Of a stretch of DNA of 48,615 bases, positions 1 to 48,615 are shown in pieces. This DNA is from an uncultured Candidatus Peribacteria bacterium. GTDB lineage: Bacteria > Patescibacteriota > Gracilibacteria > UBA4473. The notes below the pieces were generated by a model. That model was not told where the DNA came from. It saw only the letters and a list, made by a program, of their open reading frames with translations, and did no database searches. A program made the translations under genes and the position numbers. How positions within the stretch are numbered: position 1 is the first letter of the stretch; each line of letters begins with the position of its first letter. The stretch lies in the NCBI GenBank assembly GCA_964459435.1, contig CAYWLU010000001.1, forward strand, positions 11,151 through 59,765, in the 5' to 3' direction.

Positions 1-780
1 AGACTTGTAAAATCTTTAAATGATCCCAGTGAAGGTCTAGCTGGAAAATATGATATTTATCAAGAAGCACTATTAAAACATACTGATCATTTCAAAGGAA
101 CTAAAGAATGCCCTGATACAGTTGATGACTATAGTGTGTATGGTTTTTCAGATATTATTGCCTGTGAAGAAAAAATACATAATGTCCAAACAGAACTGGC
201 AAAAAAAGTAGACGATCGAAAAGATGAATTTAATGGAACTGATGATGAATTAAAAGAAGTTATTGAAAACACAAAAGCAACTATAGGTTCTATTGAAAGT
301 ATAATTCAAAAATGTAAAGAATGGATAGAATATGGTGATCAAACATTAAACCATTGGTGCGGAACTCCTCTTTCTGGAAAAGAATACGGAGGCGTTGGCA
401 AAATTTTTCGTGCCCAAGAGCAAATCGTCAATGATCGCACTCTAGCTTATTTAGGTTCTCGAACTTCGCATTTTGATACTGATGTTCTTAGTGTCGGTAA
501 TGAAAAATTACTTAATTTATTTATAGGCACAAATGAGGACACAATTGAACACAATGTTTTACATAAAACTATAAAAATCATGGCACAGGCTTTAGGTACT
601 TTTGCAGTGCTAATCTTGATTGTTGGTGGACTACTAATGATTACCTCTCAAGGAGATGAAAATCGTCTTCAAAAAGGAAAAAATATTCTTTTTTACACTA
701 TTCTTGGACTAATTATGGCTTTTACCGCCTACATACTAGTTCAATTTGTTATTTCTATTTTGTTTACAGCCACCGGATAA
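1..780 (+). CDS. VirB2/TrbC-like pilin-domain membrane protein (5' end outside window)
   Basis: Frame 1 is open from nt 1 to the listed GTG at 136, so the ORF is cut by the window edge. A long acidic N-terminal part is followed by two C-terminal hydrophobic helices joined by a short charged loop (LLMITSQGDENRLQKGKNILFYTILGL). The same tail occurs in ORFs 782-1543, 7221-7667, 7667-8371 and 8371-8772. Confidence 0.55.
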   Translation, partial: RLVKSLNDPSEGLAGKYDIYQEALLKHTDHFKGTKECPDTVDDYSVYGFSDIIACEEKIHNVQTELAKKVDDRKDEFNGTDDELKEVIENTKATIGSIESIIQKCKEWIEYGDQTLNHWCGTPLSGKEYGGVGKIFRAQEQIVNDRTLAYLGSRTSHFDTDVLSVGNEKLLNLFIGTNEDTIEHNVLHKTIKIMAQALGTFAVLILIVGGLLMITSQGDENRLQKGKNILFYTILGLIMAFTAYILVQFVISILFTATG

Positions 781-781
781 A

Positions 782-1543
782 ATGAAAAAATTATTTCTAG
801 TTTTTACTTTATTCTTCCTTCTCAACGGAAATTTAACCTTCGCTGAATCACCACAAGACCCTTGTGGCGAAGGAGTTGATTGTTATCGAATAGAATTACG
901 AGAATCCTTAATACCAGATAAAAACCCAACAACTGGTCGAACGGGTGACATAATAACTGGTCGAACGGGTATGGAACTCACTAAAAATTACATTACCCTA
1001 ATTTATACATACGGAGCATCTCTAATTGGAATTATTTGTGTGCTCTTAATTGTTTTTTCGGGAATACAAATCATTACGGGAGGTGCTGATGCCGAAAATG
1101 TCACTCAAGCAAAAACTAGAATCTTCAATTCCCTACTTAGCTTAGTTCTGCTTTTTATGTCTGCCATGATTTTAAAAAGTATTAACCCGGGATTTTTTAG
1201 ACATGGAAGAGATTCTTCTAATATTATCATCGGTCTTGATGGCGAAGCAATACCCATCGCTCCTTTGTGTAAATTCGCTGAAATAATACCTCCTAGTTGT
1301 TATACGAATGGAAAACGCGCAGATAACTGCAAGGCAGAAGGTACAGACCTCTGTATTGCTCTGAATCAAGACGAAGAAAAAACAAATTGTGTTAAAATTT
1401 TACAAGGTTTGCTTTCTGGTGCTGGTTCTTTTAATGAAATAGACGCATGTAACGGATTAACAAATTTTGAAGATGGAGCCTATGGGGACTGTACTTTCGC
1501 TGCTTTTACAGCATGGGAAACAAAATACTGTGACACAAAATAA
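782..1543 (+). CDS. Pilin-like membrane protein with signal peptide and Cys-rich C-terminal extension
   Basis: ATG at 782 (MKKLFLVFTLFFLL, signal-peptide-like) lies 1 nt after the upstream stop; the listed 746 start only adds an overlap. Central helix-loop-helix (IICVLLIVFSGIQIITGGADAENVTQAKTRIFNSLLSLVLLF) resembles the neighbouring pilin paralogs. It is followed by a roughly 110-aa tail with 8 Cys. Confidence 0.5.
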   Translation: MKKLFLVFTLFFLLNGNLTFAESPQDPCGEGVDCYRIELRESLIPDKNPTTGRTGDIITGRTGMELTKNYITLIYTYGASLIGIICVLLIVFSGIQIITGGADAENVTQAKTRIFNSLLSLVLLFMSAMILKSINPGFFRHGRDSSNIIIGLDGEAIPIAPLCKFAEIIPPSCYTNGKRADNCKAEGTDLCIALNQDEEKTNCVKILQGLLSGAGSFNEIDACNGLTNFEDGAYGDCTFAAFTAWETKYCDTK

Positions 1544-1580
1544 CTTCTCAACTAAAATTTGACACTTCTCTACCCCCCCT

Positions 1581-1666
1581 GTCATTGCGAGCGACTGTAG
1601 GGAGCGTGGCAATCTCCTAATCATAAAGATAAGATTGCTTCGGTCGTTGCACTCTCTCGCAATGAC
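1581..1666. repeat. Family A hairpin repeat (GTCATTGCGAG ... CTCGCAATGAC outer stem, GCAATCT/AGATTGC inner stem)
   Basis: 11-nt terminal inverted repeats at 1581-1591 and 1656-1666 with an inner palindrome. The whole element is the reverse complement of the copy at 8846-8931. It is flanked by a 16-nt direct repeat, AAAATTTGACACTTCT, at 1554-1569 and 1696-1711. Confidence 0.8.
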
Positions 1667-1819
1667 AATGCTGAGGGTATAAAAAGTTACATGAATAAAA
1701 TTTGACACTTCTGGAAAAAAAAGTAGTGTTTATTCGCTTTTTTCTGCGTGTTTAGGGATGAAGTGTACGATTCAGTAGCTCTCCTAGTTACCTCCTAACC
1801 GTGATTAATATCCAATAAC

Positions 1820-2299
1820 ATGATTGCAGTAGCAAAAATCGGTGGACATCAAGAGATTGTCCAAATCGGCGACCAAATAGAAACAGATAAATTAGACACA
1901 GAAGTTGGAAAGACTATTTCTTTTGAAACTTTACTAATTAGTGAAGAAGACGGAACAAATTTTAAAGTTGGAACTCCTTTTTTAGAAGAAAAAGTAGAAG
2001 CTAAAATATTAGAACACGGACGAGACAAAAAGATTATCGTCTTCAAAATGAAACCAAGAAAAAGATACCGAAAAACACTCGGGCATCGTCAAGATTACAC
2101 TCTTATCGAAATCACTAAAATTGGAGCAAATAGTGCCAAACCTGCTAAAAAAGAAACAACTGTTAAAGAAACTAAAGTTGTAGAAAAAAAAGAAGTTAAA
2201 AAAGTAGCTCCAAAAAAGACGGTTAAAAAGACTGTAGCCAAAAAACCAGCCGTTAAAAAAGCTCCAGTAAAAAAGGTAGCCAAAAAATTGAAAAGTTAA
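1820..2299 (+). CDS. rplU: 50S ribosomal protein L21 with Lys/Ala/Pro-rich C-terminal tail
   Basis: MIAVAKIGGHQEIVQIGD...FKMKPRKRYRKTLGHRQDYTLIEITKI is a typical L21 core. Residues from about 100 to 159 form a KKxxK-rich extension. Confidence 0.93.
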   Translation: MIAVAKIGGHQEIVQIGDQIETDKLDTEVGKTISFETLLISEEDGTNFKVGTPFLEEKVEAKILEHGRDKKIIVFKMKPRKRYRKTLGHRQDYTLIEITKIGANSAKPAKKETTVKETKVVEKKEVKKVAPKKTVKKTVAKKPAVKKAPVKKVAKKLKS

Positions 2300-2347
2300 A
2301 AATCCAGATATTCTTTGATTTTCAACTTTTTATTAATCATTACGGCA

Positions 2348-2363
2348 TTATATTATAATATAA
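2348..2363. repeat. All-AT palindrome TTATATTATAATATAA (ATATTATAATAT family)
   Basis: Perfect 16-nt palindrome in the convergent rplU/guaA intergenic region. It is one of 8 copies of this core in the window. Confidence 0.85.
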
Positions 2364-2367
2364 CATT

Positions 2368-2441
2368 GTCATTGCGAGCAAAGCGAAGCAATCTCAGAGA
2401 TTGCCACGTCATTTTGTTAACACAAAACTCCTCGCAATGAC
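2368..2441. repeat. Family A hairpin repeat
   Basis: GTCATTGCGAG at 2368-2378 and CTCGCAATGAC at 2431-2441. Inner perfect hairpin GCAATCTC/GAGATTGC at 2388-2404. Confidence 0.8.
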
Positions 2442-2453
2442 AACACTTGTTGT

Positions 2454-2488
2454 CTTATTCTTCATTACTCATTATTCATTAATCATTG
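2454..2488 (-). repeat. Tandem heptamer array TAATGA(A/G), 5 units, directly after the guaA stop
   Basis: Minus strand reads TGA(stop) GA CAATGAT TAATGAA TAATGAG TAATGAA GAATAAG, with strict 7-nt period. The same motif follows the ribE stop at 5554-5592. Confidence 0.85.
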
Positions 2489-2490
2489 TC

Positions 2491-4332
2491 TCACTCCCAT
2501 TCAATTGTTCCGGGAGGTTTACTAGTCACATCTAAGAATACTGCTGATACTTTTCCTTCTTGCAAGATACCAGAAGCAACTTTAGCAAAAAATCTCCAAG
2601 GGAGTTTCCCAACACTAGCAGACATTGCATCAATAGAATCTATCGGACGAAGAATAATTGATTCTTCTCCTGTTTGATTAAAAGACACAGGAATCAAAAC
2701 AGTCGGAAACTGCCATACTTTTTCATAAAGATTCATTTCTAATAAAGTCCGATTCACAATATCATCTGCCGTCTGCAAAAGCTTAACCCTATCTTTGGTA
2801 ATACTCTTTTTGTGTAGTTGTACTTCCCTAATTTCTCCTAAGAAGTTTTTATCTAAAAGCACCAATCCCCTATTAATCTCAGAATAATGATTAATTAAAT
2901 TAGTCGCATGCTTCTCTAATACTTTGAGTTCGAACTCCGCAGAGTTCGAACTCTTAATTCCCGTTAAAATTGCCGGATGACGATATGTCCTAAAATCCCC
3001 CTGCACTCCAACGGACTTAATCGGGAGCACAATAAATGGCTTCTTATTCGTCTGAAGTGTAAAAGAATTAATCTTTCCTAATTCCTTATTTGAAGATTGA
3101 AGTTTGAAGATTGAAGATTCATTTGAGCAAAGGATTCTTACTCCTAGACCTGGACCAGGAAAGGGATGTCTCCAAACAAGATTGTGTGGCAATCCCAAAA
3201 GCTCACCCAGAGCTCTCACTTCGTCCTTATACAGTTCTTTTATTGGTTCTATAATCTTTCCCTCATCTATTAATTTCTGAACCGCAGGGGCTCGATTATG
3301 ATGTGTTTTAATCTTATCGGCATGAGCAGTTCCCCCAGTTTCTATAGTATCTGGATAAATAGTTCCTTGGGCTAGCAACCAATCCTCATGTAAATCATGT
3401 TTCGTAAAAAAATCCTGCTGAACATCTAAAAAAGTATGACCGATTATTTCTCGTTTTTTTTCTGGATCATAAATATTTTCTAGATTAGCTAAAAATCGTT
3501 CTCCTTCGCTAAGAACTGTCAGGTCTGCACCCAGTGCTTTTATTTCTTTCTCCACAAACTCTACTTCCCCTTTTCTCATAAGTCCGATATCTACAAAAAG
3601 ACCCTTAACTCGCTCTGCTCCTAAAATCTCGGTCAAAAGCATAAAACTAACCGTAGAATCTACCCCCCCAGAAACAAAAAGAAAAACATTTTTATCGCCT
3701 ACTTGCTCTTTTATTTTCTTTTTTTCTCCTTCCAAAAATTTCTCCATCGTCCAGTCCCGAGCCACCCCACAAATATCTAGGAAATTTTCAAAAACTTTAG
3801 TCCCAAATTCTGAATGAGTTACTTCTAAATGAAACTGGGTAGAGAAAATATTCTTCTCTGGATGACATAAGGATGCATGCGTACAACAATCTGTTGTTGC
3901 ACAATTAATAAATCCCTCAGCCGGTTCTCCCACTTCATCGACATGATTCATCCAGAAAATAGATTTTTCTGGTACATCCTTAAACAAAGGACATTCTTTG
4001 TTATGAGTTACTTCTGCTCGACCAAATTCCCCTTTCTTTCCTGGAAGAACCTTTCCTCCTAAGGAATGAGTAATGAACTGATGACCATAACAAATACCAA
4101 GGATAGGAAGACCTAAGTCAAAAACAGCTAAATCGCATTTGGGAGAATTCTCTTCAAAAACACTCTGAGGACCTCCAGACATAATAATTCCCTTGATGCT
4201 TTCATCCTTGAATTGCTCTATTGGTGTAGAAATATCCCAAATCTCAGCCAAGACATTCTGCCGTCTAATGCGATTAGCAATGAGATGGGCGTATTGTCCG
4301 CCAAAATCGAGAATGATGATTTTTTCGTGCAT
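2491..4332 (-). CDS. guaA: GMP synthase (glutamine-hydrolysing), long C-terminal form
   Basis: N-terminal class-I amidotransferase (IIILDFGGQYAHLIANRIR, GICYGHQ), PP-loop SGGVDS, and C-terminal ..KPPGTIEWE. The ATG at 4332 (MHEKIIILDFGGQY) is preferred over the listed TTG at 4356. Confidence 0.93.
   Translation of the reverse strand: MHEKIIILDFGGQYAHLIANRIRRQNVLAEIWDISTPIEQFKDESIKGIIMSGGPQSVFEENSPKCDLAVFDLGLPILGICYGHQFITHSLGGKVLPGKKGEFGRAEVTHNKECPLFKDVPEKSIFWMNHVDEVGEPAEGFINCATTDCCTHASLCHPEKNIFSTQFHLEVTHSEFGTKVFENFLDICGVARDWTMEKFLEGEKKKIKEQVGDKNVFLFVSGGVDSTVSFMLLTEILGAERVKGLFVDIGLMRKGEVEFVEKEIKALGADLTVLSEGERFLANLENIYDPEKKREIIGHTFLDVQQDFFTKHDLHEDWLLAQGTIYPDTIETGGTAHADKIKTHHNRAPAVQKLIDEGKIIEPIKELYKDEVRALGELLGLPHNLVWRHPFPGPGLGVRILCSNESSIFKLQSSNKELGKINSFTLQTNKKPFIVLPIKSVGVQGDFRTYRHPAILTGIKSSNSAEFELKVLEKHATNLINHYSEINRGLVLLDKNFLGEIREVQLHKKSITKDRVKLLQTADDIVNRTLLEMNLYEKVWQFPTVLIPVSFNQTGEESIILRPIDSIDAMSASVGKLPWRFFAKVASGILQEGKVSAVFLDVTSKPPGTIEWE
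3089..3120. repeat. TTGAAGA-type heptamer tract inside guaA
   Basis: tttgaagattgaagtttgaagattgaagattc on the plus strand. It is read on the stop-free minus strand as ..SSIFKLQSSNKE.. within guaA. Confidence 0.8.
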
Positions 4333-4347
4333 TATAAAAAAATTATA

Positions 4348-4372
4348 AATCTTCAATCTTCAATCTTCAATT
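4348..4372 (-). repeat. TTGAAGA heptamer array between the ribD stop and the guaA start
   Basis: Plus strand aatcttcaatcttcaatcttcaatt; minus strand AATTGAAGATTGAAGATTGAAGATT, 16 nt upstream of the guaA ATG. Confidence 0.85.
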
Positions 4373-4394
4373 AAAAATGAATAAAACCTAAATC

Positions 4395-5435
4395 CTAAAA
4401 TTTAAATCTCATCAGCACATCACCTTCTAAGTTCTCAACTTCACAGAGTTTGAACTTTTTAAAGTTCGAACTCAAATCTGTGGTAAAACTATTTTTTCCA
4501 ATTCCAAAAATCTCTGACGCTATAAAAAGTTGAATCTCGTCCACTAAATCTTGTTTCAGAAGTTCGGTACAAACCTCTGCTCCACATTCGGTCATAATAG
4601 AATCTATTCCTTTCTTCCCGCATTCTTGTAAAACTTCTTCTAAATTATGAGTTTCAAAGAAATGAATCTTCCTGTCTGGAATACTAAAAATCTTAGCTGT
4701 TTTTGGTATTTCTCTTTTTCCTATCACAATTAAATCGGGATTAGAAGAACCATCTAATCTACAATCTAGTCTAGGATCGTCCTGGAGGATTGTTTCTGTA
4801 GTTGTTAATATTGCAGAGTAATTAGCCCTCATTTCGTGCACTTTCTTTCTAGAAAGCTCATTAGAAATATATTCAATCCCGGGTTCAAAATTTCCAGAAC
4901 CCGGGATCTGCTTTGTTATTTTCCCATCTAAACTCTGGGCTAGTTTAAGTGTTACATATGGTAAACCAGTAGTAACAAACTTCTCTAAAAAAGGATTAAG
5001 TGAGTTACATTTTTCGTTACTTTGTACTTCAACTTCTATTCCTGCTTTCCGTATCTTCTCTAAATTCTCCCCCTTGAATCTCGGATCTAAACTACCAACT
5101 ATTACTTTCTGTGGTCTTTTTTGGATAAGTAAATCTGTGCAACTAGGAGTTTTTTTACCAGAAAACACATCACAAGGTTCTAGGGTTATATACACTTCAC
5201 AATCGCTTAAATTATAATTTTCCCCAAGTTTTTCTATAGCTTCTCTTTCAGCATGTAAACCACCAAATTTTCTATGAACTCCCTCTGAAATAATTTCTTT
5301 CTTTAAAGATTGAAGATTGTAGTTTGAAGATCGTAGTTTAACTATTACACATGCCACTCTAGGATTAGGAGAAACTGCATGAGGATCTACCTGTTCAGCA
5401 AGTTCTATCGCTAATTTCATAAAATCAATTTTCAT
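4395..5435 (-). CDS. ribD: Bifunctional riboflavin biosynthesis protein RibD (deaminase/reductase)
   Basis: Deaminase motifs HAEREAI and TLEPC, then a reductase domain (VTLKLAQSLDGKIT...). It carries two repeat-derived in-frame inserts (see repeats 4878-4905 and 5307-5339). Confidence 0.9.
   Translation of the reverse strand: MKIDFMKLAIELAEQVDPHAVSPNPRVACVIVKLRSSNYNLQSLKKEIISEGVHRKFGGLHAEREAIEKLGENYNLSDCEVYITLEPCDVFSGKKTPSCTDLLIQKRPQKVIVGSLDPRFKGENLEKIRKAGIEVEVQSNEKCNSLNPFLEKFVTTGLPYVTLKLAQSLDGKITKQIPGSGNFEPGIEYISNELSRKKVHEMRANYSAILTTTETILQDDPRLDCRLDGSSNPDLIVIGKREIPKTAKIFSIPDRKIHFFETHNLEEVLQECGKKGIDSIMTECGAEVCTELLKQDLVDEIQLFIASEIFGIGKNSFTTDLSSNFKKFKLCEVENLEGDVLMRFKF
4878..4905. repeat. Family D palindromic element CCCGGGTTCAAAATTTCCAGAACCCGGG, in frame in ribD
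   Basis: 9-bp stem and 10-nt loop, with 28/28 identity to 5728-5755. Translated as PGSGNFEPG in ribD. Confidence 0.9.
5307..5339. repeat. Heptamer tract (TTGAAGA / TTTGTAG types) inside ribD
   Basis: agattgaagattgtagtttgaagatcgtagttt, read on the minus strand as ..LRSSNYNLQSLK.. between the conserved CVIVK and EGVH...HAE segments of the deaminase domain. Confidence 0.8.
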
Positions 5436-5456
5436 TTCTTTTTAAAATTTAAAAAA

Positions 5457-5544
5457 TGTCATACCAGATTTATTCTGGCATCTAACCATAAATAAAGCAG
5501 ATGTTTAATCCATCGCTAGATCCCGCAATAAATGCGGGATGACA
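5457..5544 (+). repeat. Family B double-hairpin repeat (TGTCATACC... / ...GATCCCGCAATAAATGCGGGATGACA)
   Basis: Outer TGTCAT/ATGACA ends, with hairpins CCAGA-tttat-TCTGG and ATCCCGC-aataaat-GCGGGAT. Other copies lie at 13125-13214 and 25018-25205. Confidence 0.8.
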
Positions 5545-5553
5545 TCGTTTTTT

Positions 5554-5592
5554 TTCATTCTTCATTATTCATTACTCATTATTCATTACTCA
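5554..5592 (-). repeat. Tandem heptamer array TAATGA(A/G) beginning at the ribE stop codon
   Basis: Minus strand reads TGA(stop)G TAATGAA TAATGAG TAATGAA TAATGAA GAATGAA. Confidence 0.85.
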
Positions 5593-6198
5593 ATGCTGAA
5601 CATTGAGTATATATTTTCCTAAAATATCAAATTCTAAGTTAACCAAATCTCCAATCTTTTTGTCAGATAAATTAGTTACTTCCCAAGTATGAGAAATGAT
5701 ACAAGTTTCAAACCAATTTTCATTTAACCCGGGTTCAAAATTTCCAGAACCCGGGTTAAAAATATTAGAAACTGTTAAAGAAATTCCATTTACTGCGATA
5801 GAACCTTTTTCCACAACTAACTTGGCATTTTCTTTACTGAGAGAAATTCTAAACAACCAATAATCTCCTTGTCTTTTTAAATCTAAAATCTTTCCTTTCT
5901 CGTCTATATGACCAGTGACAAAATGACCAGAATTCCGTTCTCCTGTTCTAGCAGATCTTTCTAAATTAACACTGTCTCCTTCTTTTGCTTCCCCGAAAGT
6001 TGTCCTATTCCTCGACTCTTCCATAATCTCCACCTTGAACCAATCTTTGTCCATCTCGACAACCGTTGCGCACATCCCAGAAAGAGCAATCGATTCTCCC
6101 AACCCCAGAGGATCCGTTATATTATAATATAATACAGTAAACAAATTCCCTTTGATTTTCTTTATTTCGCCAGTTGTTTCTACAATTCCAGTAAACAT
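5590..6198 (-). CDS. ribE: Riboflavin synthase (alpha chain)
   Basis: MFTGIVETTGEIKKI start and a duplicated barrel pattern (..GESIALSGMCATVV.., ..GSIAVNGISLTVS..). It carries the family D palindrome in frame. Confidence 0.9.
   Translation of the reverse strand: MFTGIVETTGEIKKIKGNLFTVLYYNITDPLGLGESIALSGMCATVVEMDKDWFKVEIMEESRNRTTFGEAKEGDSVNLERSARTGERNSGHFVTGHIDEKGKILDLKRQGDYWLFRISLSKENAKLVVEKGSIAVNGISLTVSNIFNPGSGNFEPGLNENWFETCIISHTWEVTNLSDKKIGDLVNLEFDILGKYILNVQH
5728..5755. repeat. Family D palindromic element, in frame in ribE
   Basis: Identical 28-mer to 4878-4905, translated in the same frame as PGSGNFEPG. The palindrome extends to ttaaCCCGGG...CCCGGGttaa (5724-5759). Confidence 0.9.
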
Positions 6199-6210
6199 GT
6201 AAATGAATTA

Positions 6211-6237
6211 TCAATTATCAATCTTCAAACTACAAAT
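6211..6237 (-). repeat. Heptamer tract (TTGAAGA/TTTGTAG types) just upstream of the ribE start
   Basis: Plus strand tcaattatcaatcttcaaactacaaat; minus strand atttgtagtttgaagattgataattga. Confidence 0.7.
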
Positions 6238-6256
6238 AAAAAACATACATATCACA

Positions 6257-6464
6257 GTCATTCTGGCTTGTCCAGAATCCTGACTAGTAAATATCCTATA
6301 TGAAAACGTTAGTGCTTATCTCGACATCAGTACCACGCTAACGCTTATGAGCATGATAAATTCGCTTCTGATTCTGCTCGTTGAGGATAGCGAACTGTTC
6401 CGAGCTTGCTCGAGAACAAGTAAGCGACGCAAATGATAAGCGAAGCGTCACAAGCCGGAATGAC
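6257..6464 (-). mobile_element. MITE-like element with about 15-nt terminal inverted repeats (GTCATTCYGGCTTGT), carrying a family C core
   Basis: Left end gtcattctggcttgtcc. The right end, reverse-complemented, is gtcattccggcttgtgacgc. The internal about 80 nt, reverse-complemented, closely matches 25035-25115. No coding capacity. Confidence 0.6.
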
Positions 6465-6539
6465 TAAAAGATTGATACCTTTTTGAATTGCCAAAATTAA
6501 TCAATTTTTGTAACGTACCCTCGTAATTTCCCTTTAAGT

Positions 6540-7046
6540 ATGACTGACGACAATAATCAAAATCAGAAGCAAGGAGATACTCAACCAACTCCTCCTGTTC
6601 CACAGGCTGGTCAAGCTCAACCTGCTGAAACTCAACCTCCTGCTCAAACTACTCCCCCAGACCCTAACTCCCGAGTTGGACAATTAGGGGTCAGAGATAA
6701 AAACATCTTTACTATCCCTGCTCATCCCAACACAACTTTTGATGATAAAAACTTTCTTACTCTATTGGAAGGTTCTATTTCTCTTACTATGGAGGAAAAG
6801 AAGCGAGTTATTGATGCTATTCCACGACTAAAAATAGAACAAATAAATGAACTTATTAAAATTTTTGAAGAAGAAAAACAGAAGTTCTCAGAACTAGAAA
6901 AAGAGTTTTCTGATGATGTTTCTAAATTAAAGAAAGAACGAGAAAAAGAAATTCATATAGGAGAAATCAAACAAGAAGAACAAACTGAAAGCGCCTCCGA
7001 AAACGAAGAAGCCGAAGCTCTCAAAAGAAAATTAATGGGAAGCTAG
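6540..7046 (+). CDS. Hypothetical protein with Pro/Gln-rich N-terminus and coiled-coil acidic C-terminus
   Basis: ATG ORF with a low-complexity PTPPVPQAGQAQPAETQPPAQTTPP segment, followed by a charged helical region. No family recognised. Confidence 0.5.
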   Translation: MTDDNNQNQKQGDTQPTPPVPQAGQAQPAETQPPAQTTPPDPNSRVGQLGVRDKNIFTIPAHPNTTFDDKNFLTLLEGSISLTMEEKKRVIDAIPRLKIEQINELIKIFEEEKQKFSELEKEFSDDVSKLKKEREKEIHIGEIKQEEQTESASENEEAEALKRKLMGS

Positions 7047-7127
7047 TCCACAGTCTATAGTTAATAGTCTATAGTTAATAGTCTTTAGTTTTTAGCAATT
7101 AGCTAATGGCTAATTACTAACTTAGAA
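7044..7127 (+). repeat. 12-unit tandem heptamer array with TAG every 7 nt, starting at the stop codon of ORF 6540-7046
   Basis: Units: tagtcca cagtcta tagttaa tagtcta tagttaa tagtctt tagtttt tagcaat tagctaa tggctaa ttactaa cttagaa. TAG falls at 7044, 7058, 7065, 7072, 7079, 7086, 7093 and 7100. Confidence 0.9.
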
Positions 7128-7162
7128 TTTTATACATAATACTTAATACATTATACATAACG
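7128..7162. repeat. Heptamer array of the (T/A)TAATAC type
   Basis: tttatac ataatac ttaatac attatac ataac. Related arrays lie at 21741-21779, 23187-23232 and 25241-25270. Confidence 0.7.
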
Positions 7163-7172
7163 CTCTAACAGC

Positions 7173-7184
7173 ATATTATAATAT
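7173..7184. repeat. All-AT palindrome ATATTATAATAT
   Basis: gcATATTATAATATcc in a convergent intergenic region, followed 8 nt later by a TTGAAGA array. Confidence 0.8.
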
Positions 7185-7192
7185 CCATCCTT

Positions 7193-7218
7193 AATTGAAG
7201 ATTGAAAATTGAAGATTG
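7193..7218 (+). repeat. TTGAAGA heptamer array abutting the stop of ORF 7221-7667
   Basis: aattgaagattgaaaattgaagattg. Confidence 0.85.
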
Positions 7219-7220
7219 TT

Positions 7221-7667
7221 TCATCCTCCCGCATAAGAAGAAGCAATAATTGTTTTTACTAACACATAAGAACCAACAATTACAACAAGTCCTACAAGTG
7301 ACCAAATCAGTCCTTTTTTAGCATTAGCTATTTTATCAGATTCTCCAACAGCCGTTATCAAGGTAAAGCAATTCAGTACTATAAAAAGTACTGCCAACGC
7401 TGCCGCAACTCCCGTCAATCCATTACCAAATTTCTGCATAATATTTGTTATATCGGTTACATCACCAGTAAGTTTGTTTATTTCAGCATTTGGGCTTCCA
7501 TCAATCGTTATTCCTGGTAAATGAGCTGGTCTAGTTTTTGATTCCGCGGGAAGAAGTTTATTAATAGCATCATTTAAATCATACGGTGGAATATCCTTTT
7601 CTTCTGCAAAAACCACCCCACTAAGGCTAAAAAATAATATAAAACTAAAAATAAATATTTTTTTCAT
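7221..7667 (-). CDS. VirB2/TrbC-like pilin-domain protein
   Basis: Signal peptide MKKIFIFSFILFFSLSGVVFA, then two C-terminal TM helices with the loop AVGESDKIANAKKG. Confidence 0.6.
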   Translation of the reverse strand: MKKIFIFSFILFFSLSGVVFAEEKDIPPYDLNDAINKLLPAESKTRPAHLPGITIDGSPNAEINKLTGDVTDITNIMQKFGNGLTGVAAALAVLFIVLNCFTLITAVGESDKIANAKKGLIWSLVGLVVIVGSYVLVKTIIASSYAGG

Positions 7668-8371
7668 TAGGTTGCAAGGAAGAAATAAAGAGCTTTCATT
7701 AGAGAATAACTAACGACTATAAATATTACTCCCAGCAAAGCATACATAAAGAATGTTTTAGATTTTTCAAGATCCTCGTCATTTCCAGAAGCATAAATCA
7801 ATCTAATTCCAGAAAAAATAAACATGATCATTACGATAGGGGCAACAAATTTCAGTAAAATATCAATTATCCGTGGAATATATTGTAGCCCAAATTTCTG
7901 ATCCCCAGCATAACCAATCACTCCCGCTGGTTGAACATTTTTTTCTGCAACTCTGAGAGCGTCTATTGTTGCTGAAATTTCTTTTTCTTTGTCTCCAATT
8001 TCTTTATTTTTGTTCCATATTTTTTCATCAATTTTCTTTATTTCATCCTCTATCGTAAAATATTCTATATCCATTGAATCTATAGAATCTTCATCAGGAA
8101 CTGAAGGAAGTCCTAATCGTAATCTTTCTCCTATAGAAACGCCTAATTCCGTATTCTTATTTGTCAGCTCCTTTTCAAATCCAGGCAGCTCATCTTCTAA
8201 ATCTTTTAATTCTTCTTTCATAGTTTTAGTAGCCCCATCTATTTCTGTTTGGATAGTATCTGCCCCCCACCAAGAAGGGAAAAGAACTTTTTCCATACCT
8301 TCATTAAGACCTTGAGCAGAGACTATTCCACTTATAAGGATCAACCCAATTCCTAAAAATACTTTTTTCAT
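7667..8371 (-). CDS. VirB2/TrbC-like pilin-domain protein with a long coiled-coil ectodomain
   Basis: Signal peptide MKKVFLGIGLILISGIVSA, C-terminal TM-loop-TM (..IFSGIRLIYASGNDEDLEKSKTFFMYALLGV..). Its stop and start overlap the neighbouring genes by 1 nt, which suggests one operon. Confidence 0.55.
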   Translation of the reverse strand: MKKVFLGIGLILISGIVSAQGLNEGMEKVLFPSWWGADTIQTEIDGATKTMKEELKDLEDELPGFEKELTNKNTELGVSIGERLRLGLPSVPDEDSIDSMDIEYFTIEDEIKKIDEKIWNKNKEIGDKEKEISATIDALRVAEKNVQPAGVIGYAGDQKFGLQYIPRIIDILLKFVAPIVMIMFIFSGIRLIYASGNDEDLEKSKTFFMYALLGVIFIVVSYSLMKALYFFLAT

Positions 8372-8772
8372 TACCCAGAAAAATTAATACCAATAATAAA
8401 TCTCACAACAGCTACCGCTAAAATCGCAATAGTTGCTCCCACTGCCGTCCAAAAAATAATGTCCTTCGCTTTCTGTTTCATTTCCGATTCTCCAGAACTA
8501 ATTACAAGATAAACTCCAGCAACAATAATCATCCCTACACAAATTGCTAAAAAAATCATTAAGAGTCTATTAGTAACTCCCGGAATTAAATTTTTTACCA
8601 CATATTCCTGTCCACTAGCACCTTCTATTCGTCCTGTAACTTTATTAACCTCTCCCCCCGTACTAATTGCTGGACCTGGAAGAACTCCGCCATGAAACAC
8701 TGGAGGAACTCCAGAAGCTAATACTCCTTCCAAAGAAAGAAATAAACTTAAAATAAAAATTAATTTTTTCAT
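8371..8772 (-). CDS. VirB2/TrbC-like pilin-domain protein
   Basis: ATG at 8772 (MKKLIFILSLFLSLEGVLA) is preferred. C-terminal TM-loop-TM (..VYLVISSGESEMKQKAKDIIFWTAVG..). Confidence 0.6.
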   Translation of the reverse strand: MKKLIFILSLFLSLEGVLASGVPPVFHGGVLPGPAISTGGEVNKVTGRIEGASGQEYVVKNLIPGVTNRLLMIFLAICVGMIIVAGVYLVISSGESEMKQKAKDIIFWTAVGATIAILAVAVVRFIIGINFSG

Positions 8773-8845
8773 ATATATCAATAATACACCAAGTTAATAC
8801 TAAAGGTTAAAAATAAAATTTAAAAGTTTTCATGCCCCCAGTATT

Positions 8846-8931
8846 GTCATTGCGAGAGAGTGAAACAATCGAAGCAATCTCATAATCTCAAGCAAGAGAT
8901 TGCCACGCTCCCTATAGTCGCTCGCAATGAC
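8846..8931. repeat. Family A hairpin repeat (reverse orientation of 1581-1666)
   Basis: GTCATTGCGAG at 8846-8856 and CTCGCAATGAC at 8921-8931. The right half, gagattgccacgctccctatagtcgctcgcaatgac, is the reverse complement of the left half of copy 1581-1666. Confidence 0.8.
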
Positions 8932-8965
8932 AGCTTTGTAAAAAGCTATAAATTTGCAATAAATA

Positions 8966-8994
8966 TTGAAAAAGTCTCATATTTATGCTATAAT
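8966..8994 (+). promoter_or_regulatory. Sigma70-type promoter for pilT (TTGAAA, 17 nt, TGcTATAAT)
   Basis: TTGAAA at 8966-8971, a 17-nt spacer, and an extended -10 TGC+TATAAT at 8986-8994. The predicted TSS near 9001 would give a leader of about 15 nt with no Shine-Dalgarno. Confidence 0.55.
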
Positions 8995-9016
8995 AAAAAG
9001 ATAATCTCAACTTAAA

Positions 9017-10201
9017 ATGCCAGAAGAGAAAAAACCTATTCAACAAACTACTACTCCACTAGGAACTACTGTTCCTGAAGACAAACCTATTGTTGGTGCT
9101 AATATACCTAATCTAGTTAACAAGGAAGTCTCCGAAGGATTTAAAACCATCTATCACTCCGACTCCAATGTTACTGGACATATTGCCAAACTTTTACTCA
9201 AATTAGTTCAAGCTGGAGCATCAGATGTTTTCTTATCTTCTGGGTCTCTTCCTGCTTGTCAAATAGACGGAACAACTGCTTTTATCGAAGGAGAAGAAAT
9301 AGTAAAAACAGAAAAACTTTTAGAAGTCTTGAGTGATTATGACCAAAAAAAATTACTAGAAAATCTTGGACAGGATTTTGGGGTATCCATTGAGGGAGGT
9401 TATCGCTTCCGAGCAAATGCTTTTTTACAAAAAAATGGACTCTCTATTGCTTTCCGAGTAATTCCTTCCAAAATTCCAAGTTTTGAAGAACGAGGTTTAC
9501 CAGAACAATTAAAACGAATTGTAGATATGGATTCTGGATTAGTAATTGTAACTGGATCAACTGGATCTGGTAAATCATCTACACTAGCGACTATTGTGGA
9601 TCTTATTAATGAAAATCACCAAAAACATATTATTACTATTGAAGACCCCATTGAGTTTATCCATCACAATAAAAAATCGCTAATAGAGCAACGGGAAGTT
9701 GGTTTACATGCTAAAAGTTTTGACCGAGCGCTCCGTTCTGCTTTGAGAGAAGCACCAGATGTAATTCTTGTCGGAGAATTGCGAGATCTAGAAACAACAG
9801 CTCTGGCTCTTACTGCCGCGGAGACTGGATCACTTGTTCTCGCTACCTTACATGCCAATAGTGCTCCAAGCGCTGTAACTCGTATGATAGATATCTTTCC
9901 GAATGCTCAACAAAATCAAATTCGCAGTCAATTAGCCCAATCATTACAAGCCATTATTTGGCAAACTCTAATACCTAATAAGTCAGGCACGGGACGATCT
10001 TGTGTATTTGAAGTTATGTTCCGAAACTATGCGGTTAGTACTATGATTCGAGATAATAAAGTTTATCAGCTAAAATCTGTTATTGAAACTAGTAAAAAAG
10101 CTGGCATGATTCCCGTAAAAGATTGTTTAGAAGAGTTAGTTAAACAAGATAAAATAGAAATAGAAATCGCTCAAAATATTTTGAATAACCATGTATCGTA
10201 A
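9017..10201 (+). CDS. pilT: Type IV pilus retraction ATPase PilT-like
   Basis: Walker A GSTGSGKSST, Asp box IITIEDPIEF, Walker B DVILVGELRD, His box TGSLVLATLHANSA. It has an N-terminal extension of about 50 aa. Confidence 0.85.
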   Translation: MPEEKKPIQQTTTPLGTTVPEDKPIVGANIPNLVNKEVSEGFKTIYHSDSNVTGHIAKLLLKLVQAGASDVFLSSGSLPACQIDGTTAFIEGEEIVKTEKLLEVLSDYDQKKLLENLGQDFGVSIEGGYRFRANAFLQKNGLSIAFRVIPSKIPSFEERGLPEQLKRIVDMDSGLVIVTGSTGSGKSSTLATIVDLINENHQKHIITIEDPIEFIHHNKKSLIEQREVGLHAKSFDRALRSALREAPDVILVGELRDLETTALALTAAETGSLVLATLHANSAPSAVTRMIDIFPNAQQNQIRSQLAQSLQAIIWQTLIPNKSGTGRSCVFEVMFRNYAVSTMIRDNKVYQLKSVIETSKKAGMIPVKDCLEELVKQDKIEIEIAQNILNNHVS

Positions 10202-10255
10202 GAAAGTCTAAAAGTTAAAAAGTTTAAAAACTAAAAAGATATAAAGCCCAAATAG

Positions 10256-10269
10256 TATATTATAATATA
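10256..10269. repeat. All-AT palindrome TATATTATAATATA
   Basis: Perfect 14-nt palindrome in the convergent pilT/LCP intergenic region, followed by a TTGAAGA array. Confidence 0.85.
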
Positions 10270-10280
10270 ATACTCAACCT

Positions 10281-10313
10281 TAATTGAAGATTGAAGATTG
10301 ATAATTGAAGATT
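10281..10313 (+). repeat. TTGAAGA heptamer array abutting the stop of the LCP gene
   Basis: aattgaagattgaagattgataattgaagattt. Confidence 0.85.
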
Positions 10314-10316
10314 TAT

Positions 10317-11660
10317 CTAATTTGTTCCTAAAATAATCTGAATATCTATTAAATTGTTCGGATCTATTGATTCTACTAATACATTTTCTAGATGACTGGT
10401 TTCAAGCAAACTAGCTAAAAAATTTGTAGTTTTAAGAGTTTTTTCTGGAGTAAAATTTTTGAGAAAAGTCTTATATACTGGAATATCTGAATCATAATTA
10501 CCTACTTCAATGATATGCAAACCTAAACGACGAAGTCGTTCTGCAATTTTTGATGCTTTACCTTCTAATTTAGAACCATTAAGAACAGATATTTGAGCAT
10601 TTTCTAAAAGAATCTCTGGATGAATTAAAACTAAATCTAAAAATGTCTGCGTATCTTTTAGGTTCTCTGGTAATAAAACATATTGACCACCATAAAATTC
10701 CATAGCTGGAGTAAACAAAAATCCTCCCCGCTTCATAACATCGTCATTAAGAACCGCCGAAACTGCATTAGAGTAATCAATAGCTAGTCCCATCTTTGCC
10801 AAAGCCACAACCTGAGTCAGACCCAAGTCAGTATTAACATGCTTACGATAAATCTGGAAAAATTCAGCCAATTTACCAAAATCAGTTAAAAGACTTAAAT
10901 CTTCGGCTCTTTTTCGAAGAGCAAGAATGAGGTCTTGTTGTCTTTGTGCCCGATCATAGTCCGATGAAGTTTTTCTACTTCGAGCATATTTAAGAGCAGT
11001 TGCTCCATCTAAATGTTGCAACCCTTTTCTAATCACAAATGTTTGATAACCATAATCTCTATCTGGATAAAAAGGATCTTCTATGTCTGTTGGCACAAAA
11101 ATTTCTATTCCATTAAGAGCATCTACGACTTCCTCAAAAACCTTAAAATTAATTACTGCTCCATAATGGATTCTAATTCCAGAAAACTCAGATATAGCAC
11201 TCTTAATAATTTCTAAACCTTTTCTATCTCCATGTTTATAACGAGCGGCAGCATATATTTCATTAAGTTTTCTTTCTCCTATTTTAGAAGGAATAAATAA
11301 ATCTCTAGGTAAACTCAAAAATGCCACCGAAGGATTTTGCGGATTAAAAGAAGCAATCATGATGGAATCTGAAAGATTTCCTCCTTCTGCCCCATCTCCT
11401 CCCACTCCCAGTAATAGAATATTCGTATGACCATTAGAATCTTGACTCAAAGGACCAAGGGAAAGAATATCTCTTGTTTTTTGAGCAAAATGAAAATCTG
11501 AACTCATAATTGCAGAAGCTATCCCAAAAACAATTGATAAACTAATTATGATAGCCAAAACTACTGATAGCTTGGGTCCAAAGTATCTGACCCACCTTCT
11601 CCACCATTTGTTTTTTATTTTTTGCTGATTCCTAGATATCTTGCGAACTTTAAAATTCAT
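10317..11660 (-). CDS. LytR-CpsA-Psr (LCP) family cell-envelope transferase
   Basis: N-terminal TM anchor, then LLLGVGGDG...NLSDSIMIASFNP...LSLPRDL, which is typical of LCP domains, followed by a C-terminal LytR_C-like region. Confidence 0.85.
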   Translation of the reverse strand: MNFKVRKISRNQQKIKNKWWRRWVRYFGPKLSVVLAIIISLSIVFGIASAIMSSDFHFAQKTRDILSLGPLSQDSNGHTNILLLGVGGDGAEGGNLSDSIMIASFNPQNPSVAFLSLPRDLFIPSKIGERKLNEIYAAARYKHGDRKGLEIIKSAISEFSGIRIHYGAVINFKVFEEVVDALNGIEIFVPTDIEDPFYPDRDYGYQTFVIRKGLQHLDGATALKYARSRKTSSDYDRAQRQQDLILALRKRAEDLSLLTDFGKLAEFFQIYRKHVNTDLGLTQVVALAKMGLAIDYSNAVSAVLNDDVMKRGGFLFTPAMEFYGGQYVLLPENLKDTQTFLDLVLIHPEILLENAQISVLNGSKLEGKASKIAERLRRLGLHIIEVGNYDSDIPVYKTFLKNFTPEKTLKTTNFLASLLETSHLENVLVESIDPNNLIDIQIILGTN

Positions 11661-11706
11661 CGGGCAAATTGTAGGAGAATTTTTTCATTCGTCAAAAACA
11701 TCCTAT

Positions 11707-11803
11707 GTCATTGCGAGTTCGCCATACTTGCCTACCTTGGTGGGGCGAACATGGCAATCTCTTCTTTATGATTATGAGATTGCTTCGCTTTGCTCGCAAT
11801 GAC
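11707..11803. repeat. Family A hairpin repeat overlapping the 5' end of the MurL-like gene
   Basis: GTCATTGCGAG at 11707-11717 and CTCGCAATGAC at 11793-11803. The ATG at 11799 lies inside the right arm. Confidence 0.8.
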
Positions 11804-13178
11804 AACATATGTATTATTCACATTGATGACTCCTATTTACCAAACTTTTATTTTTGAAGATTTTTCTTTTGATCAAGAGAATAAAAAATTAATTCTGAAA
11901 TACTCTCTAGATGAAGAATTGTTTTTCACAGAAGAAGTAATTTTTGATTTTAAGTTTATAGAAAATATTAATAAAAAAGCCCTCCAAAATGCTTTATTTG
12001 GTGTTTGGGTTATGCTTGGAATCTCTTATTTCAAAACTTTTCTTCCTCCTGAGATTAAATTCAAAAAATATGGACTCACTTCTGATCAAGCAAAATTCTT
12101 CCAAAAAACTTGGGAAAAGGGTCTAGGAGAATTCTTTTACCAAAATAAAATCTCCCCAAAAGGAAAAATAAACTTTTCAAGTGATGAAAAATCCGCATTA
12201 ACAAATTCTGTCTCCTTAGCTGTCTCAGGCTCTATTATGCCTCTGGGAGGAGGTAAAGATTCTTTAGTAACCGCCGAAATCTTAAAAGAAAACAATGAAG
12301 ATTTTTCCACTTGGACAGTAGGAGAGTTTCCTTTTCTACAAAATATGGTTGATAAACTAGAAGTTCCACATTTAATGGTTAAGCGTCATATAGATCTAAA
12401 ACTTCTAGATTTAAATAAAAATGGTGCCCTAAATGGACATGTTCCTATTTCGGCTATATTAGCTTTCCTAGGAGTAACAAGTGCTATTCTTACAGGCAAA
12501 AAAAACATCATTCTCTCTAATGAGAATTCTGCGAGTGAACCAACAGTAGAAGATATTAATCATCAGTATTCTAAATCTTTGGAATTCGAAAAAGATTTTC
12601 AAGAATATGTAAAAAGTTTTATCTCACCAGACCTAAATTATTTTTCTTTTCTCCGTCCCCTATCAGAACTAAAAATCGCTCAAATCTTTTGTGAAAAATG
12701 TTTAGATAAATATGAAAAAGACTTTTCTTCCTGTAATCGCAATTTTAAAATCAAAAATCAAAAATCAAAAAATCTAACTTGGTGCGGAGAATGTCCTAAA
12801 TGTGCTTTTGTATTTGCAATCTTTGCCCCGTTTCTAGAAAGAGACAAACTTCTAGCTCTTTTTGGCAAAAATCTTTTTGCAGATAATAATTTAGACCAAA
12901 CTTTTCGAGAACTTCTAGGACTAGAAAAAACGAAACCCTTTGAATGTGTTGGAGAAATAGAAGAAGTAAGAAAGGCTTTAGAAATGTCTAAAGATAAATG
13001 GCCAGAATTATCTAAATTTGATTTCCCTAAACCTAATTTTGATCTAGAAGAACTTAATCCGCATTTGATGCCAGAAAGGTTTGAAAAAATATTTAACCTT
13101 CACATATCCAATATTACAAATATCTGTCATACCGGATTTATTCCGGTATCTAGTCATAAAAATAATGCAAATAATTAA
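11799..13178 (+). CDS. PP-loop (GGGKDS) protein, probable MurL-type UDP-MurNAc-L-Ala-L-Glu epimerase
   Basis: ATP-pyrophosphatase-like motif PLGGGKDSLV and a C-terminal CGECPKC motif. About 460 aa, lying directly upstream of and in the same orientation as a MurD2-like ligase. Start is uncertain (ATG 11799 inside a repeat, or ATG 11826). The last roughly 17 codons come from repeat 13125-13214. Confidence 0.55.
   Translation: MTTYVLFTLMTPIYQTFIFEDFSFDQENKKLILKYSLDEELFFTEEVIFDFKFIENINKKALQNALFGVWVMLGISYFKTFLPPEIKFKKYGLTSDQAKFFQKTWEKGLGEFFYQNKISPKGKINFSSDEKSALTNSVSLAVSGSIMPLGGGKDSLVTAEILKENNEDFSTWTVGEFPFLQNMVDKLEVPHLMVKRHIDLKLLDLNKNGALNGHVPISAILAFLGVTSAILTGKKNIILSNENSASEPTVEDINHQYSKSLEFEKDFQEYVKSFISPDLNYFSFLRPLSELKIAQIFCEKCLDKYEKDFSSCNRNFKIKNQKSKNLTWCGECPKCAFVFAIFAPFLERDKLLALFGKNLFADNNLDQTFRELLGLEKTKPFECVGEIEEVRKALEMSKDKWPELSKFDFPKPNFDLEELNPHLMPERFEKIFNLHISNITNICHTGFIPVSSHKNNANN
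12747..12774 (+). repeat. AAAATCA heptamer tract inside the MurL-like CDS
   Basis: aaaatca aaaatca aaaatca aaaaatc, translated as ..FKIKNQKSKN.. just before the CGECPKC motif. Confidence 0.75.
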
Positions 13179-13214
13179 TTCACAGCTAGATCCCGCAATA
13201 AATGCGGGATGACA
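13125..13214 (+). repeat. Family B double-hairpin repeat spanning the 3' end of the MurL-like CDS
   Basis: tgtcataccggatttattccggtatcta...gctagatcccgcaataaatgcgggatgaca. It encodes the terminal CHTGFIPVSSHKNNANN plus the stop. Confidence 0.8.
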
Positions 13215-13258
13215 CAGAAAGGAGATGACAATATATTGGTATACAAATTCATATAAAC

Positions 13259-14500
13259 ATGAAATTCAAAACTCTTAAAGATTTCAAAGAAATTCTCCTC
13301 TACGGCTATGGCGTAGAAGGAAAATCTACCAAGAAATTTTTGCAAAAACATTTTCCAAAATTAACAATAACTATTGTTGATGATAAAAAACCAGCAGTGA
13401 ACTTTGAAAATTATGATCTCCTAATTCTTAGTCCTGGCGTACCTAGAAATAAGGTAAAAAATGTTTCTCCAAACAAAATTACCAGCCAAACCGAACTTTT
13501 CTTCTCCAATCTACCAGAAGAAAAAAGAAAAAAAATAATTGGTATTACGGGTACTAAAGGAAAATCCACCACCACTAAATTCTGTGCCGAAGTATTAGAA
13601 AATGCCGGACATACTGCGAAGATTGGCGGTAATTATGGAATTCCCTTGTTAGATCTTTTTGATAATTTTTTGGCTGATAAATTCGAATTTATCGTTGCCG
13701 AACTATCTAGCTATCAACTAGAAAATTTATCCGTTTCCCCAGGAATCGCTATTTTACTAAATTTCTTTCAAGATCATTTAGATCGTCATCACACGATGCA
13801 GAACTATTTCTTGGCTAAAAAAAATCTCTGGTCTCATCAACAATCCGGAGATTCCTTTATTGTTACCGAAATTAGTCGAAATTTAATTGGTCAAACTCCC
13901 CAAAAGCCTATTTTTACCTCTAAAATCCCCGCCGATTCTTTTCCAAAAAACTCTATTTTTAAAGCAGGGTATTGGTTAGAAAACTTTGGAACCATAAAAA
14001 AATTAGCTGAACTTTTAAATATCCCAGAAGAAATTATTTTTGATACCGCTCAAAATTTTAAAGGATTACCACATCGTCTAGAATTCTTTAAAACCAGAAA
14101 AGAAATCAAGTTCTATGATGATGCCATTAGTGTTAATCCAGATGCTACTTTGGCAGGTATCACCTTCTTGGATAAAAACTTAGGATCTATCATCCTCGGA
14201 GGACAAGACCGAAAACAAAATTTTTCTGCTTTAATTAACAAACTTTCGCTCCTAAACACACACATCATTATTTTAAAATCAGAAGTAAGTAATTTACTTC
14301 TAAAAAATTGTCAGAAAAATAAAATTCCTAAAGAAAAAATATCGGTAGCTAAAGACCTAGCAGAAGCGGTTGATATTGCCTTCCAGAAAACTCCTTCAAA
14401 ACATATCTGTCTTCTATCTCCCTCTAGCCCAAGCTATGACCAATTTAAAAATTTTAAAGAGAAAGGAGATTTCTTTCAGAAGTTAGTTAAGAAATATTAA
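13259..14500 (+). CDS. murD: Mur ligase, MurD family (MurD2-like N-terminus)
   Basis: Mur ligase P-loop GITGTKGKSTT. The N-terminal YGYGVEGKS resembles the GWGREG signature I recall for L-Glu-adding MurD2, not the canonical GLGxxG. Adjacent to the MurL-like gene. Confidence 0.8.
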   Translation: MKFKTLKDFKEILLYGYGVEGKSTKKFLQKHFPKLTITIVDDKKPAVNFENYDLLILSPGVPRNKVKNVSPNKITSQTELFFSNLPEEKRKKIIGITGTKGKSTTTKFCAEVLENAGHTAKIGGNYGIPLLDLFDNFLADKFEFIVAELSSYQLENLSVSPGIAILLNFFQDHLDRHHTMQNYFLAKKNLWSHQQSGDSFIVTEISRNLIGQTPQKPIFTSKIPADSFPKNSIFKAGYWLENFGTIKKLAELLNIPEEIIFDTAQNFKGLPHRLEFFKTRKEIKFYDDAISVNPDATLAGITFLDKNLGSIILGGQDRKQNFSALINKLSLLNTHIIILKSEVSNLLLKNCQKNKIPKEKISVAKDLAEAVDIAFQKTPSKHICLLSPSSPSYDQFKNFKEKGDFFQKLVKKY

Positions 14501-14517
14501 ATTAAGCTAAAAAAAAC

Positions 14518-14546
14518 TTGCAATATTATATAAAATTATATATAAT
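14518..14546 (+). promoter_or_regulatory. Promoter of toxin-antitoxin pair 1 (TTGCAA, 17 nt, TATAAT) with flanking 11-bp inverted repeat
   Basis: TTGCAA at 14518-14523 and TATAAT at 14541-14546. AATATTATATA (14522-14532) and TATATAATATT (14551-14561) form an inverted repeat bracketing the -10, so it is operator-like. Confidence 0.55.
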
Positions 14547-14573
14547 TAAATATATAATATTCTATATACAAAA

Positions 14574-14810
14574 ATGATAGCAATAATTACCAAGTCTCAA
14601 CTCCAAAAAAATATTGGGGATATTGGAAAACAAATATGTACTATCGTTAATCATGGAAAGCCAGAAGCCCTTATTCTCCCTTATTTCGAAGGATGTGAAG
14701 AGTTGATGGAAGATTATCTAGAAGATTGCGAAATGGCTATGAACAAAAAAAATCTAAAGAAAAGATATAAAAAATCCCTAGATAGCGGTTTATCTAATTT
14801 TGTTATTTAA
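14574..14810 (+). CDS. Type II antitoxin (Phd/YefM-like)
   Basis: A 78-aa acidic protein lying 8 nt upstream of a RelE/ParE toxin. The N-terminus (ITKSQLQKNIGDI...GKPEALILPY) resembles Phd/YefM. Confidence 0.6.
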   Translation: MIAIITKSQLQKNIGDIGKQICTIVNHGKPEALILPYFEGCEELMEDYLEDCEMAMNKKNLKKRYKKSLDSGLSNFVI

Positions 14811-14818
14811 ACTGGACT

Positions 14819-15076
14819 ATGCATAAATTCCTGTTTACAAAATATTCTCATTCTCTTTTTATAGAATTAGAACCTAGTGTTAAAGAGCGAATAGAACAAA
14901 AACTTAAATGGCTAAAAAACCATCCAAAAATATTATCCATACTTCGTCCCTTGAAAAGTTATGAACCAGCGTCCTATAGACTCCGTGTAGGTAATTATCG
15001 TCTCATAATTCATCAGGAATCAAAAAATAAATTCACGGTAGTAGATATTGGACATCGTAAAAATATCTACAAATAA
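14819..15076 (+). CDS. RelE/ParE-family toxin
   Basis: ..YRLRVGNYRLIIHQESKNKFTVVDIGHRKNIYK is the typical RelE/StbE C-terminus. Confidence 0.8.
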   Translation: MHKFLFTKYSHSLFIELEPSVKERIEQKLKWLKNHPKILSILRPLKSYEPASYRLRVGNYRLIIHQESKNKFTVVDIGHRKNIYK

Positions 15077-15079
15077 ATT

Positions 15080-15244
15080 TTAATCTTCCCTTAGTAGCTG
15101 AATCTTAATTGGACTTTCTTGAACTATTTCAATCTCTGCTCCACAAAGAGGGCATTCCAGAACTTCCCCTTCTATTATATCAGCCAATTCTACCTCGAAT
15201 TTTCCGCGGCAATCTGGGCAAAAAATATAAATTTCTTCGTTCAT
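15080..15244 (-). CDS. LysW-like zinc-ribbon protein
   Basis: ATG at 15244: MNEEIYIFCPDCRGKFEVELADIIEGEVLECPLCGAEIEIV..LLRED. It has two CxxC pairs and an acidic C-terminus arranged as in LysW/ArgW carrier proteins. No LysX/Y/Z partners are in the window. Confidence 0.5.
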   Translation of the reverse strand: MNEEIYIFCPDCRGKFEVELADIIEGEVLECPLCGAEIEIVQESPIKIQLLRED

Positions 15245-15303
15245 GGTGGGGTAAATGGAGGAAGTTTGTTCTGTGTTGATTTGTACCGAATTTTCTAGAA
15301 AAA

Positions 15304-17850
15304 TCAACTTTTCTTTAATTGAAAGATAGTTTCTAAAGCTTCACGAGGTGTAAGTTCTTCTGGATTAATCCTATCTAAAAGCTCATCTGTTTTAGATTTT
15401 TGATGAACAATCTTTTCTTGGTGACGAACGGTAGAAAACAAGTTAGGTTTTCCAGATAATAAATTTTCTGATTCTAGTCTCTTTAATACTTTCCTGGCGT
15501 TTTCAATAACCTTCTGTGGTACACCAGAAGATTCTGCTACATCTATTCCAAAAGAATCTGCTATACCTCCTTTAACTACTCGTCTTAAAAATATAATCCC
15601 CTGTTCACTCTGGGTGGCAGAGACATGGAAGTTTTGGGCCTTAGGTAGACCTTCTATTAACTCCACTAACTCATGGAAATGAGTAGCAAAAAGAGTCTTC
15701 GCTTTAATTTCGTTATGTAGAAATTCAGTAATAGCCCAAGCCAAAGAAATACCATCAAAAGTAGAAGTTCCTCGACCAATCTCATCTAGGATAACAAAAC
15801 TCTTGTCCGTCGCCGCATAAAGAATCCGAGCAGTTTCGGTCATTTCTACAAAAAAAGTAGATTTACCTCCTGCTAAATCATCAGAAGCTCCAACTCTCGT
15901 AAAAATACGATCAAAAACACTGGTCTTCATTTTTTTAGCTGGGACAAAGGATCCTATCTGCGCCAAGAGAATTAAAATCGCATTTTGTCGTAGGAAAGTA
16001 GATTTTCCCGCCATATTTGGCCCCGTAAGCAAATGAAAACGCGAATCCTCTTCCATTATTAAATCATTGGCAATGAAAGTCTCTGTAGATAATTTTTCTA
16101 CTACTGGATGCCATCCTTTTTCTATTTCTAAAGTAGATCCCCCTTCTACTATTTCTGGCTTAGTCCATCTTCCTTTAGAGGCTGTTCTGGTTAGCAGGAA
16201 AAGAGTGTCTAGTTCTGCGATAGCATGAGATGCTTGTTGAATTTTTCCAGAAAACTTGAGAACTTCTTCTCGTAATTCCAAAAACAACCGATGTTCTAAT
16301 TCAAAAGCCCTGCTCTCAGCAGAAAGAACTTTTTCTTCATGGTTAGCAAGTTCTGGCGTAGTAAATCTTTCCGCATTAACTAGCGTCTGACGACGAATCC
16401 AAGAAGTAGGTACAGTTTTAGCTTGAGCCGTAGAAACCTCTAAACAAAAACCAAAATTGCTAGAAAATTTCATCCGTAAATTTTGGATACCTGATTCTTT
16501 TTTTTGTTTATCTAAAAAATCATCCAACCATTTTCTAGAATCTCGAGCCAGTAAACGAAATTCATCTAATTCCACCGAAAAACCCTGTTTAAACATTCCT
16601 CCACCCATTATTTCTAAAGGAGGATTTTCTATTAAAGCCTTTTCTAGTTTCAAAAACAAAGAATTAAGAGAATCTAAATTCTTAACTTTATTTTTCAAAA
16701 AAACCATATTTAAATTTTCACAAGATTTAGATATCTCTGGCAGTACCGCTAAAGAATTACGCAAAAAAGCTAAATCTCGTGCATTACCACGACCAGTAAC
16801 CAAACGAGCTTGAATTCTTTCTAAATCAGCTACTTGCTGAAGATTTTTAGCCAAGATTTTTTGAAAATCTAAGTTATTTAAAATCTCTTCTACTGCTTCC
16901 AATCGCAAATCAATCTTTCTTTTTTCTAACAACGGATTTGCTAGCCAACTTCTAAAAAGTCTCGCCCCCATCGCCGTAAAAGATTTTTCAAAAACACTAT
17001 AAAGAGTGGCACCATCCTGATTCGTCTGAAAAGGATTAAAAATTTCCAAATGCTGAAAAGTTTGTTTATCTAACTGCATAATTTCACTCGTGTCATAACG
17101 AATTAATTTAGCAAGATGAGACAAATCTGTTTTTTGAGTTTCTTTGAGATAATCCAAAATCTGACTAGAGATATGAATTAATAAATAATTATCTTCTAAT
17201 CCCAAAGCCTCTAAATTTTTAAGATTAAAATGATTTTTTAAAACCTCTTCCGCTTTATTTATATCTAATCTCCGCCTAACCGTTATATGCGATCGAGGTA
17301 ATTTCTTACAAAATTCCTTATCTGCAAATAAATCCGTAGAAATTAAAATCTCTCGTGGATCAAGTTTGTAAAGTTCATCAAAAAAAGATAACTCACTGGT
17401 AAACAAACTCGTTTTAAAGCCTCCCGTAGAAAGATCAGCATATGAAAGTGCAAAACATTCTTTATCTAAATCCACAGCCACTAAAAAAGAATTTTCTGCT
17501 GGAATCAAATTACCATTTTCTAACGAAGTCCCAGGAGTGACCACCCGAACTACTTCTCTAGATATTTTTTTAGTAACGGGATCTTCTATTTGTTCGGCAA
17601 TGGCTACTGAATAACCATTTTCTATTAGCTTACTTAAATAATCCGCATGAGCATGATGAGGAAATCCGCACATCGGCATTTCATTCATTGAACCCCGATG
17701 ACGAGCCGTCAATACTATTCCTAAAATCCGAGAAGCAAGCTGAGCATCTTCATAAAACATCTCGTAAAAATCCCCAAGTCGAAAGAACAAAATCGCTTGA
17801 GGATTTTGCGCTTTTAGTTCTGCGTATTGACGTTGAACTGGGGTCGACAT
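15304..17850 (-). CDS. mutS: DNA mismatch repair protein MutS
   Basis: TPVQRQYAELKAQNP..FFRLGDFYEMF N-terminus and Walker A GPNMAGKST. The ATG at 17850 is preferred over the TTG at 17856. Confidence 0.95.
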   Translation of the reverse strand: MSTPVQRQYAELKAQNPQAILFFRLGDFYEMFYEDAQLASRILGIVLTARHRGSMNEMPMCGFPHHAHADYLSKLIENGYSVAIAEQIEDPVTKKISREVVRVVTPGTSLENGNLIPAENSFLVAVDLDKECFALSYADLSTGGFKTSLFTSELSFFDELYKLDPREILISTDLFADKEFCKKLPRSHITVRRRLDINKAEEVLKNHFNLKNLEALGLEDNYLLIHISSQILDYLKETQKTDLSHLAKLIRYDTSEIMQLDKQTFQHLEIFNPFQTNQDGATLYSVFEKSFTAMGARLFRSWLANPLLEKRKIDLRLEAVEEILNNLDFQKILAKNLQQVADLERIQARLVTGRGNARDLAFLRNSLAVLPEISKSCENLNMVFLKNKVKNLDSLNSLFLKLEKALIENPPLEIMGGGMFKQGFSVELDEFRLLARDSRKWLDDFLDKQKKESGIQNLRMKFSSNFGFCLEVSTAQAKTVPTSWIRRQTLVNAERFTTPELANHEEKVLSAESRAFELEHRLFLELREEVLKFSGKIQQASHAIAELDTLFLLTRTASKGRWTKPEIVEGGSTLEIEKGWHPVVEKLSTETFIANDLIMEEDSRFHLLTGPNMAGKSTFLRQNAILILLAQIGSFVPAKKMKTSVFDRIFTRVGASDDLAGGKSTFFVEMTETARILYAATDKSFVILDEIGRGTSTFDGISLAWAITEFLHNEIKAKTLFATHFHELVELIEGLPKAQNFHVSATQSEQGIIFLRRVVKGGIADSFGIDVAESSGVPQKVIENARKVLKRLESENLLSGKPNLFSTVRHQEKIVHQKSKTDELLDRINPEELTPREALETIFQLKKS

Positions 17851-17880
17851 AATCAATTGTCAATTATCAATCTTCAATTA
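17851..17880 (-). repeat. Heptamer tract (TTGAAGA/TTGATAA types) immediately upstream of the mutS ATG
   Basis: Minus strand taattgaagattgataattgacaattgatt, followed by ATG. Confidence 0.7.
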
Positions 17881-17937
17881 TTAGAAAAGAATCAATATCT
17901 TTTTATCGGTTTTGATGAGTTTAGCAAGTGAAAAGCG

Positions 17938-17953
17938 TTATATTATAATATAA
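17938..17953. repeat. All-AT palindrome TTATATTATAATATAA
   Basis: Perfect 16-nt palindrome in the divergent mutS / antitoxin intergenic region. Confidence 0.85.
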
Positions 17954-17979
17954 TGTTTTAATAAATCAGAAAAAATAAC

Positions 17980-18007
17980 TTGATTTTGTTATTAATACAT
18001 ATATAAT
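17980..18007 (+). promoter_or_regulatory. Promoter of toxin-antitoxin pair 2 (TTGATT, 16 nt, TATAAT)
   Basis: TTGATT at 17980-17985 and TATAAT at 18002-18007; start codon at 18038. Confidence 0.5.
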
Positions 18008-18037
18008 ACTTTTGTATTTTATTAGTATTTATTTGTA

Positions 18038-18313
18038 ATGACATCACTTCTCCAGATCCGCATCGATAAACAGAAAAAAGAGCAAGCTCAAGAAATTTTT
18101 AAAAACTTGGGAATGAGCTTAACAACTGGTATTAACATCTTTCTCTCTGCTGTATTAAGAGAAAGAGGGATTCCCTTTCAACTGTATGAAGACGAAAGTA
18201 ATAAAACTTTAAGTAAAGAAACCTTAAAAAAACTAAAACAAGGATATGAGGATATTGAAAAAGGAGATGTATACACTCTAGAAGAAGTTAAATCCCATCT
18301 TGGTCTACAATGA
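18038..18313 (+). CDS. RelB/DinJ-family antitoxin
   Basis: LQIRIDKQKKEQAQEIFKNLGMSLTTGINIFLSAV..GIPF is a ribbon-helix-helix DinJ/RelB-like N-terminus. It overlaps the toxin gene by 4 nt. Confidence 0.8.
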   Translation: MTSLLQIRIDKQKKEQAQEIFKNLGMSLTTGINIFLSAVLRERGIPFQLYEDESNKTLSKETLKKLKQGYEDIEKGDVYTLEEVKSHLGLQ

Positions 18314-18573
18314 TACTTTCTCTTTCTAAAACGGCTCTTTCTTCTTTAGAAAGAATCTCTCCTCCTAATCAAAAACGAATAATTGAAAAGTTAAAATGGT
18401 TTTCTAATTCAGAAAACATTTTTTCCTTTGCTAAACCAATTAAAAATACAAAACCAATTACGCATCGTTTACGTATTGGAGATTACAGAGCTCTTATTCA
18501 TTACTCTACTAAAACTGATACGCTTTATATTGTAAATATCGGACACCGAAAAGACATTTATCAAAAATTGTAA
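18310..18573 (+). CDS. RelE/StbE-family toxin
   Basis: ..HRLRIGDYRALIHYSTKTDTLYIVNIGHRKDIYQ; a paralog of 14819-15076. Confidence 0.8.
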   Translation: MILSLSKTALSSLERISPPNQKRIIEKLKWFSNSENIFSFAKPIKNTKPITHRLRIGDYRALIHYSTKTDTLYIVNIGHRKDIYQKL

Positions 18574-18622
18574 TAGATAATTGATTTTAACCATAAAAAA
18601 TGGCACGATTCCCCCTGACCCC

Positions 18623-19840
18623 ATGAAAATTTTCTTTTGGTGTTGTTTGACCCTTATTATTCCTGGACTTCTCTTCCGAATTCCTGTTGGAGGAGCAGGT
18701 ATTTTAGCTACAGATATTATTCTGCCCGTCTTTGCTTTTATTTGGCTCTTCCAAAAACTCGTTATATCTAGAGAATTTCCTCGCAATTCTTTTATTCGTC
18801 CTGGAATTATTTTCTTGGCTATTGCGTTAATAAGTTTTGTACTAGGAGCAAGCGAACTACTTTTTAAAGAACAAATCTTGTCTTTAGCACATCTTCTTCG
18901 TTTTTCTTCTCTCTTTATTTGGGGCTGGGCTAGTACAGATCTTTTTTATGCAGAACAAAATTCTTTTTGGAAAGGACTATTTTGGATTCTTACTATTGTT
19001 GTTTTGTTAGGTTTAATTCAATTCCGGTTTATTCCTGACATTTCTCGCTGGTCAACGGAAGGTGGTTTAGATCCTCATACTGGAAGATTACTTGGAACTT
19101 GGTTAGATCCGAATTTTATGGCTGGACTCCTAGGATTTAGTCTCCCGCTACTTATTGCCAGATGGTATCAATTCACTTCCAAAAGAATGAAGATTCTTCT
19201 GGGAATCATTATTCTTCTTTTCTTGTGTGCTCTTTTCTTAACCTTTTCTCGAAGTGGATATTTAGCTGGTAGCATAGGACTTTTTATCTTCTTTTTATTT
19301 AAAGATTGGAAAATAATTCTTTTAGGAATTCTTCTTTTGGGAATTGGAATCACAACTAACGAAAGAGCCCAAAAAAGAGTAGGAGAACTAGGTAGTACTG
19401 TTTCTGCTATCGTATTACACGAAACAGATGAAATAGATCCAACAGCTAGTTTGCGTCTCCAAAGCTGGCAAAAAAGTTTTGAACTTTGGCAGAAATATCC
19501 CTTACTTGGTATTGGATATAATACTTATCGTTACAGGGCTGCCGAAGAAGGAATTGTCGATGAAAATTATTTCTCTAGCGGAGGGTCAGATTCTACTCAG
19601 CTAACAATTTTAGTTACTACTGGAATTCTAGGACTTTTGGCTTTCTTATGGTTTATAGGAAAAATAATGTGGATTAATTTTTATAAATTTTTCACTACTA
19701 AAAACGAATTATTTTTGGGACTAGCCTCTGGATTAGTGGCAATCTTTATTCATTCCTTTTTTGTTAATTCCCTACTGTTTCCTCTTATCTTTATGCCGTT
19801 AATTGCCACCGCGGGAATTTTAGAAAACATAAAAAAATGA
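18623..19840 (+). CDS. O-antigen ligase (Wzy_C)-like polytopic membrane protein
   Basis: About 10 TM helices, the motif TFSRSGYLAGSIGL, and a large loop with ..SWQKSFELWQKYPLLGIGYNTY.. ATG at 18623 is preferred over TTG at 18581. Confidence 0.7.
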   Translation: MKIFFWCCLTLIIPGLLFRIPVGGAGILATDIILPVFAFIWLFQKLVISREFPRNSFIRPGIIFLAIALISFVLGASELLFKEQILSLAHLLRFSSLFIWGWASTDLFYAEQNSFWKGLFWILTIVVLLGLIQFRFIPDISRWSTEGGLDPHTGRLLGTWLDPNFMAGLLGFSLPLLIARWYQFTSKRMKILLGIIILLFLCALFLTFSRSGYLAGSIGLFIFFLFKDWKIILLGILLLGIGITTNERAQKRVGELGSTVSAIVLHETDEIDPTASLRLQSWQKSFELWQKYPLLGIGYNTYRYRAAEEGIVDENYFSSGGSDSTQLTILVTTGILGLLAFLWFIGKIMWINFYKFFTTKNELFLGLASGLVAIFIHSFFVNSLLFPLIFMPLIATAGILENIKK

Positions 19841-21618
19841 AAAAAATAGGAATTTCTTTATTTAGCTTTGGAATTATTGGAATACTGGTTTTTGTGTCGG
19901 TTGGAGAAAAAAAAATACCAGAATTAAGCGCCAATATTTTTACTTTAGCAAACCAAGCCAAAGAAGCTGGTCTAGATAAAGAAGCTTGGCAAGAAATATC
20001 AATAGAAGCTAAGAAAATTCCTCGTATTTTCCCCTTATCTCTAATCCGAAAATCATTCTTAGAAACAGAAGAAATTGTTTTAGAAATACACCAATTAAAA
20101 GAAAGTTTCCCCCTTCTCTTCGCTCCACCACTCTCTACCGAGAAAATCTTAGACGAATTCAAATCCCTAGAACGAGTAGATAATCACCTCAAAAAAATCT
20201 CTAAAAATTTAAATAAAATTCCAGATTTTTTACTTACAGAACAACAAAATAAAGAACTAACTCTCGTTCAAGCAAAAATCCGAGTTACTCGTCGCCACTT
20301 AAACGATATCCAAAAATTTAAAAATATCTTTAAACAATTAAGTAAAAAAGAAGAACGAATTCTCGTTCTGCTTCAAAACCAAAATGAACCAAGATCTACA
20401 GGAGGATTTACTGGTAGCGTCCTAAATATTAATTTAGGTAAAGAAACAATCTCGTGGAAATTCTCAGACATCTATAGTTTAGACCGTCTAATTCCCAATG
20501 ATGCGCAACTTCCCGCCCCAGATTTTTTCCATAATTTAAGTCAAACAATATCTCTCAGAGACGCAAACTTTTGGCCAGACTTCCCTACCTCTAGTAATAA
20601 ATATAGAGATTTTTTCGAGAGTATTAATGAACCAGTACCTAATGTGGTTTTAGCTATTAACTTAAATGTTATCGAAGAACTCTTGCTTCTTACTGGACCA
20701 ATTACAATTCCTAAATGGGGTGTAACCGCCAATCATCATAATGTAGATTTAGTCTTACAATTTCTCGTAGAAGCAAAAGTTGCTGGAAGATTTGGTGCTA
20801 AAGAACCTTTACTTTCTTTTGCTGAAGAACTTTTTAAATCTGAAACTATTTCTGAGATTACCACTGACCAATTATTGAATTTTGATTTCTCTAATTTCAT
20901 TGCTCAGAAAAACATCCTCGCTAATTCCCAAAACTCAGAATTACAAAAACTCTTCAATACTTGGCAAATCGACGGACGAGTTCAACAAAAGAAAGATGCT
21001 GACAATTTTCTCTATTTTGATTTCATTTCTGTCGGAGCGAATAAATCAGAAAAATTTGTTTGGACTAAACTCTGGCATGACAGTGAAATAAGTCCTAATG
21101 GAAAAGTAAAAAATTTCGTAGAGATTATTAGAAATCATGCCCTAAAAAACGGAGAAATTTCCGCTCTCTTACAAAACTCTTCTTGGCCAGAAAATGTCGG
21201 GGAACTTTTAAACGACGAAGATTTGCTATGGAAATTAGGAGAAGGACAAAATAGAACCGTTCTTCGTTTATTTGTCCCAAAAAACGCTAAACTTCTTTCA
21301 CAAAAAAGTCCTTCTGGACTTATTACGGAGAATTTCTCGGACGATAAGAAATTTAAGATTTTTGAGATTCCAATGTTTGTCGTTCCCACCGAAAAAATAA
21401 AAATACAGTTAGAATACGAAACTAAACTAGAACGAGGAAGTAATAATTGGCGTCCATACTTCTTGCAACTTGTAGGAACCCCAGGACGAGATAAAACCTC
21501 CTTTCTATCTACTATTTCTACCGCTAAAAACGGAAAATTCACCGCGGAAACTAAAAATATTGGAAAACCTCAAAACCTAATAAATGATGATTTTAGGGCG
21601 CTAATTGAGTTTGAATAA
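19837..21618 (+). CDS. DUF4012-like membrane-anchored protein
   Basis: N-terminal TM helix and a QNQNEPRSTGGFTGS motif, as recalled for DUF4012. It overlaps the upstream stop by 4 nt. Confidence 0.6.
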   Translation: MKKIGISLFSFGIIGILVFVSVGEKKIPELSANIFTLANQAKEAGLDKEAWQEISIEAKKIPRIFPLSLIRKSFLETEEIVLEIHQLKESFPLLFAPPLSTEKILDEFKSLERVDNHLKKISKNLNKIPDFLLTEQQNKELTLVQAKIRVTRRHLNDIQKFKNIFKQLSKKEERILVLLQNQNEPRSTGGFTGSVLNINLGKETISWKFSDIYSLDRLIPNDAQLPAPDFFHNLSQTISLRDANFWPDFPTSSNKYRDFFESINEPVPNVVLAINLNVIEELLLLTGPITIPKWGVTANHHNVDLVLQFLVEAKVAGRFGAKEPLLSFAEELFKSETISEITTDQLLNFDFSNFIAQKNILANSQNSELQKLFNTWQIDGRVQQKKDADNFLYFDFISVGANKSEKFVWTKLWHDSEISPNGKVKNFVEIIRNHALKNGEISALLQNSSWPENVGELLNDEDLLWKLGEGQNRTVLRLFVPKNAKLLSQKSPSGLITENFSDDKKFKIFEIPMFVVPTEKIKIQLEYETKLERGSNNWRPYFLQLVGTPGRDKTSFLSTISTAKNGKFTAETKNIGKPQNLINDDFRALIEFE

Positions 21619-21655
21619 TGTATAAAGTATTATGTATTGTGTATCATGTATAAAA
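21619..21655. repeat. Heptamer array (TGTATNN) directly after the stop of ORF 19837-21618
   Basis: tgtataa agtatta tgtattg tgtatca tgtataa. Confidence 0.75.
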
Positions 21656-21740
21656 AATATCTCATCAATCAATAACTTACCCCTTACAATCTTTTTATCC
21701 TTTTCTTCTGTAAAATAATTCTCTGTATCAAATTCTTATG

Positions 21741-21779
21741 TATTTAATACTTAATACATTATACTTAATACATCATACT
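21741..21779. repeat. Heptamer array (TAC(T/A)TAA type) reaching the miaB stop
   Basis: tatttaa tacttaa tacatta tacttaa tacatca tac. Confidence 0.75.
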
Positions 21780-23104
21780 TTTTCCCCTTCCAACACGTAA
21801 CCATTCCGACCAGTTATTTTTACTGGTACTTCTTTTCCAAAAAGATCCTCCTCAGAATCAAACCAAGTTTCGAAAAGCTCTCTAGTTCTTCCTGAATTTC
21901 TAAATTTCCCATTAGGTAATTTTTCAGAAGTTTCCACCAGTACTTCTAAAGTCTTTCCAATACTTTTTTCCCTGTTATCAAAAGAAGTTTCTTTGATGAT
22001 TTTATCTAAATCATGAAATCGTTTCTTTTTTATATTCAAAGACACGAATTCATCTTTCATTTCGGCTGCCTTTGTCCCTCTTCTCGGAGAAAAAATAGCA
22101 GTATAGGAGAAATCAAATTTCATTCTTCTAGCAAAATCACAAAGTTCTGCAAAATCTTCTTCTGTTTCTCCTGGAAATCCAACAATAATATCTGTAGCAA
22201 TAGTGCAACCTGGAACCTTCTTTCTTATTTTAGCTATCTTTTCTTCATATTCTTCTATCGTATAATTACGATTCATTTTCTTTAAAACCCGATTAGATCC
22301 ATGTTGGGCTGGTAAATGCACATACGCACAATTAGTCTTCATACCAGCCAAAGTATCTATCATCTCATCCGTAAAATCCTGAGGATGATGAGACACAAAT
22401 CTAAGCCTAGAAAGACCTTTTTTTGCTAATTTATCTATCTCTCGTAAGAGAACAGGAAAACATTTTTTGCCATTTTCTGTATATGAATTCACATTTTGTC
22501 CGAGCAAAGTAATCTCTAAAGCACCATTTTTTACATGCTTTTCACATTCTTTTATGATGTCTTCTATTGGACGAGAAATTTCTCTACCTCGCGTAAAAGG
22601 AACAATACAGTAAGAACAGAACTTATCGCATCCTTGCATAATAGGAACTAAAGCTTGCGACTTATTTGTTATCCGCGGATTAATTTGAAAATAATTCTCC
22701 ACTGATCCTGCTCGAAAATTACTGACAAATTTTTCCAAATCTAAATCTGCGAAGTAAATTTCCAGTAACTTCGGCAATCTAGCCGTATCTTCGATTCTAA
22801 AAACCAAATCTATCGGATCGTACTTGAGGAGTTTATCTTTAGAATTAGACTTATCCCCTGTTTGTCTAACCATACAACCTGTAACAGCAATAATAGCTTC
22901 TGGATGATCTTTCTTATATTGAACAATGAACCCATACGCCTTATCTTCTGACTTCTGACGCACAGAACAAGTGTTGACCACTAGTAAATCTGCTGTTTCA
23001 TTTTTAGATTCTTTTAAATCACATAAATCTAAAACAGTAGCCACTCTTTCTGAATCAGAATAATTCATCTGGCAACCAAAAGTCTGAATCTGATAAGTAA
23101 ACAT
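21773..23104 (-). CDS. miaB: tRNA-i6A37 methylthiotransferase MiaB
   Basis: MFTYQIQTFGCQMNYSDSE, radical-SAM CDKFCSYCIVP, and a C-terminal TRAM-like region. Confidence 0.9.
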   Translation of the reverse strand: MFTYQIQTFGCQMNYSDSERVATVLDLCDLKESKNETADLLVVNTCSVRQKSEDKAYGFIVQYKKDHPEAIIAVTGCMVRQTGDKSNSKDKLLKYDPIDLVFRIEDTARLPKLLEIYFADLDLEKFVSNFRAGSVENYFQINPRITNKSQALVPIMQGCDKFCSYCIVPFTRGREISRPIEDIIKECEKHVKNGALEITLLGQNVNSYTENGKKCFPVLLREIDKLAKKGLSRLRFVSHHPQDFTDEMIDTLAGMKTNCAYVHLPAQHGSNRVLKKMNRNYTIEEYEEKIAKIRKKVPGCTIATDIIVGFPGETEEDFAELCDFARRMKFDFSYTAIFSPRRGTKAAEMKDEFVSLNIKKKRFHDLDKIIKETSFDNREKSIGKTLEVLVETSEKLPNGKFRNSGRTRELFETWFDSEEDLFGKEVPVKITGRNGYVLEGEKV

Positions 23105-23186
23105 CGAGGGAAAGCATGATTATTTTTACGAAAAAATCAATGATATAGACACAAGAAGTAAGAATTTAGAATTAAGGGAAAATTTT

Positions 23187-23232
23187 TCTTCTCCCCGTAT
23201 ACAAAATACTTAATACATAATACTAAATACTG
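23187..23232. repeat. Heptamer array (NNAATAC type)
   Basis: cgtatac aaaatac ttaatac ataatac taaatac tgctttt, lying between the miaB start and the prs stop. Confidence 0.75.
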
Positions 23233-23242
23233 CTTTTCTTTT

Positions 23243-24178
23243 TCAAAAGAAAAGCTTCGACACTGACTTGTGTTCCACCACATTCTTCACCACCTCTGCA
23301 AAAAGAGGAGTCATGGAAATTATTTTTAAATTCTTTGGCTGTTTTGGAATTGGTAAAGTGTCCGTAAACACTAATTCTTTTAAATTTGCCTTATCTAAAT
23401 TCTCCTTCGCATTACCAGAGAAAATAGGATGAGTAGCACAAAGATAAACATCTTTATTTGCTCCATTTTTAATCAGAACTTCAACTGCTCCAGTTACAGA
23501 TCCCCCTGTATCCACCATGTCATCTAAAATAATTGGTGTTTTCCCTTTTACATCTCCCACAATATGCATAACTTCTGACTTATTGTGAGCTGGTCTCTGT
23601 TTATGGATAACTGCCAGCGAAGCTCCCAATAAATCCGCAAACTTTTTAGCATCTTTTGCCCCCCCCGCATCTGGAGAAATAATAACTGGATTCTTTAGTT
23701 TTTTCTTTTTAAAGTAATCTACAAAAGCTCGACGAGGATTCAGATTATCTACTGGAAAACGGAAGAATCCTTGGGTTTGATCAGAATGCAGATGCATAGT
23801 AATCACATGATCTGCTCCCGCTTCGGCAATTAAATTCGCAAAAAGTTTCGCAGAAATTCCTTCTCGTGGTCCATGAATCTTATCTTGTCTAGAATAAGCA
23901 AAATATGGCATGATAACATGAATAGATTTTGCAAAACTTCGTTTAGCAGCATCAATCATGAGCATCAGTTCTATTAAATCTTCATTCATATTCCCAGTTC
24001 GTCCTGTCTGTACCAAAAACACTTCTTGTCCTCGAAAGGTTTCTTCGTATTTCACATATTTTTCTCCACAAGCAAAATTCTTGATAGTTATTTTTCCAAG
24101 CTTAGTTTTCAAATATTTGGCAATTGCTTCCGCAAATTCTGGATGAGATGAGCCGGAAAAGATTTTGTATTTTATCAT
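23243..24178 (-). CDS. prs: Ribose-phosphate pyrophosphokinase
   Basis: IKYKIFSGSSHPEFAEAIAKYL, ..DLHSDQTQGFF.PVDNL.., and the PRPP-binding IILDDMVDTGGS. ATG at 24178 is preferred (alternative 24187); the listed 24223 is TTG. Confidence 0.92.
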   Translation of the reverse strand: MIKYKIFSGSSHPEFAEAIAKYLKTKLGKITIKNFACGEKYVKYEETFRGQEVFLVQTGRTGNMNEDLIELMLMIDAAKRSFAKSIHVIMPYFAYSRQDKIHGPREGISAKLFANLIAEAGADHVITMHLHSDQTQGFFRFPVDNLNPRRAFVDYFKKKKLKNPVIISPDAGGAKDAKKFADLLGASLAVIHKQRPAHNKSEVMHIVGDVKGKTPIILDDMVDTGGSVTGAVEVLIKNGANKDVYLCATHPIFSGNAKENLDKANLKELVFTDTLPIPKQPKNLKIISMTPLFAEVVKNVVEHKSVSKLFF

Positions 24179-24217
24179 CACTTTCATTTTGCGAAATTCC
24201 GAGTAATTTGTAAAGCG

Positions 24218-25000
24218 ATGCAAAAGTTAAATATCCCAAAAATTTCTTTAATTACTGTTAGTTTTAACGGTAGCAAAGAAATTCATGACCTGCTTAATTC
24301 TCTTAAAAAAAATCCGCCAAAAGAATCTTGGGAATTAGTCGTTGTAGATAACAACTCCCCTCTGAAACAAAATTATTCTTTCTTAGTAGAAGAAATAAAT
24401 GTGCATCTTATTGAACTAAACAACAATCTTGGTTTTGGTGGCGGTAACGCAGAAGGTGTTCGCTTTTCCCGAGGTGAATATCTAGGATTTATAAATCCAG
24501 ACATTGAAGTCCGAAAAAATTGTTTAGATGAACTCCTTCGTGCTCTCCAAAAAGATACCGAAACTGGAATTGTTTGTCCTCTACTTACTTCTAAAAGTAA
24601 TAATATCTTAGAAAACACTTGGGACTTCCCCACCTTTTGGCAGCTTCTTAAGCGCCGTCTTTTTTCTGGAAGAAAACCCTCTATTCCCGAAAAAAACACT
24701 TCTGTTCCTTGGGCACAAGGGAGTTTTTTAGTTATGAAGAAAAGCTTATTTACTTCTCTAGGAGGATTTGATCCTCGCTTCTTTCTCTTTTTTGAAGACA
24801 CTGATCTTTGTCGAAAATGTTGGAAAAATGGAAAAAAAGTAGTTCAAATTCCTAGTGCCAAAGCTTTCCATACTGAACATCGTCTTTCTGGTGGTAATAT
24901 TTTTAGAGCCTTGTTTAAAAAAACTTTCTGGATTCACTTCGTTTCTATGATGAAATATTTTTGGAAATATCGAGGAAAAAAACAGCCTACTATTTTCTAA
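24218..25000 (+). CDS. Family 2 glycosyltransferase
   Basis: ISLITVSFNGSKEI...VVDNNS...FGGGNAEG...EDTDLC, a typical GT-A/GT2 pattern. Confidence 0.85.
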   Translation: MQKLNIPKISLITVSFNGSKEIHDLLNSLKKNPPKESWELVVVDNNSPLKQNYSFLVEEINVHLIELNNNLGFGGGNAEGVRFSRGEYLGFINPDIEVRKNCLDELLRALQKDTETGIVCPLLTSKSNNILENTWDFPTFWQLLKRRLFSGRKPSIPEKNTSVPWAQGSFLVMKKSLFTSLGGFDPRFFLFFEDTDLCRKCWKNGKKVVQIPSAKAFHTEHRLSGGNIFRALFKKTFWIHFVSMMKYFWKYRGKKQPTIF

Positions 25001-25017
25001 GTTTAATAGAAAAGTCT

Positions 25018-25205
25018 TGTCATACCGGACTTGTTGACGCTTCGCTTGTCGTCTGCGTCGTTCACTTGCTTATGAGCAAGCTCAACGCAGTTCGCCATCC
25101 TCGACGAGCGATATCTAACCATAAAAACAAATGATTCATATTAAAAGTGTAAAATAAGCAAGTTATTAATTCACAGCCAGATCCCGCAATAAATGCGGGA
25201 TGACA
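25018..25205 (+). repeat. Family B repeat with a nested family C insert
   Basis: The ends match 5457-5544 and 13125-13214. The first hairpin is interrupted after taccgga by about 85 nt (25030-25115) that match the reverse complement of the 6257-6464 interior. Confidence 0.75.
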
Positions 25206-25240
25206 ATCTAAGGTTTTTCCTTTAAATTTTCTTTTTGCGT

Positions 25241-25270
25241 TATACTTAATACGAAATACTAAATACTGCA
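25241..25270. repeat. Heptamer array (NNAATAC type) just upstream of the tatD start
   Basis: gttatac ttaatac gaaatac taaatac. Confidence 0.75.
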
Positions 25271-25274
25271 TTTT

Positions 25275-26129
25275 ATGCTCATTGCTGACACTCACACTCA
25301 CCTCCACTTCTCTTCTTTTGATAAAGACCGAGAAGAAGTTATTACTCGTTGTCAAAAGACAGGAGTTAATTTGCAAATCCAAATTGGTTGCGATGAATTG
25401 TCTTCTCTTTCTGCCTTAAAACTCGCTAAAAAACATGATAACTTTTATGCCACCCTTGGAATCCATCCCTCTGATGTTTTAGATTGTTTTAATCCAGATA
25501 AACTTTTTCGAAGTCAGGGATACGAAAATTACAAATTACAAAACAAAAATTTCGACGACCTTTTTGCTTGGTTCGAGAAACTTGCCACAGAAAATCCCAC
25601 AAAGATTGTTGGCTTCGGAGAAACTGGTTTAGATCTCTACCACGAAAACTCACCAAAAATATATAAAATTCAAAAAGAAGTTTTTTTGAGTCACTTGAAG
25701 TTAGCGAAAAAATTCCAAAAGCCATTAGTTATTCATGGTCGCAATGCTAATGAAAAAATGAAATCTTTTTTTACAGAAAATATAAAAGCTGGAGAAGTTA
25801 ATGGAGTTATTCACTGTTTTTGTGAGGATTTAGACTACGGTAAATTCTTTGTCGAGAAATTTGGGTTCTTTTTGGGAATTGGCGGAATTCTCACTTACCC
25901 TAATGCCGAAAAAACAAGAGAAGCTATTAAAGAAATTCCTCTAGAATTTCTTATCACCGAAACAGATTCTCCCTTCCTTGTACCTCAAAGCCTAAGAAAA
26001 ACTGTAAAACGCAACGAATCATCTTTTCTACCAGAAGTAATAGAACTAATTGCCGATCTTAAAAAAATCCCGACAGAAAAATGTGCTGAAATACTTTTTT
26101 CGAACGCAAAAAAATTATTCCAAATTTAA
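25275..26129 (+). CDS. tatD: TatD-family metal-dependent hydrolase
   Basis: LIADTHTHL start motif, ..GETGLDLYH.., ..VIHGRNA.., ..ITETDSPF.. Confidence 0.9.
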   Translation: MLIADTHTHLHFSSFDKDREEVITRCQKTGVNLQIQIGCDELSSLSALKLAKKHDNFYATLGIHPSDVLDCFNPDKLFRSQGYENYKLQNKNFDDLFAWFEKLATENPTKIVGFGETGLDLYHENSPKIYKIQKEVFLSHLKLAKKFQKPLVIHGRNANEKMKSFFTENIKAGEVNGVIHCFCEDLDYGKFFVEKFGFFLGIGGILTYPNAEKTREAIKEIPLEFLITETDSPFLVPQSLRKTVKRNESSFLPEVIELIADLKKIPTEKCAEILFSNAKKLFQI

Positions 26130-26151
26130 CTCCTAATAGCTAACAGCTATT

Positions 26152-26274
26152 TAGAATCTACTGAATTTGATGAAGTTCGAGGAAAAATTGAGGAATAAAA
26201 AAAGCTGTATGTAGCCATACAGTATTGAGTACCGGAGATTTTGACGAAGAAATTCGCAAATTCAGTAGATTCTA
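26152..26274. repeat. Long hairpin element with perfect 18-bp terminal inverted repeats (TAGAATCTACTGAATTTG)
   Basis: The arms lie at 26152-26169 and 26257-26274, with a central hairpin ctgtatg-tagc-catacag. It fills the gap between the convergent tatD and doxX stops. Confidence 0.75.
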
Positions 26275-26275
26275 T

Positions 26276-26686
26276 CTATGGATACATAGGATCAGAAAAC
26301 CATAGCCCCATCAAACACAAAGTAGCTAATGATTGAAACAGAATAGAAAATGTTTCCACTGTTGGTATTTGAACTAAAAAAAGTGCAGTTACGGAAATCA
26401 CCAAAAGTCCTAAAATGGCAATCTTATATAAAATTTTCGGAAAAAGTTTTCCAAGTACTATCAAAAGACCTCCTGCAATTTCAAAAACAACAACTAACCA
26501 GTACAAAAGAATCAAAAATCCGCCAGTCACTCCAAAAATATCTTCTAGCATCGCTTCAAACATCGCAGGATGTGTGAATTTCATAACTCCTGGTACGAAA
26601 AACAAGAGACCAACGCCAAGTCGTACCACAAAAAGAGACAACTCTGGATGATGTCCCATAATTGAATATGTTTGTTTTTTACTCAT
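26276..26686 (-). CDS. DoxX-family membrane protein
   Basis: Four TM helices; ..LFVVRLGVGLLFFVPGVMKF.. is a DoxX-like opening. Confidence 0.65.
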   Translation of the reverse strand: MSKKQTYSIMGHHPELSLFVVRLGVGLLFFVPGVMKFTHPAMFEAMLEDIFGVTGGFLILLYWLVVVFEIAGGLLIVLGKLFPKILYKIAILGLLVISVTALFLVQIPTVETFSILFQSLATLCLMGLWFSDPMYP

Positions 26687-26731
26687 TTTGTGTGTGTTAG
26701 GAAGTAAAACATCCTTAAGTTTATGATCTTT

Positions 26732-27856
26732 TTAACTTTTAGACAAACTTTCTCTCGTTAGCACTTTGGCTCTTTCTACACCTGATTGATTAAAAACATT
26801 AATTTCTAAAAATTCTCCTAAAAAATAAGTCATTCCCATGAACAAGAAAAAAAGTTCTCCTAATACTTCTGGAGTAATTTCTGAAATTTTAATTTCTAAA
26901 TTAGCTCGCTTACTTTCTGTTAAGGATTGCCTGGTTGCCTCCTTTTCTATATTCAACAATTTCCCTAATTCGTTTTCATCTTTTTGAACAACAGATAAGA
27001 AAATAGTTAACTTATCATCTGGACCATCTATTAGTAATTGTAATAAAGAGTGTTGGTCTGTAACTCCTTGAGCTGAAACAGGAGTAAATCCTTTCCCTTC
27101 TTTTCCAGTAGATTCTCCAAGTAACTGTGCCCACCAAGTAGTAAAAGCTCTCAATCTTTCTTTATAAGGCATCAGAACAATAGTATTTTTGTCAGAAACA
27201 ACATGACTAGTAGCTAATTGAAATGACAAATTCTTTTCTACATTATCAGATAAAAATAAGTCTCTCATTTTCCTAGCCCCTTCCACCAAAGAAAAAATAT
27301 CCACCCCAACTAAACTAGCAGGCAAAAGACCTACTGAAGTTAAAACTGAAAATCTTCCCCCTACTTCTTCCGGAACGGAAAATGTTTTTATATTTTCTTT
27401 ATCTGCTATTTCTCGCAATTTTCCTTTATTACCTGTTACAAAAACGAAATTATTTTTATTCGGCAGTTTTTGCCAAAAACAAGAAAGCTGAGTCAGGGTT
27501 TCTATAGTTTCTCCTGATTTAGAAATGACCAGAAAAAGAGTTTTTTCGATATCTATCTTTTTTTCTGTTTCTAAAATTAGATCTGGATCGATGTTATCTA
27601 AAACAATTAAGTCTTTACCAAAAGTTTGAGCAATAGCTTTAGCTCCTAAGGCAGAGCCGCCAATTCCAAGGACAACAATATGATTGAATTTTCCTTTAAC
27701 GCTTTGAGCAAAACTATTAATTTCTTCTAAATCTATTTCATCCAAACAATTCACAAATCCTAAATCCCCTGTTTTTTCTAAAAAACCAGGAAGTTTTCCT
27801 CCTAAATTATTAATTTTAGCTTTGTCTAAGTTTCCTAAATCAAGCTGGATCATCAA
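26732..27856 (-). CDS. pgi: Glucose-6-phosphate isomerase (short SIS-type)
   Basis: VVLGIGGSALGAKA, ISKSGETIET, and GGRFSVLTSVGLLP motifs. Confidence 0.85.
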   Translation of the reverse strand: MMIQLDLGNLDKAKINNLGGKLPGFLEKTGDLGFVNCLDEIDLEEINSFAQSVKGKFNHIVVLGIGGSALGAKAIAQTFGKDLIVLDNIDPDLILETEKKIDIEKTLFLVISKSGETIETLTQLSCFWQKLPNKNNFVFVTGNKGKLREIADKENIKTFSVPEEVGGRFSVLTSVGLLPASLVGVDIFSLVEGARKMRDLFLSDNVEKNLSFQLATSHVVSDKNTIVLMPYKERLRAFTTWWAQLLGESTGKEGKGFTPVSAQGVTDQHSLLQLLIDGPDDKLTIFLSVVQKDENELGKLLNIEKEATRQSLTESKRANLEIKISEITPEVLGELFFLFMGMTYFLGEFLEINVFNQSGVERAKVLTRESLSKS

Positions 27857-27887
27857 AGGAATTGTACTGCTTTTGATTCATAAAACA

Positions 27888-27909
27888 ATAGCATATTATA
27901 ATATGCTAT
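27888..27909. repeat. Perfect 22-nt palindrome ATAGCATATTATAATATGCTAT
   Basis: Contains the ATATTATAATAT core and lies 32 nt upstream of the pgi start, on the divergent side. Confidence 0.85.
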
Positions 27910-28034
27910 TAAAAATTGTAATGTGCATTTTTGACACATTCCTTTCTTGTTCTACCTATTTTTTTAATTTTTACCTTAAAAATCTATTAAATTTAGATAA
28001 AACTTCTGTTTTTAAAAAAGTTAAAATTATTCTG

Positions 28035-28458
28035 ATGAAAAACATGAATAGAAAAAATTCAGAATTCACTAAAAAAGAATTTGAAAAAACAATACAAAAT
28101 GCTCGTGAAATATATTTTTCATGGAAAAATAGTTTTTCTTGTCCTTTTTTTAAAAGTAAAATTCACATTACGAGATCTGGATGGCAACACTTAATGGCAG
28201 AACAGCGCCCCAAACACCAAAAATTCTGGCGAGCAAAGTATTTTAAATATATACCAGACATTATTATAAAAAACTACCACCGTTCAAAAAGAAACTATTT
28301 ATTTTAATAAAGCTGGTAAAATGCATATCTGGTCTTTTGTATCAATCGAAAAAGGCAATATTTTAGAAGTAGTAATCCGACAGATAGAAAAACAACCCAA
28401 ACATCTTTATAGTTTCATTTATAAAGGAGTTGCTCCAACAGTAATTAATATAGATTGA
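28035..28458 (+). pseudogene. Frameshifted hypothetical gene (about 140 aa if repaired)
   Basis: ORF 28035-28307 (MKNMNRKNSEF...IPDIIIKNY..) and the frame-1 ORF ending at 28458 (..KAGKMHIWSFVSIEKGNILEVVIRQIEKQPKHLYSFIYKG..) overlap around the A-run at 28266-28273. Its 3' 98 nt are duplicated at 29203-29300. Confidence 0.45.
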
Positions 28459-28585
28459 AGAAGCTGTCTTGTCTTGTTGTGAGACTTTGCTCCAACGTTC
28501 AGGGTCGCAAAGCGAATCCCTCCAAAACAACTCTTCGTTTGGAACGATAATTTCAAAAAATAAAAAATCAACTCAAAAAAGATAA

Positions 28586-28968
28586 TTACAAAATATTTTT
28601 CATATAATGTCGGTAATAACCAATAAAATTACTTATTAAAAACATTCCTTCTGCAACAATACCCATTGGTGAGAAAATAATACTGTTATAGATAACAAGC
28701 ATAGATGTACCGACCATCATTAGCTTTCTCATTAACTTATTATCTGCTTGGAAATTTCCGATAATAAATATGACTAATCCGACATAAATTATTAAATCAG
28801 ATAGCTCTTTGTACGTGAAAAATAATGAGTGCTTATTAAAATAGCAGAAACAATAAGACACAAGAATGTATATTCGCGTTTTTTGAATTGTAGACTCAAA
28901 AAATCAAAGCTCATTGCGATAAACATCGCAACTTGTGAGATAATAAATGGGGGTGTTAATTCAAACAT
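28586..28968 (-). pseudogene. YgjV-like inner-membrane protein gene, frameshifted
   Basis: The N-terminal piece from ATG 28968 (MFELTPPFIISQVAMFIAMSFDFLSLQFKKREYTFLCLIVSAILISTHYF..) and the C-terminal piece (..MVGTSMLVIYNSIIFSPMGIVAEGMFLISNFIGYYRHY) are in different frames. They join at a T-run near 28820. Confidence 0.5.
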
Positions 28969-29202
28969 AAAAAAGAATGGAATTATGGAGCATATGCTTC
29001 GCTTCGCTCGTGTATAATCTCATATTTTTAATAAAATAAAAACAAAATATCTAATAGTTGGAACCAAGTTCATGAAACTGTCTTGCAATGGAATGATTAG
29101 CCTAAACAAGTAGAAATAAACATGCCTATTCCTTTATAAGTATTGGCTTGTAGATAATAAAAATAAGACACCAAAGGAGATTGAAACTATGGTGAGAGTT
29201 AA

Positions 29203-29300
29203 GGAAATATTTTAGAAGTAGTAATCCGACAAATAGAAAAGCAACCAAAACATCTTTACCGTTTTATTTATAAAGGAATTACTCCAACTGTAATTAATTT
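29203..29300 (+). repeat. Second copy of the 98-nt 3' segment of pseudogene 28035-28458
   Basis: By eye about 87 percent identical to 28353-28450 (GNILEVVIRQIEKQPKHLY(S/R)FIYKG...). The RhuM gene on the opposite strand terminates inside it. Confidence 0.8.
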
Positions 29301-30305
29301 TGATTTCTTTATTTTTGCTTCTATTTGTTTTAATTCTTTCATGTCTTGAATATCTGCAAGTTCTGCATCAGACTTTTTTCTTTTGGCATCAAATTTATCG
29401 TATATTCCATCTACTTTTCCTTTCATTTCCTTATTTGAAACACTTCCTTTGTGATCGAGTAATTTTTTCTTGTTCAACTCAATAATAAGATCAATATTCT
29501 CTTTCCAAAATAAAATAGTAATATCTTTTTCGTCTTTTACTCTAAGTTCAGCCGTTTCTAAAAATACGGTTACAAAACGATTTAAACTATCTAGCTCATC
29601 TGCTGTTAAATAGTTTTTAGAAATATAAATATCTTGTTTTCTTACAATGCTTCCTTTCCAACTAGTAAGTGCCATATTCCTTTCATTCTCGTTTGCACGA
29701 TTTACGATAATTTCTGCTGCAGTATTTCCAGTAATGGCATACAGAATTTTATTCTGAGCTTCTGCGAAAAACATTTGAGTAGCTTTGTCTGTAGAATCAT
29801 AATCACTACTCAACGAAAGTAATTCTCGAACTTTTTGATAAAACCTTTTTTCAGAGGCACGAATATCACGAATTTGTGCCAACAATTCATCAAAATAACT
29901 TGATCTTCCGTCAGGATTTTTTAGTCGTTCACTATCAATAACAAACCCTTTTATCATGTATTCTTTCAAATTCTGATTTGCCCATTGTCGGAATTGAATA
30001 CCTCTTTTACTTCTTACCCTAAAACCAATTGCTAAAATCATTTCCAATGAGTAAAAAGTGACTTCATATTTTTTCCCATCAGAGGCAGTTGTCAAGTAAT
30101 CCTTTACAACTGCCTCTTCGCTTAACTCTCCCTCTTTTAGGATGTTTATAGTGTGTAAACTGATGTTTTGTTTCGAGGTATCAAAAAGTTCAGCAAGTTG
30201 ATTTTGATTCATCCAAATATTCCCATCTTTGGCATAGAGGGAAACAGACGCTTTTCCATCTGAGGTATTGTAGATGATAATATTTTGTTGTGGGTCTTGA
30301 GTCAT
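29268..30305 (-). CDS. RhuM-family protein
   Basis: ..NQNQLAELFDTSKQNISLHTINILKEGEL...YSLEMILAIGFRVRSKRGIQFRQWANQNLKEYMIKGF...RASEKRFYQKV.. is the pattern I recognise as the RhuM (virulence-protein-like) family. It is the only clearly intact larger gene in this patch. Confidence 0.8.
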   Translation of the reverse strand: MTQDPQQNIIIYNTSDGKASVSLYAKDGNIWMNQNQLAELFDTSKQNISLHTINILKEGELSEEAVVKDYLTTASDGKKYEVTFYSLEMILAIGFRVRSKRGIQFRQWANQNLKEYMIKGFVIDSERLKNPDGRSSYFDELLAQIRDIRASEKRFYQKVRELLSLSSDYDSTDKATQMFFAEAQNKILYAITGNTAAEIIVNRANENERNMALTSWKGSIVRKQDIYISKNYLTADELDSLNRFVTVFLETAELRVKDEKDITILFWKENIDLIIELNKKKLLDHKGSVSNKEMKGKVDGIYDKFDAKRKKSDAELADIQDMKELKQIEAKIKKSKLITVGVIPL

Positions 30306-30308
30306 AAT

Positions 30309-30527
30309 TTATTTAATTAGTTCATCTAAAGTAATCTCTAATCCTTCTGCAAGCTTAATCACGGTCGGCAAAGTAGGACTTTTTTACATCACTCTCAATT
30401 TTTGAAAACGTAGTGTATGGAATATCTGCCTTACGAGCCAAAGCTTCCTGCGTAAGCCCTCTTTTCTTACGCAAAGCTTTAATTTTTTTTCAATAGTTAT
30501 TTCTTCTTGTGAGTTTTTTCCATCCAT
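30309..30527 (-). pseudogene. XRE-family helix-turn-helix regulator gene with two homopolymer frameshifts
   Basis: The minus strand reads MDGKNSQEEITIEKK, then IKALRKKRGLTQEALARKADIPYTTFSKIES, then PTLPTVIKLAEGLEITLDELIK-stop, in three different frames. The pieces join at an A8 run (30483-30490) and an A6 run (about 30381-30386). Confidence 0.6.
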
Positions 30528-30911
30528 AGTCTGAAAGTATTAGTATGTTGTTTTTAGTGTACCAGTCAAAAATAAAATTCCAATATCGATACAAGCCTTG
30601 AACCAATGACTAGGAGATTAAAATCCTCTTCAATAAGACATTTCATATTCCAAAAACTGCCACAAAAAAACAAATGGGTCTAATATTTCTAAAAAAGCCC
30701 ATTCCTTTGAAATAGACATTTTATAAATATAAATGGTGGTCTATGTAAGAGAATCTTCAAACACCTGATCGAATACTTTGGGAAAAGCAGTGATAACCTT
30801 GATTCTCTAGCTTATGCTTGCGAAGGTATCATTAAAGCAATAGAAGCTCCTTCCCTAGAACTAGGGGATATTCGCTTCTAAAGCAATTAGCCGTTTAGGA
30901 TTTTAAACAAA

Positions 30912-31151
30912 ATGGCAGAGAACGAACTGAAAATTCCTATTGACATGATAGACGGTTGTCCATGTCCTTCAGATATTACCAGCTTTCCGGTGCACGAGAC
31001 GGAAAATCAAATAATAGCTTCCTGTGGAATATGCGATAGTATTCCTGCTTCCGTGAACGCAATTTGTGGATCACCGGAAGATGGCAAAAAATGTGTATTG
31101 AATGGAAAAACACTAAAAGGAAAACCAATTGCTACGCAATGGACAGACTAA
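30912..31151 (+). CDS. Small Cys-rich hypothetical protein (79 aa)
   Basis: ATG ORF with 6 Cys (CPCP, CGIC, two further Cys). No family recognised; coding status uncertain. Confidence 0.35.
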   Translation: MAENELKIPIDMIDGCPCPSDITSFPVHETENQIIASCGICDSIPASVNAICGSPEDGKKCVLNGKTLKGKPIATQWTD

Positions 31152-31159
31152 TATTTTCG

Positions 31160-31178
31160 TGGTGGAGCATATCGGATT
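31160..31178 (-). repeat. Partial copy of the tRNA-Ala 3' end (19 nt)
   Basis: tggtggagcatatcggatt is identical to 31400-31418, the 3' acceptor / T-arm half plus CCA of the tRNA, in the same orientation. Confidence 0.85.
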
Positions 31179-31360
31179 ACTCCTTCGCTTCGTTCAGTCG
31201 TTTCACCTCGTTCAAATACTCTGTATTTCTCACTTCTCTATACTCAGTCGCTTCGCTTCTTCGTGACGTCGTCGCACAAAAAGAAAATGCCTACAGCGTT
31301 TTCTTTTTTTAGTTCCTTGTATCGAACCTTTTTCGGTTCTCATACAAAACAAAAACCATC

Positions 31361-31392
31361 TAAAAATCAAAAATACCCACAAGGAGTATTTT
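31361..31392 (-). terminator. Weak AT-rich hairpin plus T-run downstream of tRNA-Ala
   Basis: Minus strand AAAATAC-tccttgtgg-GTATTTT, followed by tgattttta. It shares the TTGTGGGT motif with the tRNA-Arg terminator. Confidence 0.35.
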
Positions 31393-31399
31393 GAATTTT

Positions 31400-31476
31400 T
31401 GGTGGAGCATATCGGATTCGAACCGATGGCCTCATGCATGCCATGCATGCGCTCTAACCAGCTGAGCTAATGCCCC
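31400..31476 (-). tRNA. tRNA-Ala (anticodon GGC), CCA encoded
   Basis: The reverse complement GGGGCAT-TA-GCTC-AGCTGGTTA-GAGC-G-CATGC-ATGGCAT-GCATG-AGGCC-ATCGG-TTCGAAT-CCGAT-ATGCTCC-A-CCA folds as a cloverleaf. The G3:U70 Ala identity pair is present. Confidence 0.95.
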
Positions 31477-31594
31477 GTCGTCGCTAGGTGACTTCATTGC
31501 TTTCGTGAATTGCTCCGCAATTAACTCAGCTTATTCCGTCACCGCTCCTCTTCGCTCAAATGGAGATTCTCGAACTCATTATGCCCTTTTTAAA
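31477..31594 (-). ncRNA. Candidate structured GC-rich leader upstream of tRNA-Ala (homologous to the tRNA-Arg leader)
   Basis: The minus strand ends ..GGTGAC..(hairpin AATTGC-gga-GCAATT)..GTCACC-TAGCGACGAC, directly 5' of tRNA position +1. It aligns with 40823-40916. Confidence 0.3.
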
Positions 31595-31623
31595 CCCGGG
31601 TTCAAAATTTCCTAGAACCCGGG
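31595..31623. repeat. Family D palindromic element, intergenic copy (29 nt)
   Basis: CCCGGGTTCAAAATTTCCtAGAACCCGGG is the ribD/ribE 28-mer with one extra T in the loop. Confidence 0.85.
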
Positions 31624-31720
31624 TTAGAAAAGGGATTATTCGTTCTCAACTACCCCATTTTCGCGGGAACAAAAAACAGGAATACTTTAAAAAATTTTCA
31701 AAAAATGTAAACTCCTTCTG

Positions 31721-32287
31721 ATGATTGGATATATAAATGGAACCATAGAAAGAGTGTCAGAAAAAGAAATTTTAGTTCTTACTCAAGGAGGTGTGGGATA
31801 CAGCATTCATCCAGCTGGATCTTTACTTGCTAAATGCAAGAAAGGATTAGAAATTTCAGCAGAAATTCTAACAATTGTCAGAGAAACAGAAATTTCTCTC
31901 TATGGTTTTGGTCATTTAGAAGAAAAAGAACTTTTTACTAAACTAATTTCTGTTTCTGGTATTGGGCCAAAAACAGCTATCCAAATGGTTTCTATCCCCC
32001 CTAGTCAATTTATGACGGCTATAGGAAATGGAGATGTTAGCTTCTTAACCAGAATCCCTGGACTTGGTAAAAAAACAGCAGAAAGATTGATTATAGAACT
32101 CAGAGGAAAAGTCGATTTAAGTAATCAGGAAAACTTAGCAGAAAAAAATCCCGCTATGAGTGAAGCTTTCCAAGCTTTAGAAAATCTAGGATACGATCGT
32201 CACACTATTGGTAAACGCTTAGAAAAAGCCAAAGAATCCTCCACAGCAGAAGAACTAGTTAAATTCTTCTTGAAATCTGGTAACTAA
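31721..32287 (+). CDS. ruvA: Holliday junction DNA helicase subunit RuvA
   Basis: MIGYINGTI...GVGYSI.., with HhH motifs ISVSGIGPKTA and IPGLGKKTAERLI. Confidence 0.92.
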   Translation: MIGYINGTIERVSEKEILVLTQGGVGYSIHPAGSLLAKCKKGLEISAEILTIVRETEISLYGFGHLEEKELFTKLISVSGIGPKTAIQMVSIPPSQFMTAIGNGDVSFLTRIPGLGKKTAERLIIELRGKVDLSNQENLAEKNPAMSEAFQALENLGYDRHTIGKRLEKAKESSTAEELVKFFLKSGN

Positions 32288-32289
32288 TT

Positions 32290-32556
32290 ATGAAAAAGAT
32301 TCTTCTAGCTCCAGATAATTTTTTAGCCGTTTTTTTTATTAAACTTATTAAGATATACCAAAGAACCGTTTCTCCAGATCATTCAGATCTTGGAAAAACT
32401 CAACCTCTCACTGGTTGTAAATTCTATCCATCTTGTTCTGAGTACGCTATTTTAGTGTTACAAAAACAAGGTTTCTTGTTTGGTCTTCCCAAAATTATAG
32501 GAAGAACTTTTCGTTGCCATCCTTGGAGTAAAGGTGGTGTTGATTTTCCAAAATAA
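32290..32556 (+). CDS. yidD: Membrane protein insertion efficiency factor YidD
   Basis: ..CKFYPSCSEYA...FRCHPWSKGGVDFP.. Confidence 0.85.
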   Translation: MKKILLAPDNFLAVFFIKLIKIYQRTVSPDHSDLGKTQPLTGCKFYPSCSEYAILVLQKQGFLFGLPKIIGRTFRCHPWSKGGVDFPK

Positions 32557-32609
32557 TTTACATTTTCCTCTTTTTCCTCACAATGTTTTCGATTTTCCAA
32601 TTAAAAATC

Positions 32610-32642
32610 TAAGTTCTAAATTCTAAGCTCTAAGTTCTACTC
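32610..32642 (+). repeat. Heptamer array TAA(G/A)(T/C)TC with TAA every 7 nt, ending at the start codon of the M50 protease gene
   Basis: taagttc taaattc taagctc taagttc tactc ATG, with TAA at 32610, 32617, 32624 and 32631. Confidence 0.85.
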
Positions 32643-33524
32643 ATGATTATTCTTTCCATTATCGCTTTCTTACTTATTTTTTCCATCCTTATCATTGTCC
32701 ACGAAGCAGGACACTTCTTTGCCGCCATAAAATCTGGAGTCAAAGTAGAAGAATTTGCTCTAGGAATGGGAAAAAATCTTTGGAAAAAGAAAAGAAATGG
32801 AGTGGAATATACTATTAATGCCGTTCCCTTTGGTGGTTTTGTCAGGATGTTAGGAGATGAAAAAAAATCTAACGATCCCCGCAGTTTTAATAAAGCTAAT
32901 CTTCCACGAAGAATGTTCATTACTCTTTTTGGAGTAATAATGAACTTCATTCTAGCCATTGTTTGTCTAACTATTCTTTTCACCAACGGTACTAATCCAA
33001 TTCTTATTACCGAAGAAGATGTTGCTCAAGCAGAAGCAGCCGGTCTTCTAGTACTAGGAGAAGAAAACGAAGAAGGAAAAAGAGAGTTTGTAGAACTAAA
33101 ACCTATCCAAAAACCATTTCCAGAGTCACTAGTTTTTGCTACCACAGAAACTTATAGAATATCTAAAGCAGTAATAAAAAAGGCCGCAGAAATTCCAATG
33201 GAAATCATCGAGCATGGTAAATTACCAGAAGGACTAGCAGGCCCAATCGGAATAGCCGAAATTACTCACAAAGTAGTACCCTTAGGAATAATGGCTCTAA
33301 TTAAACTAATGGCCTTACTCTCTATTTCTCTAGGAGTAATTAATCTTATGCCTATTCCCGCTCTAGATGGTGGACGATTTCTCTTTCAATTAGTAGAACT
33401 AGTTACTTGGCACAAAGTTCCAGAAAAATGGGAAAATGCTATACACATGACTGGTTATATTCTTTTAATGCTTCTTTTAGTTGTTATTACTTGGAACGAT
33501 ATCGTAAGGATGTTTTTTTCCTAA
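32643..33524 (+). CDS. Site-2 (M50/RseP-like) membrane metalloprotease
   Basis: HEAGHFFAA zinc motif and NLMPIPALDGG second motif. No obvious PDZ segment. Confidence 0.8.
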   Translation: MIILSIIAFLLIFSILIIVHEAGHFFAAIKSGVKVEEFALGMGKNLWKKKRNGVEYTINAVPFGGFVRMLGDEKKSNDPRSFNKANLPRRMFITLFGVIMNFILAIVCLTILFTNGTNPILITEEDVAQAEAAGLLVLGEENEEGKREFVELKPIQKPFPESLVFATTETYRISKAVIKKAAEIPMEIIEHGKLPEGLAGPIGIAEITHKVVPLGIMALIKLMALLSISLGVINLMPIPALDGGRFLFQLVELVTWHKVPEKWENAIHMTGYILLMLLLVVITWNDIVRMFFS

Positions 33525-33618
33525 GAAATCTCAAAAATGAAAAAGCTAAAAATATTTTTTTGCTTTTCGACTTTTAAACTTTTTAACTTTTGAGCTTTTA
33601 AACTTGTCAGCTTTCCAT

Positions 33619-33646
33619 TTGACAATTACCTTCCCCTCACTACAAT
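33619..33646 (+). promoter_or_regulatory. Sigma70-type promoter for rplY (TTGACA, 16 nt, TACAAT)
   Basis: TTGACA at 33619-33624 and TACAAT at 33641-33646. The predicted leader to the ATG at 33668 is about 15 nt and has no Shine-Dalgarno. Confidence 0.5.
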
Positions 33647-33667
33647 CGCTCGGCTTTTACATTGAAT

Positions 33668-34351
33668 ATGAATCAACAAACTTTTGCCCTTTCCGCTCAA
33701 AAACGAGAATCTCATCGACATTCTGCTCGAGAAACTAGAAATGAAAACCGTGTTCCAGCTGTTGTTTATGGTCCTGGACACGAACCTGTTTCTGTTTCAG
33801 TAGATAATTCCGATATTCTTCGTACTTACCGATCTGCTGGAAAATCCGCTCTTATTGATTTAGATATTGATGGAAAAAATACAAAGGTATTAATACAAGA
33901 AATAAGCTTACATCCTGTGCAAAATACTATTTATCATGTTGATTTCTACGCTGTAAATTTAAAGAATAAAACAAATATTGATGTTCCTCTTAACTTTGTG
34001 GGAGAATCTAATGCTCTCAAGAACCTAGGAGCATTATTCATGAAAGAAAACGAAATTGTAGAAATTAAATGTCTGCCTTCAGAAATACCTTCAGAAATTA
34101 ATGTAGATATTGTTAAGCTGGAGAACGTTGGAGACCAAATAATGATTAAAGATTTGGATATTGATCGCGAAAAATATGAAATTTTAACAGACGAAGAAAC
34201 TCTTATTTGTTATGCAGTTGCCCCTAAAGAAGAAGTTATTGAAGACAAGGCACCAGAAGGAATTGAAGGAGCAGATGGAACAGAAGAAAAAGAAGGAGAA
34301 GATAAAAAAGAAGAAAGTGGTAATGACAAAAAAGAAGAAAAATCTGAATAA
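33668..34351 (+). CDS. rplY: 50S ribosomal protein L25 / general stress protein Ctc
   Basis: ..RNENRVPAVVYGPGHEP.. N-terminal domain, a Ctc-type second domain, and an acidic/lysine tail. ATG at 33668 is preferred over TTG at 33662. Confidence 0.88.
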   Translation: MNQQTFALSAQKRESHRHSARETRNENRVPAVVYGPGHEPVSVSVDNSDILRTYRSAGKSALIDLDIDGKNTKVLIQEISLHPVQNTIYHVDFYAVNLKNKTNIDVPLNFVGESNALKNLGALFMKENEIVEIKCLPSEIPSEINVDIVKLENVGDQIMIKDLDIDREKYEILTDEETLICYAVAPKEEVIEDKAPEGIEGADGTEEKEGEDKKEESGNDKKEEKSE

Positions 34352-34367
34352 GGACCTAAAACTTAAA

Positions 34368-35171
34368 ATGACCAAAAACTCTATGAAATTCTGTTTAGAT
34401 GGTGAGTTTTTTGATTCTCCAGAAGAATCTGGCATTGATGTTAACAAGGAAGAGATTACTAATCCTTCTGTTTTCGAAACTTTGAGAACCTATGATTCCC
34501 ATAATATTTTTGCCGTAGAAGAACATTTAAAAAGACTGTTTAAATCTGCTGAAATATTAAACATCACTCCTTATGCAACGCAAAAAACAATAGAAGAATC
34601 ACTAGAAAAAATTGTAAAAGCAAATTTTTCCCTTTCTTTTGATTTACGCATAAAAATTCTATTAACTAAAGATTACTTTTGGATTAACACCCAAAAATTA
34701 ATTTCTGCTCCAGAAAAAATCTATACCCAGGGTGTAGAAGTTAGAAGTGAAACTTTTGAACGCCCTAATTCAAAAGCAAAATATTCTAGCCCCAAATATC
34801 TATCTTTTATGGAATCACTCCGAAAAGAAGAATTTGAAATAATCTTTTTTGATAACAAAAACTTCTTACGAGAAGGAAATATTTCTAATGTCTTCGCTGT
34901 ATTTGGTAATACTATAGTTACCCCAGAAGAAAGAGTCCTGCACGGAATAACTCGTAAGAAAATTACAGAGCTAATCAAGAAAGATAAAAATTTAACTCTA
35001 GAACAAAGAGAAATTCATCAAGATGAACTACAAAAAGCAGATGAGATATTTCTTACTAATACCACCAAAGAAATTGTCCCTGTAAGGAAATGGGGGAAAT
35101 GGGAAAGACAAGATTTTACAGTTGCACAGGAACTACGGAGAAAATTTCAAAAGAGTTTCGTTATATTATAA
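34368..35171 (+). CDS. Class IV (fold type IV) aminotransferase, BCAT / D-Ala aminotransferase / ADC-lyase-like
   Basis: ..REGNISNVFAVFGNTIVTPEERVLHGITRKKI.. matches the class IV signature. ATG at 34368 (or 34383) lies after the rplY stop; the listed 34212 start is a Lys-rich overlap artefact. Confidence 0.7.
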   Translation: MTKNSMKFCLDGEFFDSPEESGIDVNKEEITNPSVFETLRTYDSHNIFAVEEHLKRLFKSAEILNITPYATQKTIEESLEKIVKANFSLSFDLRIKILLTKDYFWINTQKLISAPEKIYTQGVEVRSETFERPNSKAKYSSPKYLSFMESLRKEEFEIIFFDNKNFLREGNISNVFAVFGNTIVTPEERVLHGITRKKITELIKKDKNLTLEQREIHQDELQKADEIFLTNTTKEIVPVRKWGKWERQDFTVAQELRRKFQKSFVIL

Positions 35172-35173
35172 TA
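35161..35173. repeat. ATATTATAAT-family AT palindrome (imperfect) overlapping the aminotransferase stop
   Basis: ttatattataata, with the TAA stop at 35169-35171 inside it. Confidence 0.6.
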
Positions 35174-35174
35174 G

Positions 35175-35194
35175 ATCCCGACCTTCGTCGGGAT
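35175..35194. terminator. GC hairpin ATCCCGAC-cttc-GTCGGGAT between convergent genes
   Basis: Perfect 8-bp stem with a 4-nt loop, but no clear U-run on either side. It resembles the GATCCCG...CGGGAT hairpin module of family B. Confidence 0.4.
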
Positions 35195-35251
35195 AACACA
35201 TTCTTCCGATTCACTTCGTCATTTTATTCCTCATTCATCGCAAGTGCAGTG

Positions 35252-37051
35252 TTAGCTTTCCATAAACTTCTCAATCTCTGCCTTAGAGACTCTTCTTGGC
35301 ATAGCTCTTTTCCTTTCTGATATTTGTCCTCTCATCTTAAAAAACTTCCACCATTCAGCTAAAAGTTCTGTTTCAAAAACAAAAAGATATAAGAAAATTT
35401 TAAAGTTATAAAAGAAAGTAGCGCCTCTAACTTTTGTAGAAAAATCTTCTGAAAAATTCTTTTCCAATAAAATCTGATGATTGAGATACGAAAGTCTATT
35501 GATAGCTTTTGGTTTCTTGGATCTGTTCCGCAATATATCTAAAGGTTTTCGTCCCAACGCAGTTACTGTTCGGTCATGATAGGAAACAGCGTGAGGAATA
35601 TAATGACATTTCCAACCAGCCCACTGTAAACGATAAGCTAAATCCACATCCTCTTTATACATAAACATAGACTCATCAAAATATTCTTTTATCCCTTCTT
35701 CATTAACAAAAGCCGTATCCTCTAAAGCCTTTCTACGATACATAACAGCTGCTCCAGAAATACCAAAAACTTCTTTCGGCGAATCAAATTGACCACAATC
35801 TACTTCTCCCTGACCAATATCCTCAAAACGATGTGATTTAAGAATTCTTAGTCCAACTGAATCTAAAAAATTAGTCTTCCCCATTTCCCTTGTTCCCTTT
35901 AGACCTTTATTAAAAGACTCAAAATCCCATCGTTTAATCTTTCCTCCAGATGATCCATAAATTGGTTTCTGTTCTATAGATTTAAGAAGTTCAGCAATAA
36001 AATTGGGTTCAAAAATCATGTCCGCATTTACACAAGCATAAAAATCACTTTCCGTATTACGCAAAATTTCATTATGAGACTTAGCAAAGCCTAAATTCTC
36101 CAAAGATTCAATAATACGAATTGTTTTAAACTGCTCTTCAATAATATCAATCGTGTGATCAGCCGAATTATTATCCAAAACCACAATCTCTAAATTATCA
36201 TAATCTTGTCCTAACAGTGAAGTTAAACAAGGTTCGATATATTTTTCAGAATCATGAGTCAGTATCCCAATAGTTACTTTTGGTACATGACGAGAAAAAC
36301 TAAGATCTGCTAGTTGTGGACGCCTAGCTCTAATCTTGTCTGGATCAAATGCTTCTTGAGCTAAAATAGAAGCTTCTAATAAAGATTCATGGGTTCCAGC
36401 ATCTACCCACATCCCATTGACTTCACTAGCCTTCAGCAAACCTTTTTGTAAATAAATATCATTAACATCTGTAATTTCTAACTCTCCCCTTTTAGAAGGC
36501 TCTAATGTTCTAATAAAACCAAAAACCTGAGTATCATATAAATAGAATCCCGTTTGAGCTAAATCTGATTTTGGAATAGATGGCTTCTCTTCCAAAGATT
36601 TAACTATTCCGTCTTCATTCATCTCCACTACTCCAAAACGAGAAGCGTCTTCCACTTTCTTTACAAAAATCTTAGCCCCTTCATTAAAGTAATGAACCTC
36701 TTCCATAAAAGCATCCTCAAAAATATTATCCGACAAAATCACAGCAATTGGTTCACTTCCTGCAAATTCTTCAGCCAAACTAAGTGCTTGAGCAATTCCA
36801 CCCGAACCATCCTGAATCCGATAAGTAAAACTAACACCCAAATCAGAACCTGAACCAAGTAAGGCCATAAAATCTCCAGCATGTTCCGAACCAGTAACAA
36901 TTAGAATCTCCCGTATTCCAGATCGCTTAAGCGTATCTATTGGATAATGGATCATTGGGCGATTAAAAACTGGCAACAAATGCTTATTTGTTACTTTTGT
37001 ACTAGGGAAAAGTCTTTCCCCTACTCCACCAGCTAAAATTACTCCTTTCAT
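35252..37051 (-). CDS. Fusion protein: sugar-1-phosphate nucleotidylyltransferase (RmlA-like) plus family 2 glycosyltransferase
   Basis: N-terminus MKGVILAGGVGERLFPSTKVTNKHLLPV (GXGXR nucleotidyltransferase). The C-terminal half has ..VTIGILTHDSEKYI..VVLDNNSAD..YKEDVDL.. (GT2). ATG at 37051 is preferred. Confidence 0.8.
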   Translation of the reverse strand: MKGVILAGGVGERLFPSTKVTNKHLLPVFNRPMIHYPIDTLKRSGIREILIVTGSEHAGDFMALLGSGSDLGVSFTYRIQDGSGGIAQALSLAEEFAGSEPIAVILSDNIFEDAFMEEVHYFNEGAKIFVKKVEDASRFGVVEMNEDGIVKSLEEKPSIPKSDLAQTGFYLYDTQVFGFIRTLEPSKRGELEITDVNDIYLQKGLLKASEVNGMWVDAGTHESLLEASILAQEAFDPDKIRARRPQLADLSFSRHVPKVTIGILTHDSEKYIEPCLTSLLGQDYDNLEIVVLDNNSADHTIDIIEEQFKTIRIIESLENLGFAKSHNEILRNTESDFYACVNADMIFEPNFIAELLKSIEQKPIYGSSGGKIKRWDFESFNKGLKGTREMGKTNFLDSVGLRILKSHRFEDIGQGEVDCGQFDSPKEVFGISGAAVMYRRKALEDTAFVNEEGIKEYFDESMFMYKEDVDLAYRLQWAGWKCHYIPHAVSYHDRTVTALGRKPLDILRNRSKKPKAINRLSYLNHQILLEKNFSEDFSTKVRGATFFYNFKIFLYLFVFETELLAEWWKFFKMRGQISERKRAMPRRVSKAEIEKFMES

Positions 37052-37196
37052 AATATGTGCATTTTGCCATTTTTTCAAAAAAAACAAAGTCTTTTTTCAA
37101 AAAAAAGGATATTTCGTCAATATTTTGATATTTAAGAAGCCTATATCCCCTAAAATACTTGTAAAATAGGGGCAAAACTGGTATAATCAGGAGAAG

Positions 37197-39527
37197 ATGA
37201 AAAAGTTTGTACAGTATCTTATTGGATTTGGATTGGCCTTCTTGGTCTTTGCCGCCATTCTTGTATCAGAAAACTCCCGTTTTGATTTATTACAAAAGGT
37301 AAAAAACCCGTTTTTAGAATCACAACGATTAACTGAAGAAATAATTATTCCAAAAGAAGAATCAAGCAGAAAAATATTTACTCCCGAAGGAGAATTTTGG
37401 ATTTTTTTTCCTGAATCTAAAATAGATTTTAAAGATGGAAACCGTGAAATTATCCAAGGAGAAATTTTCTTGAGCTCTTATTTTATTAATTACAAAAGCT
37501 ATCTACCAGATCCAAAAAACGGTTTCTCTTTAAAAGATTTTACACCAGTTCCTGGTTGGCTAAAAATCGGTCCACTAGTTCTAAATGCCTCTGGGTCTAA
37601 CATCTTTGTAGTTCGTGATTCCATTAAAAACCAATCCGAAATATATGCTTTCAGTAATTCTGTGGAAGTGTTTTTTGAAGGATTAAATTACCCTTTTGTT
37701 ATTCCATCCGGTATGAAGGCCACTATTAAAGAAAAAATAATTACTCCTAAAACACAATCTCTTTTCTATTCTAAACTAAAAAAAGATTTCAGAATGGAGC
37801 CATTCCTTTTGTCTGATCTTGAACAAGAAGACAATCCCTCAGAGAAAAAATTCAAGACATCTCTAGAACAACTTGAAGATCTCAAAATTCAAATTACCAA
37901 TTTTGCTCTAATAGAGCCAGAAACTTGGCTTAATTCTTCTCAAGATAATTTCTTTAATAGCTTGATAACCATTATCCAAAATATTCAAAATAATTTTGCT
38001 ATAGGTTTATCTCCCGATGTCCGCGACAAAAGAAGTTTTCAAAAACTCATCAGCCCTTTTGTGAAAAGTCATTTTTTCATAAAAAATCGAAAAATATCTT
38101 TAGCCAAAAAATCTCTCGAAGAATTTGAAAAATCTCTCCGAAATCCTGACTGGAAAAGAATCCTCAATCGTAATATTCCTTTAGAAAACCAATGGAATAA
38201 TTTTATTCAGGCCCATCAAGCTTGGTTAAAAATTATCATACCAGGTTCTAATGAAGAAATTCTCGTTAATTTTTGGTTTAAACAAAGTTCAAATAGTTTT
38301 TTTGATGAAATCATTAAAACCTTTTCAAATGCTGAGAACTTGCTTTCTAATAATTATTTGCGTAAAGCTAAAAACGAATTTTCAAAACTAAATACCAGCT
38401 TAAAAAAAGTTAACCTAACCCCAGAACAATCTTTTCGAATAACAAAAATGCGTCGGCTTTTTGTAGAAATATTAAAGAGAGAAAGTTTTTTCCAAACCGA
38501 AGAATTGTTCAATTTATATAAACTTTTTATTGAACTTGAACTTAAAAATCACCTAGAAATAGAATTTCTAGATGAAGTTCGTCTGGAATCTAGTCAAGAT
38601 TTATTATGGTTCTTAAGTACTTTTTTAGAAGATAAAACTAAAATCGAAATCTCTAAAATCATACTTCAAACTTATAAAATATTAGAGACAGACGAAGTTG
38701 TTAAAAAACTTGGTAGAGATATTTTTACTCCTGAAGAAAGCGAGTTAATAAACTTAATTACTCTTATTGGTAATACTGGCTTAACTAAAGAAGAGCTTGA
38801 TACCATAAAATTAGCTAAAAAATATGAAGAAGAACTTGATGAACGAATAACCGAAATCCAACAAAAACAAGACCAACCTGATACTTCTGAAAATAAGATT
38901 TCTACTCAAATCATGAATGCCAAAGATTTAAAAAGAGCCTTTGCTGACCAAGGAATAGATACTAGTAAGATGAATTTTAAAACTAATCGAGAAGAAGGTT
39001 TCACTGAATTTTCAGAAGGAAAATGGCGAAAGGTTTCTATCTCCGGAATTTTTGATTTTACGACTCAGTTTTTTAAAACTATTCAAGCCGGAGATTCTTT
39101 TCAAGAACAAATTCCTCTCCGTTTTATAACAGGATTCCTTAATAAAGTTTCTGATAAAAAAATTACTTCTCTTCCAGAAGAAGATTTATCAGAAAATAAA
39201 ATTTTCATCTCCCAAACAACCCCACGATCTATTTTAGAAAGAAAATTAGTCCAAGAACTTTTTAGCCTCAAGGGTTTTTCTATTTCTAGGGAAGATATAA
39301 AAATCATAGACGGAGAAATTAAAGTATTTTTAATAAAAAAAGCCATCCTAAACAGAGTACATAAATTTAATTTTACCTATGATCGTTCAGATAATTCAGT
39401 AAAAAATGTTACTACCAAAATAGGCAAAAGCAATGTTGATTGGGGTTCTAGAATCTTTGAATTAGAAAATTTAGCTGAAACTCTGAAACAAGAAATTGAA
39501 GTCTTATCAGAAAAAAAGCAATATTGA
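37197..39527 (+). CDS. Large membrane-anchored hypothetical protein (776 aa)
   Basis: Long ATG ORF with one N-terminal TM helix (LIGFGLAFLVFAAILV). The rest is Lys/Glu/Asn-rich with no recognisable domain. Confidence 0.6.
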   Translation: MKKFVQYLIGFGLAFLVFAAILVSENSRFDLLQKVKNPFLESQRLTEEIIIPKEESSRKIFTPEGEFWIFFPESKIDFKDGNREIIQGEIFLSSYFINYKSYLPDPKNGFSLKDFTPVPGWLKIGPLVLNASGSNIFVVRDSIKNQSEIYAFSNSVEVFFEGLNYPFVIPSGMKATIKEKIITPKTQSLFYSKLKKDFRMEPFLLSDLEQEDNPSEKKFKTSLEQLEDLKIQITNFALIEPETWLNSSQDNFFNSLITIIQNIQNNFAIGLSPDVRDKRSFQKLISPFVKSHFFIKNRKISLAKKSLEEFEKSLRNPDWKRILNRNIPLENQWNNFIQAHQAWLKIIIPGSNEEILVNFWFKQSSNSFFDEIIKTFSNAENLLSNNYLRKAKNEFSKLNTSLKKVNLTPEQSFRITKMRRLFVEILKRESFFQTEELFNLYKLFIELELKNHLEIEFLDEVRLESSQDLLWFLSTFLEDKTKIEISKIILQTYKILETDEVVKKLGRDIFTPEESELINLITLIGNTGLTKEELDTIKLAKKYEEELDERITEIQQKQDQPDTSENKISTQIMNAKDLKRAFADQGIDTSKMNFKTNREEGFTEFSEGKWRKVSISGIFDFTTQFFKTIQAGDSFQEQIPLRFITGFLNKVSDKKITSLPEEDLSENKIFISQTTPRSILERKLVQELFSLKGFSISREDIKIIDGEIKVFLIKKAILNRVHKFNFTYDRSDNSVKNVTTKIGKSNVDWGSRIFELENLAETLKQEIEVLSEKKQY

Positions 39528-39569
39528 CGAATGAAAGTCTCTAGTTAGAATCGACCGGTAAAATCAAAC

Positions 39570-40619
39570 ATGGTTAGTTTTGTGTGGAATTCATTTCTCA
39601 AATCTTTTCGTCAGGCTCTACATTCGCCTTTTGGATTACAACTAATCACTCTTGGTATTTTTATAATGTTTATTTTAAGTTTTCGACCACCTTATTTTTT
39701 GTGGTCGAAAGAGCCTTTTGGGGAAGAATTTCTAACTGAAGAAAAAATAAATTTTCCTATTTCAGAAATAGGTTTTTTAGACAATTCTGCAGGAGTTAGA
39801 ACTGCTGGTCTAAGAGAGTTCCTCATGGAAGATGAAGAAGGAAATCTCGTAGTAAAAATTCAACCCCGCAAAAGAGACAAAACCCTTAACTATCTTGTTA
39901 AATCTGGAGATAATCCTGTAAAAATAGCTCATAAGTTTGGTATTAAAGTCTCTACCTTGTTATGGAACAATGGGATTAATATCAAACAACTCTTACAAGT
40001 AGGTCAAAAACTCAGAATTCCCCCTACTGATGGGGTATATTACCAAGTTCAATCCATGGATACCTTAGGAGAAATTGCTAAAAATCATGGCATTGAACTT
40101 TCTAAAATTTATGCTTACAACAAAATTAAAAAAGACTCCGCTCTTCAAGTAGACCAAGAAATATTCCTACCAGATGCGCAAAAAACTTTTGTTGCTAAAA
40201 CTACCACAAACCCAACCAAAAATAACCAACCTGGAGCATTGGAATCTATTGGTATTAGGATTAGAAGACCAACCAAAGGTGTTCTAACTCAAGGATTCCA
40301 TAAAGGACATTATGCTATAGATATTGCCAATAAATTAAATACCCCTATTTATGCTTCAGCTGGTGGCAAAATCATTAAAGCTGATTCTGGTTGGAACTAT
40401 GGTTATGGAAACCATATTATAATAGATCATGGTAATGATGTTCAAACCTTGTATGCCCATCTAAATACCATGAAAGTTTCCAAGGGAGATGAAATAAAAA
40501 CAGGACAATTAATTGGTTTAATGGGAAACAGTGGAAAAGTTTTTGGACCAACGGGAATCCATCTTCACTTCGAACTTCGTATCCGTGGTAGAAAGGTTAA
40601 TCCAAATAATTACTTCTAA
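39570..40619 (+). CDS. LysM-domain M23 family peptidoglycan endopeptidase
   Basis: Two LysM-like repeats (YLVKSGDNPVKIAHKFGIKVSTLLWNN; YQVQSMDTLGEIAKNHGIELSKIYAYN). M23 motifs HKGHYAIDIA, GYGNHIIIDHG, LYAHL, HLHFELR. Confidence 0.85.
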   Translation: MVSFVWNSFLKSFRQALHSPFGLQLITLGIFIMFILSFRPPYFLWSKEPFGEEFLTEEKINFPISEIGFLDNSAGVRTAGLREFLMEDEEGNLVVKIQPRKRDKTLNYLVKSGDNPVKIAHKFGIKVSTLLWNNGINIKQLLQVGQKLRIPPTDGVYYQVQSMDTLGEIAKNHGIELSKIYAYNKIKKDSALQVDQEIFLPDAQKTFVAKTTTNPTKNNQPGALESIGIRIRRPTKGVLTQGFHKGHYAIDIANKLNTPIYASAGGKIIKADSGWNYGYGNHIIIDHGNDVQTLYAHLNTMKVSKGDEIKTGQLIGLMGNSGKVFGPTGIHLHFELRIRGRKVNPNNYF

Positions 40620-40621
40620 GA

Positions 40622-40649
40622 TAGCTATTAGCTTTTAGCGATTAGCTAA
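40622..40649 (+). repeat. Heptamer array TAGC(T/G)NT, 4 units with TAG every 7 nt, 3 nt after the M23 gene stop
   Basis: tagctat tagcttt tagcgat tagctaa, with TAG at 40622, 40629, 40636 and 40643. Confidence 0.85.
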
Positions 40650-40690
40650 GGTGTAAGATTGACAATTTAGTTATTGAAAATACAATTTCT

Positions 40691-40916
40691 TCGCGAATAT
40701 GAGGTAGTTAAGGTAGTGCAGTCCTCCAAAAAATAGATCTTTTAATACTGCGAATACGGGGTAGCTGAATGCGAGTAGGTGTTGTCGAGTGTAGCGAGAC
40801 AATACCGTAAAACGAGCATGAAGACCTCCGTATAAGCAAGAGGAGGTGAGACGAAGTATGACGAGCTATCCCGCTGTGGCGGGATCGCGAGTCCAACGGG
40901 AGTCCTCACCGACGAC
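40691..40916 (+). ncRNA. Candidate structured GC-rich leader upstream of tRNA-Arg
   Basis: Locally much more GC-rich than its surroundings. It has an internal direct repeat GCGAATAYGRGGTAG (40692 and 40750), hairpins ACCTCC-12nt-GGAGGT (40824-40847) and ATCCCGC-tgtg-GCGGGAT (40868-40885), and an enclosing GGTGAG (40845-50) / CTCACC (40905-10) pairing. It ends GACGAC directly 5' of the tRNA. No match to the RNase P, SRP, tmRNA or riboswitch motifs I know. Confidence 0.3.
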
Positions 40917-40991
40917 GCCCCCGTAGTTCAATGGATAGAACAACGCCCTTCTAAGGCGACGATCTAGGTTCAATTCCTAGCGGGGGTACCA
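40917..40991 (+). tRNA. tRNA-Arg (anticodon TCT), CCA encoded
   Basis: GCCCCCG-TA-GTTC-AATGGATA-GAAC-A-ACGCC-CTTCTAA-GGCGA-CGAT-CTAGG-TTCAATT-CCTAG-CGGGGGT-A-CCA folds as a cloverleaf with a G1:U72 wobble and one A:A mismatch at the top of the anticodon stem. Confidence 0.88.
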
Positions 40992-41000
40992 GCTAAAAAA

Positions 41001-41037
41001 CTTTATTCGCCCCTTTGTGGGTGAGGAAAGTTTTTTT
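41001..41037 (+). terminator. Intrinsic terminator downstream of tRNA-Arg
   Basis: The stem CTTTATTCGCC / GGGTGAGGAAAG contains a few wobbles, has the loop cctttgt, and is followed by T7 at 41031-41037. Confidence 0.6.
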
Positions 41038-41144
41038 AAACTGCTTCGGCAGTTAGAATAGAACCGTAGGTTCGCTGAAGCAAACGATCCCGATTTATCG
41101 GGAGAATATTGCGTAACTTCGTCCCCGCAAAGCGGGGTAAGAGC

Positions 41145-41159
41145 TTCCTAGCGGGGGTA
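41145..41159 (+). repeat. Partial copy of the tRNA-Arg 3' end (15 nt)
   Basis: ttcctagcgggggta is identical to 40974-40988, in the same orientation, 154 nt downstream of the tRNA. Confidence 0.8.
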
Positions 41160-41165
41160 ACACTC

Positions 41166-41723
41166 TTAAATAGAAGCATTCCCATCACTTAATGCTCTAT
41201 TTTTAGAACTTCCACTACCAATAGTAGTACAAAAAGGAATTCCTTTATATCTTTGGTTATTTCCGCCTCTACAAAAATTCCCCTGTGTAGTTATTCCTAA
41301 TGTTTTAGAAATCTTGTTTATAGTGCCTAATTTTGCTTGATTTAATCTATCTATATATCCCCAAACTTTTTCATAGGTATTATTCCAAAGAAAATAATTA
41401 TCCTCATCTACTTCAGATAGAAGTTTATAAAATGCGCCCAAAATTCCCTTCTTTTTGGAATAAGTAAAATATTCATTTATTATATCTCTTACTTCACATC
41501 TAAGATTTATAGCTTTTTGCTCCTGACCAAAATCCAGACTCTTCTGTTCACAAACAAAACTTCTTAATTTTATTAGAAATTCCTCAAGTAACTTTAATTG
41601 TTCTATTTGGTCATCATATCTATGCTCTATACTATTTAATCTTAATCCCACTTGATTTTCTGTATCAATAGCATCAATAGCTGGTTCCATTTCTTCCCAC
41701 AAATTAATTTCTTGTTCTGGCAT
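41166..41723 (-). CDS. Hypothetical protein (185 aa)
   Basis: ATG ORF downstream of elp3 on the same strand. Acidic helical N-terminal part; no family recognised. Confidence 0.5.
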   Translation of the reverse strand: MPEQEINLWEEMEPAIDAIDTENQVGLRLNSIEHRYDDQIEQLKLLEEFLIKLRSFVCEQKSLDFGQEQKAINLRCEVRDIINEYFTYSKKKGILGAFYKLLSEVDEDNYFLWNNTYEKVWGYIDRLNQAKLGTINKISKTLGITTQGNFCRGGNNQRYKGIPFCTTIGSGSSKNRALSDGNASI

Positions 41724-41787
41724 AATTTAAAAATAAGATTTTATAAACCTATAATGAAATTATAATTTTTGTCAACATCTTCGTCTA

Positions 41788-43491
41788 TTACCCTAATTTT
41801 TTAGTCATATATGTAGACTTAAGTTCATAACCAAACTTCCGATAGTATTCTCGAGTCCCTACTCCAGCAATAATAGTCATCTTTTTAAGTCCCCATTCCT
41901 CTTTTGCAATTCGTTCTGCCTCAAAAAGAAGCTTTTTACCAAGTCCGCGATGCTGTCCTACTCCTGCCTCTTTGCCCACAGATATTTCTGTACCGTAAGA
42001 ATGAACTTCTCGTACTAAAGCAGCATCTTGTAAGACAGATTTAAAGGAAATATATTTTTTACTACTTGGTTTGCGTAAACGAAGTAAAGCAAAAATATGT
42101 TTTTCATCTTCTGTTTCAAATGATAAAAATACTTCTTGTCCCCCAGAAGCTTCATAGTCTCGTCTTTTCAAAACTGGTACTCCTAAGTTTTTATTAGTTG
42201 AAAACCCTACTTCCCGACATCTAATACACTGGCAAGACCAAGTTTCAGGAACATCTTTCATATCACTTCCTAATAATTCTTTTAGTTTCTTGGGTTGATC
42301 TTTCATAATCTGCCGTAGATTAGAAAACTTTACTCCATCTAGAACATCAGAAATAGGAATATCTCTCATAAGTCGCATAATCCTCGTCCAAGGTGGAACA
42401 AAAGTTTTGAATTGTAATAGTAATTTTACTAATTCTTTATCCAACATCGGCTGAAAATCACCTTTTCTCCACCAATTCTCCAATTCTGAATTCGCCAACA
42501 CCTGACAAGGATAAATCTTGATAAAATCTGGACGAGCATCTGAACTACTAAAAACCTCTTTCATCCATTCAAGATCTTTTTCAGCATTAGACCCCGGAAG
42601 TCCAGGCATTAAATGCCAACAAATCTTAAATCCAAAATCTCGCATTAACTGCATAGCTTTAGCAACATCTTTCCTAGTATGCCCCCGTTTAGTTAGTTTT
42701 TGCACTTCATCATCTAAGGTTTGCACCCCTATTTCTATCCGTGTACAACCAAGTTTACGCATCCTAACTAACTCCTCTTCGGTAATAAAGTCTGGTCTAG
42801 TCTCTAGAGTTAATCCAATGATTCTATGTTCTGCTGTTTCATTAATTTTCTGTGCCTCAGTTAAATTTTTTGAAGTTTGAGAGTTTGTAGTTTGTAGTTT
42901 GAAATTTATAGTTTGTAGTTTGTAGTTTGAAGATTGAAGATTGGAATGGTTCGCCGCATCAAAAACTCGTTTCACATACCAACTTTGATATTTTTTAGGT
43001 AAAAAAGACCAAGTCCCTCCCATAACAATCACTTCTAATTTGGAAGTAGGGTGTCCAGAATCTTTTAAAGCCGCAATTCTAGATTCTACCTGCCGAAAAG
43101 GATGAAATTTATTCCGTAAAGCACGAGCTGCAGCCGGTTGCGAAGAAAGATAACTCTTCGGCATCCTATCCTCTAGGGGGCAATACACGCACTTACCGGG
43201 GCATGGATATGCTTTAGTGAGAATCCCGATAGGAGAAACGCCAGAAACTGTTCTAACCGCTCTTTTTTTAAAAAGATTCTCTAAATCTTCTGGCAACTCT
43301 TTGTCACCAATAACAGCAATTAGATCTCTATTTAAAATCGGAGGTATTCCTGTACGAGCCGAAAAATTTCTTTTCTTTTTTTCCAATTCATCTCTAGTTT
43401 TCGGTGGAGTTTTACAAAGTTCATCTAAAAACTTCTCCACTTCTATTGGATTTTCTACCTGCTGTCGGACACCAAAATTTTTCTTTTTCAT
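41788..43491 (-). CDS. elp3: Elp3-type radical SAM / GNAT acetyltransferase (bacterial Elongator protein 3 homolog)
   Basis: Radical-SAM cluster motif CPGKCVYCP, ..GLTLETRPD.., and a C-terminal GNAT domain (..HRGLGKKLLFEAERIA..). The ATG at 43491 overlaps the upstream stop as ATGA. It carries a roughly 75-nt heptamer insert. Confidence 0.85.
   Translation of the reverse strand: MKKKNFGVRQQVENPIEVEKFLDELCKTPPKTRDELEKKKRNFSARTGIPPILNRDLIAVIGDKELPEDLENLFKKRAVRTVSGVSPIGILTKAYPCPGKCVYCPLEDRMPKSYLSSQPAAARALRNKFHPFRQVESRIAALKDSGHPTSKLEVIVMGGTWSFLPKKYQSWYVKRVFDAANHSNLQSSNYKLQTINFKLQTTNSQTSKNLTEAQKINETAEHRIIGLTLETRPDFITEEELVRMRKLGCTRIEIGVQTLDDEVQKLTKRGHTRKDVAKAMQLMRDFGFKICWHLMPGLPGSNAEKDLEWMKEVFSSSDARPDFIKIYPCQVLANSELENWWRKGDFQPMLDKELVKLLLQFKTFVPPWTRIMRLMRDIPISDVLDGVKFSNLRQIMKDQPKKLKELLGSDMKDVPETWSCQCIRCREVGFSTNKNLGVPVLKRRDYEASGGQEVFLSFETEDEKHIFALLRLRKPSSKKYISFKSVLQDAALVREVHSYGTEISVGKEAGVGQHRGLGKKLLFEAERIAKEEWGLKKMTIIAGVGTREYYRKFGYELKSTYMTKKLG
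42869..42943. repeat. Roughly 10-unit heptamer tract (TTTGTAG / TTGAAGA types) inside elp3
   Basis: tttgaagtttgagagtttgtagtttgtagtttgaaatttatagtttgtagtttgtagtttgaagattgaagattg, read on the minus strand as NLQSSNYKLQTINFKLQTTNSQTSK. Confidence 0.85.
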
Positions 43492-44102
43492 TGTCTCGCC
43501 CGTAGTTTCCACTCTCCCCCTAAAAATTCAAGATAAAAACCACCTGTTTCTTTAATAGAAACCAAAGGAATCTTGTTTTCTTTGGCTAACTTCTCTACTT
43601 TTTTTGCTGGTTTCCTCTCTCCCAAATACAAAATACCCTTGTCTGGCAAAGGAAAAAAATCTGGGAAATCATTAGTTTGTAAAACCCAAAAATCTGAAGA
43701 AAAGGAAATAGATAATGCTCGCAAATTCATTAATTCTTCTTCTGTTATTTTTCCTATCAACCAAAATCTTTGGCTATCAGATTCAAAATTAAAAATATTT
43801 TTAGAAAGAACGCTCAACCTAAAATCTTCCCCTTGGAATTCTTTATTCTCTTTTAGTTCTTCTATTCTTAGAATTTCAGAATGAGAAAAATAAGGCTGAA
43901 GAGAACGAAAAAGGCTTTTAATGGAACTATTTTCCGTATCACCAAAACTCAAAATTTGTTTACTTGGGGTTTGAATTAAAACCACATTTTTTTCTGCCAA
44001 AATCCTTAATTCCTGTTCTTTAGATAGAGAAAATTCTCTCACCAAAAAAAGTATTAGGATTACTCCCAAAACTCCAAGTCCAATCTTAAATATATTCTTC
44101 AT
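43488..44102 (-). CDS. Membrane-anchored protein, possibly a degenerate ComEC-type metallo-beta-lactamase-like domain
   Basis: One N-terminal TM helix. ..NVVLIQTPSKQILSFGD.., ..RFWLIGKITEEEL.. and ..GILYLGERKP..VEKLAKENKIPLVSIKETGGFYLEF follow the order of conserved blocks of the ComEC C-terminal MBL domain, but the His motifs are missing. The assignment is weak. Confidence 0.4.
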   Translation of the reverse strand: MKNIFKIGLGVLGVILILFLVREFSLSKEQELRILAEKNVVLIQTPSKQILSFGDTENSSIKSLFRSLQPYFSHSEILRIEELKENKEFQGEDFRLSVLSKNIFNFESDSQRFWLIGKITEEELMNLRALSISFSSDFWVLQTNDFPDFFPLPDKGILYLGERKPAKKVEKLAKENKIPLVSIKETGGFYLEFLGGEWKLRARQ

Positions 44103-45060
44103 TAGCTGGTTCTTTAGGACTTTCTTCCACTTCTTCTTCAGAAGAAAGTTCTTTTTGCTTAGCTCTTAAACTAGAAAAAGATCTTTCCCACACTGCTGTA
44201 GAAAAAATTTCTACGATAGCAGTTAGATAAGAAGCTAAAGAAACCAAAACCACTCCTAAAACTATTGCCAAGGTAACCATAAACCCCAACCATGATGATT
44301 GTGCAAAATAAGTTGCTGCTCCCAAAATCCCCATAGGAACACCAATAATTACTAACACATTAATAATAATTCGGAAATTAACTAAAAACATTAGTAAGAT
44401 TATAGCCATGGTTACACCAAAATTGAGGAAAACTAAACCAATACTTTTTCGAATAGATTGTCCCAAATCACACTTTTCACAAACCAAGAAGTAAGGCACG
44501 AAGGACATAAAAATATTAATAAAAAAGGAAATAATTAAATAAGGTATAATTACTGGTAACACAATTTGAGAAAAAATTTCTCCATGATAATAACGATACA
44601 TAGTTGCCGCAAAAAGCATTATGGTCATTAATGCAAACGGAGAAAATAAAGCTCTAAATTCAAATAACTTAAAGAAATAAGCCCCCCCTTCAATTATTTT
44701 CTGTCTCAAAGAAAGCCTCTTTTCTGGACAATTAAACCCTTGTCGAACAGATAAAATCAAAGTTGCTTGAATCCATGGCTGTAAAACAAATTCAAAAATA
44801 AGAATAAAAACAAGCAAAGAAAATGCCCAACCAAGTAGATGATGAGAAGTTAGAAAAGACAAACTTGTACCAATTGTCCTATAAACAAATTCATGTTCAA
44901 CAATTCCGAACTCCGCCGACAACATTCCTAGTTGCCAAGCAATTTCAAAAATAAAAGTAACTACCGCAGCAAAACTGGCTACAAAACAGAACCATTTTAG
45001 TTTAGAAGAACTAGTTGTTAGTTCCCACGCATTATGAATTACTTCAGCGTAGCGCATCAA
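44086..45060 (-). CDS. Polytopic membrane protein (about 8 TM helices), hypothetical
   Basis: Long ATG ORF, hydrophobic throughout, with an acidic C-terminal tail. It overlaps the downstream gene by 17 nt. Confidence 0.6.
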   Translation of the reverse strand: MMRYAEVIHNAWELTTSSSKLKWFCFVASFAAVVTFIFEIAWQLGMLSAEFGIVEHEFVYRTIGTSLSFLTSHHLLGWAFSLLVFILIFEFVLQPWIQATLILSVRQGFNCPEKRLSLRQKIIEGGAYFFKLFEFRALFSPFALMTIMLFAATMYRYYHGEIFSQIVLPVIIPYLIISFFINIFMSFVPYFLVCEKCDLGQSIRKSIGLVFLNFGVTMAIILLMFLVNFRIIINVLVIIGVPMGILGAATYFAQSSWLGFMVTLAIVLGVVLVSLASYLTAIVEIFSTAVWERSFSSLRAKQKELSSEEEVEESPKEPANEEYI

Positions 45061-45185
45061 GAGGAATTCTCGATGGTTTCAATAAAAAAGTCAATGAAGA
45101 ATAAGTTGTTAGCTTTTAGCTTTTATTCATTAGGTGTATATTTATTTTCTAAAAACTAAATACTAATAGCTAATAACTAGGCACT

Positions 45186-45197
45186 ATATTATAATAT
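45186..45197. repeat. All-AT palindrome ATATTATAATAT overlapping the comEC start codon
   Basis: tATATTATAATATg; the comEC ATG is at 45196-45198. Confidence 0.8.
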
Positions 45198-46677
45198 GCT
45201 AAGTATTCCAATCTTAACCAAGTCAGAAAAATTACGGCTTGTTTTGATTGTTCTATTTATTGGTTTATTTTTGGGTCAAAAAAATGAATCGGTACAAATT
45301 TTTCTCTTACTAGGAACTATCCTTTTTTTTCTATCCATCGTTTGGAAAAATTTCTGGTTAGGTTTAGTTGCTACTTTTCTTTTAGCCACAAGTTTTAGTG
45401 TTTGGCGAATAACAACTGATCTACAAAATGACGAACTAAGTCAGTATCACACCGAAATCCAAGAAATTACTGGTTTTGTATCTAGCTTTCCAGACCAAAG
45501 AGAAAAAAATAACCGAGCTATTATCACTACAAAACAAGGAAAACTACTTCTGGTTGTTACTCCTCTCACAGAACTTAACTACGGCGATGAATTAAAATTT
45601 ACCGGAAAACTTACCCGTCCTCGCAACTTTCAAGATTTTAACTACCAAGAATATCTCCGTCGTTTTGGAGTACAAACTATTGTCCGCTATCCCTCTAAAT
45701 TTAAAATATTAAGCATTAGAACCCAAGGAAATTGGTTACTACGCATTGCCGCCAAAACTCGTCAGACTCTATCTAATAACTTAGAAAGGGCACTCCCCCT
45801 CCCTCACAACAAAATTGCCATGGGAATTCTTTTGGGAGTAAAAAACGAATTACCTCCTTCCACTAAAAAAGAATTTACTAGTTCTGGATTACAGCATTTA
45901 TTAGTTGTTTCTGGCTTCAATGTCACAATTATTATCATTTTTATTTCTTTGTTTTTAAGAAAATGGGGCAGAAGAGCTGTTTTTATAGGAAGTATTTTGG
46001 CCTTAATTTTCTTTGTCGCCATGACTGGACTAGAAGCTCCCGTTCTACGAGCCTCTTTAATGGGCTCTATTGTTGCCTGGAGTGTCGCTCTGGGAAAATT
46101 TTCAGATGTCCGCAATCTCATTTTTCTTTCTATGGTCGTCATCGGACTTTTTAGTCCCCGTCTTATTCAAACAGACATTGGTTTTTTCTTATCTACTTTG
46201 GCAACCTTGGGAATTATTTTTGGTGTTCCAATCTTCGAAAAAATCTCAGCAAAAATTCCTAACAAACTTGGACTCAAAACTCTTTTGATAGTAACTCTTT
46301 CCGCTCAAATTGCAGTATTACCTATTCTAGGACTTTATTTTGGTAGTTTTCCCGTGGTAGGAATTCTGTCTAATTTGTTAGCAGAACCTTTGATTCCTCT
46401 CAATATGCTTTTTTCTTTTATAGTTACTCTGACGGGATTTCTTCCCGAATTTATAGCTACTATTATTGCTATTCCTGCCTTTATTGGTTTGGAGATTCTT
46501 TTACAAATTGCCCATTTTTTTGGACAAATAGAACCGCTTCCTGTTTCCAAGTTGGTAGGGAATATTAGTTTAGTTCTTGTTCTGTCCTTTTTCACATGGG
46601 CTAGTTTGTCTAGAACTTTTGCCCAAAAATTTTTAATTGATTTTTCTAAGCAAAAACTCAAGAATCAACCTAGATGA
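45196..46677 (+). CDS. comEC: ComEC/Rec2 DNA-uptake channel core (DUF4131 plus competence domain, no MBL domain)
   Basis: ..SSGLQHLLVVSGFNVTIIII.. competence-domain signature with multiple TM helices. The 493-aa protein ends right after the membrane domain. Confidence 0.8.
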   Translation: MLSIPILTKSEKLRLVLIVLFIGLFLGQKNESVQIFLLLGTILFFLSIVWKNFWLGLVATFLLATSFSVWRITTDLQNDELSQYHTEIQEITGFVSSFPDQREKNNRAIITTKQGKLLLVVTPLTELNYGDELKFTGKLTRPRNFQDFNYQEYLRRFGVQTIVRYPSKFKILSIRTQGNWLLRIAAKTRQTLSNNLERALPLPHNKIAMGILLGVKNELPPSTKKEFTSSGLQHLLVVSGFNVTIIIIFISLFLRKWGRRAVFIGSILALIFFVAMTGLEAPVLRASLMGSIVAWSVALGKFSDVRNLIFLSMVVIGLFSPRLIQTDIGFFLSTLATLGIIFGVPIFEKISAKIPNKLGLKTLLIVTLSAQIAVLPILGLYFGSFPVVGILSNLLAEPLIPLNMLFSFIVTLTGFLPEFIATIIAIPAFIGLEILLQIAHFFGQIEPLPVSKLVGNISLVLVLSFFTWASLSRTFAQKFLIDFSKQKLKNQPR

Positions 46678-47816
46678 GAACAAAAACTTTTTTTCTAGAT
46701 CAAGGAGAAACTCTCGGAGGAGCCGAACGATTTCTGTTAGATTTTTTTCAGAAACTCACCCCTTCAGAAACGAGAAGAATACTTCCTGTAGTACTAGGAG
46801 CAAAATCTAAAAAATACCGAATCTTGTTACCAAATAAAATAGAAGTCCAAGACTTTATTTTCCCATCAGTTCGGGGAAGTTTTTTTAAAAAGCTGATTAT
46901 TATTTTTAGATTAATAAAAACCGCTCGAAATTTGAAAAAATTAGCCCAAGCAAAAAATACTCAAGTCTTTTTTTCCAACACCCCCAGAGCACACTTTGTG
47001 ATGTTCTTAGCAAAAAAGATTTTTCATATTTCAGGAAAATGGATTGTCATGAATCATGATTTCACTGTTCCCGCTTTTCTCTTGAAAAGCATTGCTAGAA
47101 CTTCTGATATCTTAATCGCCAATTCCATCCCCTGCCGAGAACATTTACGAAGTGTTGTTAATCAAAAAGACTTCAAAAAAATTCGGATTATAGAAAACGG
47201 AATTGATTTCTCTACTATACCAAACCAAGCTCCTGCCCAAGAAATAAAAAAAATCTTAATGCTCGGTCGAATAGATCCCCGCAAAGGACAAATGTTTGCC
47301 GTACAAGCCGCAGAGCTTCTACAAGCTTCTCATTCAGATGTACAATTTTTTATTGTCGGAAGTCCCTTCAAAGAAGATACCAGAACTATGAAATACCGAG
47401 ATGATATTCTTAAATTTGTTCATGAAAAAAACATCAAAAATGTACATTTCTTAGGTGAAATAGATAATCCTTTTGAAGCTATTATTGGAGCTGATTGTTT
47501 ACTAGTCCTCCCCACAGAACCAGAAACTTTTGGACGAATCGTCACCGAAGGATTGGCTCTTGGCAAACTAATAATTTCCTTTGACGAAACAGGCCCTAAA
47601 GATATTTTAAAAAACTACGAACTTTTCCTAAAAACTAAACAGTCTCTACGAATAGAAAAGCAAAATCCTAACGCTCTAGCAAAAAAAATTGCCTTCTTTG
47701 CAGACAACCCTCAAGACGTCCAATTTTTTACACAAAAAGCACGAGAATTCGTCAAAAAAAACTTCTCACTCGATGAAACTAAGAAACGACTCGTTAATGT
47801 GATTTTAGAAGACTAA
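46674..47816 (+). CDS. Family 4 (GT-B, GT1/GT4-type) glycosyltransferase
   Basis: ..LGRIDPRKGQ.. and ..PTEPETFGRIVTEGLALGK.. (E-x7-E-like motif). Overlaps the comEC stop by 4 nt. Confidence 0.8.
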   Translation: MRTKTFFLDQGETLGGAERFLLDFFQKLTPSETRRILPVVLGAKSKKYRILLPNKIEVQDFIFPSVRGSFFKKLIIIFRLIKTARNLKKLAQAKNTQVFFSNTPRAHFVMFLAKKIFHISGKWIVMNHDFTVPAFLLKSIARTSDILIANSIPCREHLRSVVNQKDFKKIRIIENGIDFSTIPNQAPAQEIKKILMLGRIDPRKGQMFAVQAAELLQASHSDVQFFIVGSPFKEDTRTMKYRDDILKFVHEKNIKNVHFLGEIDNPFEAIIGADCLLVLPTEPETFGRIVTEGLALGKLIISFDETGPKDILKNYELFLKTKQSLRIEKQNPNALAKKIAFFADNPQDVQFFTQKAREFVKKNFSLDETKKRLVNVILED

Positions 47817-47869
47817 ATAATTTAGCTCTTAGTTTTTTTTCAGTTCAAACTAAAAATTAAAACAATAAA

Positions 47870-47891
47870 GCATTATATTATAATATAATGC
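47870..47891. repeat. Perfect 22-nt palindrome GCATTATATTATAATATAATGC
   Basis: Lies in a convergent intergenic region and is followed 20 nt later by a TTGAAGA array. Confidence 0.85.
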
Positions 47892-47911
47892 ACTTAGCTT
47901 TAGAAATTTAT

Positions 47912-47943
47912 AATTGAAGATTGTAGATTGAAGATTGAAGATT
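47912..47943 (+). repeat. TTGAAGA heptamer array abutting the stop of ORF 47946-48326
   Basis: aattgaagattgtagattgaagattgaagatt. Confidence 0.85.
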
Positions 47944-47945
47944 TT

Positions 47946-48326
47946 TTAGGTGTTTTCTCCCGGAAAAGTACTCCGTCTTAATCCTCCAAATCCTCTTTGT
48001 TCTGCTTGTTCAGATAAAGCCATTAAAAATTGTTCTGCCCTGATAATATCTTGGTCATCTTTAAATTCTTTACTAGCGGTGTCACCCGAAAGATCTGCTA
48101 AATCTAATTGTGCAAGACTTTCCTCTACCCCTCGTTCTGCTTTTGTTATTCTTTCTGCTTCCTGAATTTCGTTCCAACCTTTCCCATATGGATTTTCTTT
48201 AGGGGCTATATTTAAATTAACCAGAGATTCTTTAGTAGATTTTTCTATCTTATCTACTTCTTTAGATCCCTCTAAATAATCATCTACGCTTCGCCAGTTA
48301 GGTTTTTCAAAACTCATTTTTATCAA
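47946..48326 (-). CDS. Acidic hypothetical protein (126 aa)
   Basis: ATG ORF, Glu/Lys-rich; no family recognised. Confidence 0.45.
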   Translation of the reverse strand: MIKMSFEKPNWRSVDDYLEGSKEVDKIEKSTKESLVNLNIAPKENPYGKGWNEIQEAERITKAERGVEESLAQLDLADLSGDTASKEFKDDQDIIRAEQFLMALSEQAEQRGFGGLRRSTFPGENT

Positions 48327-48448
48327 GTTATCAGAACATTATAGCAAAAGTTTTGACAAAAAGCAAGTAAGTCGCTAGGCTTCGCCCGTCGAGGGCAAAT
48401 CGTCCTCGTTTTTTAAATTTACTTTTCTACTTTTCTACTTTTTAATTA

Positions 48449-48615
48449 ATGACTAAAAATATAATTGTAAAGGGTGCACGAATGCACAACCTTAAAAATA
48501 TAGATGTAGAAATTCCCCGAGGAAAATTGACCGTAATTACTGGTGTTTCCGGAAGTGGTAAATCTTCTCTTGCTTTTGACACTATCTACGCTGAAGGACA
48601 AAGAAGATATGTCGA
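48449..48615 (+). CDS. uvrA: Excinuclease ABC subunit A (5' end; continues beyond window)
   Basis: [55 protein letters not shown] is the canonical UvrA N-terminus with Walker A. Confidence 0.92.

What the first reader, a model, noticed from the sequence alone, without database searches (positions are those of the whole stretch)
4878..5755. Identical 28-nt CCCGGG-capped hairpin lies in frame inside both ribD and ribE (RPE-like coding-region palindrome)
Seen: CCCGGGTTCAAAATTTCCAGAACCCGGG (9-bp stem, 10-nt loop) occurs with 28/28 identity at 4878-4905 in ribD and 5728-5755 in ribE. Both genes are on the minus strand and both read the element in the same frame as PGSGNFEPG (ribD ..KQIPGSGNFEPGIEY.., ribE ..IFNPGSGNFEPGLNE..). 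From memory of canonical RibD (..SLDGRTAMASGESQWIT..) and RibE (..SLTV, short turn, IPHT..), these are loop positions and this organism has about 9-10 extra residues there. Identical DNA in two unrelated proteins points to recent insertion of a repeat rather than protein homology. Five of the six frames of the element are stop-free, which would make coding insertions tolerable. Established: Rickettsia palindromic elements are the classic example of palindromic repeats inserted in frame in ORFs. I do not know of an equivalent description for this type of genome.
Basis: partly seen in the sequence, partly recalled or inferred. Interest (0 to 1): 0.8.

Follow-up and report, generated by a model that had tools for sequence, protein, structure and literature searches.

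The report
Mobile 28-base palindrome inside enzyme genes
Two riboflavin-synthesis genes of an uncultured Peregrinibacteria-type (candidate phyla radiation) bacterium each carry a recently acquired, identical 28-base palindromic repeat that is read in frame as a 10-12-residue surface loop, which extends the Rickettsia-style "coding palindrome" phenomenon to a new lineage with an unusually tiny element.

Summary
CCCGGGTTCAAAATTTCCAGAACCCGGG occurs 28/28 identical at 4878-4905 (ribD) and 5728-5755 (ribE), both read as PGSGNFEPG. None is expected by chance.

It belongs to a repeat family:
- A third, 29-nt copy is intergenic (31595-31623).
- Fourteen metagenome stretches carry the same loop variant, almost all intergenic with a roughly 19-bp stem.
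- Other Peregrinibacteria/Peribacteria contigs carry same-stem copies inside ribD, a ValRS-like ORF, a nucleotidyltransferase and a glycosyltransferase.

The closest relatives (about 85-91% nt identity in the flanks) have empty sites: +30 nt in ribD, +36 nt in ribE. In rough NJ trees the query nests among empty-site orthologs, so these look like recent gains. Independent assemblies reproduce the insert. AlphaFold places both inserts in lower-confidence loops between strands.

The same three RibD/RibE loops carry this element in separate clades, once in the opposite orientation. They also carry a second 28-nt palindrome (GAGTTCGAACTC-N4-GAGTTCGAACTC). This points to recurrent colonisation of permissive loops.

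No transposase was found, and the GTAG/CGTC tags of classical REPs are absent, so the mobilisation mechanism is unknown.

Verdict: a real, RPE/intragenic-REP-like element, a new variant of a known kind, of moderate interest.

The parts
4876..4907 (.). Palindromic element copy 1 inside ribD. The core 28-mer is 4878-4905. The perfect hairpin ATCCCGGGTTC-N10-GAACCCGGGAT has an 11-bp stem. On the minus (coding) strand it reads I-PGSGNFEPG-I.
   Evidence: net +30 nt versus the empty sites of L001/L002
5723..5760 (.). Palindromic element copy 2 inside ribE. The core 28-mer is 5728-5755. The perfect hairpin TTTAACCCGGGTTC-N10-GAACCCGGGTTAAA has a 14-bp stem. It reads F-N-PGSGNFEPG-L.
   Evidence: net +36 nt versus the empty sites of L001/L002
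31584..31634 (.). Copy 3, intergenic. The 29-nt core (31595-31623, extra T giving CCTAGAA) sits in a longer imperfect hairpin CCCTTTTTAAA-core-TTAGAAAAGGG. It lies within a ~190-nt module found 5' of three different tRNA genes.
   Evidence: -31.8 kcal/mol, z = -7.1
4395..5435 (-). ribD (deaminase/reductase), host gene of copy 1. The insert is residues 177-186, between predicted strands 171-176 and 183-185.
5590..6198 (-). ribE (riboflavin synthase), host gene of copy 2. The insert lies in loop 147-160, between predicted strands 139-146 and 161-168.
2926..2953 (.). Second, unrelated 28-nt coding palindrome, GAGTTCGAACTC-CGCA-GAGTTCGAACTC, inside guaA (reads SSNSAEFEL). The identical 28-mer occupies the RibD loop (site B) in relative L140.

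Best explanation
The two 28-mers are copies of a very short, non-autonomous palindromic repeat. The conserved unit is A-N-CCCGGGTTC / 10-11-nt loop / GAACCCGGG-N'-T. The family is endemic to a Peregrinibacteria/Peribacteria clade of the candidate phyla radiation. Copies are spread around the genome: a long-armed 29-nt subfamily sits in gene gaps, and a short 28-nt form sits inside genes.

In this lineage one copy landed in ribD and one in ribE after the split from its nearest sampled relatives. They persist for three reasons. The net insertion is a multiple of three (30 and 36 nt). The 28-mer is stop-free in 5 of 6 frames. Both sites are turns between beta-strands, where a Pro/Gly-capped 10-12-residue excursion is tolerated. 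The element is therefore simply translated, and the enzymes probably remain functional.

Shown: family membership, the empty sites in relatives, loop placement, and recurrent occupation of the same loops in other lineages. Inferred: that copying is an active transposition-like or templated-repair process acting on the hairpin. The enzyme responsible is unidentified.
For: - Identity and significance.
- Family: a third copy in the window. 14 metagenome stretches carry the same loop variant, 12 from metagenome Ga0307992 and 2 from FLOH01, the genome of L002. Two Ga0307992 contigs are 99.9% identical to the window.
- Same 9-bp arms with other loops in Peribacteria/Peregrinibacteria loci L003, L006, L029, L113 and L139. 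Most lie inside long ORFs, including ribD, a ValRS-like ORF, a Pol-beta NTase and a GT1, and use all three frame types.
- Empty sites: L001 and L002 are 85-91% identical to the window in the flanks and lack both inserts. blastn HSPs break at the elements.
- Polarity: in NJ trees the query RibE is sister to empty P0002, with empty P0003, P0004 and P0012 outside. RibD shows the same pattern.
- Not an artefact: ENA ERZ27316756 (99.6% over 6.2 kb) and Logan SRR8862237 (100%) carry the same insert.
- Loop placement: there is a 12-residue gap against the three solved riboflavin synthase sequences whose alignments were printed. AF2 puts the RibE insert in loop 147-160 (block pLDDT 58) and the RibD insert at residues 177-186 (pLDDT 70-72, against >90 around it).
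- Recurrence: CCCGGG-type inserts are in 3 separate RibD clades at site B and at a second RibD loop. The L139 copy has different boundaries. The degenerate RibE copies in L141 and L142 are in the opposite orientation to the query. A different 28-nt palindrome occupies the same three loops in other lineages.
- All 22 distinct copies extend the palindrome by at least 2 bp, with compensatory variation at the first flanking pair.
Against: - No transposase, RAYT or IS was detected among the 37 window ORFs scanned against Pfam (ribD, ribE and guaA were identified separately), nor in the precomputed Pfam gene tables of L002, L003 and L139. Mobility is therefore inferred only from distribution.
- No consistent target-site duplication: AT|AT in ribD could be a 2-bp TSD, but ribE shows none.
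- The loop codons flanking the inserts differ from those of the empty sites more than the rest of the gene does, so exact insertion boundaries cannot be fixed.
- Query and L003 share the same nucleotide position and similar flanks at ribD site B. In RibE the right-hand boundary (3 codons before Trp) is the same in four lineages. This could mean shared ancestry plus conversion rather than independent hits.
- The region is a recombination mosaic, so gene trees are imperfect guides.
- The NJ trees are rough, with no support values.
- Translation of the insert and enzyme activity are untested.
Confidence: 0.75

Rival explanations
1. Ancient insertion with concerted evolution. The element entered these RibD/RibE loops in an early Peregrinibacteria ancestor. 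It was lost in L001, L002 and others. In the query it is kept identical to other genomic copies by gene conversion primed on the identical arms, which could also flip the loop orientation.
For: The same loops are occupied in distant orthologs. Query and L003 share the same nucleotide position and similar flanks (..AT|core|ATTGA..) at ribD site B. The right boundary in RibE is constant in four lineages. Loops are genome-specific while arms are invariant. Recombination mosaics occur in this region.
Against: The query is nested among empty-site orthologs in both genes, so this model needs at least 2-3 precise in-frame losses per gene against one gain. Deletion between the CCCGGG or TTAA direct repeats would remove 22 or 32 nt and shift the frame (sequence). 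L139 has different boundaries, and a completely different palindrome sits in the same loops in other lineages. That shows independent colonisation does occur.
Confidence: 0.13
2. Functional cis-element. The hairpin, made of two AACCCGGGTT palindromes about two helical turns apart, is a protein-binding operator or an RNA stability/attenuation signal. The copies in ribE and ribD regulate the rib operon.
For: The hairpins are very stable. Two identical copies lie 850 nt apart in one operon. Intergenic copies sit mostly at gene 3' ends or gaps, like REPs. One copy is embedded at a fixed position in a module conserved upstream of three tRNA genes. The loop sequence is conserved between genomes about 12% diverged.
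Against: The closest relatives have the same operon without the element. Copies occur in unrelated genes, in all frames and both orientations. Old copies decay by point mutation in the arms while the peptide is kept. There is no T-run, so it is not an intrinsic terminator. No Rfam family matches.
Confidence: 0.08
3. Conserved protein motif. PGSxxxEPG is a functional peptide selected at the protein level in RibD and RibE.
For: Similar peptides are at the same loops in several orthologs.
Against: The nearest orthologs lack it. The DNA is identical across two unrelated proteins and an intergenic site. Arm codons are identical at synonymous positions between the query's copies and L003's ribD copies, in genomes only about 55% identical in protein. 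The same DNA is read in other frames elsewhere, as RVQNFQNPG and PGFKTSPNPG.
Confidence: 0.02
4. Assembly or chimera artefact introducing a repeat into the contig.
For: Short repeats can mislead assemblers. The source is a metagenome-assembled contig.
Against: Three independent assemblies (the window, ENA k141_476019, and Logan SRR8862237) give the same sequence. Both ORFs stay intact and in frame.
Confidence: 0.01

Closest known systems
Rickettsia palindromic elements (RPEs; summarised in PMC10969869 and PMC3733652)
   Same: Both are dispersed palindromic repeats found in intergenic DNA and inserted in frame into unrelated housekeeping genes. Both are translated as extra peptide segments compatible with the fold. 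For both, the mobilising enzyme is unknown.
   Different: RPEs are about 100-150 bp and end in CGTC (PMC3733652). Here the unit is 28-38 nt, has no CGTC or GTAG tag, encodes only about 10-12 residues, and occurs in a CPR lineage. No sequence relationship was tested or is expected.
REPs (repetitive extragenic palindromes), including intragenic REPs (Di Nocera et al. 2013, PMC3733652)
   Same: Size is 20-40 nt with a G+C-rich stem-loop and many copies. Copies lie predominantly downstream of genes, with some inside genes. That paper notes different REPs at about the same site of recB in two Xanthomonas species, which parallels the recurrent loop occupation seen here.
   Different: There is no GTAG or CGTC terminal tetranucleotide and no RAYT was found. 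The arms are perfect and built from a 6-bp restriction-like palindrome (CCCGGG). The genic copies are a distinct 28-nt form.
MITEs
   Same: Both are non-autonomous, have terminal inverted repeats, are presence/absence polymorphic between close relatives, and occasionally form in-frame fusions (PMC10969869).
   Different: This element is far shorter than the 70-300 bp given for MITEs in PMC3733652. The whole element is the inverted repeat. No consistent TSD and no parent IS were identified.
Mobile G+C-rich palindromic clusters of yeast and fungal mitochondrial genomes, and the translationally bypassed 'byp' inserts of Magnusiomyces (from memory, not checked here)
   Same: Both are very short G+C-rich hairpins invading A+T-rich genomes, including coding regions.
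   Different: Those are organellar. Byps interrupt the frame and are bypassed, whereas here the insert is in frame and stop-free, so plain translation suffices.

Membership tests
RPE-like coding palindromes (functional class) | Repeated palindromic DNA present at several unrelated loci of one genome | tested here: met
   There are 3 copies in the window. 14 metagenome stretches carry the same loop variant, two of them 99.9% identical to the window.
RPE-like coding palindromes (functional class) | Inserted in frame in ORFs whose close orthologs lack the segment | tested here: met
   ribD has +30 nt and ribE +36 nt versus L001/L002. The ORFs are intact.
RPE-like coding palindromes (functional class) | The insert lies at the protein surface or in a loop, compatible with the fold | tested here: met
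   Prediction only. The AF2 loops have reduced pLDDT, and there is a gap at a hairpin turn against the solved riboflavin synthase sequences whose alignments were printed.
RPE families proper (Rickettsia RPE-1..10) | About 100-150 bp length, a CGTC end tag and Rickettsia sequence families | tested here: not met
   The element is 28-38 nt with no CGTC (sequence). The host is Peregrinibacteria-like.
REP / REPtron | A 20-40 nt imperfect palindrome in high copy number, mainly extragenic | tested here: inconclusive
   Size and hairpin fit. The 29-nt subfamily is intergenic (12 of 12 distinct copies). The 28-nt form is genic. Genome-wide copy number is unknown because only contigs are available.
REP / REPtron | A conserved GTAG (or CGTC) tetranucleotide at one end | tested here: not met
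   The ends are A-N-CCCGGGTTC, or TAATTTCTAA-CCCGGG in the long form.
REP / REPtron | An associated RAYT (IS200/IS605-type Y1 transposase) gene | tested here: inconclusive
   None was found among the 37 window ORFs scanned against Pfam, nor in the precomputed Pfam gene tables of L002, L003 and L139. The rest of the genome was not available.
MITE | Terminal inverted repeats plus a fixed-length target-site duplication | tested here: inconclusive
   AT|AT in ribD could be a 2-bp TSD. ribE and the intergenic copies show palindromic flanks rather than direct-repeat flanks.
MITE | A cognate full-length IS with matching TIRs | not testable with these tools
   This needs the complete genome. No IS was seen in the sequence held.
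Intrinsic terminator | A G+C-rich hairpin followed by a T-run | tested here: not met
   The flanks are TTAGAAATT, ATCTGC or TTAAAAATA, with no consistent T-run.
DNA uptake sequence | A short motif highly over-represented as single copies throughout the genome | tested here: not met
   6 of 7 CCCGGG sites in the window belong to the three hairpins. The single solo site (1186) is a point-mutational variant of CCGGGA in L002.

The most novel reading that the evidence does not exclude
Peregrinibacteria harbour several families of ultra-short (28-32 nt) perfect palindromes, each built from two copies of a 10-12-nt restriction-site-like palindrome (AACCCGGGTT; GAGTTCGAACTC). Under this reading they are inserted by a so-far-unknown, transposase-independent or structure-directed mechanism. 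They hit the same nucleotide positions of the same protein loops repeatedly, bring along or create complementary flanks, and so act as a general engine of loop expansion in CPR proteomes.
Probability: 0.2. Interest if true: 0.75.

Novelty: new variant of a known kind. Interest (0 to 1): 0.52.

Why it matters
- CPR bacteria have small genomes and are usually described as poor in mobile DNA. This window shows several palindromic repeat families that differ in presence or absence between relatives about 10% diverged, and that enter essential biosynthetic genes.
- It gives a concrete DNA-level source for the many lineage-specific insertions seen in CPR proteins.
- It provides a natural experiment on which enzyme loops tolerate 10-12-residue insertions.
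- It poses a tractable mechanistic question: what copies a 28-nt hairpin when no RAYT or IS is evident?
- Practically, such inserts can distort ortholog alignments and HMM scores, and they can serve as fine-scale strain markers.

Tried and rejected
- The genome-contig scan with CCCGGGTTC-N(4-24)-GAACCCGGG was too generic. Only 3 Peribacteria loci (L006, L029, L113) were useful.
- I tested whether the segment between the two copies (4905-5728) is a foreign cassette bounded by the repeats. Sliding identity against L001/L002 shows a patchwork mosaic over the whole ribE-ribD region, not a block bounded by the elements. Rejected.
- I tested whether the solo CCCGGG at 1186 is an excision footprint. 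The L002 ortholog has CCGGGA at that spot, so it is a point difference. Rejected.
- tRNA T-arm origin (GGTTCAAAT-like): the stem partner does not fit, and no tRNA or Rfam hit covers the element. Rejected.
- Transposase next to repeat clusters: the ORF flanked by copies in L132 looks, from reading its sequence, like a membrane sugar transferase (not scanned against Pfam) rather than a transposase.
- Viral origin: there are 0 matches in IMG/VR.
- Literature: no paper in the held library links Peregrinibacteria or CPR with coding palindromic repeats.
- Exact insertion boundaries and TSD could not be settled, because the loop codons next to the inserts are too diverged from the empty sites.
Full report
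**Observation**

The 28-mer CCCGGGTTCAAAATTTCCAGAACCCGGG is at 4878-4905 and 5728-5755 with no mismatch. No dinucleotide-preserving shuffle of the window produced a match, even with 3 mismatches allowed.

Both copies lie in minus-strand ORFs:
- 4395-5435 is a bifunctional RibD, with PDB hits down to 2.5e-43.
- 5590-6198 is riboflavin synthase, with PDB hits down to 1.3e-35.

Both are read in the same frame as PGSGNFEPG. The perfect palindrome is longer than the shared 28 nt: an 11-bp stem in ribD and a 14-bp stem in ribE. As RNA the hairpins fold at -21.5 and -23.2 kcal/mol, z about -4.7. The 28-mer is open in 5 of 6 frames. A third copy with one extra base (CCTAGAA) is at 31595-31623, in intergenic DNA between tRNA-Ala and ruvA.

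**It is an insertion, and a recent one**

The window comes from a Peregrinibacteria/Peribacteria-type CPR bacterium with 34% G+C. The taxonomic placement rests on the source names of homologs and the record titles of related loci.

Two syntenic relatives are 85-91% identical in nucleotide sequence over the flanking genes: L001 (a JGI contig) and L002 (GCA_900089805.1). Both have short loops at both sites:
- In ribD, ACA-(12 nt)-TAT replaces ACA-AAGCAGAT-[28]-ATTGAA-TAT, a net +30 nt.
- In ribE, a 5-codon turn (KVDKE) replaces 17 codons, a net +36 nt.

In NJ trees built on gap-masked alignments, the query RibE is sister to empty P0002, with empty P0003, P0004 and P0012 outside. The RibD tree shows the same nesting. 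One gain per gene is therefore more parsimonious than several precise in-frame losses. The trees are rough, and the region is a recombination mosaic.

The insert is not an assembly artefact. An ENA assembly (99.6% identical over 6.2 kb) and a Logan assembly of another run (100%) contain it.

**It belongs to a repeat family**

A metagenome scan for the window's loop variant returned 14 stretches. Twelve come from metagenome Ga0307992, two of them 99.9% identical to the window. Two come from FLOH01, the genome of L002, which has the family elsewhere although its ribD and ribE sites are empty.

All 12 distinct copies of the 29-nt form, CCCGGGTTCAAAATTTCC[T/C]AGAACCCGGG, are intergenic:
- Most carry longer arms (TAATTTCTAA...TTAGAAATTA, up to a 19-bp stem).
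- They lie mostly at gene 3' ends or in gene gaps.
- They have no T-run.

The 28-nt form occurs only inside ORFs: ribD, ribE, and a glycosyltransferase-like ORF in L134, where it is read in another frame as RVQNFQNPG.

Other Peregrinibacteria/Peribacteria contigs have the same 9-bp arms with different 10-11-nt loops, most of them inside long ORFs:
- two sites of ribD and a Pol-beta nucleotidyltransferase in L003
- ribD in L139
- a ValRS-like 1082-residue ORF in L113
- a 529-residue ORF in L006

In all 22 distinct copies the palindrome extends at least 2 bp beyond the conserved arms. The first flanking pair varies in a compensatory way (A.T in 18 copies, T.A in 3, G.C in 1), and the second is always A.T. 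The unit is therefore at least 32 nt, and pairing itself appears to be maintained.

**Effect on the proteins**

Alignment to the three solved riboflavin synthase sequences whose alignments were printed shows a 12-residue gap at a turn between two strands. AlphaFold2 models built with the ortholog alignments agree:
- The RibE insert falls in loop 147-160, between strands 139-146 and 161-168, with block pLDDT 58.
- The RibD insert (residues 177-186) falls between strands 171-176 and 183-185, with pLDDT 70-72 against more than 90 around it.

The simplest reading is that the element is translated into a Pro/Gly-capped surface excursion and the enzymes still work. This is inferred, not shown.

**Recurrent use of the same loops**

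That test is partly positive, and the details matter.

- L003 proteins are about 55-60% identical to the query's. L003 has IPGSGIPEPGI at the same ribD position. Its arms are identical to the query's, synonymous positions included, but the loop differs (TGGGATCCCT). L003 also has a degenerate copy at the ribE loop.
- L139 has a copy in the same ribD loop with different boundaries and an empty ribE site.
- L141 and L142 carry decayed copies at the ribE loop (arms CCGAGG, CCGAAG and CCTGAG). Their loops match the family in the orientation opposite to the query's copy.
- A second RibD loop, just before EIYxTLEPC, carries the element in three further orthologs.
- A second, unrelated 28-nt palindrome, GAGTTCGAACTC-N4-GAGTTCGAACTC (peptide SSNSxEFEL), occupies the same three loops in yet other lineages. 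It also sits in this window's guaA at 2926-2953.
- L140 and L001 have ribD genes 100% identical for 400 nt. They differ by the presence of that second palindrome, inside a locally divergent patch.

On the trees, both element types appear in at least three separate RibD clades. Together this supports repeated, independent colonisation of a few permissive loops, with old copies decaying by point mutation and alleles moved around by recombination.

Two things remain unexplained. The query and L003 share the same nucleotide position at ribD site B. In RibE the right-hand boundary, 3 codons before Trp, is constant in four lineages. Either there is target preference, or part of the pattern reflects an old insertion refreshed by arm-primed gene conversion. 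I give that second model about 0.13.

**Mechanism**

The distribution is what a mobile or copy-pasted element would produce: a dispersed family, genome-specific subfamilies, presence/absence between close relatives, and identical copies in unrelated contexts. The agent is unknown.
- None of the 37 window ORFs scanned against Pfam hits a transposase, nor do the precomputed Pfam gene tables of L002, L003 and L139 list one.
- The GTAG/CGTC tags that define classical REPs and RPEs are absent (PMC3733652).
- There is no consistent target-site duplication.
- There are no matches in viral contigs and no Rfam family over the element.

I therefore commit to a non-autonomous palindromic repeat, copied by a trans-acting hairpin-recognising activity or by templated repair, and filtered by selection to in-frame, stop-free loop positions. 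Confidence in the first and last parts is about 0.75. Confidence in any specific enzyme is low.

**Comparison with known systems**

Functionally this matches Rickettsia RPEs and the intragenic REPs described by Di Nocera et al. They also noted different REPs at about the same site of recB in two Xanthomonas species (PMC3733652, PMC10969869). It fails the membership tests for RPE families (size, CGTC tag, host) and for canonical REPs (terminal tag; RAYT not found). The MITE criteria are inconclusive.

I found no description of such elements in Peregrinibacteria or other CPR bacteria in the held literature. I rate it a new variant of a known kind. It is real and neat, and the multi-family, same-loop recurrence is the most interesting aspect. 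It is not a categorically new phenomenon.

Noticed in passing
window 31477-31665 (with L125:1948-2137 and L134:960-1150): A ~190-nt module is 87-95% conserved in nucleotide sequence immediately 5' of three different tRNA genes: tRNA-Ala in the window, tRNA-Phe in L125 and tRNA-Glu in L134. It contains the CCCGGG hairpin at a fixed position. It could be a shared tRNA promoter/leader or a tRNA-associated repeat.
   Followed up: partly
window 2926-2953 (guaA) and 4432-4473 (ribD C-terminus, degenerate): This is a second 28-nt coding palindrome family, GAGTTCGAACTC-N4-GAGTTCGAACTC, read as SSNSAEFEL. The identical 28-mer fills the RibD loop in relative L140, and SNS..EFE peptides occur at the same RibD/RibE loops in other orthologs.
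   Followed up: partly
window 1579-1688, 8824-8933, 2366-2396, 11775-11805: Large imperfect palindromes TGTCATTGCGAG...CTCGCAATGACA (about 90-140 nt) lie in intergenic DNA. The copies at ~1548-1690 and ~8852-8969 are absent from the syntenic positions of L002.
   Followed up: partly
window 5490-5544, 13160-13214, 25151-25205: A third intergenic repeat family ends in the hairpin GATCCCGCAATAAATGCGGGATGACA. The copy between ribD and ribE (within 5443-5526) is absent in L002.
   Followed up: no
window 3080-3119, 4341-4383, 5293-5332, 6206-6248, 7185-7224, 10274-10313, 42882-42942, 47904-47943: Tandem heptamer repeats (TTGAAGA/GATTGAA) lie just upstream of several gene starts and also inside guaA and ribD. 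In ribD they encode KLRSSNYNLQSLKKE, an 11-residue segment missing from many RibD orthologs. They may be a promoter-proximal motif that also invades genes.
   Followed up: no
window 4400-6500 versus L001/L002; L140 versus L001: There is a strong mosaic of nucleotide identity (0.6 to 1.0 in 90-150-nt windows) among closely related ribE-ribD alleles, which indicates frequent homologous recombination between lineages.
   Followed up: partly
window 136-1543 and 7221-10201: This is a cluster of T4SS-pilin-like small proteins (PF18895) with a T2SSE ATPase. A ComEC competence protein is at 45196-46677. This is the typical CPR pilus/DNA-uptake gene set.
   Followed up: no
window 29268-30305 and 18038-18313: There is a RhuM-family virulence protein (PF13310, E = 1e-101) containing a 12-bp-stem perfect hairpin at 30081-30117, and a RelB antitoxin-like ORF. 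These may be mobile or defence-related islands.
   Followed up: no

What the first reader, a model, noticed from the sequence alone, without database searches (positions are those of the whole stretch)
5554..5592. TAATGA(A/G) heptamer array begins at the ribE stop codon, and the same array follows guaA
Seen: the minus strand reads TGA(stop)G TAATGAA TAATGAG TAATGAA TAATGAA GAATGAA. Each unit holds TAA and TGA, so three units place double stops in all three frames. A nearly identical array follows the guaA stop (2454-2488). Two unrelated genes thus end in the same stop-rich periodic tail.
Basis: seen in the sequence. Interest (0 to 1): 0.65.

Follow-up and report, generated by a model that had tools for sequence, protein, structure and literature searches.

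The report
Stop-rich heptamer repeats at gene ends
Two genes of an uncultured marine bacterium are followed by the same short 7-base tandem repeat, one example of a known and still unexplained habit of 7-base repeats to sit just after stop codons on the coding strand, not a special termination device.

Summary
On the minus strand ribE ends CAT TGA G, followed by TAATGAA TAATGAG TAATGAA TAATGAA GAATGAA (5592-5554). guaA ends GAG TGA GA, followed by CAATGAT TAATGAA TAATGAG TAATGAA GAATAAG (2493-2454). There are 7 matches against 0.08 expected by chance.

The window comes from a marine Gracilibacteria/Peregrinibacteria-like (CPR) bacterium that uses the standard genetic code. Its genome is full of 7-nt arrays: 26 against 2.6 expected, in at least 6 unit families. 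Of 19 intergenic arrays, 13 lie within 7 nt of an ORF boundary. Others sit in frame inside guaA, ribD and a radical-SAM gene.

The ribE array persists in relatives at 72-82% protein identity. There it supplies ribD's ATG or is translated as a ribE tail. A compact relative has no arrays at all.

In about 240 loci from other bacteria, TAATGAR arrays lie within 10 nt of a stop 83 times in the sense orientation and once in the antisense orientation. The orientation is therefore not random.

Sister families at the same position have no stop codons in the sense orientation (CTTCAAT, AAGGGAC). G-rich heptamer repeats of Xanthomonas and Nostoc are already reported to hug stop codons on the coding strand.

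Verdict: this is a new member of a known class, heptameric simple-sequence repeats. It ends ORFs in practice, but selection for three-frame stops is not shown.

The parts
5554..5592 (-). TAATGAR heptamer array A: TGA(stop) G + TAATGAA TAATGAG TAATGAA TAATGAA GAATGAA. The stop of ribE is in register with the array (TGAG is the 3' part of a unit).
   Evidence: Conserved at the orthologous site in L122/L224 (32 nt identical) and as a GAATGAA variant in L123 and X4.
2454..2488 (-). TAATGAR heptamer array B: CAATGAT TAATGAA TAATGAG TAATGAA GAATAAG. It starts 2 nt after the guaA stop TGA (2491-2493).
   Evidence: A homologous array lies after the guaA TGA in L125. It is absent in L122, X3/X4, L124 and L127.
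5590..6198 (-). ribE (riboflavin synthase, 202 aa). It contains an in-frame palindromic insertion at 5723-5762.
4395..5435 (-). ribD (deaminase/reductase, 346 aa). It holds an in-frame heptamer array (5306-5339) and an in-frame palindromic element (4873-4912).
2491..4332 (-). guaA (GMP synthase; start at 4332 as called on the identical contig L121). It holds an in-frame CTTCAAT-type array at 3090-3119 (SSIFKLQSSNKE).
5455..5546 (-). Inverted-repeat (MITE/REP-like) element directly after array A. It has outer stem GAUGUCAU/AUGACAUU and two inner hairpins, followed by a U-run. It is one of 3 copies in the window (also about 13160-13214 and 25151-25205).
   Evidence: fold z = -3.9; the array itself is unpaired; D3. 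The same element follows the array in L123.
2367..2442 (-). MITE-like element TGTCATTGCGAG...CTCGCAATGACA after array B, preceded by the small hairpin GACAACAAGTGTTGTC (2439-2454). Related 88-nt copies lie at 1580-1667 and 8845-8932.
   Evidence: (D6, D12)
4342..4371 (-). ATTGAAG x3 array between ribD and guaA. Together with TATAAT it forms a promoter-like TTGAAG-17-TATAAT, 9 nt before the guaA ATG.
   Evidence: The spacer is about 95% identical in L122.

Best explanation
The two tracts are copies of one family (AATGA core; TAATGAA/TAATGAG, with a 14-nt super-unit) of heptanucleotide simple-sequence arrays. Such arrays pervade this bacterial lineage. Shown: (1) arrays of period 7 are about 10-fold over-represented, and most sit within 0-7 nt of ORF boundaries. 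(2) At the ribE-ribD junction, array-poor relatives carry a short stop/start overlap that is already 7-periodic. In L126 this is ACA ATG AAC AAT GAG TAA TAA TG, where ribE's ...MNNE* overlaps ribD's ATG AGT AAT. (3) The window and L122 carry that sequence amplified in 14-nt steps. (4) Depending on the lineage, the array supplies ribD's start codon (L122), is translated as an 11-residue ribE tail with the in-frame TGA changed to TTA (L123/X4), or lies wholly after ribE's TGA (the window, where a later inverted-repeat insertion separated it from ribD). Inferred: the array arose by slipped-strand or unequal-exchange amplification of the junction. A copy, or an older homologue, sits after guaA. 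Because every unit holds TAA, TGA and ATG, a sense-oriented array cannot be read through, so it marks, and sometimes creates, the end of the upstream ORF. In practice it therefore works as a three-frame stop pad in an unstructured stretch of 3' UTR. Its placement right after the stop on the coding strand is the general behaviour of bacterial heptameric repeats, including families without stops. The cause of that placement, either an RNA-level 3'-UTR role or a strand-specific mutational origin, remains unknown.
For: Period-7 excess: 26 arrays against 2.55 in shuffles, and period 14 at 9 against 0.85. There are at least 6 unit families. ORF-boundary abutment: 13 of 19 against 2.9 expected, 0 of 5000 randomisations. 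Junction series from L126, L128, L125, L124, L127, L122, L123 and the window. Period 14 matches at 100% in L122. Other ribE homologues have array-coded tails (...STMNNE...NYELRMSNDE...NLQSSIINLQ). The array block is 32/32 nt identical between the window and L122, while third codon positions are only 64-69% identical. The compact relative L124 has 0 arrays; the window, L122 and L123 have 0.56-1.29 per kb. A third gene of the lineage ends TAG A CAATGAA GAATGTA GAATGAA TAATGAA TAATGAG... (L190). Other contigs of the same metagenomes match only the array, so it is dispersed and multicopy. Cross-phylum sense bias at stops is 83:1 within 10 nt. In one search, 15 ORFs end on a TAA inside the array at offsets of -3 (5), -10 (8) and -17 (2) nt from its first perfect unit, one value per reading frame. 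So ORFs simply run into the array. The array is unpaired in the predicted RNA fold. Published parallels: TAACTGA repeats overlap 13-14 stop codons in forward orientation (PMC4679880). GGGAATC and GGGGAYT heptamers lie 0-50 bp after stops on the coding strand, on average 28 nt from the upstream ORF and 160 nt from the downstream ORF (PMC4692102).
Against: The 32-nt identity with L122, and the near-identity of the guaA-end array with L125 (guaA only 70% identical), are more conservation than a neutral slippage product should show. The A/G order of units is conserved too, although it is irrelevant for stops. L127 has the same CGT TGA G end of ribE without any array, so the stop may be older than the array, or the array was lost there. 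Slippage does not explain why stop-free families also start 2-5 nt after stops, or why the guaA copy is present in the window and L125 but absent in closer relatives. No transcript data exist for this organism.
Confidence: 0.55

Rival explanations
1. Selected fail-safe terminator. The array is kept because it places TAA and TGA in all three frames just after a weak or risky stop, catching read-through and frameshifted ribosomes. This could matter especially for UGA stops in a clade related to lineages that reassign UGA to glycine.
For: All TAATGAR arrays seen in the lineage are sense-oriented and lie 0-2 nt after the stop: ribE TGA, guaA TGA, L122 ribE TGA, L125 guaA TGA, L190 TAG. At guaA, the lineages with a TGA stop (window, L125) have the array, and those with TAG or TAA (L122, X3/X4, L124, L127) do not. 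In L125 a gene caller that reads TGA as sense stops at the array's TAA. The cross-phylum sense bias is 83:1. The sequence is conserved beyond neutral expectation.
Against: TGA is an ordinary stop here: 11 of 44 ORFs end in it, there are 3 ATGA overlaps, and there are no internal TGAs. Only 2 of the 11 TGA-ending genes carry the array. The distance to the next in-frame TAA/TAG after TGA stops is not significantly shorter than after other stops (median 7 against 11 codons, p = 0.16). Stop-free arrays (CTTCAAT x3, AAGGGAC x2) occupy the same post-stop position, as do published stop-free G-rich heptamers. Two units would suffice, yet arrays reach about 20 units elsewhere. The guaA correlation rests on one homologous pair.
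Confidence: 0.15
2. Strand-specific RNA element of the 3' UTR or intercistronic region. The heptamer arrays (several families) are binding platforms for an RNA-binding protein (S1, Csp, CsrA or KH type), or they are signals for mRNA stability or translational coupling and re-initiation. TAATGAR would be one such platform, its ATG and stop content giving chains of mini-ORFs (MNNE*).
For: Within families the orientation relative to the abutted gene is mostly constant: ATGTATT/AAGTATT 3 of 3 after stops, CTTCAAT 3 of 3 after stops and ATTGAAG 4 of 4 before starts, AAGGGAC 2 of 2. Arrays keep their position at orthologous sites while other spacer sequence changes. Sequence is conserved above the neutral level. 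In L122, L126 and L128 ribD starts inside the array or junction. The array is unstructured. MacGregor proposed the same for TAACTGA repeats.
Against: At least six unrelated unit sequences would need several factors or a sequence-independent reader. At orthologous 3' ends different families replace each other (the pilin and LytR genes have CTTCAAT in the window but AAGGGAC or ATTAGCT in L122). One module occurs in the same DNA orientation next to a stop in one place and next to a start in another (23199-23231 and 25242-25267). There is no candidate protein and no RNA data.
Confidence: 0.2
3. Dispersed mobile cassette. The arrays are pre-formed about 30-40 nt units spread by an unknown insertion or gene-conversion process. 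They are tolerated only where they do not break genes, and they have no function.
For: A nearly identical 31-nt CTTCAAT-type block is in frame at two different sites of guaA in the window and in L122. Arrays share flanks across copies (D1, D2, D7, D10). The window's guaA array and the L190 array share the 5' edge ACAATGAW; the L125 copy starts CAATGAA. Many metagenome contigs match only the array. Assembler breakpoints fall at the arrays. Arrays and palindromic elements are inserted in frame in ribE, ribD, guaA and a radical-SAM gene.
Against: Orientation-neutral insertion predicts antisense copies just after stops, and these are essentially absent (1 against 83). The ribE array can be derived from the local junction sequence. 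No transposase, target duplication or terminal structure was found.
Confidence: 0.1

Closest known systems
Heptameric simple-sequence repeats of bacteria: long SSRs of Mrazek et al. 2007 as cited in PMC4679880, and GGGAATC / GGGGA(T/C)T repeats of Xanthomonas and Nostoc (Rehm et al. 2015, PMC4692102)
   Same: Head-to-tail 7-nt units of about 3-6 copies, with strong genome-wide excess of period 7. They are mostly intergenic and sit much nearer the upstream ORF than the downstream one. After ORFs they lie within 0-50 bp of the stop codon, or overlap it, on the coding strand. Orientation is reversed when they lie upstream of ORFs (compare CTTCAAT after stops with ATTGAAG before starts here). Function is unknown.
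   Different: The units here are AT-rich, cannot form G-quadruplexes, and several families coexist. The host is a CPR/Patescibacteria-like marine bacterium. The TAATGAR unit contains two stop codons and a start codon. Arrays are also frequent in frame inside housekeeping enzymes.
TAACTGA direct repeats of marine Beggiatoaceae, Cyanobacteria and Bacteroidetes (MacGregor 2015, PMC4679880)
   Same: A heptamer made of TAA + TGA + 1 nt, with 2-6 copies. In forward orientation it closes all three frames, so it can overlap only the last codons of an upstream ORF (13-14 cases). Reverse copies are translated inside ORFs. Split sets with related 7-mers occur. The phylogenetic spread (Cyanobacteria and Bacteroidota dominate my TAATGAR hits) is alike.
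   Different: The unit sequence differs. TAACTGA repeats mostly end 1 nt before a start codon and replace the ribosome-binding site, whereas TAATGAR arrays hug the upstream stop (median 1.5-16 nt) and lie far from the next start (median 85-157 nt). In BOGUAY one heptamer dominates; here there are at least 6 families.
STRR (short tandemly repeated repetitive sequences) of heterocystous cyanobacteria (Mazel et al. 1990; from my own knowledge, and mentioned in PMC4692102)
   Same: Tandem heptamers dispersed through the genome, mainly non-coding, in several unit families per genome.
   Different: The organism and the units differ (CCCCAGT, TTGGTCA, CAACAGT). No stop-codon content or stop-codon adjacency is part of the STRR definition.
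Tandem (fail-safe) stop codons and out-of-frame 'hidden' stops (general knowledge)
   Same: Extra stops lie shortly after the primary stop: an in-frame TAA 6 codons after ribE's TGA and 4 codons after guaA's TGA, with stops in the other two frames as well.
   Different: Fail-safe stops are single codons, not 35-nt periodic arrays. No enrichment after TGA stops was detectable in this window.
Rickettsia palindromic elements (RPE) and other MITE/REP elements inserted in frame in genes (Ogata et al. 2000; own knowledge)
   Same: This genome also tolerates short repeats in frame in essential enzymes. A 32-40 nt palindrome encoding PGSGNFEPG lies in both ribE and ribD, and heptamer arrays lie in guaA, ribD and a radical-SAM gene.
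   Different: This concerns the neighbouring elements, not the TAATGAR arrays. The arrays are not palindromic and cannot be read through in the sense orientation.

Membership tests
Bacterial heptameric simple-sequence repeats (LSSR class) | Head-to-tail copies of a 7-nt unit, at least 3 units, few or no indels | tested here: met
   TRF: 5554-5592 has period 7 x5.6 (87% matches) and period 14 x2.8 (92%). 2457-2487 has period 7/14 (88-89%), with 0 indels.
Bacterial heptameric simple-sequence repeats (LSSR class) | Genome-wide over-representation of period 7 relative to other periods and to chance | tested here: met
   26 period-7 rows against 2.55 in 20 dinucleotide shuffles. Periods 8-11 are near expectation. 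The same holds in relatives L122 and L123; there are none in L124.
Bacterial heptameric simple-sequence repeats (LSSR class) | [quoted passage not shown] | tested here: met
   Both arrays lie 0-2 nt after the stop in sense orientation. 13 of 19 intergenic arrays in the window lie within 7 nt of an ORF boundary. Across phyla the sense:antisense ratio is 83:1 within 10 nt of a stop.
Bacterial heptameric simple-sequence repeats (LSSR class) | Copy-number instability between strains (slippage) | tested here: inconclusive
   A contig of run X1 covers the ribE array without differences. Only assembled contigs, not reads, were available. Between lineages the unit number and unit type differ: window 5 units, L122 4.4, L123 about 5 GAATGAA-type units.
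TAACTGA-type stop-containing direct repeats (MacGregor 2015) | Unit TAACTGA | tested here: not met
   The unit is TAATGA(A/G).
TAACTGA-type stop-containing direct repeats (MacGregor 2015) | Forward orientation gives stops in all three frames, so copies overlap only the very end of upstream ORFs | tested here: met
   The sense strand has stops in 3 frames and the antisense strand in 0-1. The ribE stop is in register with the array.
TAACTGA-type stop-containing direct repeats (MacGregor 2015) | Arrays end within a few nt of the downstream start codon, replacing the ribosome-binding site | tested here: not met
   Window: 118 nt from the end of the array (5554) to the ribD start at 5435, and no co-oriented downstream gene after guaA. 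Across phyla the median distance to the next start is 85-157 nt. It is met only in L122, where ribD's ATG lies in the last unit.
Cyanobacterial STRR | Heterocystous cyanobacterial host and units STRR1-3 | tested here: not met
   The closest named homologues are from Candidatus Gracilibacteria/Peregrinibacteria MAGs. T4SS-pilin and ComEC context. The units differ.
Intrinsic (Rho-independent) terminator | GC-rich hairpin followed by a U-run | tested here: not met
   The array is unpaired in the centroid fold. The hairpin + T-run at 5481-5461 belongs to the inverted-repeat element downstream. There is no enrichment of hairpin + T-run after 79 stop-abutting arrays (3/79 against 57/617).
Fail-safe tandem stop codons | A second in-frame stop within a few codons, enriched relative to comparable genes | tested here: inconclusive
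   An in-frame TAA is present at +6 (ribE) and +4 (guaA) codons. However, TGA-ending genes as a group are not significantly different from the others (median 7 against 11, p = 0.16, n = 11 against 33).
Known RNA families (Rfam 15) | Match at gathering threshold | tested here: not met
   Only two tRNAs were found in the window. There is nothing at the arrays and no FMN riboswitch.

The most novel reading that the evidence does not exclude
The heptamer arrays that start right after stop codons are strand-specific functional elements at gene ends, and TAATGAR is the clearest case. This would be a widespread but undescribed 'stop pad' or 3'-UTR platform found in CPR, Cyanobacteria, Bacteroidota and others. 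It would be kept by selection: 32 nt are identical across lineages whose synonymous sites are only about 65% identical, and it is homologous at guaA between lineages only 70% identical in protein. It would make termination robust to read-through, frameshifting and, in Gracilibacteria-related lineages, to ambiguity of UGA.
Probability: 0.15. Interest if true: 0.7.

Novelty: new member of a known kind. Interest (0 to 1): 0.42.

Why it matters
Bacterial heptameric repeats have been known since the 1990s and were shown in 2015 to cluster at stop codons on the coding strand, but nobody knows why. This window adds three things. First, a CPR-type genome in which about half of the spacer architecture is built from such arrays. 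Second, a case where the origin can be traced, namely amplification of a stop/start overlap between two genes. Third, a clean cross-phylum statistic (83:1 sense against antisense at stops) for one stop-rich unit. There are also practical consequences. Such arrays define ORF ends, create or remove C-terminal tails and start codons, break assemblies, and mislead gene callers. In L125 a caller that reads TGA as sense extends guaA into the array.

Tried and rejected
1. Cyanobacterial origin (STRR). This was my first guess, from the heptamers and the GTCATTGCGAG-type elements. I rejected it because the ribE homologues are Gracilibacteria/Peregrinibacteria-like.

2. Genetic code 25 (UGA = Gly) for the window. 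Rejected. All 11 in-frame TGAs sit at ORF ends, three of them in ATGA overlaps, and guaA ends at the universal IEWE.

3. The array as a terminator, or as a spacer before a terminator. No structure was found in the array and there is no enrichment of hairpin + T-run after arrays.

4. The array as target-site duplications left by the neighbouring inverted-repeat elements. The units do not flank those elements.

5. A known RNA family or riboswitch. None was found.

6. Closer in-frame backup stops after TGA. Not significant.

7. Transcript evidence. No RNA runs hold this sequence.

8. Strain-level copy-number polymorphism. Only assembled contigs were available, and these are identical in X1.

9. 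P0010's locus could not be read because no DNA is held for it.

No paper on heptamer arrays in CPR/Gracilibacteria was found in the held library.

Full report
**1. What is in the sequence**

On the minus strand the ORF 5590-6198 ends ...CAG CAT TGA. It is followed by G TAATGAA TAATGAG TAATGAA TAATGAA GAATGAA and then an A-run. The ORF is a riboflavin synthase with two lumazine-binding domains.

The ORF 2491-4332/4356 is GMP synthase. It ends ...ATT GAA TGG GAG TGA and is followed by GA CAATGAT TAATGAA TAATGAG TAATGAA GAATAAG.

The degenerate 21-mer (TAATGAR)3 with up to 3 mismatches hits only these two places, 7 overlapping times, all on the minus strand. The chance expectation is 0.08. TRF finds both arrays with periods 7 and 14, and they are 91% identical over 32 nt.

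One detail needs correction. The two genes are not unrelated in position. ribE, ribD (4395-5435) and guaA are consecutive and co-oriented, and this order is conserved in relatives.

**2. The organism and its code**

The nearest named ribE homologues (at most 60% identity) come from Candidatus Gracilibacteria and Peregrinibacteria MAGs. The neighbourhood holds T4SS-type pilins, a T2SSE ATPase, ComEC, LytR and MutS. The sequence is found in marine and aquatic metagenomes. GC content is about 34%.

Some Gracilibacteria read UGA as glycine, so I checked the code. Of 44 long ORFs, 28 end in TAA, 11 in TGA and 5 in TAG. Three TGA stops are ATGA start/stop overlaps. No gene is split by TGA, and guaA's TGA follows the universal C-terminus IEWE. 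TGA is a stop here.

**3. The arrays are part of a genome-wide population**

TRF finds 26 period-7 rows, against 2.55 in dinucleotide shuffles. It finds 9 period-14 rows against 0.85. Other periods are near expectation.

The units fall into at least six families:
- TAATGAR
- ATTGAAG/CTTCAAT
- ATGTATT/AAGTATT
- TAGCTAT
- AGTCTAT-AGTTAAT
- TCTAAGT

Of 19 intergenic arrays, 13 lie within 7 nt of an ORF boundary, against 2.9 expected when each array is placed at random in its own spacer. None of 5000 randomisations reached 13.

Ten genes in the window have an array within about 11 nt after the stop. The sense strand of those arrays has stops in three frames for some families (TAATGAR, AGTCTAT/AGTTAAT, TAGCTAT). 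It has stops in no frame for CTTCAAT (after the genes at 7221, 10317 and 47946). In relative L122, AAGGGAC follows two genes in the sense orientation and also has no stops.

Arrays also lie in frame inside genes, always in the stop-free orientation:
- 3090-3119 in guaA
- 5306-5339 in ribD
- 42869-42943 (75 nt) within the radical-SAM domain of ORF 41788-43512

**4. Orthologous loci**

L122 (NCBI FLOH01000190.1; ribE 72% identical by BLAST, 78% over the aligned columns; guaA 90%) and its near-twin L224 have CGT TGA G TAATGAA TAATGAG TAATGAA TAATGAG TAATAAAAAAAA. ribD's annotated ATG lies in the last unit. Thirty-two nt are identical to the window, while third codon positions of the three genes are only 64-69% identical.

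L123 (82% identical) and the X4 relative have GAATGAA GAATTAA AAATGAA GAATGAA GAATGAA. This is read as the ribE tail ...RNEELKMKNEE*, and the first in-frame TGA is replaced by TTA. It is followed by the same inverted-repeat element as in the window.

L124 (69% identical) is 96% coding, has overlapping ribE/ribD and no heptamer arrays at all.

More distant relatives show what the junction looks like without amplification:
- L126 has ...TCA ACA ATG AAC AAT GAG TAA TAA TG. ribE's ...STMNNE* overlaps ribD's ATG AGT AAT, which already amounts to about 2.5 degenerate units of AATGAxx.
- L128 has a TACGAAT x4 array that codes ribE's tail and holds ribD's ATG.
- L125 has AAT AAT GGA TAA overlapping ATG GAT AAT.
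- L127 has CGT TGA G and no array.

Other ribE homologues end in array-like tails such as MNNE, RMSNDE and NLQSSIINLQ.

The ATG AAT AAT GAG TAA of the window's array is thus the old ribE end (MNNE*) still visible in the repeat. I infer that the array arose by tandem amplification of the stop/start overlap, in 14-nt steps. TRF gives period 14 at 100% match in L122.

In the window, a later insertion of a 90-nt inverted-repeat element (5455-5546) moved ribD away from the array, and ribD acquired a new start.

**5. The guaA copy**

L122, L224 and the X3/X4 relative have a different palindromic element right after a TAG or TAA stop. L124 and L127 have neither an array nor that element.

L125, whose guaA is only 70% identical, has GAG TGA GAATCAATGAA TAATGAA TAATGAG TAATTAGG. 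This is clearly homologous to the window's GAG TGA GACAATGAT TAATGAA TAATGAG TAATGAA.

Either the array is old and was lost several times, or it spreads between sites. A third gene of the lineage (L190, from the same Tara assembly as L122, GC 34.5%) ends TTG TAG A CAATGAA GAATGTA GAATGAA TAATGAA TAATGAG TAATGAA TAATGAG TAATGAA. This copy is again in the sense orientation and starts 1 nt after the stop.

Other contigs of the metagenomes X1-X4 match only the 33-40 nt of the array and then diverge on both sides. Assemblies break at the arrays. The family is therefore multicopy.

**6.

I scanned one genome per species for (TAATGAR)3 (more than 120 loci; mostly Cyanobacteria and Bacteroidota, also Chloroflexota, Acidobacteriota, Firmicutes and others). 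Separately, I scanned JGI metagenome contigs for TAATGAATAATGAGTAATGAA (more than 120 loci).

With ORFs of at least 100 aa as genes:

| Measure | Genome set | Metagenome set |
|---|---|---|
| Sense arrays within 10 nt of, or overlapping, the upstream stop | 32 of 71 | 51 of 84 (median distance 1.5 nt) |
| Antisense arrays within 10 nt of a stop | 1 of 48 | 0 of 37 |
| Convergent spacers: nearer the co-oriented gene vs the other gene | 18:1 | 15:3 |
| Gene pairs on one strand (tandem): sense vs antisense | 39:20 | 50:9 |

In the genome set, 15 ORFs end on a TAA inside the array, at offsets of -3 (5 cases), -10 (8) and -17 (2) nt from its first perfect unit. Each reading frame gives one offset, so ORFs simply run into the array. 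Others end at a TGA or TAA that lies in a partial first unit or directly abuts the array, for example ...aga TGA g taatgag (Chryseobacterium) and ...ttc TGA g taatgaa (Bacteroidales).

The tails are therefore not a randomly oriented dispersed repeat, and the ribE layout is common across phyla.

**7. Why I do not conclude that the stops are the selected function**

- Stop-free families occupy the same post-stop position in this lineage.
- The literature describes the same geometry for stop-free G-rich heptamers in Xanthomonas and Nostoc. They lie within 0-50 bp of the stop on the coding strand, some overlapping it, on average 28 nt from the upstream ORF and 160 nt from the downstream one (PMC4692102).
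- Only 2 of the window's 11 TGA-ending genes carry the array. TGA-ending genes do not have a significantly nearer in-frame TAA/TAG (p = 0.16).
- Arrays elsewhere reach about 20 units.

What the stops certainly do is set where ORFs end. In L123 they end ribE after an 11-residue tail. In L125 a gene caller that read TGA as sense stopped at the array's TAA.

**8. What else was tested**

- The array is unpaired in the predicted RNA fold. The element downstream folds well (z = -3.9) and is followed by a U-run.
- Hairpin + T-run motifs are not enriched after 79 stop-abutting arrays (3/79 against 57/617 after other genes).
- Rfam finds only two tRNAs.
- No RNA-seq run holds the sequence.

**9. Assessment**

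Shown:
- The arrays are real, homologous, sense-oriented and stop-abutting.
- They belong to a lineage-wide and phylum-spanning class.
- The ribE copy sits on an amplified stop/start junction.
- Orientation at stops is strongly non-random.

Inferred:
- The arrays originated by slippage or unequal exchange.
- The stop content is a consequence that filters where and in which orientation such a unit can persist, not a designed backstop.

Unexplained:
- The conservation (32/32 nt with L122, and homology with L125) is higher than expected for a neutral repeat.
- Heptamer arrays of any sequence begin 0-5 nt after stop codons on the coding strand.

These last two points keep a functional reading alive, either a 3'-UTR RNA platform or a fail-safe stop pad. 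I put the two functional rivals together at about 0.35.

Noticed in passing
window 5723-5762 (in ribE), 4873-4912 (in ribD), 31590-31629 (between tRNA-Ala and ORF 31721): A palindromic element of about 32-40 nt, (T/A)ACCCGGGTTC TGGAAATTTT GAACCCGGG(T/A)T, is inserted in frame in both ribE and ribD, where it encodes PGSGNFEPG. It is absent from L122 and from the X3/X4 relative (joint 5715->5765). This resembles the Rickettsia palindromic elements that live inside protein-coding genes.
   Followed up: partly
window 3090-3119 (guaA), 5306-5339 (ribD), 42869-42943 (radical-SAM ORF 41788-43512); L122 12931-12972 and 13121-13145 (guaA), 10761-10791 (ribD): Heptamer arrays sit in frame inside housekeeping enzymes, always in the stop-free orientation. 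A nearly identical 31-nt block (AATCTTCAAACTTCAATCTTCAAATAARGAA, peptide IFKLQSSNKE) lies at two different sites of guaA in the window and in L122. This points to dispersal of pre-formed arrays. In L122's guaA and L123's ribE tail the in-frame TGA of GAATGAA units is replaced by TTA.
   Followed up: partly
window 4333-4394; L122 11660-11721: The ribD-guaA spacer is about 95% identical between the window and L122, although third codon positions are only 64-69% identical. It reads ATTGAAG x3 + TATAAT + 9 nt + ATG, a TTGAAG-17-TATAAT promoter-like site. That would give a leaderless or nearly leaderless guaA mRNA. ATTGAAG/ATTGATA arrays also abut the starts of ribE (6206-6222) and mutS (17852-17881) with no Shine-Dalgarno sequence.
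   Followed up: partly
window 7047-7220, 10202-10316, 21619-21772, 47817-47945: Convergent spacers are built almost entirely from modules: arrays abutting both stops, plus a perfect palindrome TATATTATAATATA (also at 2345-2363 and 17935-17962). The spacer 21619-21772 has the same ATGTATT/AAGTATT array after both convergent genes, so the two arrays are inverted copies of each other.
   Followed up: no
window 1580-1667, 2367-2442, 8845-8932; 5490-5544, 13160-13214, 25151-25205: There are two families of MITE/REP-like inverted-repeat elements: TGTCATTGCGAG...CTCGCAATGACA of 76-88 nt, and ...AGATCCCGCAATAAATGCGGGATGACA. They lie in spacers and often directly follow heptamer arrays. No transposase lies nearby.
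   Followed up: partly
L125 (GCA_021736215.1) 12780-14636: The only in-frame TGA in 5617 called codons of this 'Candidatus Gracilibacteria' contig is the canonical stop of guaA after IEWE. All 20 genes checked, guaA included as called, end in TAA or TAG. The gene call reads through the TGA to the TAA in the TAATGAA array. Either TGA is almost unused in this organism or the code-25 assumption over-extends the gene.
   Followed up: partly
L124 (Logan SRR12088350 contig, 7.7 kb): A relative with the same gene order is 96% coding, has overlapping or abutting genes, and has no heptamer arrays and no inverted-repeat elements. The repeat load is therefore a lineage-specific gain, or a loss in L124, and not a property of the whole group.
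   Followed up: partly
window 28352-28456 and 29201-29305: A 105-nt direct repeat (89% identical) flanks the region around ORF 28586-28861, in the lowest-GC part of the window (about 30%).
   Followed up: no
window 10203-10246, 33562-33614: Period-8 and period-16 arrays (AAAAGTTA; ACTTTTAA) also start 1 nt after the stop of the T2SSE gene or about 40 nt after another stop (ORF 32643-33524). The stop-abutting habit is not strictly limited to 7-nt units.
   Followed up: no
window 4395-6540: No FMN riboswitch or other Rfam family was detected near the riboflavin genes.
   Followed up: yes

Follow-up and report, generated by a model that had tools for sequence, protein, structure and literature searches.

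A TAG-phased heptamer array after a conserved gene of an uncultured Peribacteria bacterium, probably a slippage-type heptanucleotide repeat

Genes and repeats of the spacer

The window, which is the whole 48.6-kb stretch of DNA analysed here, has a G+C content of 34% and encodes, among others, three T4SS-pilin-like proteins, PilT, RibD, RibE, GuaA, LytR, MutS and ComEC. Exact-protein look-ups gave no match for the pilin at 7221-7667, for PilT or for the ORF at 47946-48326. In Gracilibacteria, UGA is often read as glycine. Such an alternative code was ruled out for this genome: translation with table 11 gives intact conserved proteins, the TGA of GuaA stands at the canonical ...GTIEWE terminus, and stop usage is TAA 28, TGA 11 and TAG 5.

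The array of interest lies in a 174-nt spacer between two convergent genes. This spacer consists of repeats almost throughout, in the order TAG array, ATACATA array, palindrome and ATTGAAG array. The features of the locus are as follows.

6540-7046, plus strand: conserved hypothetical gene of 168 aa, whose TAG stop at 7044-7046 forms the first unit of the array
7044-7127, plus strand: heptamer array of 12 units, non-coding, closed in all six frames
7052-7090, plus strand: clean core of the array, 2.8 copies of AGTCTATAGTTAAT (Tandem Repeats Finder)
7092-7120, no strand assigned: inverted repeat TTAGCAATTAGC-TAATG-GCTAATTACTAA, a 12-bp hairpin with a 5-nt loop in the degenerate array tail
7132-7160, plus strand: second heptamer array, ATACATA/ATACTTA family (Tandem Repeats Finder)
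7173-7184, no strand assigned: AT-only palindrome and central element of the spacer, ATATTATAATAT
7193-7218, plus strand: third heptamer array, ATTGAAG family, ending 2 nt short of the stop codon of the pilin gene on the minus strand
7221-7667, minus strand: T4SS-pilin-like gene, convergent with ORF 6540-7046 (PF18895 T4SS_pilin, E 4.9e-11)

For the gene before the array, more than 175 homologues were found, the majority in records of Gracilibacteria and Peregrinibacteria; orthologues occur in syntenic loci, and the gene product matched no Pfam or NCBIfam family. The stop of the gene stands at the same position as in L008, L011 and L013, and one codon later than in L002, a Ca. Gracilibacteria MAG that is the nearest genome record.

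Starting from 7044 the twelve heptamers are TAGTCCA, CAGTCTA, TAGTTAA, TAGTCTA, TAGTTAA, TAGTCTT, TAGTTTT, TAGCAAT, TAGCTAA, TGGCTAA, TTACTAA and CTTAGAA. A preliminary description of this DNA had placed TAG at 7044, 7058, 7065, 7072, 7079, 7086, 7093 and 7100 and the start of the array at the gene's own stop codon, and both statements hold. Position 7051 carries CAG, so the unbroken run amounts to seven TAGs plus the stop codon. The lag-7 identity of the array is 52/77, whereas the highest value among 100,000 shuffles of its 84 bases was 43. Tandem Repeats Finder reported 7052-7090 with a period of 14, 2.8 copies, 96% matches and a score of 71. The clean tandem core is thus limited to about 7052-7090, where the unit is the 14-nt double unit TAGTCTA TAGTTAA, and within it there are seven stop triplets on the plus strand and five on the minus strand. 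After ORF 6540-7046 all three frames are closed by the array within 30 nt. The array is not an assembly artefact, because it is present in independent assemblies: L001 has it in identical form, and L017 and L005 have it with 10 units.

Further repeats occupy the rest of the spacer. The array at 7132-7160 shares a 20/20 identical segment with 21745-21764 and has related arrays at 21615, 23199 and 25248. The palindrome ATATTATAATAT has eight copies in the window against 0.01 expected, and it is also found in the orthologous spacers of L005 and L002. Between PilT and LytR, the spacer of L002 is nearly nothing but an extended form of this palindrome between two stop codons. The third array, at 7193-7218, reads CAATCTT on the sense strand of the pilin gene and is stop-free there.

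Units 8-11 of the TAG array (7092-7120) are at the same time the arms of the inverted repeat. As minus-strand RNA this hairpin folds with -13.1 kcal/mol (z -4.87; 0/200 shuffles fold as well), and as plus-strand RNA with -9.5 kcal/mol (z -1.95). It sits between convergent genes and is 100% conserved in L005 and L017. It might therefore be thought of as a two-way terminator or stabilising stem-loop at the 3' ends of both genes, with the tandem part as a by-product, an explanation which we consider distinctly unlikely. Arrays of the TAGCTAA type after other genes (at 40622, and at 6093 in L005) can also fold, because TAGCTA is itself palindromic, but those arrays fold no better than shuffles (z -0.4 to -0.6). 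Only 2-3 of the 12 pairs in the stem are G-C. No U-tract adjoins the stem on the minus strand, and the plus strand has only UUUU starting 7 nt past the stem. The hairpin therefore departs from the definition of a rho-independent terminator, with its G+C-rich stem and immediate U-tract, and it was not called by an intrinsic terminator scan that required at least three G-C pairs and a T-run beginning no more than 2 bases from the stem. L036 and L002 lack the hairpin, and there is no covariation signal because all its copies are identical.

Only this local hairpin stands out structurally. A global structure of the whole spacer was rejected, as its fold is not significantly better than that of shuffles (z -1.1 and -1.4). 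Scans for sigma-70 promoters and intrinsic terminators around the array gave results at or below shuffle expectation. Apart from two tRNAs elsewhere, Rfam returned no match at the gathering threshold, and the only hit in 6200-7300 had E 0.94.

Heptamer arrays among strains, relatives and loci

The strain L017 is 99.5% identical to the window over 3344-9617. In these 6.3 kb the two differ by about 15 substitutions and a single net indel, and this indel is exactly AGTCTATAGTTAAT, one 14-nt double unit inside the target array; the polymorphic copy is 7052-7065 or 7066-7079. A further comparison of about 12 kb with the near-identical L001 and L018-L021 gave zero indels. It means that over about 18 kb against strains of 99.5-99.9% identity the 14-nt double unit is the only indel. 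The perfect core of the array is therefore a very recent 14-nt tandem duplication in the strain of the window. The protein before the array has 168 aa in both strains, and the polymorphism leaves the proteins on both sides at the same length. The orthologous array of the more distant L005 also lacks one such double unit (10 units against 12). A slippage-generated minisatellite was among the readings offered in the preliminary description, together with a proposal to compare copy number across relatives; the 14-nt step found here bears that reading out. L017 has in addition TATTTTT where the window has TAGTTTT, so that one TAG was lost by a point change.

Loss of mismatch repair was rejected as the cause, as a full-length MutS equivalog is present. 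Bacterial MutS is not known to repair loops as long as 7 nt, and such slips could persist for this reason.

The nearest genome record, L002, is syntenic with the window over 136-19840, and only one or two very small arrays occur in its 21 kb. After the orthologue of ORF 6540-7046 its spacer is 29 nt long without repeat, the spacer of L041 is 21 nt and that of L038 is 0 nt. The distant orthologues in L006-L016 are not followed by an array either. Besides the window, two lineages are rich in arrays, namely L005 and L036/L037. There are 23 arrays in the 48.6 kb of the window, 15 in 20.4 kb of L005 and about 4 per 10 kb in L036, against 0-3 arrays per 20 kb in syntenic relatives. Median spacers are 129 and 98 nt in the array-rich sequences and 10.5 nt in L002. 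The sample of the array-rich clade amounts to about 90 kb.

Orthologous spacers of the array-rich lineages differ in their arrays. In place of the ATTGAAG array at 7193-7218 L005 has a TTGTCCC array, and in the PilT/LytR spacer arrays were added on either side of the conserved palindrome, entirely different ones in the window and in L005. L036, whose flanks place it at about the same distance from the window as L005, has here a spacer of 193 nt, in which a TAA stop, degenerate heptamers rich in T and a TTCATTC array are found; TAG array, palindrome and hairpin are absent from it. It means that an array can stay at a conserved site although its unit sequence is not conserved.

Some stretches nevertheless agree closely. 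Between the window and L005, the 119 nt at 7066-7184 are 93% identical, the array tail includes 56 nt without a difference, the array upstream of GuaA matches at 56/58 positions and that downstream of RibE at 30/30, against 68% identity at four-fold degenerate sites. This suggests constraint or recent exchange. L017 is a mosaic with an L005-like allele at 7040-7071, and in L036 the block is replaced, so exchange between lineages explains the identity equally well as constraint. Purifying selection as the sole cause of the 93% identity is weakened by the same two observations.

Within the window, 19 arrays were detected at lag 7 against 0.4 in shuffles, almost all of them intergenic; lag 14 gave 15 arrays, and every other lag 0-3. 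Lag-7 identity is 0.316 in intergenic and 0.271 in coding sequence, and arrays cover about 13 times as much of the former as of the latter. The excess of period 7 in intergenic DNA, which the preliminary description had proposed to look for, is thus seen within the 48.6-kb window. Unit families recur, namely ATTGAAG (6 loci), TAGCTAA-like (3), TAATGAA (2), ATACTTA and AGTTTGT. Mismatches within arrays do not cluster by unit position (p = 0.50).

As a separate observation, (ATTGAAG)3 occurs in 13 unrelated IMG/VR viral contigs, some of them heptamer-rich, which is uninformative for the locus at 7044-7127. Phage BLAST of one of these contigs, L030, returned a gut-virus fragment only.

Arrays are also present inside conserved genes (GuaA, RibD and an Elp3-like gene), where they stand in the stop-free orientation or have the in-frame stop mutated, as in the coding array of L005 GuaA, where an in-frame TGA has become TTA. 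The peptides encoded by the GuaA arrays (IFKLQSSN) lie in different loops in the window and in L005, and inserts of the types SSNYNLQSL- and NLQSSNYKLQT- are found in RibD and the Elp3-like gene. That coding arrays are only stop-free is the pattern expected from an indiscriminate mutational process filtered by selection.

Stop phasing and the origin of the array

Arrays are placed close to gene ends. Of 22 arrays, 14 have a stop codon no more than 5 nt away, where random placement predicts 3.4 (p < 1e-4). This flush placement holds also for stop-free units and for start codons; arrays end exactly at the start codons of MutS (at 17850), RibE and RseP. Downstream of RibE an array TGAGTAA TGAATAA... 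runs from the gene's own stop codon and has TGA six times. At 40622 an array follows a stop codon out of phase with it. Nine post-stop arrays contain stops, and four of them keep the phase of the stop codon of their gene, where chance would give 1 in 7; this count speaks against the explanation preferred below.

The preliminary description had suggested that the phased TAGs are a three-frame translational backstop, kept to stop ribosomes that read through or shift frame after ORF 6540-7046. The start of the array at the stop codon, the closure of all frames within 30 nt, the similar RibE array and the flush placement at stop codons all fit this idea, and the median distance to three-frame closure is 41-60 nt in array-rich genomes and 76-182 nt in others, a difference that follows lower GC content and comes from a small sample. 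We nevertheless hold a backstop to be very improbable. Syntenic relatives do without an array here, in spacers of 0-29 nt, L036 expanded its spacer without TAGs, and L017 has lost one TAG. Stop-free arrays stand at equivalent post-stop sites, such as CAATCTT after three minus-strand genes and GGGACAA after PilT in L005 and L036. TAG-phased arrays of the same family occur on the minus strand away from any gene end, one with six TAGs (45149-45186) in a gene's 5' region, the other with five (32609-32639) antisense to a 5' UTR. Sense-strand stops are present in 10 of 15 independent stop-abutting arrays, which is not significant against the null of 0.47-0.55 given by random heptamers of intergenic or array composition. 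Of the two points that the preliminary description had proposed to test, the placement of arrays at stop codons holds in a broader form that takes in start codons and stop-free units, while an excess of sense-strand stops did not appear. By the terms set in that description, the idea of stop phasing as a special signal is close to refuted within the ~90 kb sampled. We infer that the phasing is a by-product of the 7-nt repeat and no dedicated translational safety net.

A second possibility, also named in the preliminary description, is that the arrays are cis-acting binding sites. A single-strand binder of the cold-shock-domain/S1-type OB fold might occupy mRNA UTRs with one protein per unit or, as a variant, a DNA-binding protein might read the heptamers. 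In either case binding would modulate the start or end of translation or the stability of the mRNA. CspB has been reported on heptamer repeats with one protein per unit, and such binding was proposed for TAACTGA repeats (PMC4679880). The window-L005 identity in spacers (93-100% against 68% at four-fold sites, including the GuaA and RibE arrays above), the exact ends at start codons and flush starts at stops, and the recurrence of unit families would agree with such sites. On the other hand, orthologous positions carry different unit sequences, unit families are many, and positions within units show no specific conservation. Close relatives with the same genes lack the arrays, arrays occur also in coding loops, and the identity with L005 can be explained by exchange. 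We regard binding arrays as unlikely. A conserved TAG core with a variable 4-nt spacer was considered as a binding signature and was rejected as a selection artefact, since it arose from choosing runs of TAG (p = 0.50 without that bias).

Slightly less probable still, in our judgement, is a bolder version in which the arrays would form a lineage-specific layer of cis-elements flush with start and stop codons, read heptamer by heptamer by a cold-shock/S1-type protein or by the ribosome. If this were true, purifying selection would keep the arrays, as the 93-100% against 68% at four-fold sites would then indicate, and the unit families would be interchangeable modules. Stop phasing would in that case insulate neighbouring reading frames in a genome whose spacers were originally a few bases long.

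Repeats at unrelated loci can also be related by copying. The segments at 7137 and 21745 have an identical variant pattern (20/20), GuaA site 1 of the window matches GuaA site 2 of L005 at 25/25 positions, and the head TCCTTA(A/T)TTGAAG is common to 7188, 10277 and the GuaA coding insert at 3083. The genome contains MITE-like elements that are absent at orthologous sites, and (ATTGAAG)n is known from unrelated heptamer-rich IMG/VR contigs. From these the arrays might be taken as a dispersed cassette, spread by transposition, by non-allelic gene conversion or through repeated insertion and excision with footprints of 7-bp target duplications. The arrays could not, however, be linked to a transposase, to terminal inverted repeats or to duplicated target sites; the strain polymorphism is a clean in-register tandem duplication, and identical strings can arise by convergence in arrays that share a short unit. 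A cassette as the main explanation is therefore highly doubtful.

In our view the array is probably a slippage-type heptanucleotide repeat (LSSR/STRR-like), one of many that have grown in tiny ancestral spacers. Ancestral spacers would have been a few bases long around the central element, and the added DNA would be all array. Growth would have proceeded by tandem duplication, through slipped-strand mispairing or unequal exchange, and the unit that holds the gene's own TAG stop (TAGTCnA) may have been duplicated downstream. A tandem 7-nt unit with TAG brings TAG into all three frames automatically. An array with stops in its units can lengthen until it meets an ORF but cannot enter it, which is why the boundaries of ORF and array coincide and why the stop codon is often the first unit. 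The older, degenerate tail may have drifted to the palindromic TAGCTAA-like form and so given the 12-bp hairpin, which, more speculatively, might act as a structure at the 3' ends of the convergent transcripts. The identical variant patterns at unrelated loci (7137/21745 and the two GuaA sites) speak against in-situ slippage alone and hint at some copy-and-paste spread besides it.

Comparison with known heptanucleotide repeats

Short tandemly repeated repetitive (STRR) sequences are heptanucleotide repeats of heterocystous cyanobacteria, with the consensus units CCCCAGT, TTGGTCA and CAACAGT. The comparison with STRRs in the preliminary description is apt, in that here too families of heptanucleotide units are dispersed over many intergenic loci. 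The present arrays differ in phylum and in being AT-rich and short (3-12 units), and none of the three STRR units is present as a repeat.

In contingency SSRs of Haemophilus, Neisseria and Moraxella, slippage likewise changes copy number between close strains. Those repeats lie in 5' coding regions or promoters and switch expression, whereas the present array follows a stop codon in a convergent gene pair; it begins at the stop, and its change of length alters no reading frame. Tandem in-frame stops are a known safeguard against readthrough, in which an extra in-frame stop, usually a single one, follows shortly past the main stop. Such a safeguard is in-frame only and has no periodic repeat, unlike the array, where we see no sign of selection of this kind.

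The preliminary description considered stop-phased heptamer arrays to be undescribed. This does not stand, as MacGregor (2015, PMC4679880) reports stop-containing AT-rich TAACTGA heptamers. According to the account of these repeats in that paper, they occur in marine Beggiatoaceae, some Cyanobacteria and Bacteroidetes, give stops in forward translation, overlap a coding end by at most 18 nt and stand inside ORFs only in reverse; the point that stop-containing heptamers stop at the ORF boundary is thus already made there (PMC4679880). The two systems are alike in having AT-rich heptamers with forward stops, nearly all intergenic and often flush with start codons, in-ORF copies only in the stop-free orientation, and close relatives without repeats. 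Forward stops that confine repeats to non-coding DNA or to the reverse orientation are seen here with the arrays in GuaA, RibD and the Elp3-like gene. They are unlike in that BOGUAY, the Orange Guaymas Beggiatoa-type genome, has one unit in 2-6 copies, mostly upstream of starts, whereas many unit families and arrays at both gene ends are found here. TAACTGATAACTGA, by which a TAACTGA repeat would be recognised, is absent from both strands.

Heptanucleotides are the commonest long SSR in many bacteria, for which polymerase slippage has been proposed (Mrazek 2007, as cited in PMC4679880). Long SSRs (LSSR) of 5-11 nt are, as far as this account of them goes, longer than chance, favour heptanucleotides, have a sporadic phylogeny, are put down to polymerase slippage and are kept out of coding regions unless frame-neutral (Mrazek et al. 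2007, via PMC4679880; PMC4692102). They are a general class and not a specific system. The array agrees with them in its head-to-tail 7-nt units (1-11 nt in the class) with a 14-nt higher-order unit, in a length beyond chance and in copy variation by whole units. As these features of heptanucleotide SSRs are present, and those specific to STRR and TAACTGA repeats are not, we assign the array to the known class of slippage-type heptanucleotide SSRs. In the literature searched, no report was found of long heptamer repeats in the Candidate Phyla Radiation or Gracilibacteria.

The heavy load of repeats in a streamlined Candidate Phyla Radiation genome is more notable than the stop phasing. Spacers are about 10 times as long as those of the syntenic relative, and the extra DNA is largely heptamer arrays, MITE-like elements and small hairpins. 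The origin of 7-nt repeats is an old question for STRRs and long SSRs, and the array-free relatives, the three array-rich lineages and the polymorphism between strains make up a natural series for their birth, spread and death. For annotation, the locus is a warning that stop-phased periodicity after a gene can arise from any stop-containing 7-nt repeat. The arrays can also serve as strain-typing markers for this uncultured group.

Further arrays at gene boundaries

Besides the TAG array at 7044-7127, another stop-phased array beginning at the gene's own stop was found at RibE, where the TGA stop is followed by the units TGAGTAA TGAATAA TGAGTAA TGAATAA TGAAGAA TGAAAAA. In L005, an array-rich relative, the RibE array (9206-9241) makes up the whole RibE-RibD spacer, and its last unit contains the ATG start codon of RibD. 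There were also two runs with TAG every 7 nt, neither of which has a same-strand gene upstream.

Other stop-containing arrays in the window
5555-5592, minus strand: array from the RibE stop
45149-45186, minus strand: six TAGs, divergent promoter region
32609-32639, minus strand: five TAGs, antisense to the RseP 5' UTR

Arrays were present at start codons too. The minus-strand sequence ATTGAAG ATTGATA ATTGACA ATTGATT (17850-17881) lies directly 5' of the MutS start codon, with no recognisable Shine-Dalgarno sequence before that codon. Similar arrays adjoin the start codons of RibE and RseP, and that of GuaA at a distance of 24 nt. A minority of arrays had an 8-nt period and were also flush with gene ends: AAAGTCTA (10203-10246), ACTTTTAA (33562-33614) and TACTTTTC (48420-48442).

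Heptamer arrays within conserved protein-coding genes were in the stop-free orientation and encoded peptides such as IFKLQSSN and NLQSSNYKLQTINFKLQTT. In GuaA the same 25-nt array string occurs in the window and in L005, but in different loops.

Stop-free arrays within conserved genes
3089-3119, window: GuaA
5306-5339, window: RibD
12747-12771, window: conserved gene
42869-42943, window: Elp3-like radical SAM
6694-6718 and 6878-6908, L005: GuaA

Strain variation and distant occurrence

Where the window differs from 99.5-99.9%-identical contigs of other samples, the substitutions are tightly clustered (7040-7088, 7835-7855, 29744-29814 and 34627-34649), a pattern which suggests short recombination tracts. 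At 7040-7071, the strain contig L017 carries an L005-like allele.

Among the unrelated IMG/VR contigs with the string (ATTGAAG)3, six (L024, L029, L030, L031, L033 and L034) of 45-62% G+C had many arrays of several heptamer families (GTCAATG, TTCAATG, CCTTCAG, AATGAAG). The sole match of L030 in the phage database was a human-gut virus, with 83% identity over about 60 nt. The recurrence of ATTGAAG across distant lineages parallels what was noted for TAACTGA, the heptamer of Beggiatoaceae and others (MacGregor 2015, PMC4679880).

Palindromes and other dispersed repeats

The AT-only palindrome ATATTATAATAT, frequently seen in the longer version TTATATTATAATATAA, had eight copies in the window against 0.01 expected; four are in convergent spacers, three in divergent spacers and one within RibE. 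Relatives keep it at orthologous sites, and the PilT/LytR spacer of L002, the syntenic Ca. Gracilibacteria MAG, is from stop codon to stop codon almost entirely the extended form. As candidate roles, it could serve as a two-way terminator or a bidirectional -10 element, as a site for a protein, or as a signal for DNA uptake; the ComEC and PilT genes lie near the palindrome.

Copies of the AT-only palindrome
Window: 2350, 6119, 7173, 10257, 17940, 27893, 45186, 47875
L002: 6917, 11198, 18889
L005: 10515, 13434, 15013, 17969

The window also has four MITE-like elements, each 74-97 nt long, with the inner stem GCAATCTC/GAGATTGC between terminal inverted repeats that match perfectly over 11 nt (GTCATTGCGAG...CTCGCAATGAC). 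Three of the four were checked at the orthologous spacers of L005 and L002 and all were missing there, and are therefore mobile or recently acquired. A further palindromic element, CCCGGGTTCAAAATTTCC(T)AGAACCCGGG, is an in-frame insert in two enzymes, RibD and RibE, both of which gain GSGNFEPG; L002 lacks these inserts. It recalls the Rickettsia palindromic elements, which likewise lie within genes. The small intergenic hairpin repeat GATCCCGCAATAAATGCGGGAT had three identical copies in the window, with none expected.

Other dispersed repeats in the window
1581-1666, 2368-2441, 8846-8931, 11707-11803: MITE-like elements
4881-4915 (RibD), 5731-5765 (RibE), 31598-31633 (intergenic): palindromic element
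5519-5540, 13189-13210, 25180-25201: hairpin repeat, with a variant near 35172

Follow-up and report, generated by a model that had tools for sequence, protein, structure and literature searches.

The 5′ leader of the tRNA-Arg gene described here is a copy of a lineage-specific, multi-copy structured RNA module that consists of two domains (D1 and D2) and a GACGA(C) tail. The module comprises about 165 nt, namely an irregular hairpin (D1, 88 nt), a second hairpin (D2, 77 nt), and the tail. A preliminary description of the region had suggested that it is either an RNA with a function or a mobile structured module located at tRNA 5′ flanks, and had rated the covariation between its two copies as weak evidence. 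This suggestion is supported by the present analysis. Covariation is strong over dozens of copies and 30 of 40 D2 copies abut the +1 position of a tRNA or transfer-messenger RNA (tmRNA). The core of the earlier proposal therefore stands, namely that an RNA structure is conserved and linked with the 5′ ends of tRNAs. Beyond that proposal, we report the true pairing of D1, the occurrence of the module at tmRNA genes and opposite antisense tRNAs, tandem arrays of D1, and the restriction of the module to one subclade.

The two copies in the window and their surroundings

The window, by which we mean the whole stretch of 48,615 nucleotides that was analysed, is ordinary chromosome. It encodes GuaA, RibD, MutS, Prs, TatD, PGI, and ComEC, and further products include a MiaB-like radical SAM enzyme, RuvA-YidD-M50, an M23/LysM peptidase, and an ELP3-like radical-SAM/GNAT protein. 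The ruvA gene adjoins tRNA-Ala, and the named close relatives of its product belong to Candidatus Gracilibacteria metagenome-assembled genomes (MAGs). The assembly GCA_021735575.1 is syntenic with the window. No transposase, integrase, or reverse transcriptase was found near the units in the gene content of the window.

The genes of tRNA-Arg(TCT) and tRNA-Ala(GGC) were located with ARAGORN and Rfam (Table 1). The high GC content that had been noticed in the 137 nt before tRNA-Arg (40780-40916) was confirmed, with 54.7% GC in this segment versus 33.9% in the window, and the GACGAC end that had been placed directly at the +1 position of the tRNA is indeed found there. As had been observed, the Arg leader can be aligned with the minus-strand region 5′ of tRNA-Ala, and the homology reaches further than was described, to position 31666; both leaders share the ending CGACGAC. 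The segment 40691-40916, which had been treated as one element, is better divided: positions 40748-40916 make up a complete unit, whereas the first 40 nt (40691-40730) are an internally deleted copy. The 15-mer GGTAGTGCAGTCCTC of this remnant is identical to D2 at three other loci, and the remnant gave no match with the covariance models R1 (for D1) and R2 (for D2).

With these two models exactly two full units are found in the window, also when the filters are switched off. The 19-nt motif GCGAAWAYGRGGTAGYTRA, which is common to both leaders, occurs three times in the window versus 0.15 expected occurrences. Four matches of the same motif in viral contigs were taken as chance, as all of them look coding and have no tRNA near. 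When the fold was compared with shuffled sequence, the Arg leader gave z = -3.2 and the Ala leader z = -5.9.

Table 1. Features of the Arg and Ala units and of their flanks (positions refer to the window)
Feature	Position	Strand	Remarks
Complete Arg unit	40748-40916	+	D1 + D2 + tail
Ala unit	31477-31666	-	second member of the RNA family in the window
Sigma-70-like promoter TTGACA-16-TACAAT	40659..40686	+	predicted by consensus scan only; 11/12 matches
Internally deleted unit remnant	40691..40730	+	D1 5′ start GCGAATATGAGGTAGTT joined to D2 3′ strand GGTAGTGCAGTCCTC
BoxA-like AGATCTTTTAA linker	40735..40745	+	directly 5′ of Arg D1; putative function
Arg D1	40748..40837	+	R1 102.7 bits, E 1.5e-24
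Arg D1 P0	40750-51/40836-37	+	
Arg D1 P1	40754-61/40826-33	+	holds the invariant G·U 40760·40827
Arg D1 short pairings	40765-66/40822-23 and 40775-76/40812-13	+	
Arg D1 P2	40769-72/40816-19	+	
Arg D1 P3	40778-86/40798-806	+	loop GAGUGUAGCGA 40787-97
Arg D2	40837..40916	+	R2 61.6 bits, E 3e-14; linker AAGAGGAG
Arg D2 closing helix	40845-52/40902-10	+	internal loop GAAGUAU / CAACGGGA
Arg D2 inner hairpin	40860-74/40879-93	+	with tandem G·A
Arg D2 tail GACGAC	40911-16	+	
tRNA-Arg(TCT)	40917..40991	+	CCA encoded; +1 directly after the D2 tail
Intrinsic-terminator-like hairpin and T-run	41001..41026	+	3′ of tRNA-Arg
Exact 15-nt copy of the tRNA-Arg 3′ end (40974-40988)	41145..41159	+	
Promoter-like TTTACA-16-TAAAGT	31684..31711	-	5′ of the Ala unit; 9/12 matches, weak
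Ala D1, variant with long P3 stem	31554..31666	-	R1 57 bits, E 8e-12; fold z = -5.9
Ala D2, tail GCGACGAC	31477..31553	-	R2 85.1 bits, E 2e-20
tRNA-Ala(GGC)	31400..31476	-	directly after the Ala D2 tail

Structure and covariation of the two domains

Thirty units were aligned, after which the alignment was divided into the domains D1 and D2. D1 (about 88 nt) is a single long irregular hairpin that is built from the helices P0, P1, P2, and a variable P3, which carries the cap GAGUGUAGCGAG. Helix P1 has the form AUNYGGGG / CCUCCRNAU, and its G·U pair is the same in all 22 of 22 sequences and thus invariant. The hairpin has two conserved internal loops, in each of which a tandem G·A is bordered by Watson-Crick pairs. 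In alignment A3, 95.8% of the cells of the specified structure are paired versus 32-52% when the partners are slid, and 17 of the 27 pairs show changes on both sides. The covariation score of D1 amounts to 0.586 versus 0.224 for shuffled alignments, and none of 500 shuffles scored as high. A different pairing had originally been proposed for this region, namely an ACCTCC-loop-GGAGGT hairpin. This hairpin fails: only 74% of its cells are paired, which equals the shuffled level, and it shows no compensatory changes. The partner of CCUCC is GGGG at 40758-40761 (helix P1), not GGAGG.

D2 (about 77 nt) opens with the purine linker AAGAGGAG, part of which pairs with GCGAC of the tail. Its closing helix of 6-9 bp varies widely in sequence (GGUGAGAC, GCGAUGAC, GUGAUCAC, GGACAC, GAGAAAAC, and others) and is followed by the internal loop GAAGUA / GCGAA and by an inner hairpin, which contains a tandem G·A in most copies. 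Despite the differing helix sequences, one D2 architecture holds for all of the 29 sequences folded. The exchange of GGTGAG/CTCACC for GGTGAC/GTCACC between the two leaders and the inner hairpin of differing sequence, both pointed out in the preliminary description, belong to genuine D2 helices that covary over 42 distinct copies. In alignment A5, which was fitted to the model and thus leans towards structure, 95.6% of the cells are paired and double changes occur in 13 of 14 pairs. Between D2 and the tRNA there is GA(C) plus at most about four more nucleotides. The earlier proposal had been made dependent on covariation with more copies, and such covariation is strong in both domains. The paralogues are, however, mosaic, with near-identical D1 joined to different types of D2, and gene conversion could therefore inflate the count of independent covariation events.

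The copies differ by single-nucleotide indels, which together with the frequent G·U pairs points to a constraint on the RNA of the given strand and not on a protein or on DNA. Several likenesses to known motifs were considered and dropped. Those noticed by eye, which concern the 5S rRNA loop E, the sarcin-ricin loop, the tRNA 5′ end GGUAGCUC, the T-arm GUUCGA, and the hammerhead CUGA...GAA core, have their matching positions in freely covarying helices. A canonical kink-turn or box C/D motif would not fit the tandem G·A loops, as the 3-nt bulge does not lie next to the G·A pairs in the modelled structure. A small open reading frame (ORF) after the Shine-Dalgarno-like AAGAGGAGG of the Arg copy was also rejected, being kept neither in the Ala copy nor in type-B D2.

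Occurrence at tRNA and tmRNA genes

A 26-nt degenerate pattern derived from the conserved 5′ block led to 23 metagenome loci, and a composite pattern to 11 loci in six Gracilibacteria/'Peribacteria' MAGs as well as to five chance matches in high-GC genomes. The composite-pattern matches in viral contigs and in high-GC genomes all fail R1 and were taken as chance. The searches show that the module is restricted to one Gracilibacteria subclade. Since all loci were fetched with a pattern derived from the module itself, the census is biased, and so are the numbers of tRNAs with and without a unit.

The window and the fetched loci, about 300 kb in total, contain 54 D1 and 43 D2 copies that are recognized by R1 and R2. 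Forty D2 copies were set against their neighbouring genes, partial and duplicate copies being left out. At 30 of them the end of D2 lies -1 to +3 nt from the +1 position of a tRNA or tmRNA on the same strand; these tRNAs represent 19 anticodons, and the presence at other tRNA loci that the preliminary description had called for is thereby established, with tmRNA in addition. Four others run up to the CCA end of a tRNA or tmRNA that is encoded on the opposite strand, at a distance of -2 to 0 nt, the partners being tmRNA (locus L016, 2098-2579), tRNA-Leu(UAA) (L019, 3086-3370), tRNA-Arg(CCU) (L021, 997-1230), and tRNA-Gly(GCC) (L048, 7305-7541). All four units are intact and convergent with their partners. 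The acceptor stem of the mirror tRNA starts about 4 nt past the tail, which is similar to the spacing of 0-4 nt in the sense cases. At L016 an AGCGAC tail is found 5′ of the tmRNA itself as well, so that this gene appears to have units on both sides.

A stand-alone unit is found at L020; it is convergent with the 16S 3′ end, and an intrinsic terminator lies about 60 nt 3′ of it. Tandem D1 copies with neither D2 nor tRNA between them occur at L007, L018, L019, L030, and L031. In the fetched loci a unit lies at the +1 position of 29 tRNA/tmRNA genes; two genes are operon-internal and one is located at a contig edge. Fourteen tRNAs of the same loci have no unit, and the short leaders that were read for these have no GACGAC tail. 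As such tRNAs possess ordinary short leaders, the module is not required for tRNA maturation. The tRNA-Leu of L022 has a minimal leader that consists of a hairpin and GCGACGAC.

Proposed release of the module by RNase P

We tentatively favour, with somewhat less than even confidence, the reading that the module is the payload, i.e., a leader RNA released by RNase P, for which the tRNA or mirror tRNA acts as the 3′-end processing signal. Transcription would begin at a promoter that belongs to the module, which would thus form the 5′ leader of tRNA or tmRNA precursors; co-transcription with the tRNA is suggested by the positions of promoters and terminators. A cut of RNase P at the +1 position of the tRNA or tmRNA would then free the module and define its 3′ end exactly. 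Strong expression, together with a 3′-end processing signal for the upstream RNA, would come from the tRNA gene, and the released RNA would act independently. That RNase P performs the release is suggested by the fact that tRNA and tmRNA, both of which are substrates of this enzyme, have little else in common (PMC4919922). In mitochondria, mirror tRNAs are also cut by RNase P (PMC5435911, PMC4919922). For the 30 D2 copies named above, the module ends at the +1 position as expected for an RNase P leader. The conserved loops of the module, i.e., the tandem G·A, the invariant G·U, and the purine linker AAGAGGAG, suggest that the RNA may serve as a protein-binding scaffold or as a decoy.

This reading is favoured because it alone explains the units at mirror tRNAs, the stand-alone unit, and the ordinary leaders of tRNAs without a module. 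The four units opposite tRNA or tmRNA genes and the stand-alone unit of L020 are joined by the tandem D1 arrays as observations in its support. On the other hand, the copies that stand alone or face a gene on the opposite strand could stem from recent rearrangements and not be maintained genes, and the helix end, which is only 3-6 nt away from the cleavage site, might hinder RNase P. The release of a payload, a role in cis, and the spread of a selfish repeat are not mutually exclusive.

Transcription signals and a possible role in cis

Promoter-like sites are located 5′ of both copies in the window and are near-consensus for the Arg copy and weaker for the Ala copy. From the promoter predicted at 40659..40686 the transcript of the Arg leader would begin near 40693. 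The terminator hairpins after the tRNAs have a common CCTT(T)GTGGGT core at 41005-41019, at about 31372-31385 on the minus strand, and at L023. Moreover, a boxA-like sequence (RYTCTTTRA) is found at most 45 nt 5′ of 22 of the 49 D1 copies considered (about 45%) versus 3.9% of random windows, its match being weak in the Ala copy of the window.

We consider it rather unlikely that the action of the module is confined to cis effects on the pre-tRNA or pre-tmRNA that carries it and that the module is waste once it has been cleaved off. In such a role it could recruit or position a diverged RNase P of the candidate phyla radiation (CPR), it could insulate the tRNA or chaperone its folding, or it could, together with the boxA-like element, bring about antitermination in the manner of nut sites or rrn leaders. 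A role in cis would agree with the exact fusion of the module at the +1 position of RNase P substrates only, with the conservation of the tail at positions -1 to -8, and with the minimal leader of the tRNA-Leu at L022, in which hairpin and tail are retained. In CPR bacteria RNase P RNAs are often reduced or without the UGG motif (PMC8172020), which would be in keeping with such a role. The frequency of the boxA-like sequence also fits, and a similar element is present in the 16S (L020) and 23S (L039) rRNA leaders. These same rRNA leaders, which were examined in the same genomes, contain neither D1 nor D2, however, and direct reading of the boxA-like sequence shows that it may equally be the 3′ strand of a small hairpin. 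The 14 tRNAs with short, tail-less ordinary leaders in the same loci speak against a role in cis as well, as do the intact units that stand opposite antisense tRNAs or alone, and the tandem D1 arrays would be hard to justify. At these loci (L020 1385-1500 and L039 5675-5745) the 16S and 23S genes are unlinked and lie on contigs of different assemblies, each with its own TTGACA promoter and a boxA-like GTTCTTT.

Mosaicism, locus differences and traces of insertion or duplication

The presence of the module varies at orthologous loci. One unit precedes tRNA-Ala next to ruvA in the window, and three units are located 5′ of ruvA at L007, the RuvA of which is 91% identical. At L010 (GCA_021735575.1; RuvA 72% identical) the tRNA-Ala is reversed and has a short leader without a recognizable unit, the search of this locus giving scraps only, all below 10 bits. 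The orthologous tRNA-Ala(GGC) genes by ruvA are thus found in opposite orientations (window 31400-31720 versus L010 4427-5059). An 18-nt copy of the tRNA-Ala 3′ end is located at L010 4686-4703, 182 nt past the gene.

At L047 (7145-7710) a unit on the minus strand lies between a SAM riboswitch and the start codon of metK, so that the riboswitch is now apart from its gene. This unit is bounded by a duplication of the first metK codons (27/31 positions). At L023, an element that consists of D2 only is directly followed by 33 nt (2169-2201, minus strand) that repeat the 3′ end of tRNA-Thr perfectly. These two loci were the only positive ones when all copies were tested for flanking duplications.

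In the window, 156 nt separate the tRNA-Arg 3′ end from its 15-nt copy at 41145-41159. This stretch (fold z = -4.4) includes four hairpins rich in GC besides the terminator, and the copy itself looks like an att-site or an insertion footprint at the 3′ end of the tRNA; footprints of this kind are also seen at L010 and L023. The regions 3′ of tRNA-Arg and of tRNA-Ala align weakly with each other. A second GCGACGACG was observed 125 nt 3′ of tRNA-Ala (31267-31330, minus strand), with the hairpin GAAAACGC-UGUA-GGCAUUUUC before it. A D2 tail in decay may be represented here, as the score with R2 is only 7.9 bits. The tRNA-Asn locus of L035 (860-1460, minus strand) carries three partial tRNA-Asn copies, each of which is broken by the hairpin TCCCGACAAGTCGGGA, and a small ORF that by eye resembles a GIY-YIG nuclease precedes the intact tRNA-Asn gene.

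It has to be considered whether the module is a selfish or neutral repeat (similar to MITE, SINE, or REP elements) that spreads or is multiplied by recombination, that has gathered at the ends of tRNA genes, and the RNA structure of which is kept for propagation. We regard this as unlikely. The multiple copies and mosaic combinations of D1 and D2, the one, three, and zero units at the tRNA-Ala/ruvA loci of the window, L007, and L010, the duplications at L047 and L023, the copied 3′ end of tRNA-Arg, and truncated copies such as 40691-40730 are what such a repeat would leave behind. Nevertheless, no transposase or reverse transcriptase is associated with the units, no terminal inverted repeats or transposases were noticed by the units on reading the sequences, and no flanking duplication was found at the D2 copies that abut a tRNA/tmRNA +1. 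The compensatory changes, the conserved loops, and the invariant G·U among diverged paralogues indicate long-term purifying selection on the RNA of each copy, and the single-nucleotide precision at the +1 position of about 20 different tRNAs needs selection or a targeting mechanism.

Sensing and coding explanations

A regulatory leader that senses a ligand or a tRNA, in the manner of a riboswitch or a T-box, and controls transcription of the tRNA is a very improbable explanation of the module. In its favour are the conserved structure of the 5′ leader, tandems that recall tandem riboswitches, and a sequence that would permit CCUCC to pair with either GGGG or GGAG, but the alternative CCUCC:GGAG helix is without covariation, and D2 is separated from the tRNA by neither a terminator nor any other expression platform. 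Furthermore, no Rfam match was obtained at E ≤ 10, and specifier-like variation is missing, as the same types of unit precede unrelated tRNAs.

A protein-coding or DNA-level feature (repeat domain, att site, or array of binding sites), for which a gene-caller ORF antisense over the three L007 units and an antisense 62-aa ORF in the window might be quoted, is barely credible in view of the single-nucleotide indels between copies, the many compensatory G·U pairs, for which the other strand would have C·A mismatches, and the orientation of every sense copy towards its tRNA. Spurious ORFs run antisense over the GC-rich units at L007 1-429 (+) and in the window at 40708-40896 (-), and such calls are likely a recurrent mis-annotation in Gracilibacteria MAGs.

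Comparison with known systems

Nothing in Rfam 15 overlaps the leader at E ≤ 10, and only the tRNAs match in the window. In 36 related loci Rfam recognizes tRNA, tmRNA, rRNA, and one SAM riboswitch and has no family for the module. No account of a tRNA-leader RNA from Gracilibacteria, Patescibacteria, or CPR came up in full-text searches of the literature. Self-cleaving ribozymes (hammerhead, twister, HDV-like, hatchet, and pistol) gave no match at E ≤ 10, and both domains of the module are unbranched hairpins.

Like ordinary leaders of pre-tRNA and pre-tmRNA, the module is located between promoter and +1 and would be removed by RNase P. Ordinary leaders are, however, short, unconserved, and unstructured, whereas the module occupies 165-450 nt, has a conserved two-domain fold that is common to at least 19 tRNA species and tmRNA, and is sometimes found in tandem. 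T-box leaders are likewise long, structured, equipped with tandem G·A motifs, and linked to tRNA. They precede genes of aminoacyl-tRNA synthetases or amino-acid genes, whereas the module precedes tRNA and tmRNA; moreover, the specifier loop, the T-box sequence, and the terminator are all missing in the module, which has no T-box match in Rfam.

The RtT RNA (Rfam RF00391) is formed by the 178-bp repeats of the tyrT operon of E. coli. It is a repeated structured RNA of a tRNA operon that is released by tRNA processing and contains copies of the tRNA 3′ end. RtT is located 3′ of the tRNA at a single locus in enterobacteria, whereas the units of the module lie 5′ of the tRNA and have no match with RF00391; the likeness in the copied tRNA 3′ end is limited to the separate 15-nt copy of tRNA-Arg. 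In rrn leaders and the lambda nut sites a boxA is combined with a hairpin, and in the module a boxA-like GYTCTTTAA is similarly followed by a conserved hairpin. The module differs in that neither of its domains occurs in the 16S and 23S leaders examined and that the boxA-like sequence accompanies only about 45% of the copies. REP/BIME, Correia/NEMIS, RUP, Rickettsia RPE, and tRNA-related SINEs are, like the module, short, non-coding, multi-copy, mosaic, and co-transcribed with their neighbours, and they share with it occasional signs of insertion. Strand-specific covariation with conserved internal loops is absent from them, and they are not tied with nucleotide precision to the +1 position of tRNAs.

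In mitochondrial tRNA punctuation, which includes mirror tRNAs, and in the MALAT1/MEN-beta-mascRNA system, the upstream RNA ends where a tRNA or tRNA-like structure starts, as does the module (PMC4919922, PMC5435911). The module is also found at four junctions with antisense (mirror) tRNAs, as in mitochondrial punctuation, and is known here from genomic junctions alone. The punctuation and mascRNA systems are eukaryotic or organellar, whereas the setting of the module is bacterial and involves genuine functional tRNAs. A form of bacterial tRNA punctuation, in which an RNA family would obtain its 3′ ends by RNase P at tRNAs and mirror tRNAs and would reach new tRNA ends by single-nucleotide-precise insertion or recombination, is possible, though we hold it to be doubtful. 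The closest analogies are functional and not homologous, and each of them matches one property and fails on others, which argues for the module being a new kind of element.

Meaning for the biology of the group

The module accounts for long 'empty' GC-rich intergenic regions and for spurious ORFs by tRNAs in Gracilibacteria MAGs, and the covariance models R1 and R2 can be used to annotate its copies. It is a possible case of targeting to the ends of tRNA genes, and it bears on the recognition of substrates by RNase P in CPR bacteria with unusual RNase P RNAs (PMC8172020). Genomes of CPR bacteria measure about 1 Mb, and yet 165-450 nt are spent at each tRNA locus that carries the module. If real, the module would represent an as yet undescribed class of non-coding RNA in bacteria of the CPR and would mean that bacterial tRNA genes can bear a conserved structured 'passenger' RNA.

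What the first reader, a model, noticed from the sequence alone, without database searches (positions are those of the whole stretch)
42869..42943. Roughly 75-nt heptamer minisatellite embedded in frame in elp3
Seen: about 10 units of TTTGTAG/TTGAAGA-type heptamers lie inside the Elp3 CDS. They are read on the stop-free strand as NLQSSNYKLQTINFKLQTTNSQTSK, between ..VFDAANHS and ..LTEAQKINETAEHRIIGLTLETRPD. The same DNA motif forms intergenic arrays at 4348, 7193, 10281, 17851 and 47912. A 7-nt period is not a multiple of 3, so any change in copy number other than by multiples of 3 units would frameshift the gene. From memory of Elp3 alignments, this position is a short linker before the conserved NE..R..G.T.ETRPD block.
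Basis: partly seen in the sequence, partly recalled or inferred. Interest (0 to 1): 0.7.

Follow-up and report, generated by a model that had tools for sequence, protein, structure and literature searches.

The report
In-frame heptamer repeat tract in Elp3
A 75-base run of 7-base repeats, of the same kind that fills the gaps between genes in this small candidate-phylum bacterium, sits in frame inside the tRNA-modifying enzyme Elp3 and adds a floppy 22-residue loop; it is a real, tolerated "coding microsatellite", not a switch or an artefact.

Summary
Tandem Repeats Finder places a period-7 array at 42869-42943 (10.6 copies, 84% match) inside a minus-strand Elp3 gene. It encodes a 22-residue insert (aa 190-211). 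The flanking segment is a fixed 46 aa in archaeal and most bacterial Elp3. AlphaFold models the insert as a disordered loop between two radical-SAM helices.

The array belongs to a genome-wide heptanucleotide repeat load:
- About 25 period-7 arrays lie in 48.6 kb, against none in shuffles.
- Most fill the spaces just after stop codons.
- Same-family arrays also sit in frame in GuaA, RibD and probably TatD.

Relatives carry homologous or independent heptamer arrays at the same Elp3 loop, with different units and lengths. One sister lineage has none, in Elp3 or anywhere else sampled. Two further assemblies of the same species carry the identical tract.

My best reading is a slippage-born repeat tolerated in a permissive loop and kept in frame by selection. 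In-frame heptamer repeats are already known (E. coli NeuO; TAACTGA repeats in Beggiatoaceae), so I rate this a new member of a known kind. I found no prior description in Gracilibacteria/Peribacteria.

The parts
41788..43512 (-). Elp3 gene (tRNA U34 cm5-modification radical-SAM/GNAT enzyme). The ORF runs from GTG at 43512. The database protein P0001 starts at the ATG at 43491 (567 aa).
   Evidence: Pfam Radical_SAM, Radical_SAM_C and Acetyltransf_1. PDB Elp3 hits at E 1e-95 to 1e-122. The CxxxCxxC motif (C104, C108, C111) and the QHRGLGKKL motif are invariant in alignment A1. The AlphaFold model matches 6ia8, 5l7l and 8ptx_C with target-normalised TM-scores of 0.80-0.93.
42869..42943 (-). Degenerate heptanucleotide tandem array, about 10.6 units, AAWCTWC on the coding strand, with one 8-nt unit (AAACTCTC). 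It has no G on the sense strand.
   Evidence: Tandem Repeats Finder. Unit register. No arrays at this period in shuffles. The RNA is unstructured: MFE -2.6 kcal/mol, z 0.35. The tract is identical in L070 and L071.
42880..42945 (-). The 22 codons (aa 190-211, SNLQSSNYKLQTINFKLQTTNS) that are extra relative to the 46-aa baseline linker. The array runs 11 nt further, into the conserved Q-T-S-K codons.
   Evidence: A 22-residue gap against M. infernus Elp3. Baseline segment length of 46 aa in archaeal and most bacterial loci. pLDDT below 50 and coil for residues 191-210, between helices 173-188 and 217-224.
3090..3119 (-). Same-family array in frame in GuaA (GMP synthase), encoding ESSIFKLQSSN.
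   Evidence: The array-less relative L068 reads EELSITKD at this position. An identical 28-nt string lies about 60 codons further downstream in the GuaA of L067.
5306..5339 (-). Same-family array in frame in RibD, encoding KLRSSNYNLQSL. It is an 11-aa insertion in the deaminase beta-hairpin.
   Evidence: Gap against T. maritima RibD 2hxv. Relatives show TSNNKLQTTKK, LQTNKEQT or no insert at the same site.
25526..25542 (+). Short array (AAATTAC x2.4) in frame in TatD, encoding NYKLQN, within about 21 extra residues.
   Evidence: This is a probable insertion only, because the array is short.
12747..12771 (+). Perfect (AAAATCA)x3.6 array in frame in ORF 11790..13178, encoding KIKNQKSKN. The ORF is syntenic with a MurL-like gene in L067.
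   Evidence: Not compared with orthologues.
4348..4371 (.). Intergenic (AATCTTC)x3.4 array between the RibD stop and the GuaA start.
   Evidence: An identical array lies at the orthologous spacer in L067; it is absent in L068.
7194..7218 (.). Intergenic array of the family, starting 2 nt after the stop codon of the minus-strand pilin-like gene.
   Evidence: L067 has a different unit (AAGGGAC) at the same position and L068 has none.
10283..10313 (.). Intergenic array of the family, starting directly after the stop codon of the LytR-family gene.
   Evidence: L067 has (ATTAGCT)n at the same position and L068 has none.
47913..47943 (.). Intergenic array of the family, starting directly after the stop codon of ORF 47946..48326.
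   Evidence: It is about 1.5 units long in L058, and L059 has a different unit there.
17852..17881 (.). Diverged member of the family (TCAATTG, TCAATTA, TCAATCT) at the 5' end of ORF 15304..17856.
6206..6222 (.). Short member (AATTATC x2.4) lying 7 nt upstream of the start of ORF 5590..6198.

Best explanation
The tract is a coding microsatellite. It is a degenerate 7-bp simple-sequence repeat from the same genome-wide heptanucleotide repeat load that pads the 3' untranslated spacers of this Gracilibacteria/Peribacteria-group (CPR) genome. It has become fixed, in frame, in a permissive surface loop of Elp3.

**How it works (shown or inferred):**
1. Heptamer arrays arise and change length in this lineage, most likely by slipped-strand mispairing or template switching during replication. 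This step is inferred.
2. Arrays survive wherever they do no harm. That means between a stop codon and the next element, and at the few places inside proteins that tolerate extra residues. The distribution is shown.
3. Inside genes a filter applies. The unit must be stop-free in the frame read, and the net inserted length must be a multiple of 3 nt. It also helps if the residues are polar and loop-friendly: AAWCTWC read in its three phases gives N/K-L-Q-S/T-S/T-N/I-F/Y. The outcome is shown.
4. Elp3 simply carries 22 extra disordered residues between two outer helices of the radical-SAM barrel. Its catalytic motifs are intact (shown). The insert probably has no function of its own (inferred).
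5. Point substitutions and an 8-nt unit have broken the tract into runs of at most 2.9 perfect units. It should therefore slip rarely, and it behaves as a stable allele. Sequence identity across three assemblies is shown.
For: **Insert location.** The insert has precise boundaries against a 46-aa baseline that is conserved from archaea to bacteria. AlphaFold gives pLDDT below 50 and coil for residues 191-210, flanked by confident helices. The model superposes on solved Elp3 structures.

**Genome-wide load.** About 25 period-7 arrays lie in 48.6 kb, and shuffles gave none under the strict score. Sixteen of the 20 arrays with at least 3 copies lie outside coding sequence, although 87% of the window is coding.

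**Other in-frame members.** Arrays of the same family also sit in frame in GuaA and RibD, and a short tract sits in TatD. Each is read in a stop-free frame on the coding strand.

**Elp3 site in relatives** (coding-strand units):
- L058: AAACTCTC followed by (AAACTTC)x4.
- L059, L060 and L061: alternating AAACTAC and AAACTTC.
- L002: a decayed version of the array.
- L069: perfect (AATCTTC)x3.9.
- L006, L003, L018 and L036: unrelated heptamer units at the same site.
- L006: the same unit at two separate Elp3 sites.

**Link to genome load.** Among the closest relatives the Elp3 tract goes with a high genome load. The window, L058, L059 and L002 have 3-6 period-7 arrays per 10 kb. The JAIPIW lineage (L001, L068) and L062 have essentially none and have the bare 46-aa linker, a bare RibD hairpin and a bare GuaA. 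Its 3' spacers are 25, 29, 15 and 1 nt, against 139, 172, 62 and 171 nt in L067.

**Stability.** The tract is identical in three assemblies of the species. L059, L060 and L061 also agree with one another.
Against: - Slippage itself was not observed, because no reads were available.
- The common insert length of 10 aa is shared by five lineages whose units differ. Free slippage does not obviously predict that; it hints at a length constraint or at conversion-like homogenisation.
- An identical 28-nt composite (CAATCTTCAAACTTCAATCTTCAAATAA) sits at two different positions of GuaA in two genomes that are 90% identical in protein. Different units also occupy the same post-stop position in close relatives. 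Both facts fit copying or a position-specific process better than simple in-place slippage.
- The neutrality of the peptide is inferred, not tested.
Confidence: 0.7

Rival explanations
1. Contingency locus. The 7-bp tract is a phase-variation switch that turns Elp3 (and so wobble-uridine tRNA modification) ON and OFF by slippage, as the AAGACTC heptanucleotide repeat does for NeuO in E. coli K1.
For: Any gain or loss of a single unit frameshifts and truncates Elp3 at residue 192 or 213. Some relatives carry 3.9-4.6 perfect units (L069; L058). NeuO shows that the mechanism exists for a 7-nt unit inside a coding sequence (PMC13001214).
Against: - The window tract has at most 2.9 perfect units and 84% unit identity. 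NeuO has 3-53 perfect units at the 5' end of its gene.
- All 10 or more array-bearing Elp3 genes recovered are in frame.
- Three assemblies of the species are identical, and so are L059, L060 and L061.
- The same kind of tract sits in GuaA, RibD and TatD, where ON/OFF switching makes little sense.
Confidence: 0.07
2. Functional element. Either the insert peptide is a selected Elp3 feature (a docking or flexible tRNA-contact loop), or the G-free unstructured RNA tract is a binding platform for a heptamer-register RNA-binding protein. Such a protein, for example a cold-shock-type protein, might also recognise the 3'UTR arrays.
For: An insert of about 10 aa is retained at this site across lineages down to 68% nucleotide identity. 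The arrays of the family that follow stop codons share the orientation of the coding ones. The sense RNA has no G and no structure. MacGregor 2015 proposed post-transcriptional regulators for TAACTGA heptamer repeats (PMC4679880).
Against: - The peptide varies with the DNA unit, not independently of it.
- The insert is modelled as disordered.
- It is absent from archaeal, eukaryotic and most bacterial Elp3, and from the JAIPIW sister lineage, which lacks all arrays.
- Intergenic arrays at one orthologous position carry unrelated units in close relatives. That argues against sequence-specific recognition.
Confidence: 0.1
3. Copy-and-paste origin. The tract was not grown in place from native codons. 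It was copied from a pre-existing array elsewhere in the genome by template switching, ectopic conversion or an unknown tiny mobile repeat, as Rickettsia palindromic elements or cyanobacterial small dispersed repeats enter genes. This concerns origin and is compatible with the tract now being a neutral passenger.
For: - One unit family has 10 members in 48.6 kb, with recurring edge variants (AATTATC at one end, AATTAA at the other).
- An identical 28-nt composite lies at non-orthologous GuaA positions in the window and in L067.
- L006 has the same unit at two Elp3 sites.
Against: - No conserved element ends, inverted repeats, hairpin or target duplication were found.
- The 3' end of the Elp3 array merges into the conserved Q-T-S-K codons (CAA ACT TCA AAA). 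That is what growth in place from a native AAACTTC would give.
- With only two or three unit variants, a shared order of four units is not very improbable, at roughly 1 in 8 to 1 in 27.
Confidence: 0.2
4. Assembly or annotation artefact: a collapsed or chimeric repeat, or a pseudogene.
For: The window comes from a metagenome-type assembly, and repeats can be mis-assembled.
Against: - The tract is only 75 nt, shorter than a typical sequencing read.
- It keeps the frame of a full-length Elp3 with all motifs present.
- It is identical in two other assemblies.
- Homologous tracts occur in relatives from independent projects.
Confidence: 0.01

Closest known systems
NeuO O-acetyltransferase heptanucleotide repeat (5'-AAGACTC-3') of the E. 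coli K1 CUS-3 prophage
   Same: It is a 7-nt tandem repeat inside a coding sequence. It is translated in all three phases into a 7-residue peptide repeat, and full-length protein is made only when the total stays in frame (PMC13001214).
   Different: NeuO has 3-53 perfect units at the 5' end and slips readily. About 66% of sequenced genomes are OFF, and the gene controls a surface trait. Here the tract is degenerate, lies mid-gene in a housekeeping enzyme, is always in frame, and is identical across assemblies.
TAACTGA heptamer direct repeats of Beggiatoaceae, cyanobacteria and Bacteroidetes (MacGregor 2015, PMC4679880)
   Same: Many short heptamer arrays lie close to start or stop codons across the genome. 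A minority lie inside ORFs, only in the stop-free orientation. One encodes LSVINYQLS in a variable surface loop of an RNA polymerase beta'-like protein. Close strains differ by indels in 7-nt steps.
   Different: Those genomes have one favoured unit; here many units coexist. Those arrays lie mostly just upstream of start codons; here most follow stop codons. The lineage differs (CPR). Here the ORF-internal copies sit in conserved enzymes at sites shared with relatives.
Cyanobacterial STRR heptamers and GGGNATC repeats of Xanthomonas and Nostoc (Rehm 2015, PMC4692102); excess of heptanucleotide repeats among long bacterial simple-sequence repeats (Mrazek 2007, as cited in both papers)
   Same: They have a 7-nt period, are enriched in non-coding DNA, and tend to lie within 50 bp of stop codons. 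A polymerase-slippage preference for 7 nt has been proposed.
   Different: Those units are G-rich and form quadruplexes, and they are under-represented on coding strands. Here the units are A/T/C-rich and the sense strand of the coding copies lacks G.
Rickettsia palindromic elements inserted in frame in protein genes (Ogata et al. 2000; from my own knowledge, not checked here)
   Same: A genome-specific repeat is tolerated in frame in conserved proteins, at surface-exposed positions, without destroying function.
   Different: Those elements are 100-150 bp dispersed palindromic units with conserved sequence. Here the repeats are tandem 7-nt units with no palindrome.

Membership tests
Elp3 (radical-SAM/GNAT tRNA U34 modification enzyme) | A radical-SAM domain with the CxxxCxxC cluster motif, plus the Radical_SAM_C domain. 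| tested here: met
   Pfam PF04055 at 1.5e-21 and PF16199 at 4.1e-20. C104, C108 and C111 are invariant in alignment A1.
Elp3 (radical-SAM/GNAT tRNA U34 modification enzyme) | A C-terminal GNAT acetyl-CoA domain and the overall Elp3 fold. | tested here: met
   PF00583 at 3e-4. The QHRGLG motif is invariant. Foldseek target-normalised TM-scores of 0.80-0.93 to 6ia8, 5l7l and 8ptx_C.
Simple-sequence (tandem) repeat, coding microsatellite | Head-to-tail copies of a short unit, more than chance would give. | tested here: met
   Tandem Repeats Finder gives 10.6 copies at 84% match. Twenty shuffles gave 0 arrays of this period.
Simple-sequence (tandem) repeat, coding microsatellite | Copy number differs between related genomes. 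| tested here: met
   The linker between N188 and the conserved xSKxL block is 24 aa in the window, 12 aa in L058-L061 and L002, and 2 aa in L001 and L062 (the whole MGGT..ETRPD segment is 68, 56 and 46 aa; L069 is also 56). Units are homogenised differently in each lineage.
Simple-sequence (tandem) repeat, coding microsatellite | Length change by replication slippage. | not testable with these tools
   No reads or mutation-accumulation data were available. Only consensus sequences were compared.
Phase-variable contingency locus (NeuO type) | A long tract of perfect units. | tested here: not met
   The longest perfect runs are 16-20 nt, at most 2.9 units. NeuO has 3-53 units.
Phase-variable contingency locus (NeuO type) | Length polymorphism, including out-of-frame alleles, within and between populations. 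| tested here: not met
   Three assemblies of the species are identical. L059, L060 and L061 are identical. Every array-bearing relative is in frame. This holds at consensus level only; minor variants were not testable.
Phase-variable contingency locus (NeuO type) | It controls a surface or host-interaction trait. | tested here: not met
   The gene is a cytoplasmic tRNA-modification enzyme. Sister tracts lie in GuaA, RibD and TatD.
Genome-wide bacterial heptamer direct repeats (TAACTGA / STRR type) | Many short 7-nt arrays, mostly intergenic and close to gene ends. | tested here: met
   About 25 arrays lie in 48.6 kb, and most lie within 0-16 nt of a stop or start codon.
Genome-wide bacterial heptamer direct repeats (TAACTGA / STRR type) | ORF-internal copies occur only in the stop-free orientation. 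| tested here: met
   Each in-CDS array is read in a stop-free frame on the coding strand. The pure-unit arrays (GuaA, RibD, the (AAAATCA) array, and the Elp3 arrays of L058, L059 and L069) are stop-free in all three frames on that strand and carry stops on the opposite strand.
Genome-wide bacterial heptamer direct repeats (TAACTGA / STRR type) | The specific unit sequence (TAACTGA, or the STRR units CCCCAGT, TTGGTCA, CAACAGT). | tested here: not met
   The units here are AATCTTC/AAACTAC, AAGTATT, TAATGAR, AGCTAAT, CTAAAAA and others.
In-frame mobile palindromic element (Rickettsia RPE type) | A palindromic, hairpin-forming unit of about 100-150 bp with conserved ends. | tested here: not met
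   The fold has MFE -2.6 kcal/mol and z 0.35, with no pairing in the tract. No conserved flanks were found among family members.
In-frame mobile palindromic element (Rickettsia RPE type) | Insertion in frame at surface positions of conserved proteins. | tested here: met
   The Elp3 loop is modelled as disordered. The RibD beta-hairpin shows a gap against 2hxv.

The most novel reading that the evidence does not exclude
This clade of Gracilibacteria/Peribacteria-group CPR bacteria may have an active, lineage-specific process that creates and replaces 7-bp tandem arrays at defined places: directly after stop codons and in permissive protein loops. A sister lineage (the JAIPIW MAG) lacks this process or has lost it. 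If so, the in-frame tracts in Elp3, RibD, GuaA and TatD are by-products of a dedicated mechanism or of a heptamer-register nucleic-acid-binding system, rather than of ordinary polymerase slippage. The contrast between lineages with and without arrays would then offer a direct comparative handle on why heptanucleotide repeats are the commonest long simple repeats in bacteria.
Probability: 0.15. Interest if true: 0.7.

Novelty: new member of a known kind. Interest (0 to 1): 0.4.

Why it matters
The case shows how raw repeat DNA becomes protein sequence in a very small genome. A slippage-prone 7-bp repeat, which by its length ought to be poisonous inside genes, has been domesticated as a loop in four or five housekeeping enzymes. 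Lineages at successive stages can be compared:
- a perfect array (L069);
- an interrupted array (the window);
- a decayed array (L002);
- no array (L001/L062).

It also warns annotators that such low-complexity inserts in CPR proteins are repeat-derived, not functional motifs.

The syntenic pair of array-rich and array-free sister genomes (FLOH01 against JAIPIW01) is a natural experiment for finding what drives heptamer repeat formation in bacteria. The papers read here (PMC4692102, PMC4679880) treat that as an open question.

Tried and rejected
- **Metagenome scan.** Searching with the Elp3 protein found only 4 loci and no new close relative.
- **Exact look-up of P0001.** It was not on record. 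Neighbouring proteins were used instead, and that worked.
- **P0011.** This relative has a 33-aa repeat-like insert, but no DNA could be fetched for it.
- **Rfam.** A search of the whole window found only the two tRNAs.
- **RNA folding of the tract.** No structure was found, so a hairpin or element reading was dropped.
- **Flanks of family members.** I looked for conserved element ends or target duplications and found none beyond unit-level variants.
- **Local inversion in GuaA.** I considered whether the window's GuaA array is an inversion of the purine-rich array seen in L067. The units do not match as exact complements (CTTCAAT against CTTCATT), so I did not pursue it.
- **Literature.** Searches for heptamer repeats in Gracilibacteria/Peregrinibacteria found nothing. 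The known Gracilibacteria hypervariable repeat is a 9-mer PTD repeat and is unrelated.
- **Cluster look-up.** It gave no organism names.
- **Model coordinates.** They are not exposed, so solvent exposure of the loop rests on pLDDT, secondary structure and alignment gaps only.
Full report

Yes. Tandem Repeats Finder reports a period-7 array at exactly 42869-42943, with 10.6 copies, 84% matches and score 78. It also reports a period-28 row with score 105. Under a strict self-match score, periods 7 and 14 give 6 and 4 arrays in the window and period 8 gives one. Twenty dinucleotide-preserving shuffles give none at these periods.

The array lies in ORF 41788..43512 on the minus strand. This ORF is an intact Elp3:
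- It matches Pfam Radical_SAM, Radical_SAM_C and GNAT.
- It matches solved archaeal, bacterial and eukaryotic Elp3 structures at E 1e-95 to 1e-122.

On the coding strand the tract reads CCATTCC AATCTTC AATCTTC AAACTAC AAACTAC AAACTAT AAATTTC AAACTAC AAACTAC AAACTCTC AAACTTC AAAAAAT.

Two independent assemblies of the same species (L070 from ENA, L071 from Logan) each differ from the window by 1 mismatch in about 1300 nt. Both carry the identical tract, so it is not an assembly artefact.

**2. Where does it sit in the protein?**

Against M. infernus Elp3 the query has a clean 22-residue gap-insert between DAANH and QTSKNLTEAQKINETA. The segment between the MGGT strand and ETRPD is 46 aa in every archaeal locus where the segment was found and in most bacterial ones. 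It is 68 aa in the window. The insert is therefore aa 190-211, which is window 42880-42945. The DNA array runs 11 nt further, into the conserved Q-T-S-K codons.

An AlphaFold model built on 34 homologues has pTM 0.77. Residues 191-210 have pLDDT below 50 and no secondary structure. They lie between confident helices 173-188 and 217-224 of the radical-SAM domain. The model superposes on 6ia8, 5l7l and human ELP3 8ptx_C with target-normalised TM-scores of 0.80-0.93. The cluster cysteines and the acetyl-CoA motif are invariant.

**3. The tract is one of many.**

The window holds about 25 period-7 arrays with many different units: AATCTTC/AAACTAC, AAGTATT, TAATGAR, AGCTAAT, CTAAAAA and others. Of the 20 arrays with at least 3 copies, 16 lie outside coding sequence, although 87% of the window is coding. 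Most lie within 0-16 nt of a stop or start codon.

The AATYWTC family alone has 10 members:
- Three start 0-2 nt after the stop codons of minus-strand genes (7197, 10293, 47923).
- Three lie upstream of start codons in the opposite orientation (4341, 6206, 17855).
- Three are in frame in genes.

The in-frame members and related tracts are:
- Elp3.
- GuaA, 3090-3119, encoding ESSIFKLQSSN.
- RibD, 5306-5339, encoding KLRSSNYNLQSL, an 11-aa insertion in a beta-hairpin relative to T. maritima RibD.
- A short tract (NYKLQN) inside about 21 extra residues of TatD.
- A perfect (AAAATCA)x3.6 array in frame in ORF 11790..13178.

Each in-CDS array is read in a stop-free frame on the coding strand. The pure-unit arrays are stop-free in all three frames on that strand, and the opposite strand carries TGA or TAG.

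**4. Relatives.**

The closest genomes are labelled Candidatus Gracilibacteria, Peribacteria or Altimarinota. The window reads with the standard code. The Elp3 loop in relatives looks like this (coding strand):

| Locus | Elp3 identity to window | Sequence at the loop |
|---|---|---|
| L058 | 90% (protein) | CAAAC AAACTCTC (AAACTTC)x4 |
| L059, L060, L061 | 90% (protein) | AAACTCTC AAACTAC AAACTTC AAACTAC AAACTTC |
| L002 | 73% (protein) | decayed AAACTCTC AAACTAC AAATTAT AAACCAC GAACTTC |
| L069 | 68% (nucleotide) | perfect (AATCTTC)x3.9 |
| L001, L062 | 81-82% (protein) | bare 46-aa linker |

The window exceeds the 90% relatives by 36 nt, which is five heptamers plus 1 nt. The frame is kept by the 8-nt unit and a 1-nt difference at the 5' edge, not by steps of three units.

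More distant lineages carry unrelated heptamer units at the same loop:
- L006: AATTGGC.
- L003: AGAACAA and GAAAATT.
- L018: AAGTATT and ATACYTA.
- L036: heptamer periodicity, unit not examined.

L006 has its unit at a second Elp3 site as well.

A neighbour-joining tree places the array-less P0004 (L062) lineage inside a clade whose other members all carry the NSQ..-type insert (L001 has the same bare linker). That favours one gain and one loss, but the tree is only a distance tree.

**5. Presence tracks genome load.**

Among the closest relatives the Elp3 tract goes with a high genome load. Flanks of the window, L058, L059 and L002 have 3-6 period-7 arrays per 10 kb. L001 and L062 have none. 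More distant array-bearers such as L003 have few arrays in their flanks, so the link is not universal.

Two loci syntenic with window 1-17 kb make the contrast direct:
- L067 comes from FLOH01000190, the same contig as L058. It has about 20 arrays in 21 kb.
- L068 comes from JAIPIW01, the same MAG as L001. It has two trivial arrays.

The array-free genome also has a bare RibD hairpin and a bare GuaA. Its 3' spacers are 25, 29, 15 and 1 nt, against 139, 172, 62 and 171 nt in L067. Alignment of orthologous spacers shows arrays inserted between the stop codon and a conserved AT-rich palindrome that L068 also has. At some positions the window and FLOH carry different units in the same place: AATCTTC-type against ATTAGCT after LytR, and against AAGGGAC after the pilin-like gene. 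The RibD-GuaA spacer array, by contrast, is identical in both.

**6. Mechanism.**

My best reading, at about 0.7 confidence, is a slippage-born simple-sequence repeat that persists where it is harmless.
- Inside genes, only arrays with stop-free, polar-coding units and a net in-frame length survive.
- Read in its three phases, AAWCTWC gives N/K-L-Q-S/T-S/T-N/I-F/Y.
- The tract is now interrupted, with at most 2.9 perfect units. Three datasets carry the same sequence, so it behaves as a stable allele.

The anatomy, distribution, variation and stability are shown. Slippage and neutrality are inferred.

Some facts do not fit simple in-place slippage:
- Five lineages share a 10-aa insert length while their units differ.
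- Units are perfectly homogenised within lineages that are 68% identical in nucleotide sequence.
- An identical 28-nt composite lies at two different GuaA positions in the window and L067.
- Units are replaced at fixed post-stop positions.

These suggest conversion-like copying or a position-specific process. I carry that as a rival for origin (0.2) and as the novel case (0.15).

**7. Rivals.**

- *Phase-variation switch.* A NeuO-like switch is logically possible, since a change of one unit truncates Elp3 at residue 192 or 213. It fails the defining features: there is no long perfect tract, no polymorphism or out-of-frame alleles, the gene is a housekeeping gene, and sibling tracts lie in biosynthetic enzymes.
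- *Functional peptide or RNA platform.* This is not excluded, but several things argue against it. The peptide follows the DNA unit. The loop is disordered. The RNA is G-free and unstructured. The insert is dispensable in a sister lineage and in all non-CPR Elp3.
- *Artefact.* This is excluded.

**8. Comparison with what is known.**

- In-CDS heptanucleotide repeats that must stay in frame are known from NeuO (PMC13001214).
- Genome-wide heptamer arrays near gene ends, with a few ORF-internal copies in stop-free orientation, are described for TAACTGA repeats. One of those lies in a surface loop of a beta'-like protein (PMC4679880).
- GGGNATC and STRR heptamers lie within 50 bp of stop codons. 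A general excess of heptanucleotide repeats in bacteria has been noted, with a polymerase-slippage explanation proposed (PMC4692102).
- Rickettsia palindromic elements are the classic case of a selfish repeat tolerated in frame. This point is from my own knowledge.

I found no description of heptamer arrays in Gracilibacteria/Peribacteria in the held library.

**Verdict.** This is a new member of a known kind. Its useful extras are repeated occupation of one Elp3 loop by different units, and an array-free sister lineage. I score interest at 0.4.

Noticed in passing
window 2350, 7173, 10257, 17940, 27893, 45186, 47875 (also 6119; 1-mismatch copies at 35163 and 40414): The 12-nt palindrome ATATTATAATAT occurs 8 times exactly and twice more with 1 mismatch, against 1.9 expected from shuffles. 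Most copies lie in intergenic spacers. Several are the centre of longer AT-only hairpins, for example GCATTATATTATAATATAATGC near 47870. It is conserved at orthologous spacers in L058, L067 and the array-free L068. It could be a two-way -10-like promoter box or an AT-rich terminator. The heptamer arrays sit between it and the stop codons.
   Followed up: partly
window 7194-7218 and 10283-10313 against L067 8646-8676 and 5682-5720: At the same post-stop positions, two genomes that are about 89% identical in Elp3 nucleotide sequence carry heptamer arrays with unrelated units. The window has the AATCTTC type where L067 has AAGGGAC or ATTAGCT, and the array-free L068 has nothing there. The position is conserved while the unit is not, which simple slippage does not explain.
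   Followed up: partly
window 3086-3113 (-) and L067 12497-12524 (+): An identical 28-nt composite array, CAATCTTCAAACTTCAATCTTCAAATAA, lies in frame at two different positions of GuaA, about 60 codons apart, in two orthologues that are 90% identical. Both encode IFKLQSSNK, and neither site is filled in L068.
   Followed up: partly
window, L058, L059, L067, L002 and L069 (49 intergenic arrays): Of 49 intergenic heptamer arrays, 33 contain stop codons on both strands. About 24% would be expected for random heptamers of this base composition. Examples are TAATGAR, AGCTAAT and CTAAAAA. Imperfect units inflate the observed figure, so the excess is not calibrated.
   Followed up: partly
window 21618-21654 and 21744-21780; also 23199-23231 and 25242-25267: Arrays of a second family occur as an inverted pair: (AAGTATT/ATGTATT)n and its complement (AATACTT)n. 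They flank the spacer between convergent genes 19837..21618 and 21773..23104, so each gene's transcript would carry the same-sense array just after its stop codon.
   Followed up: no
Elp3 and RibD relatives: alignment A1 columns 90-106 and 476-580; alignment A3 columns 290-400: Other relatives carry in-frame inserts of a different kind at other variable sites. The peptides include SPNLSQGERNNW, PSPQPSPRGRG, PLPQGERSASFPSLQSSPAGGEGSG and KREL-EGDF. These look like translated GC-rich dispersed repeats. Some Elp3 genes are interrupted or fused: P0021 and P0062 contain a DUF559 domain, and P0110 and P0119 contain HAD domains.
   Followed up: no
L006 3856-3885 and 4572-4602: One Peribacteria Elp3 carries the same heptamer unit (AATTGNC) in frame at two separate sites. 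These encode LAIGNCQFSN and LPIANCQFPN. Its close relative P0015 has neither.
   Followed up: partly
L070 and L072 (ENA ERZ27316756): In this independent assembly of the same species the contigs break inside Elp3, between about residues 58 and 119. That is upstream of the repeat tract, not at it. The cause is unknown.
   Followed up: no
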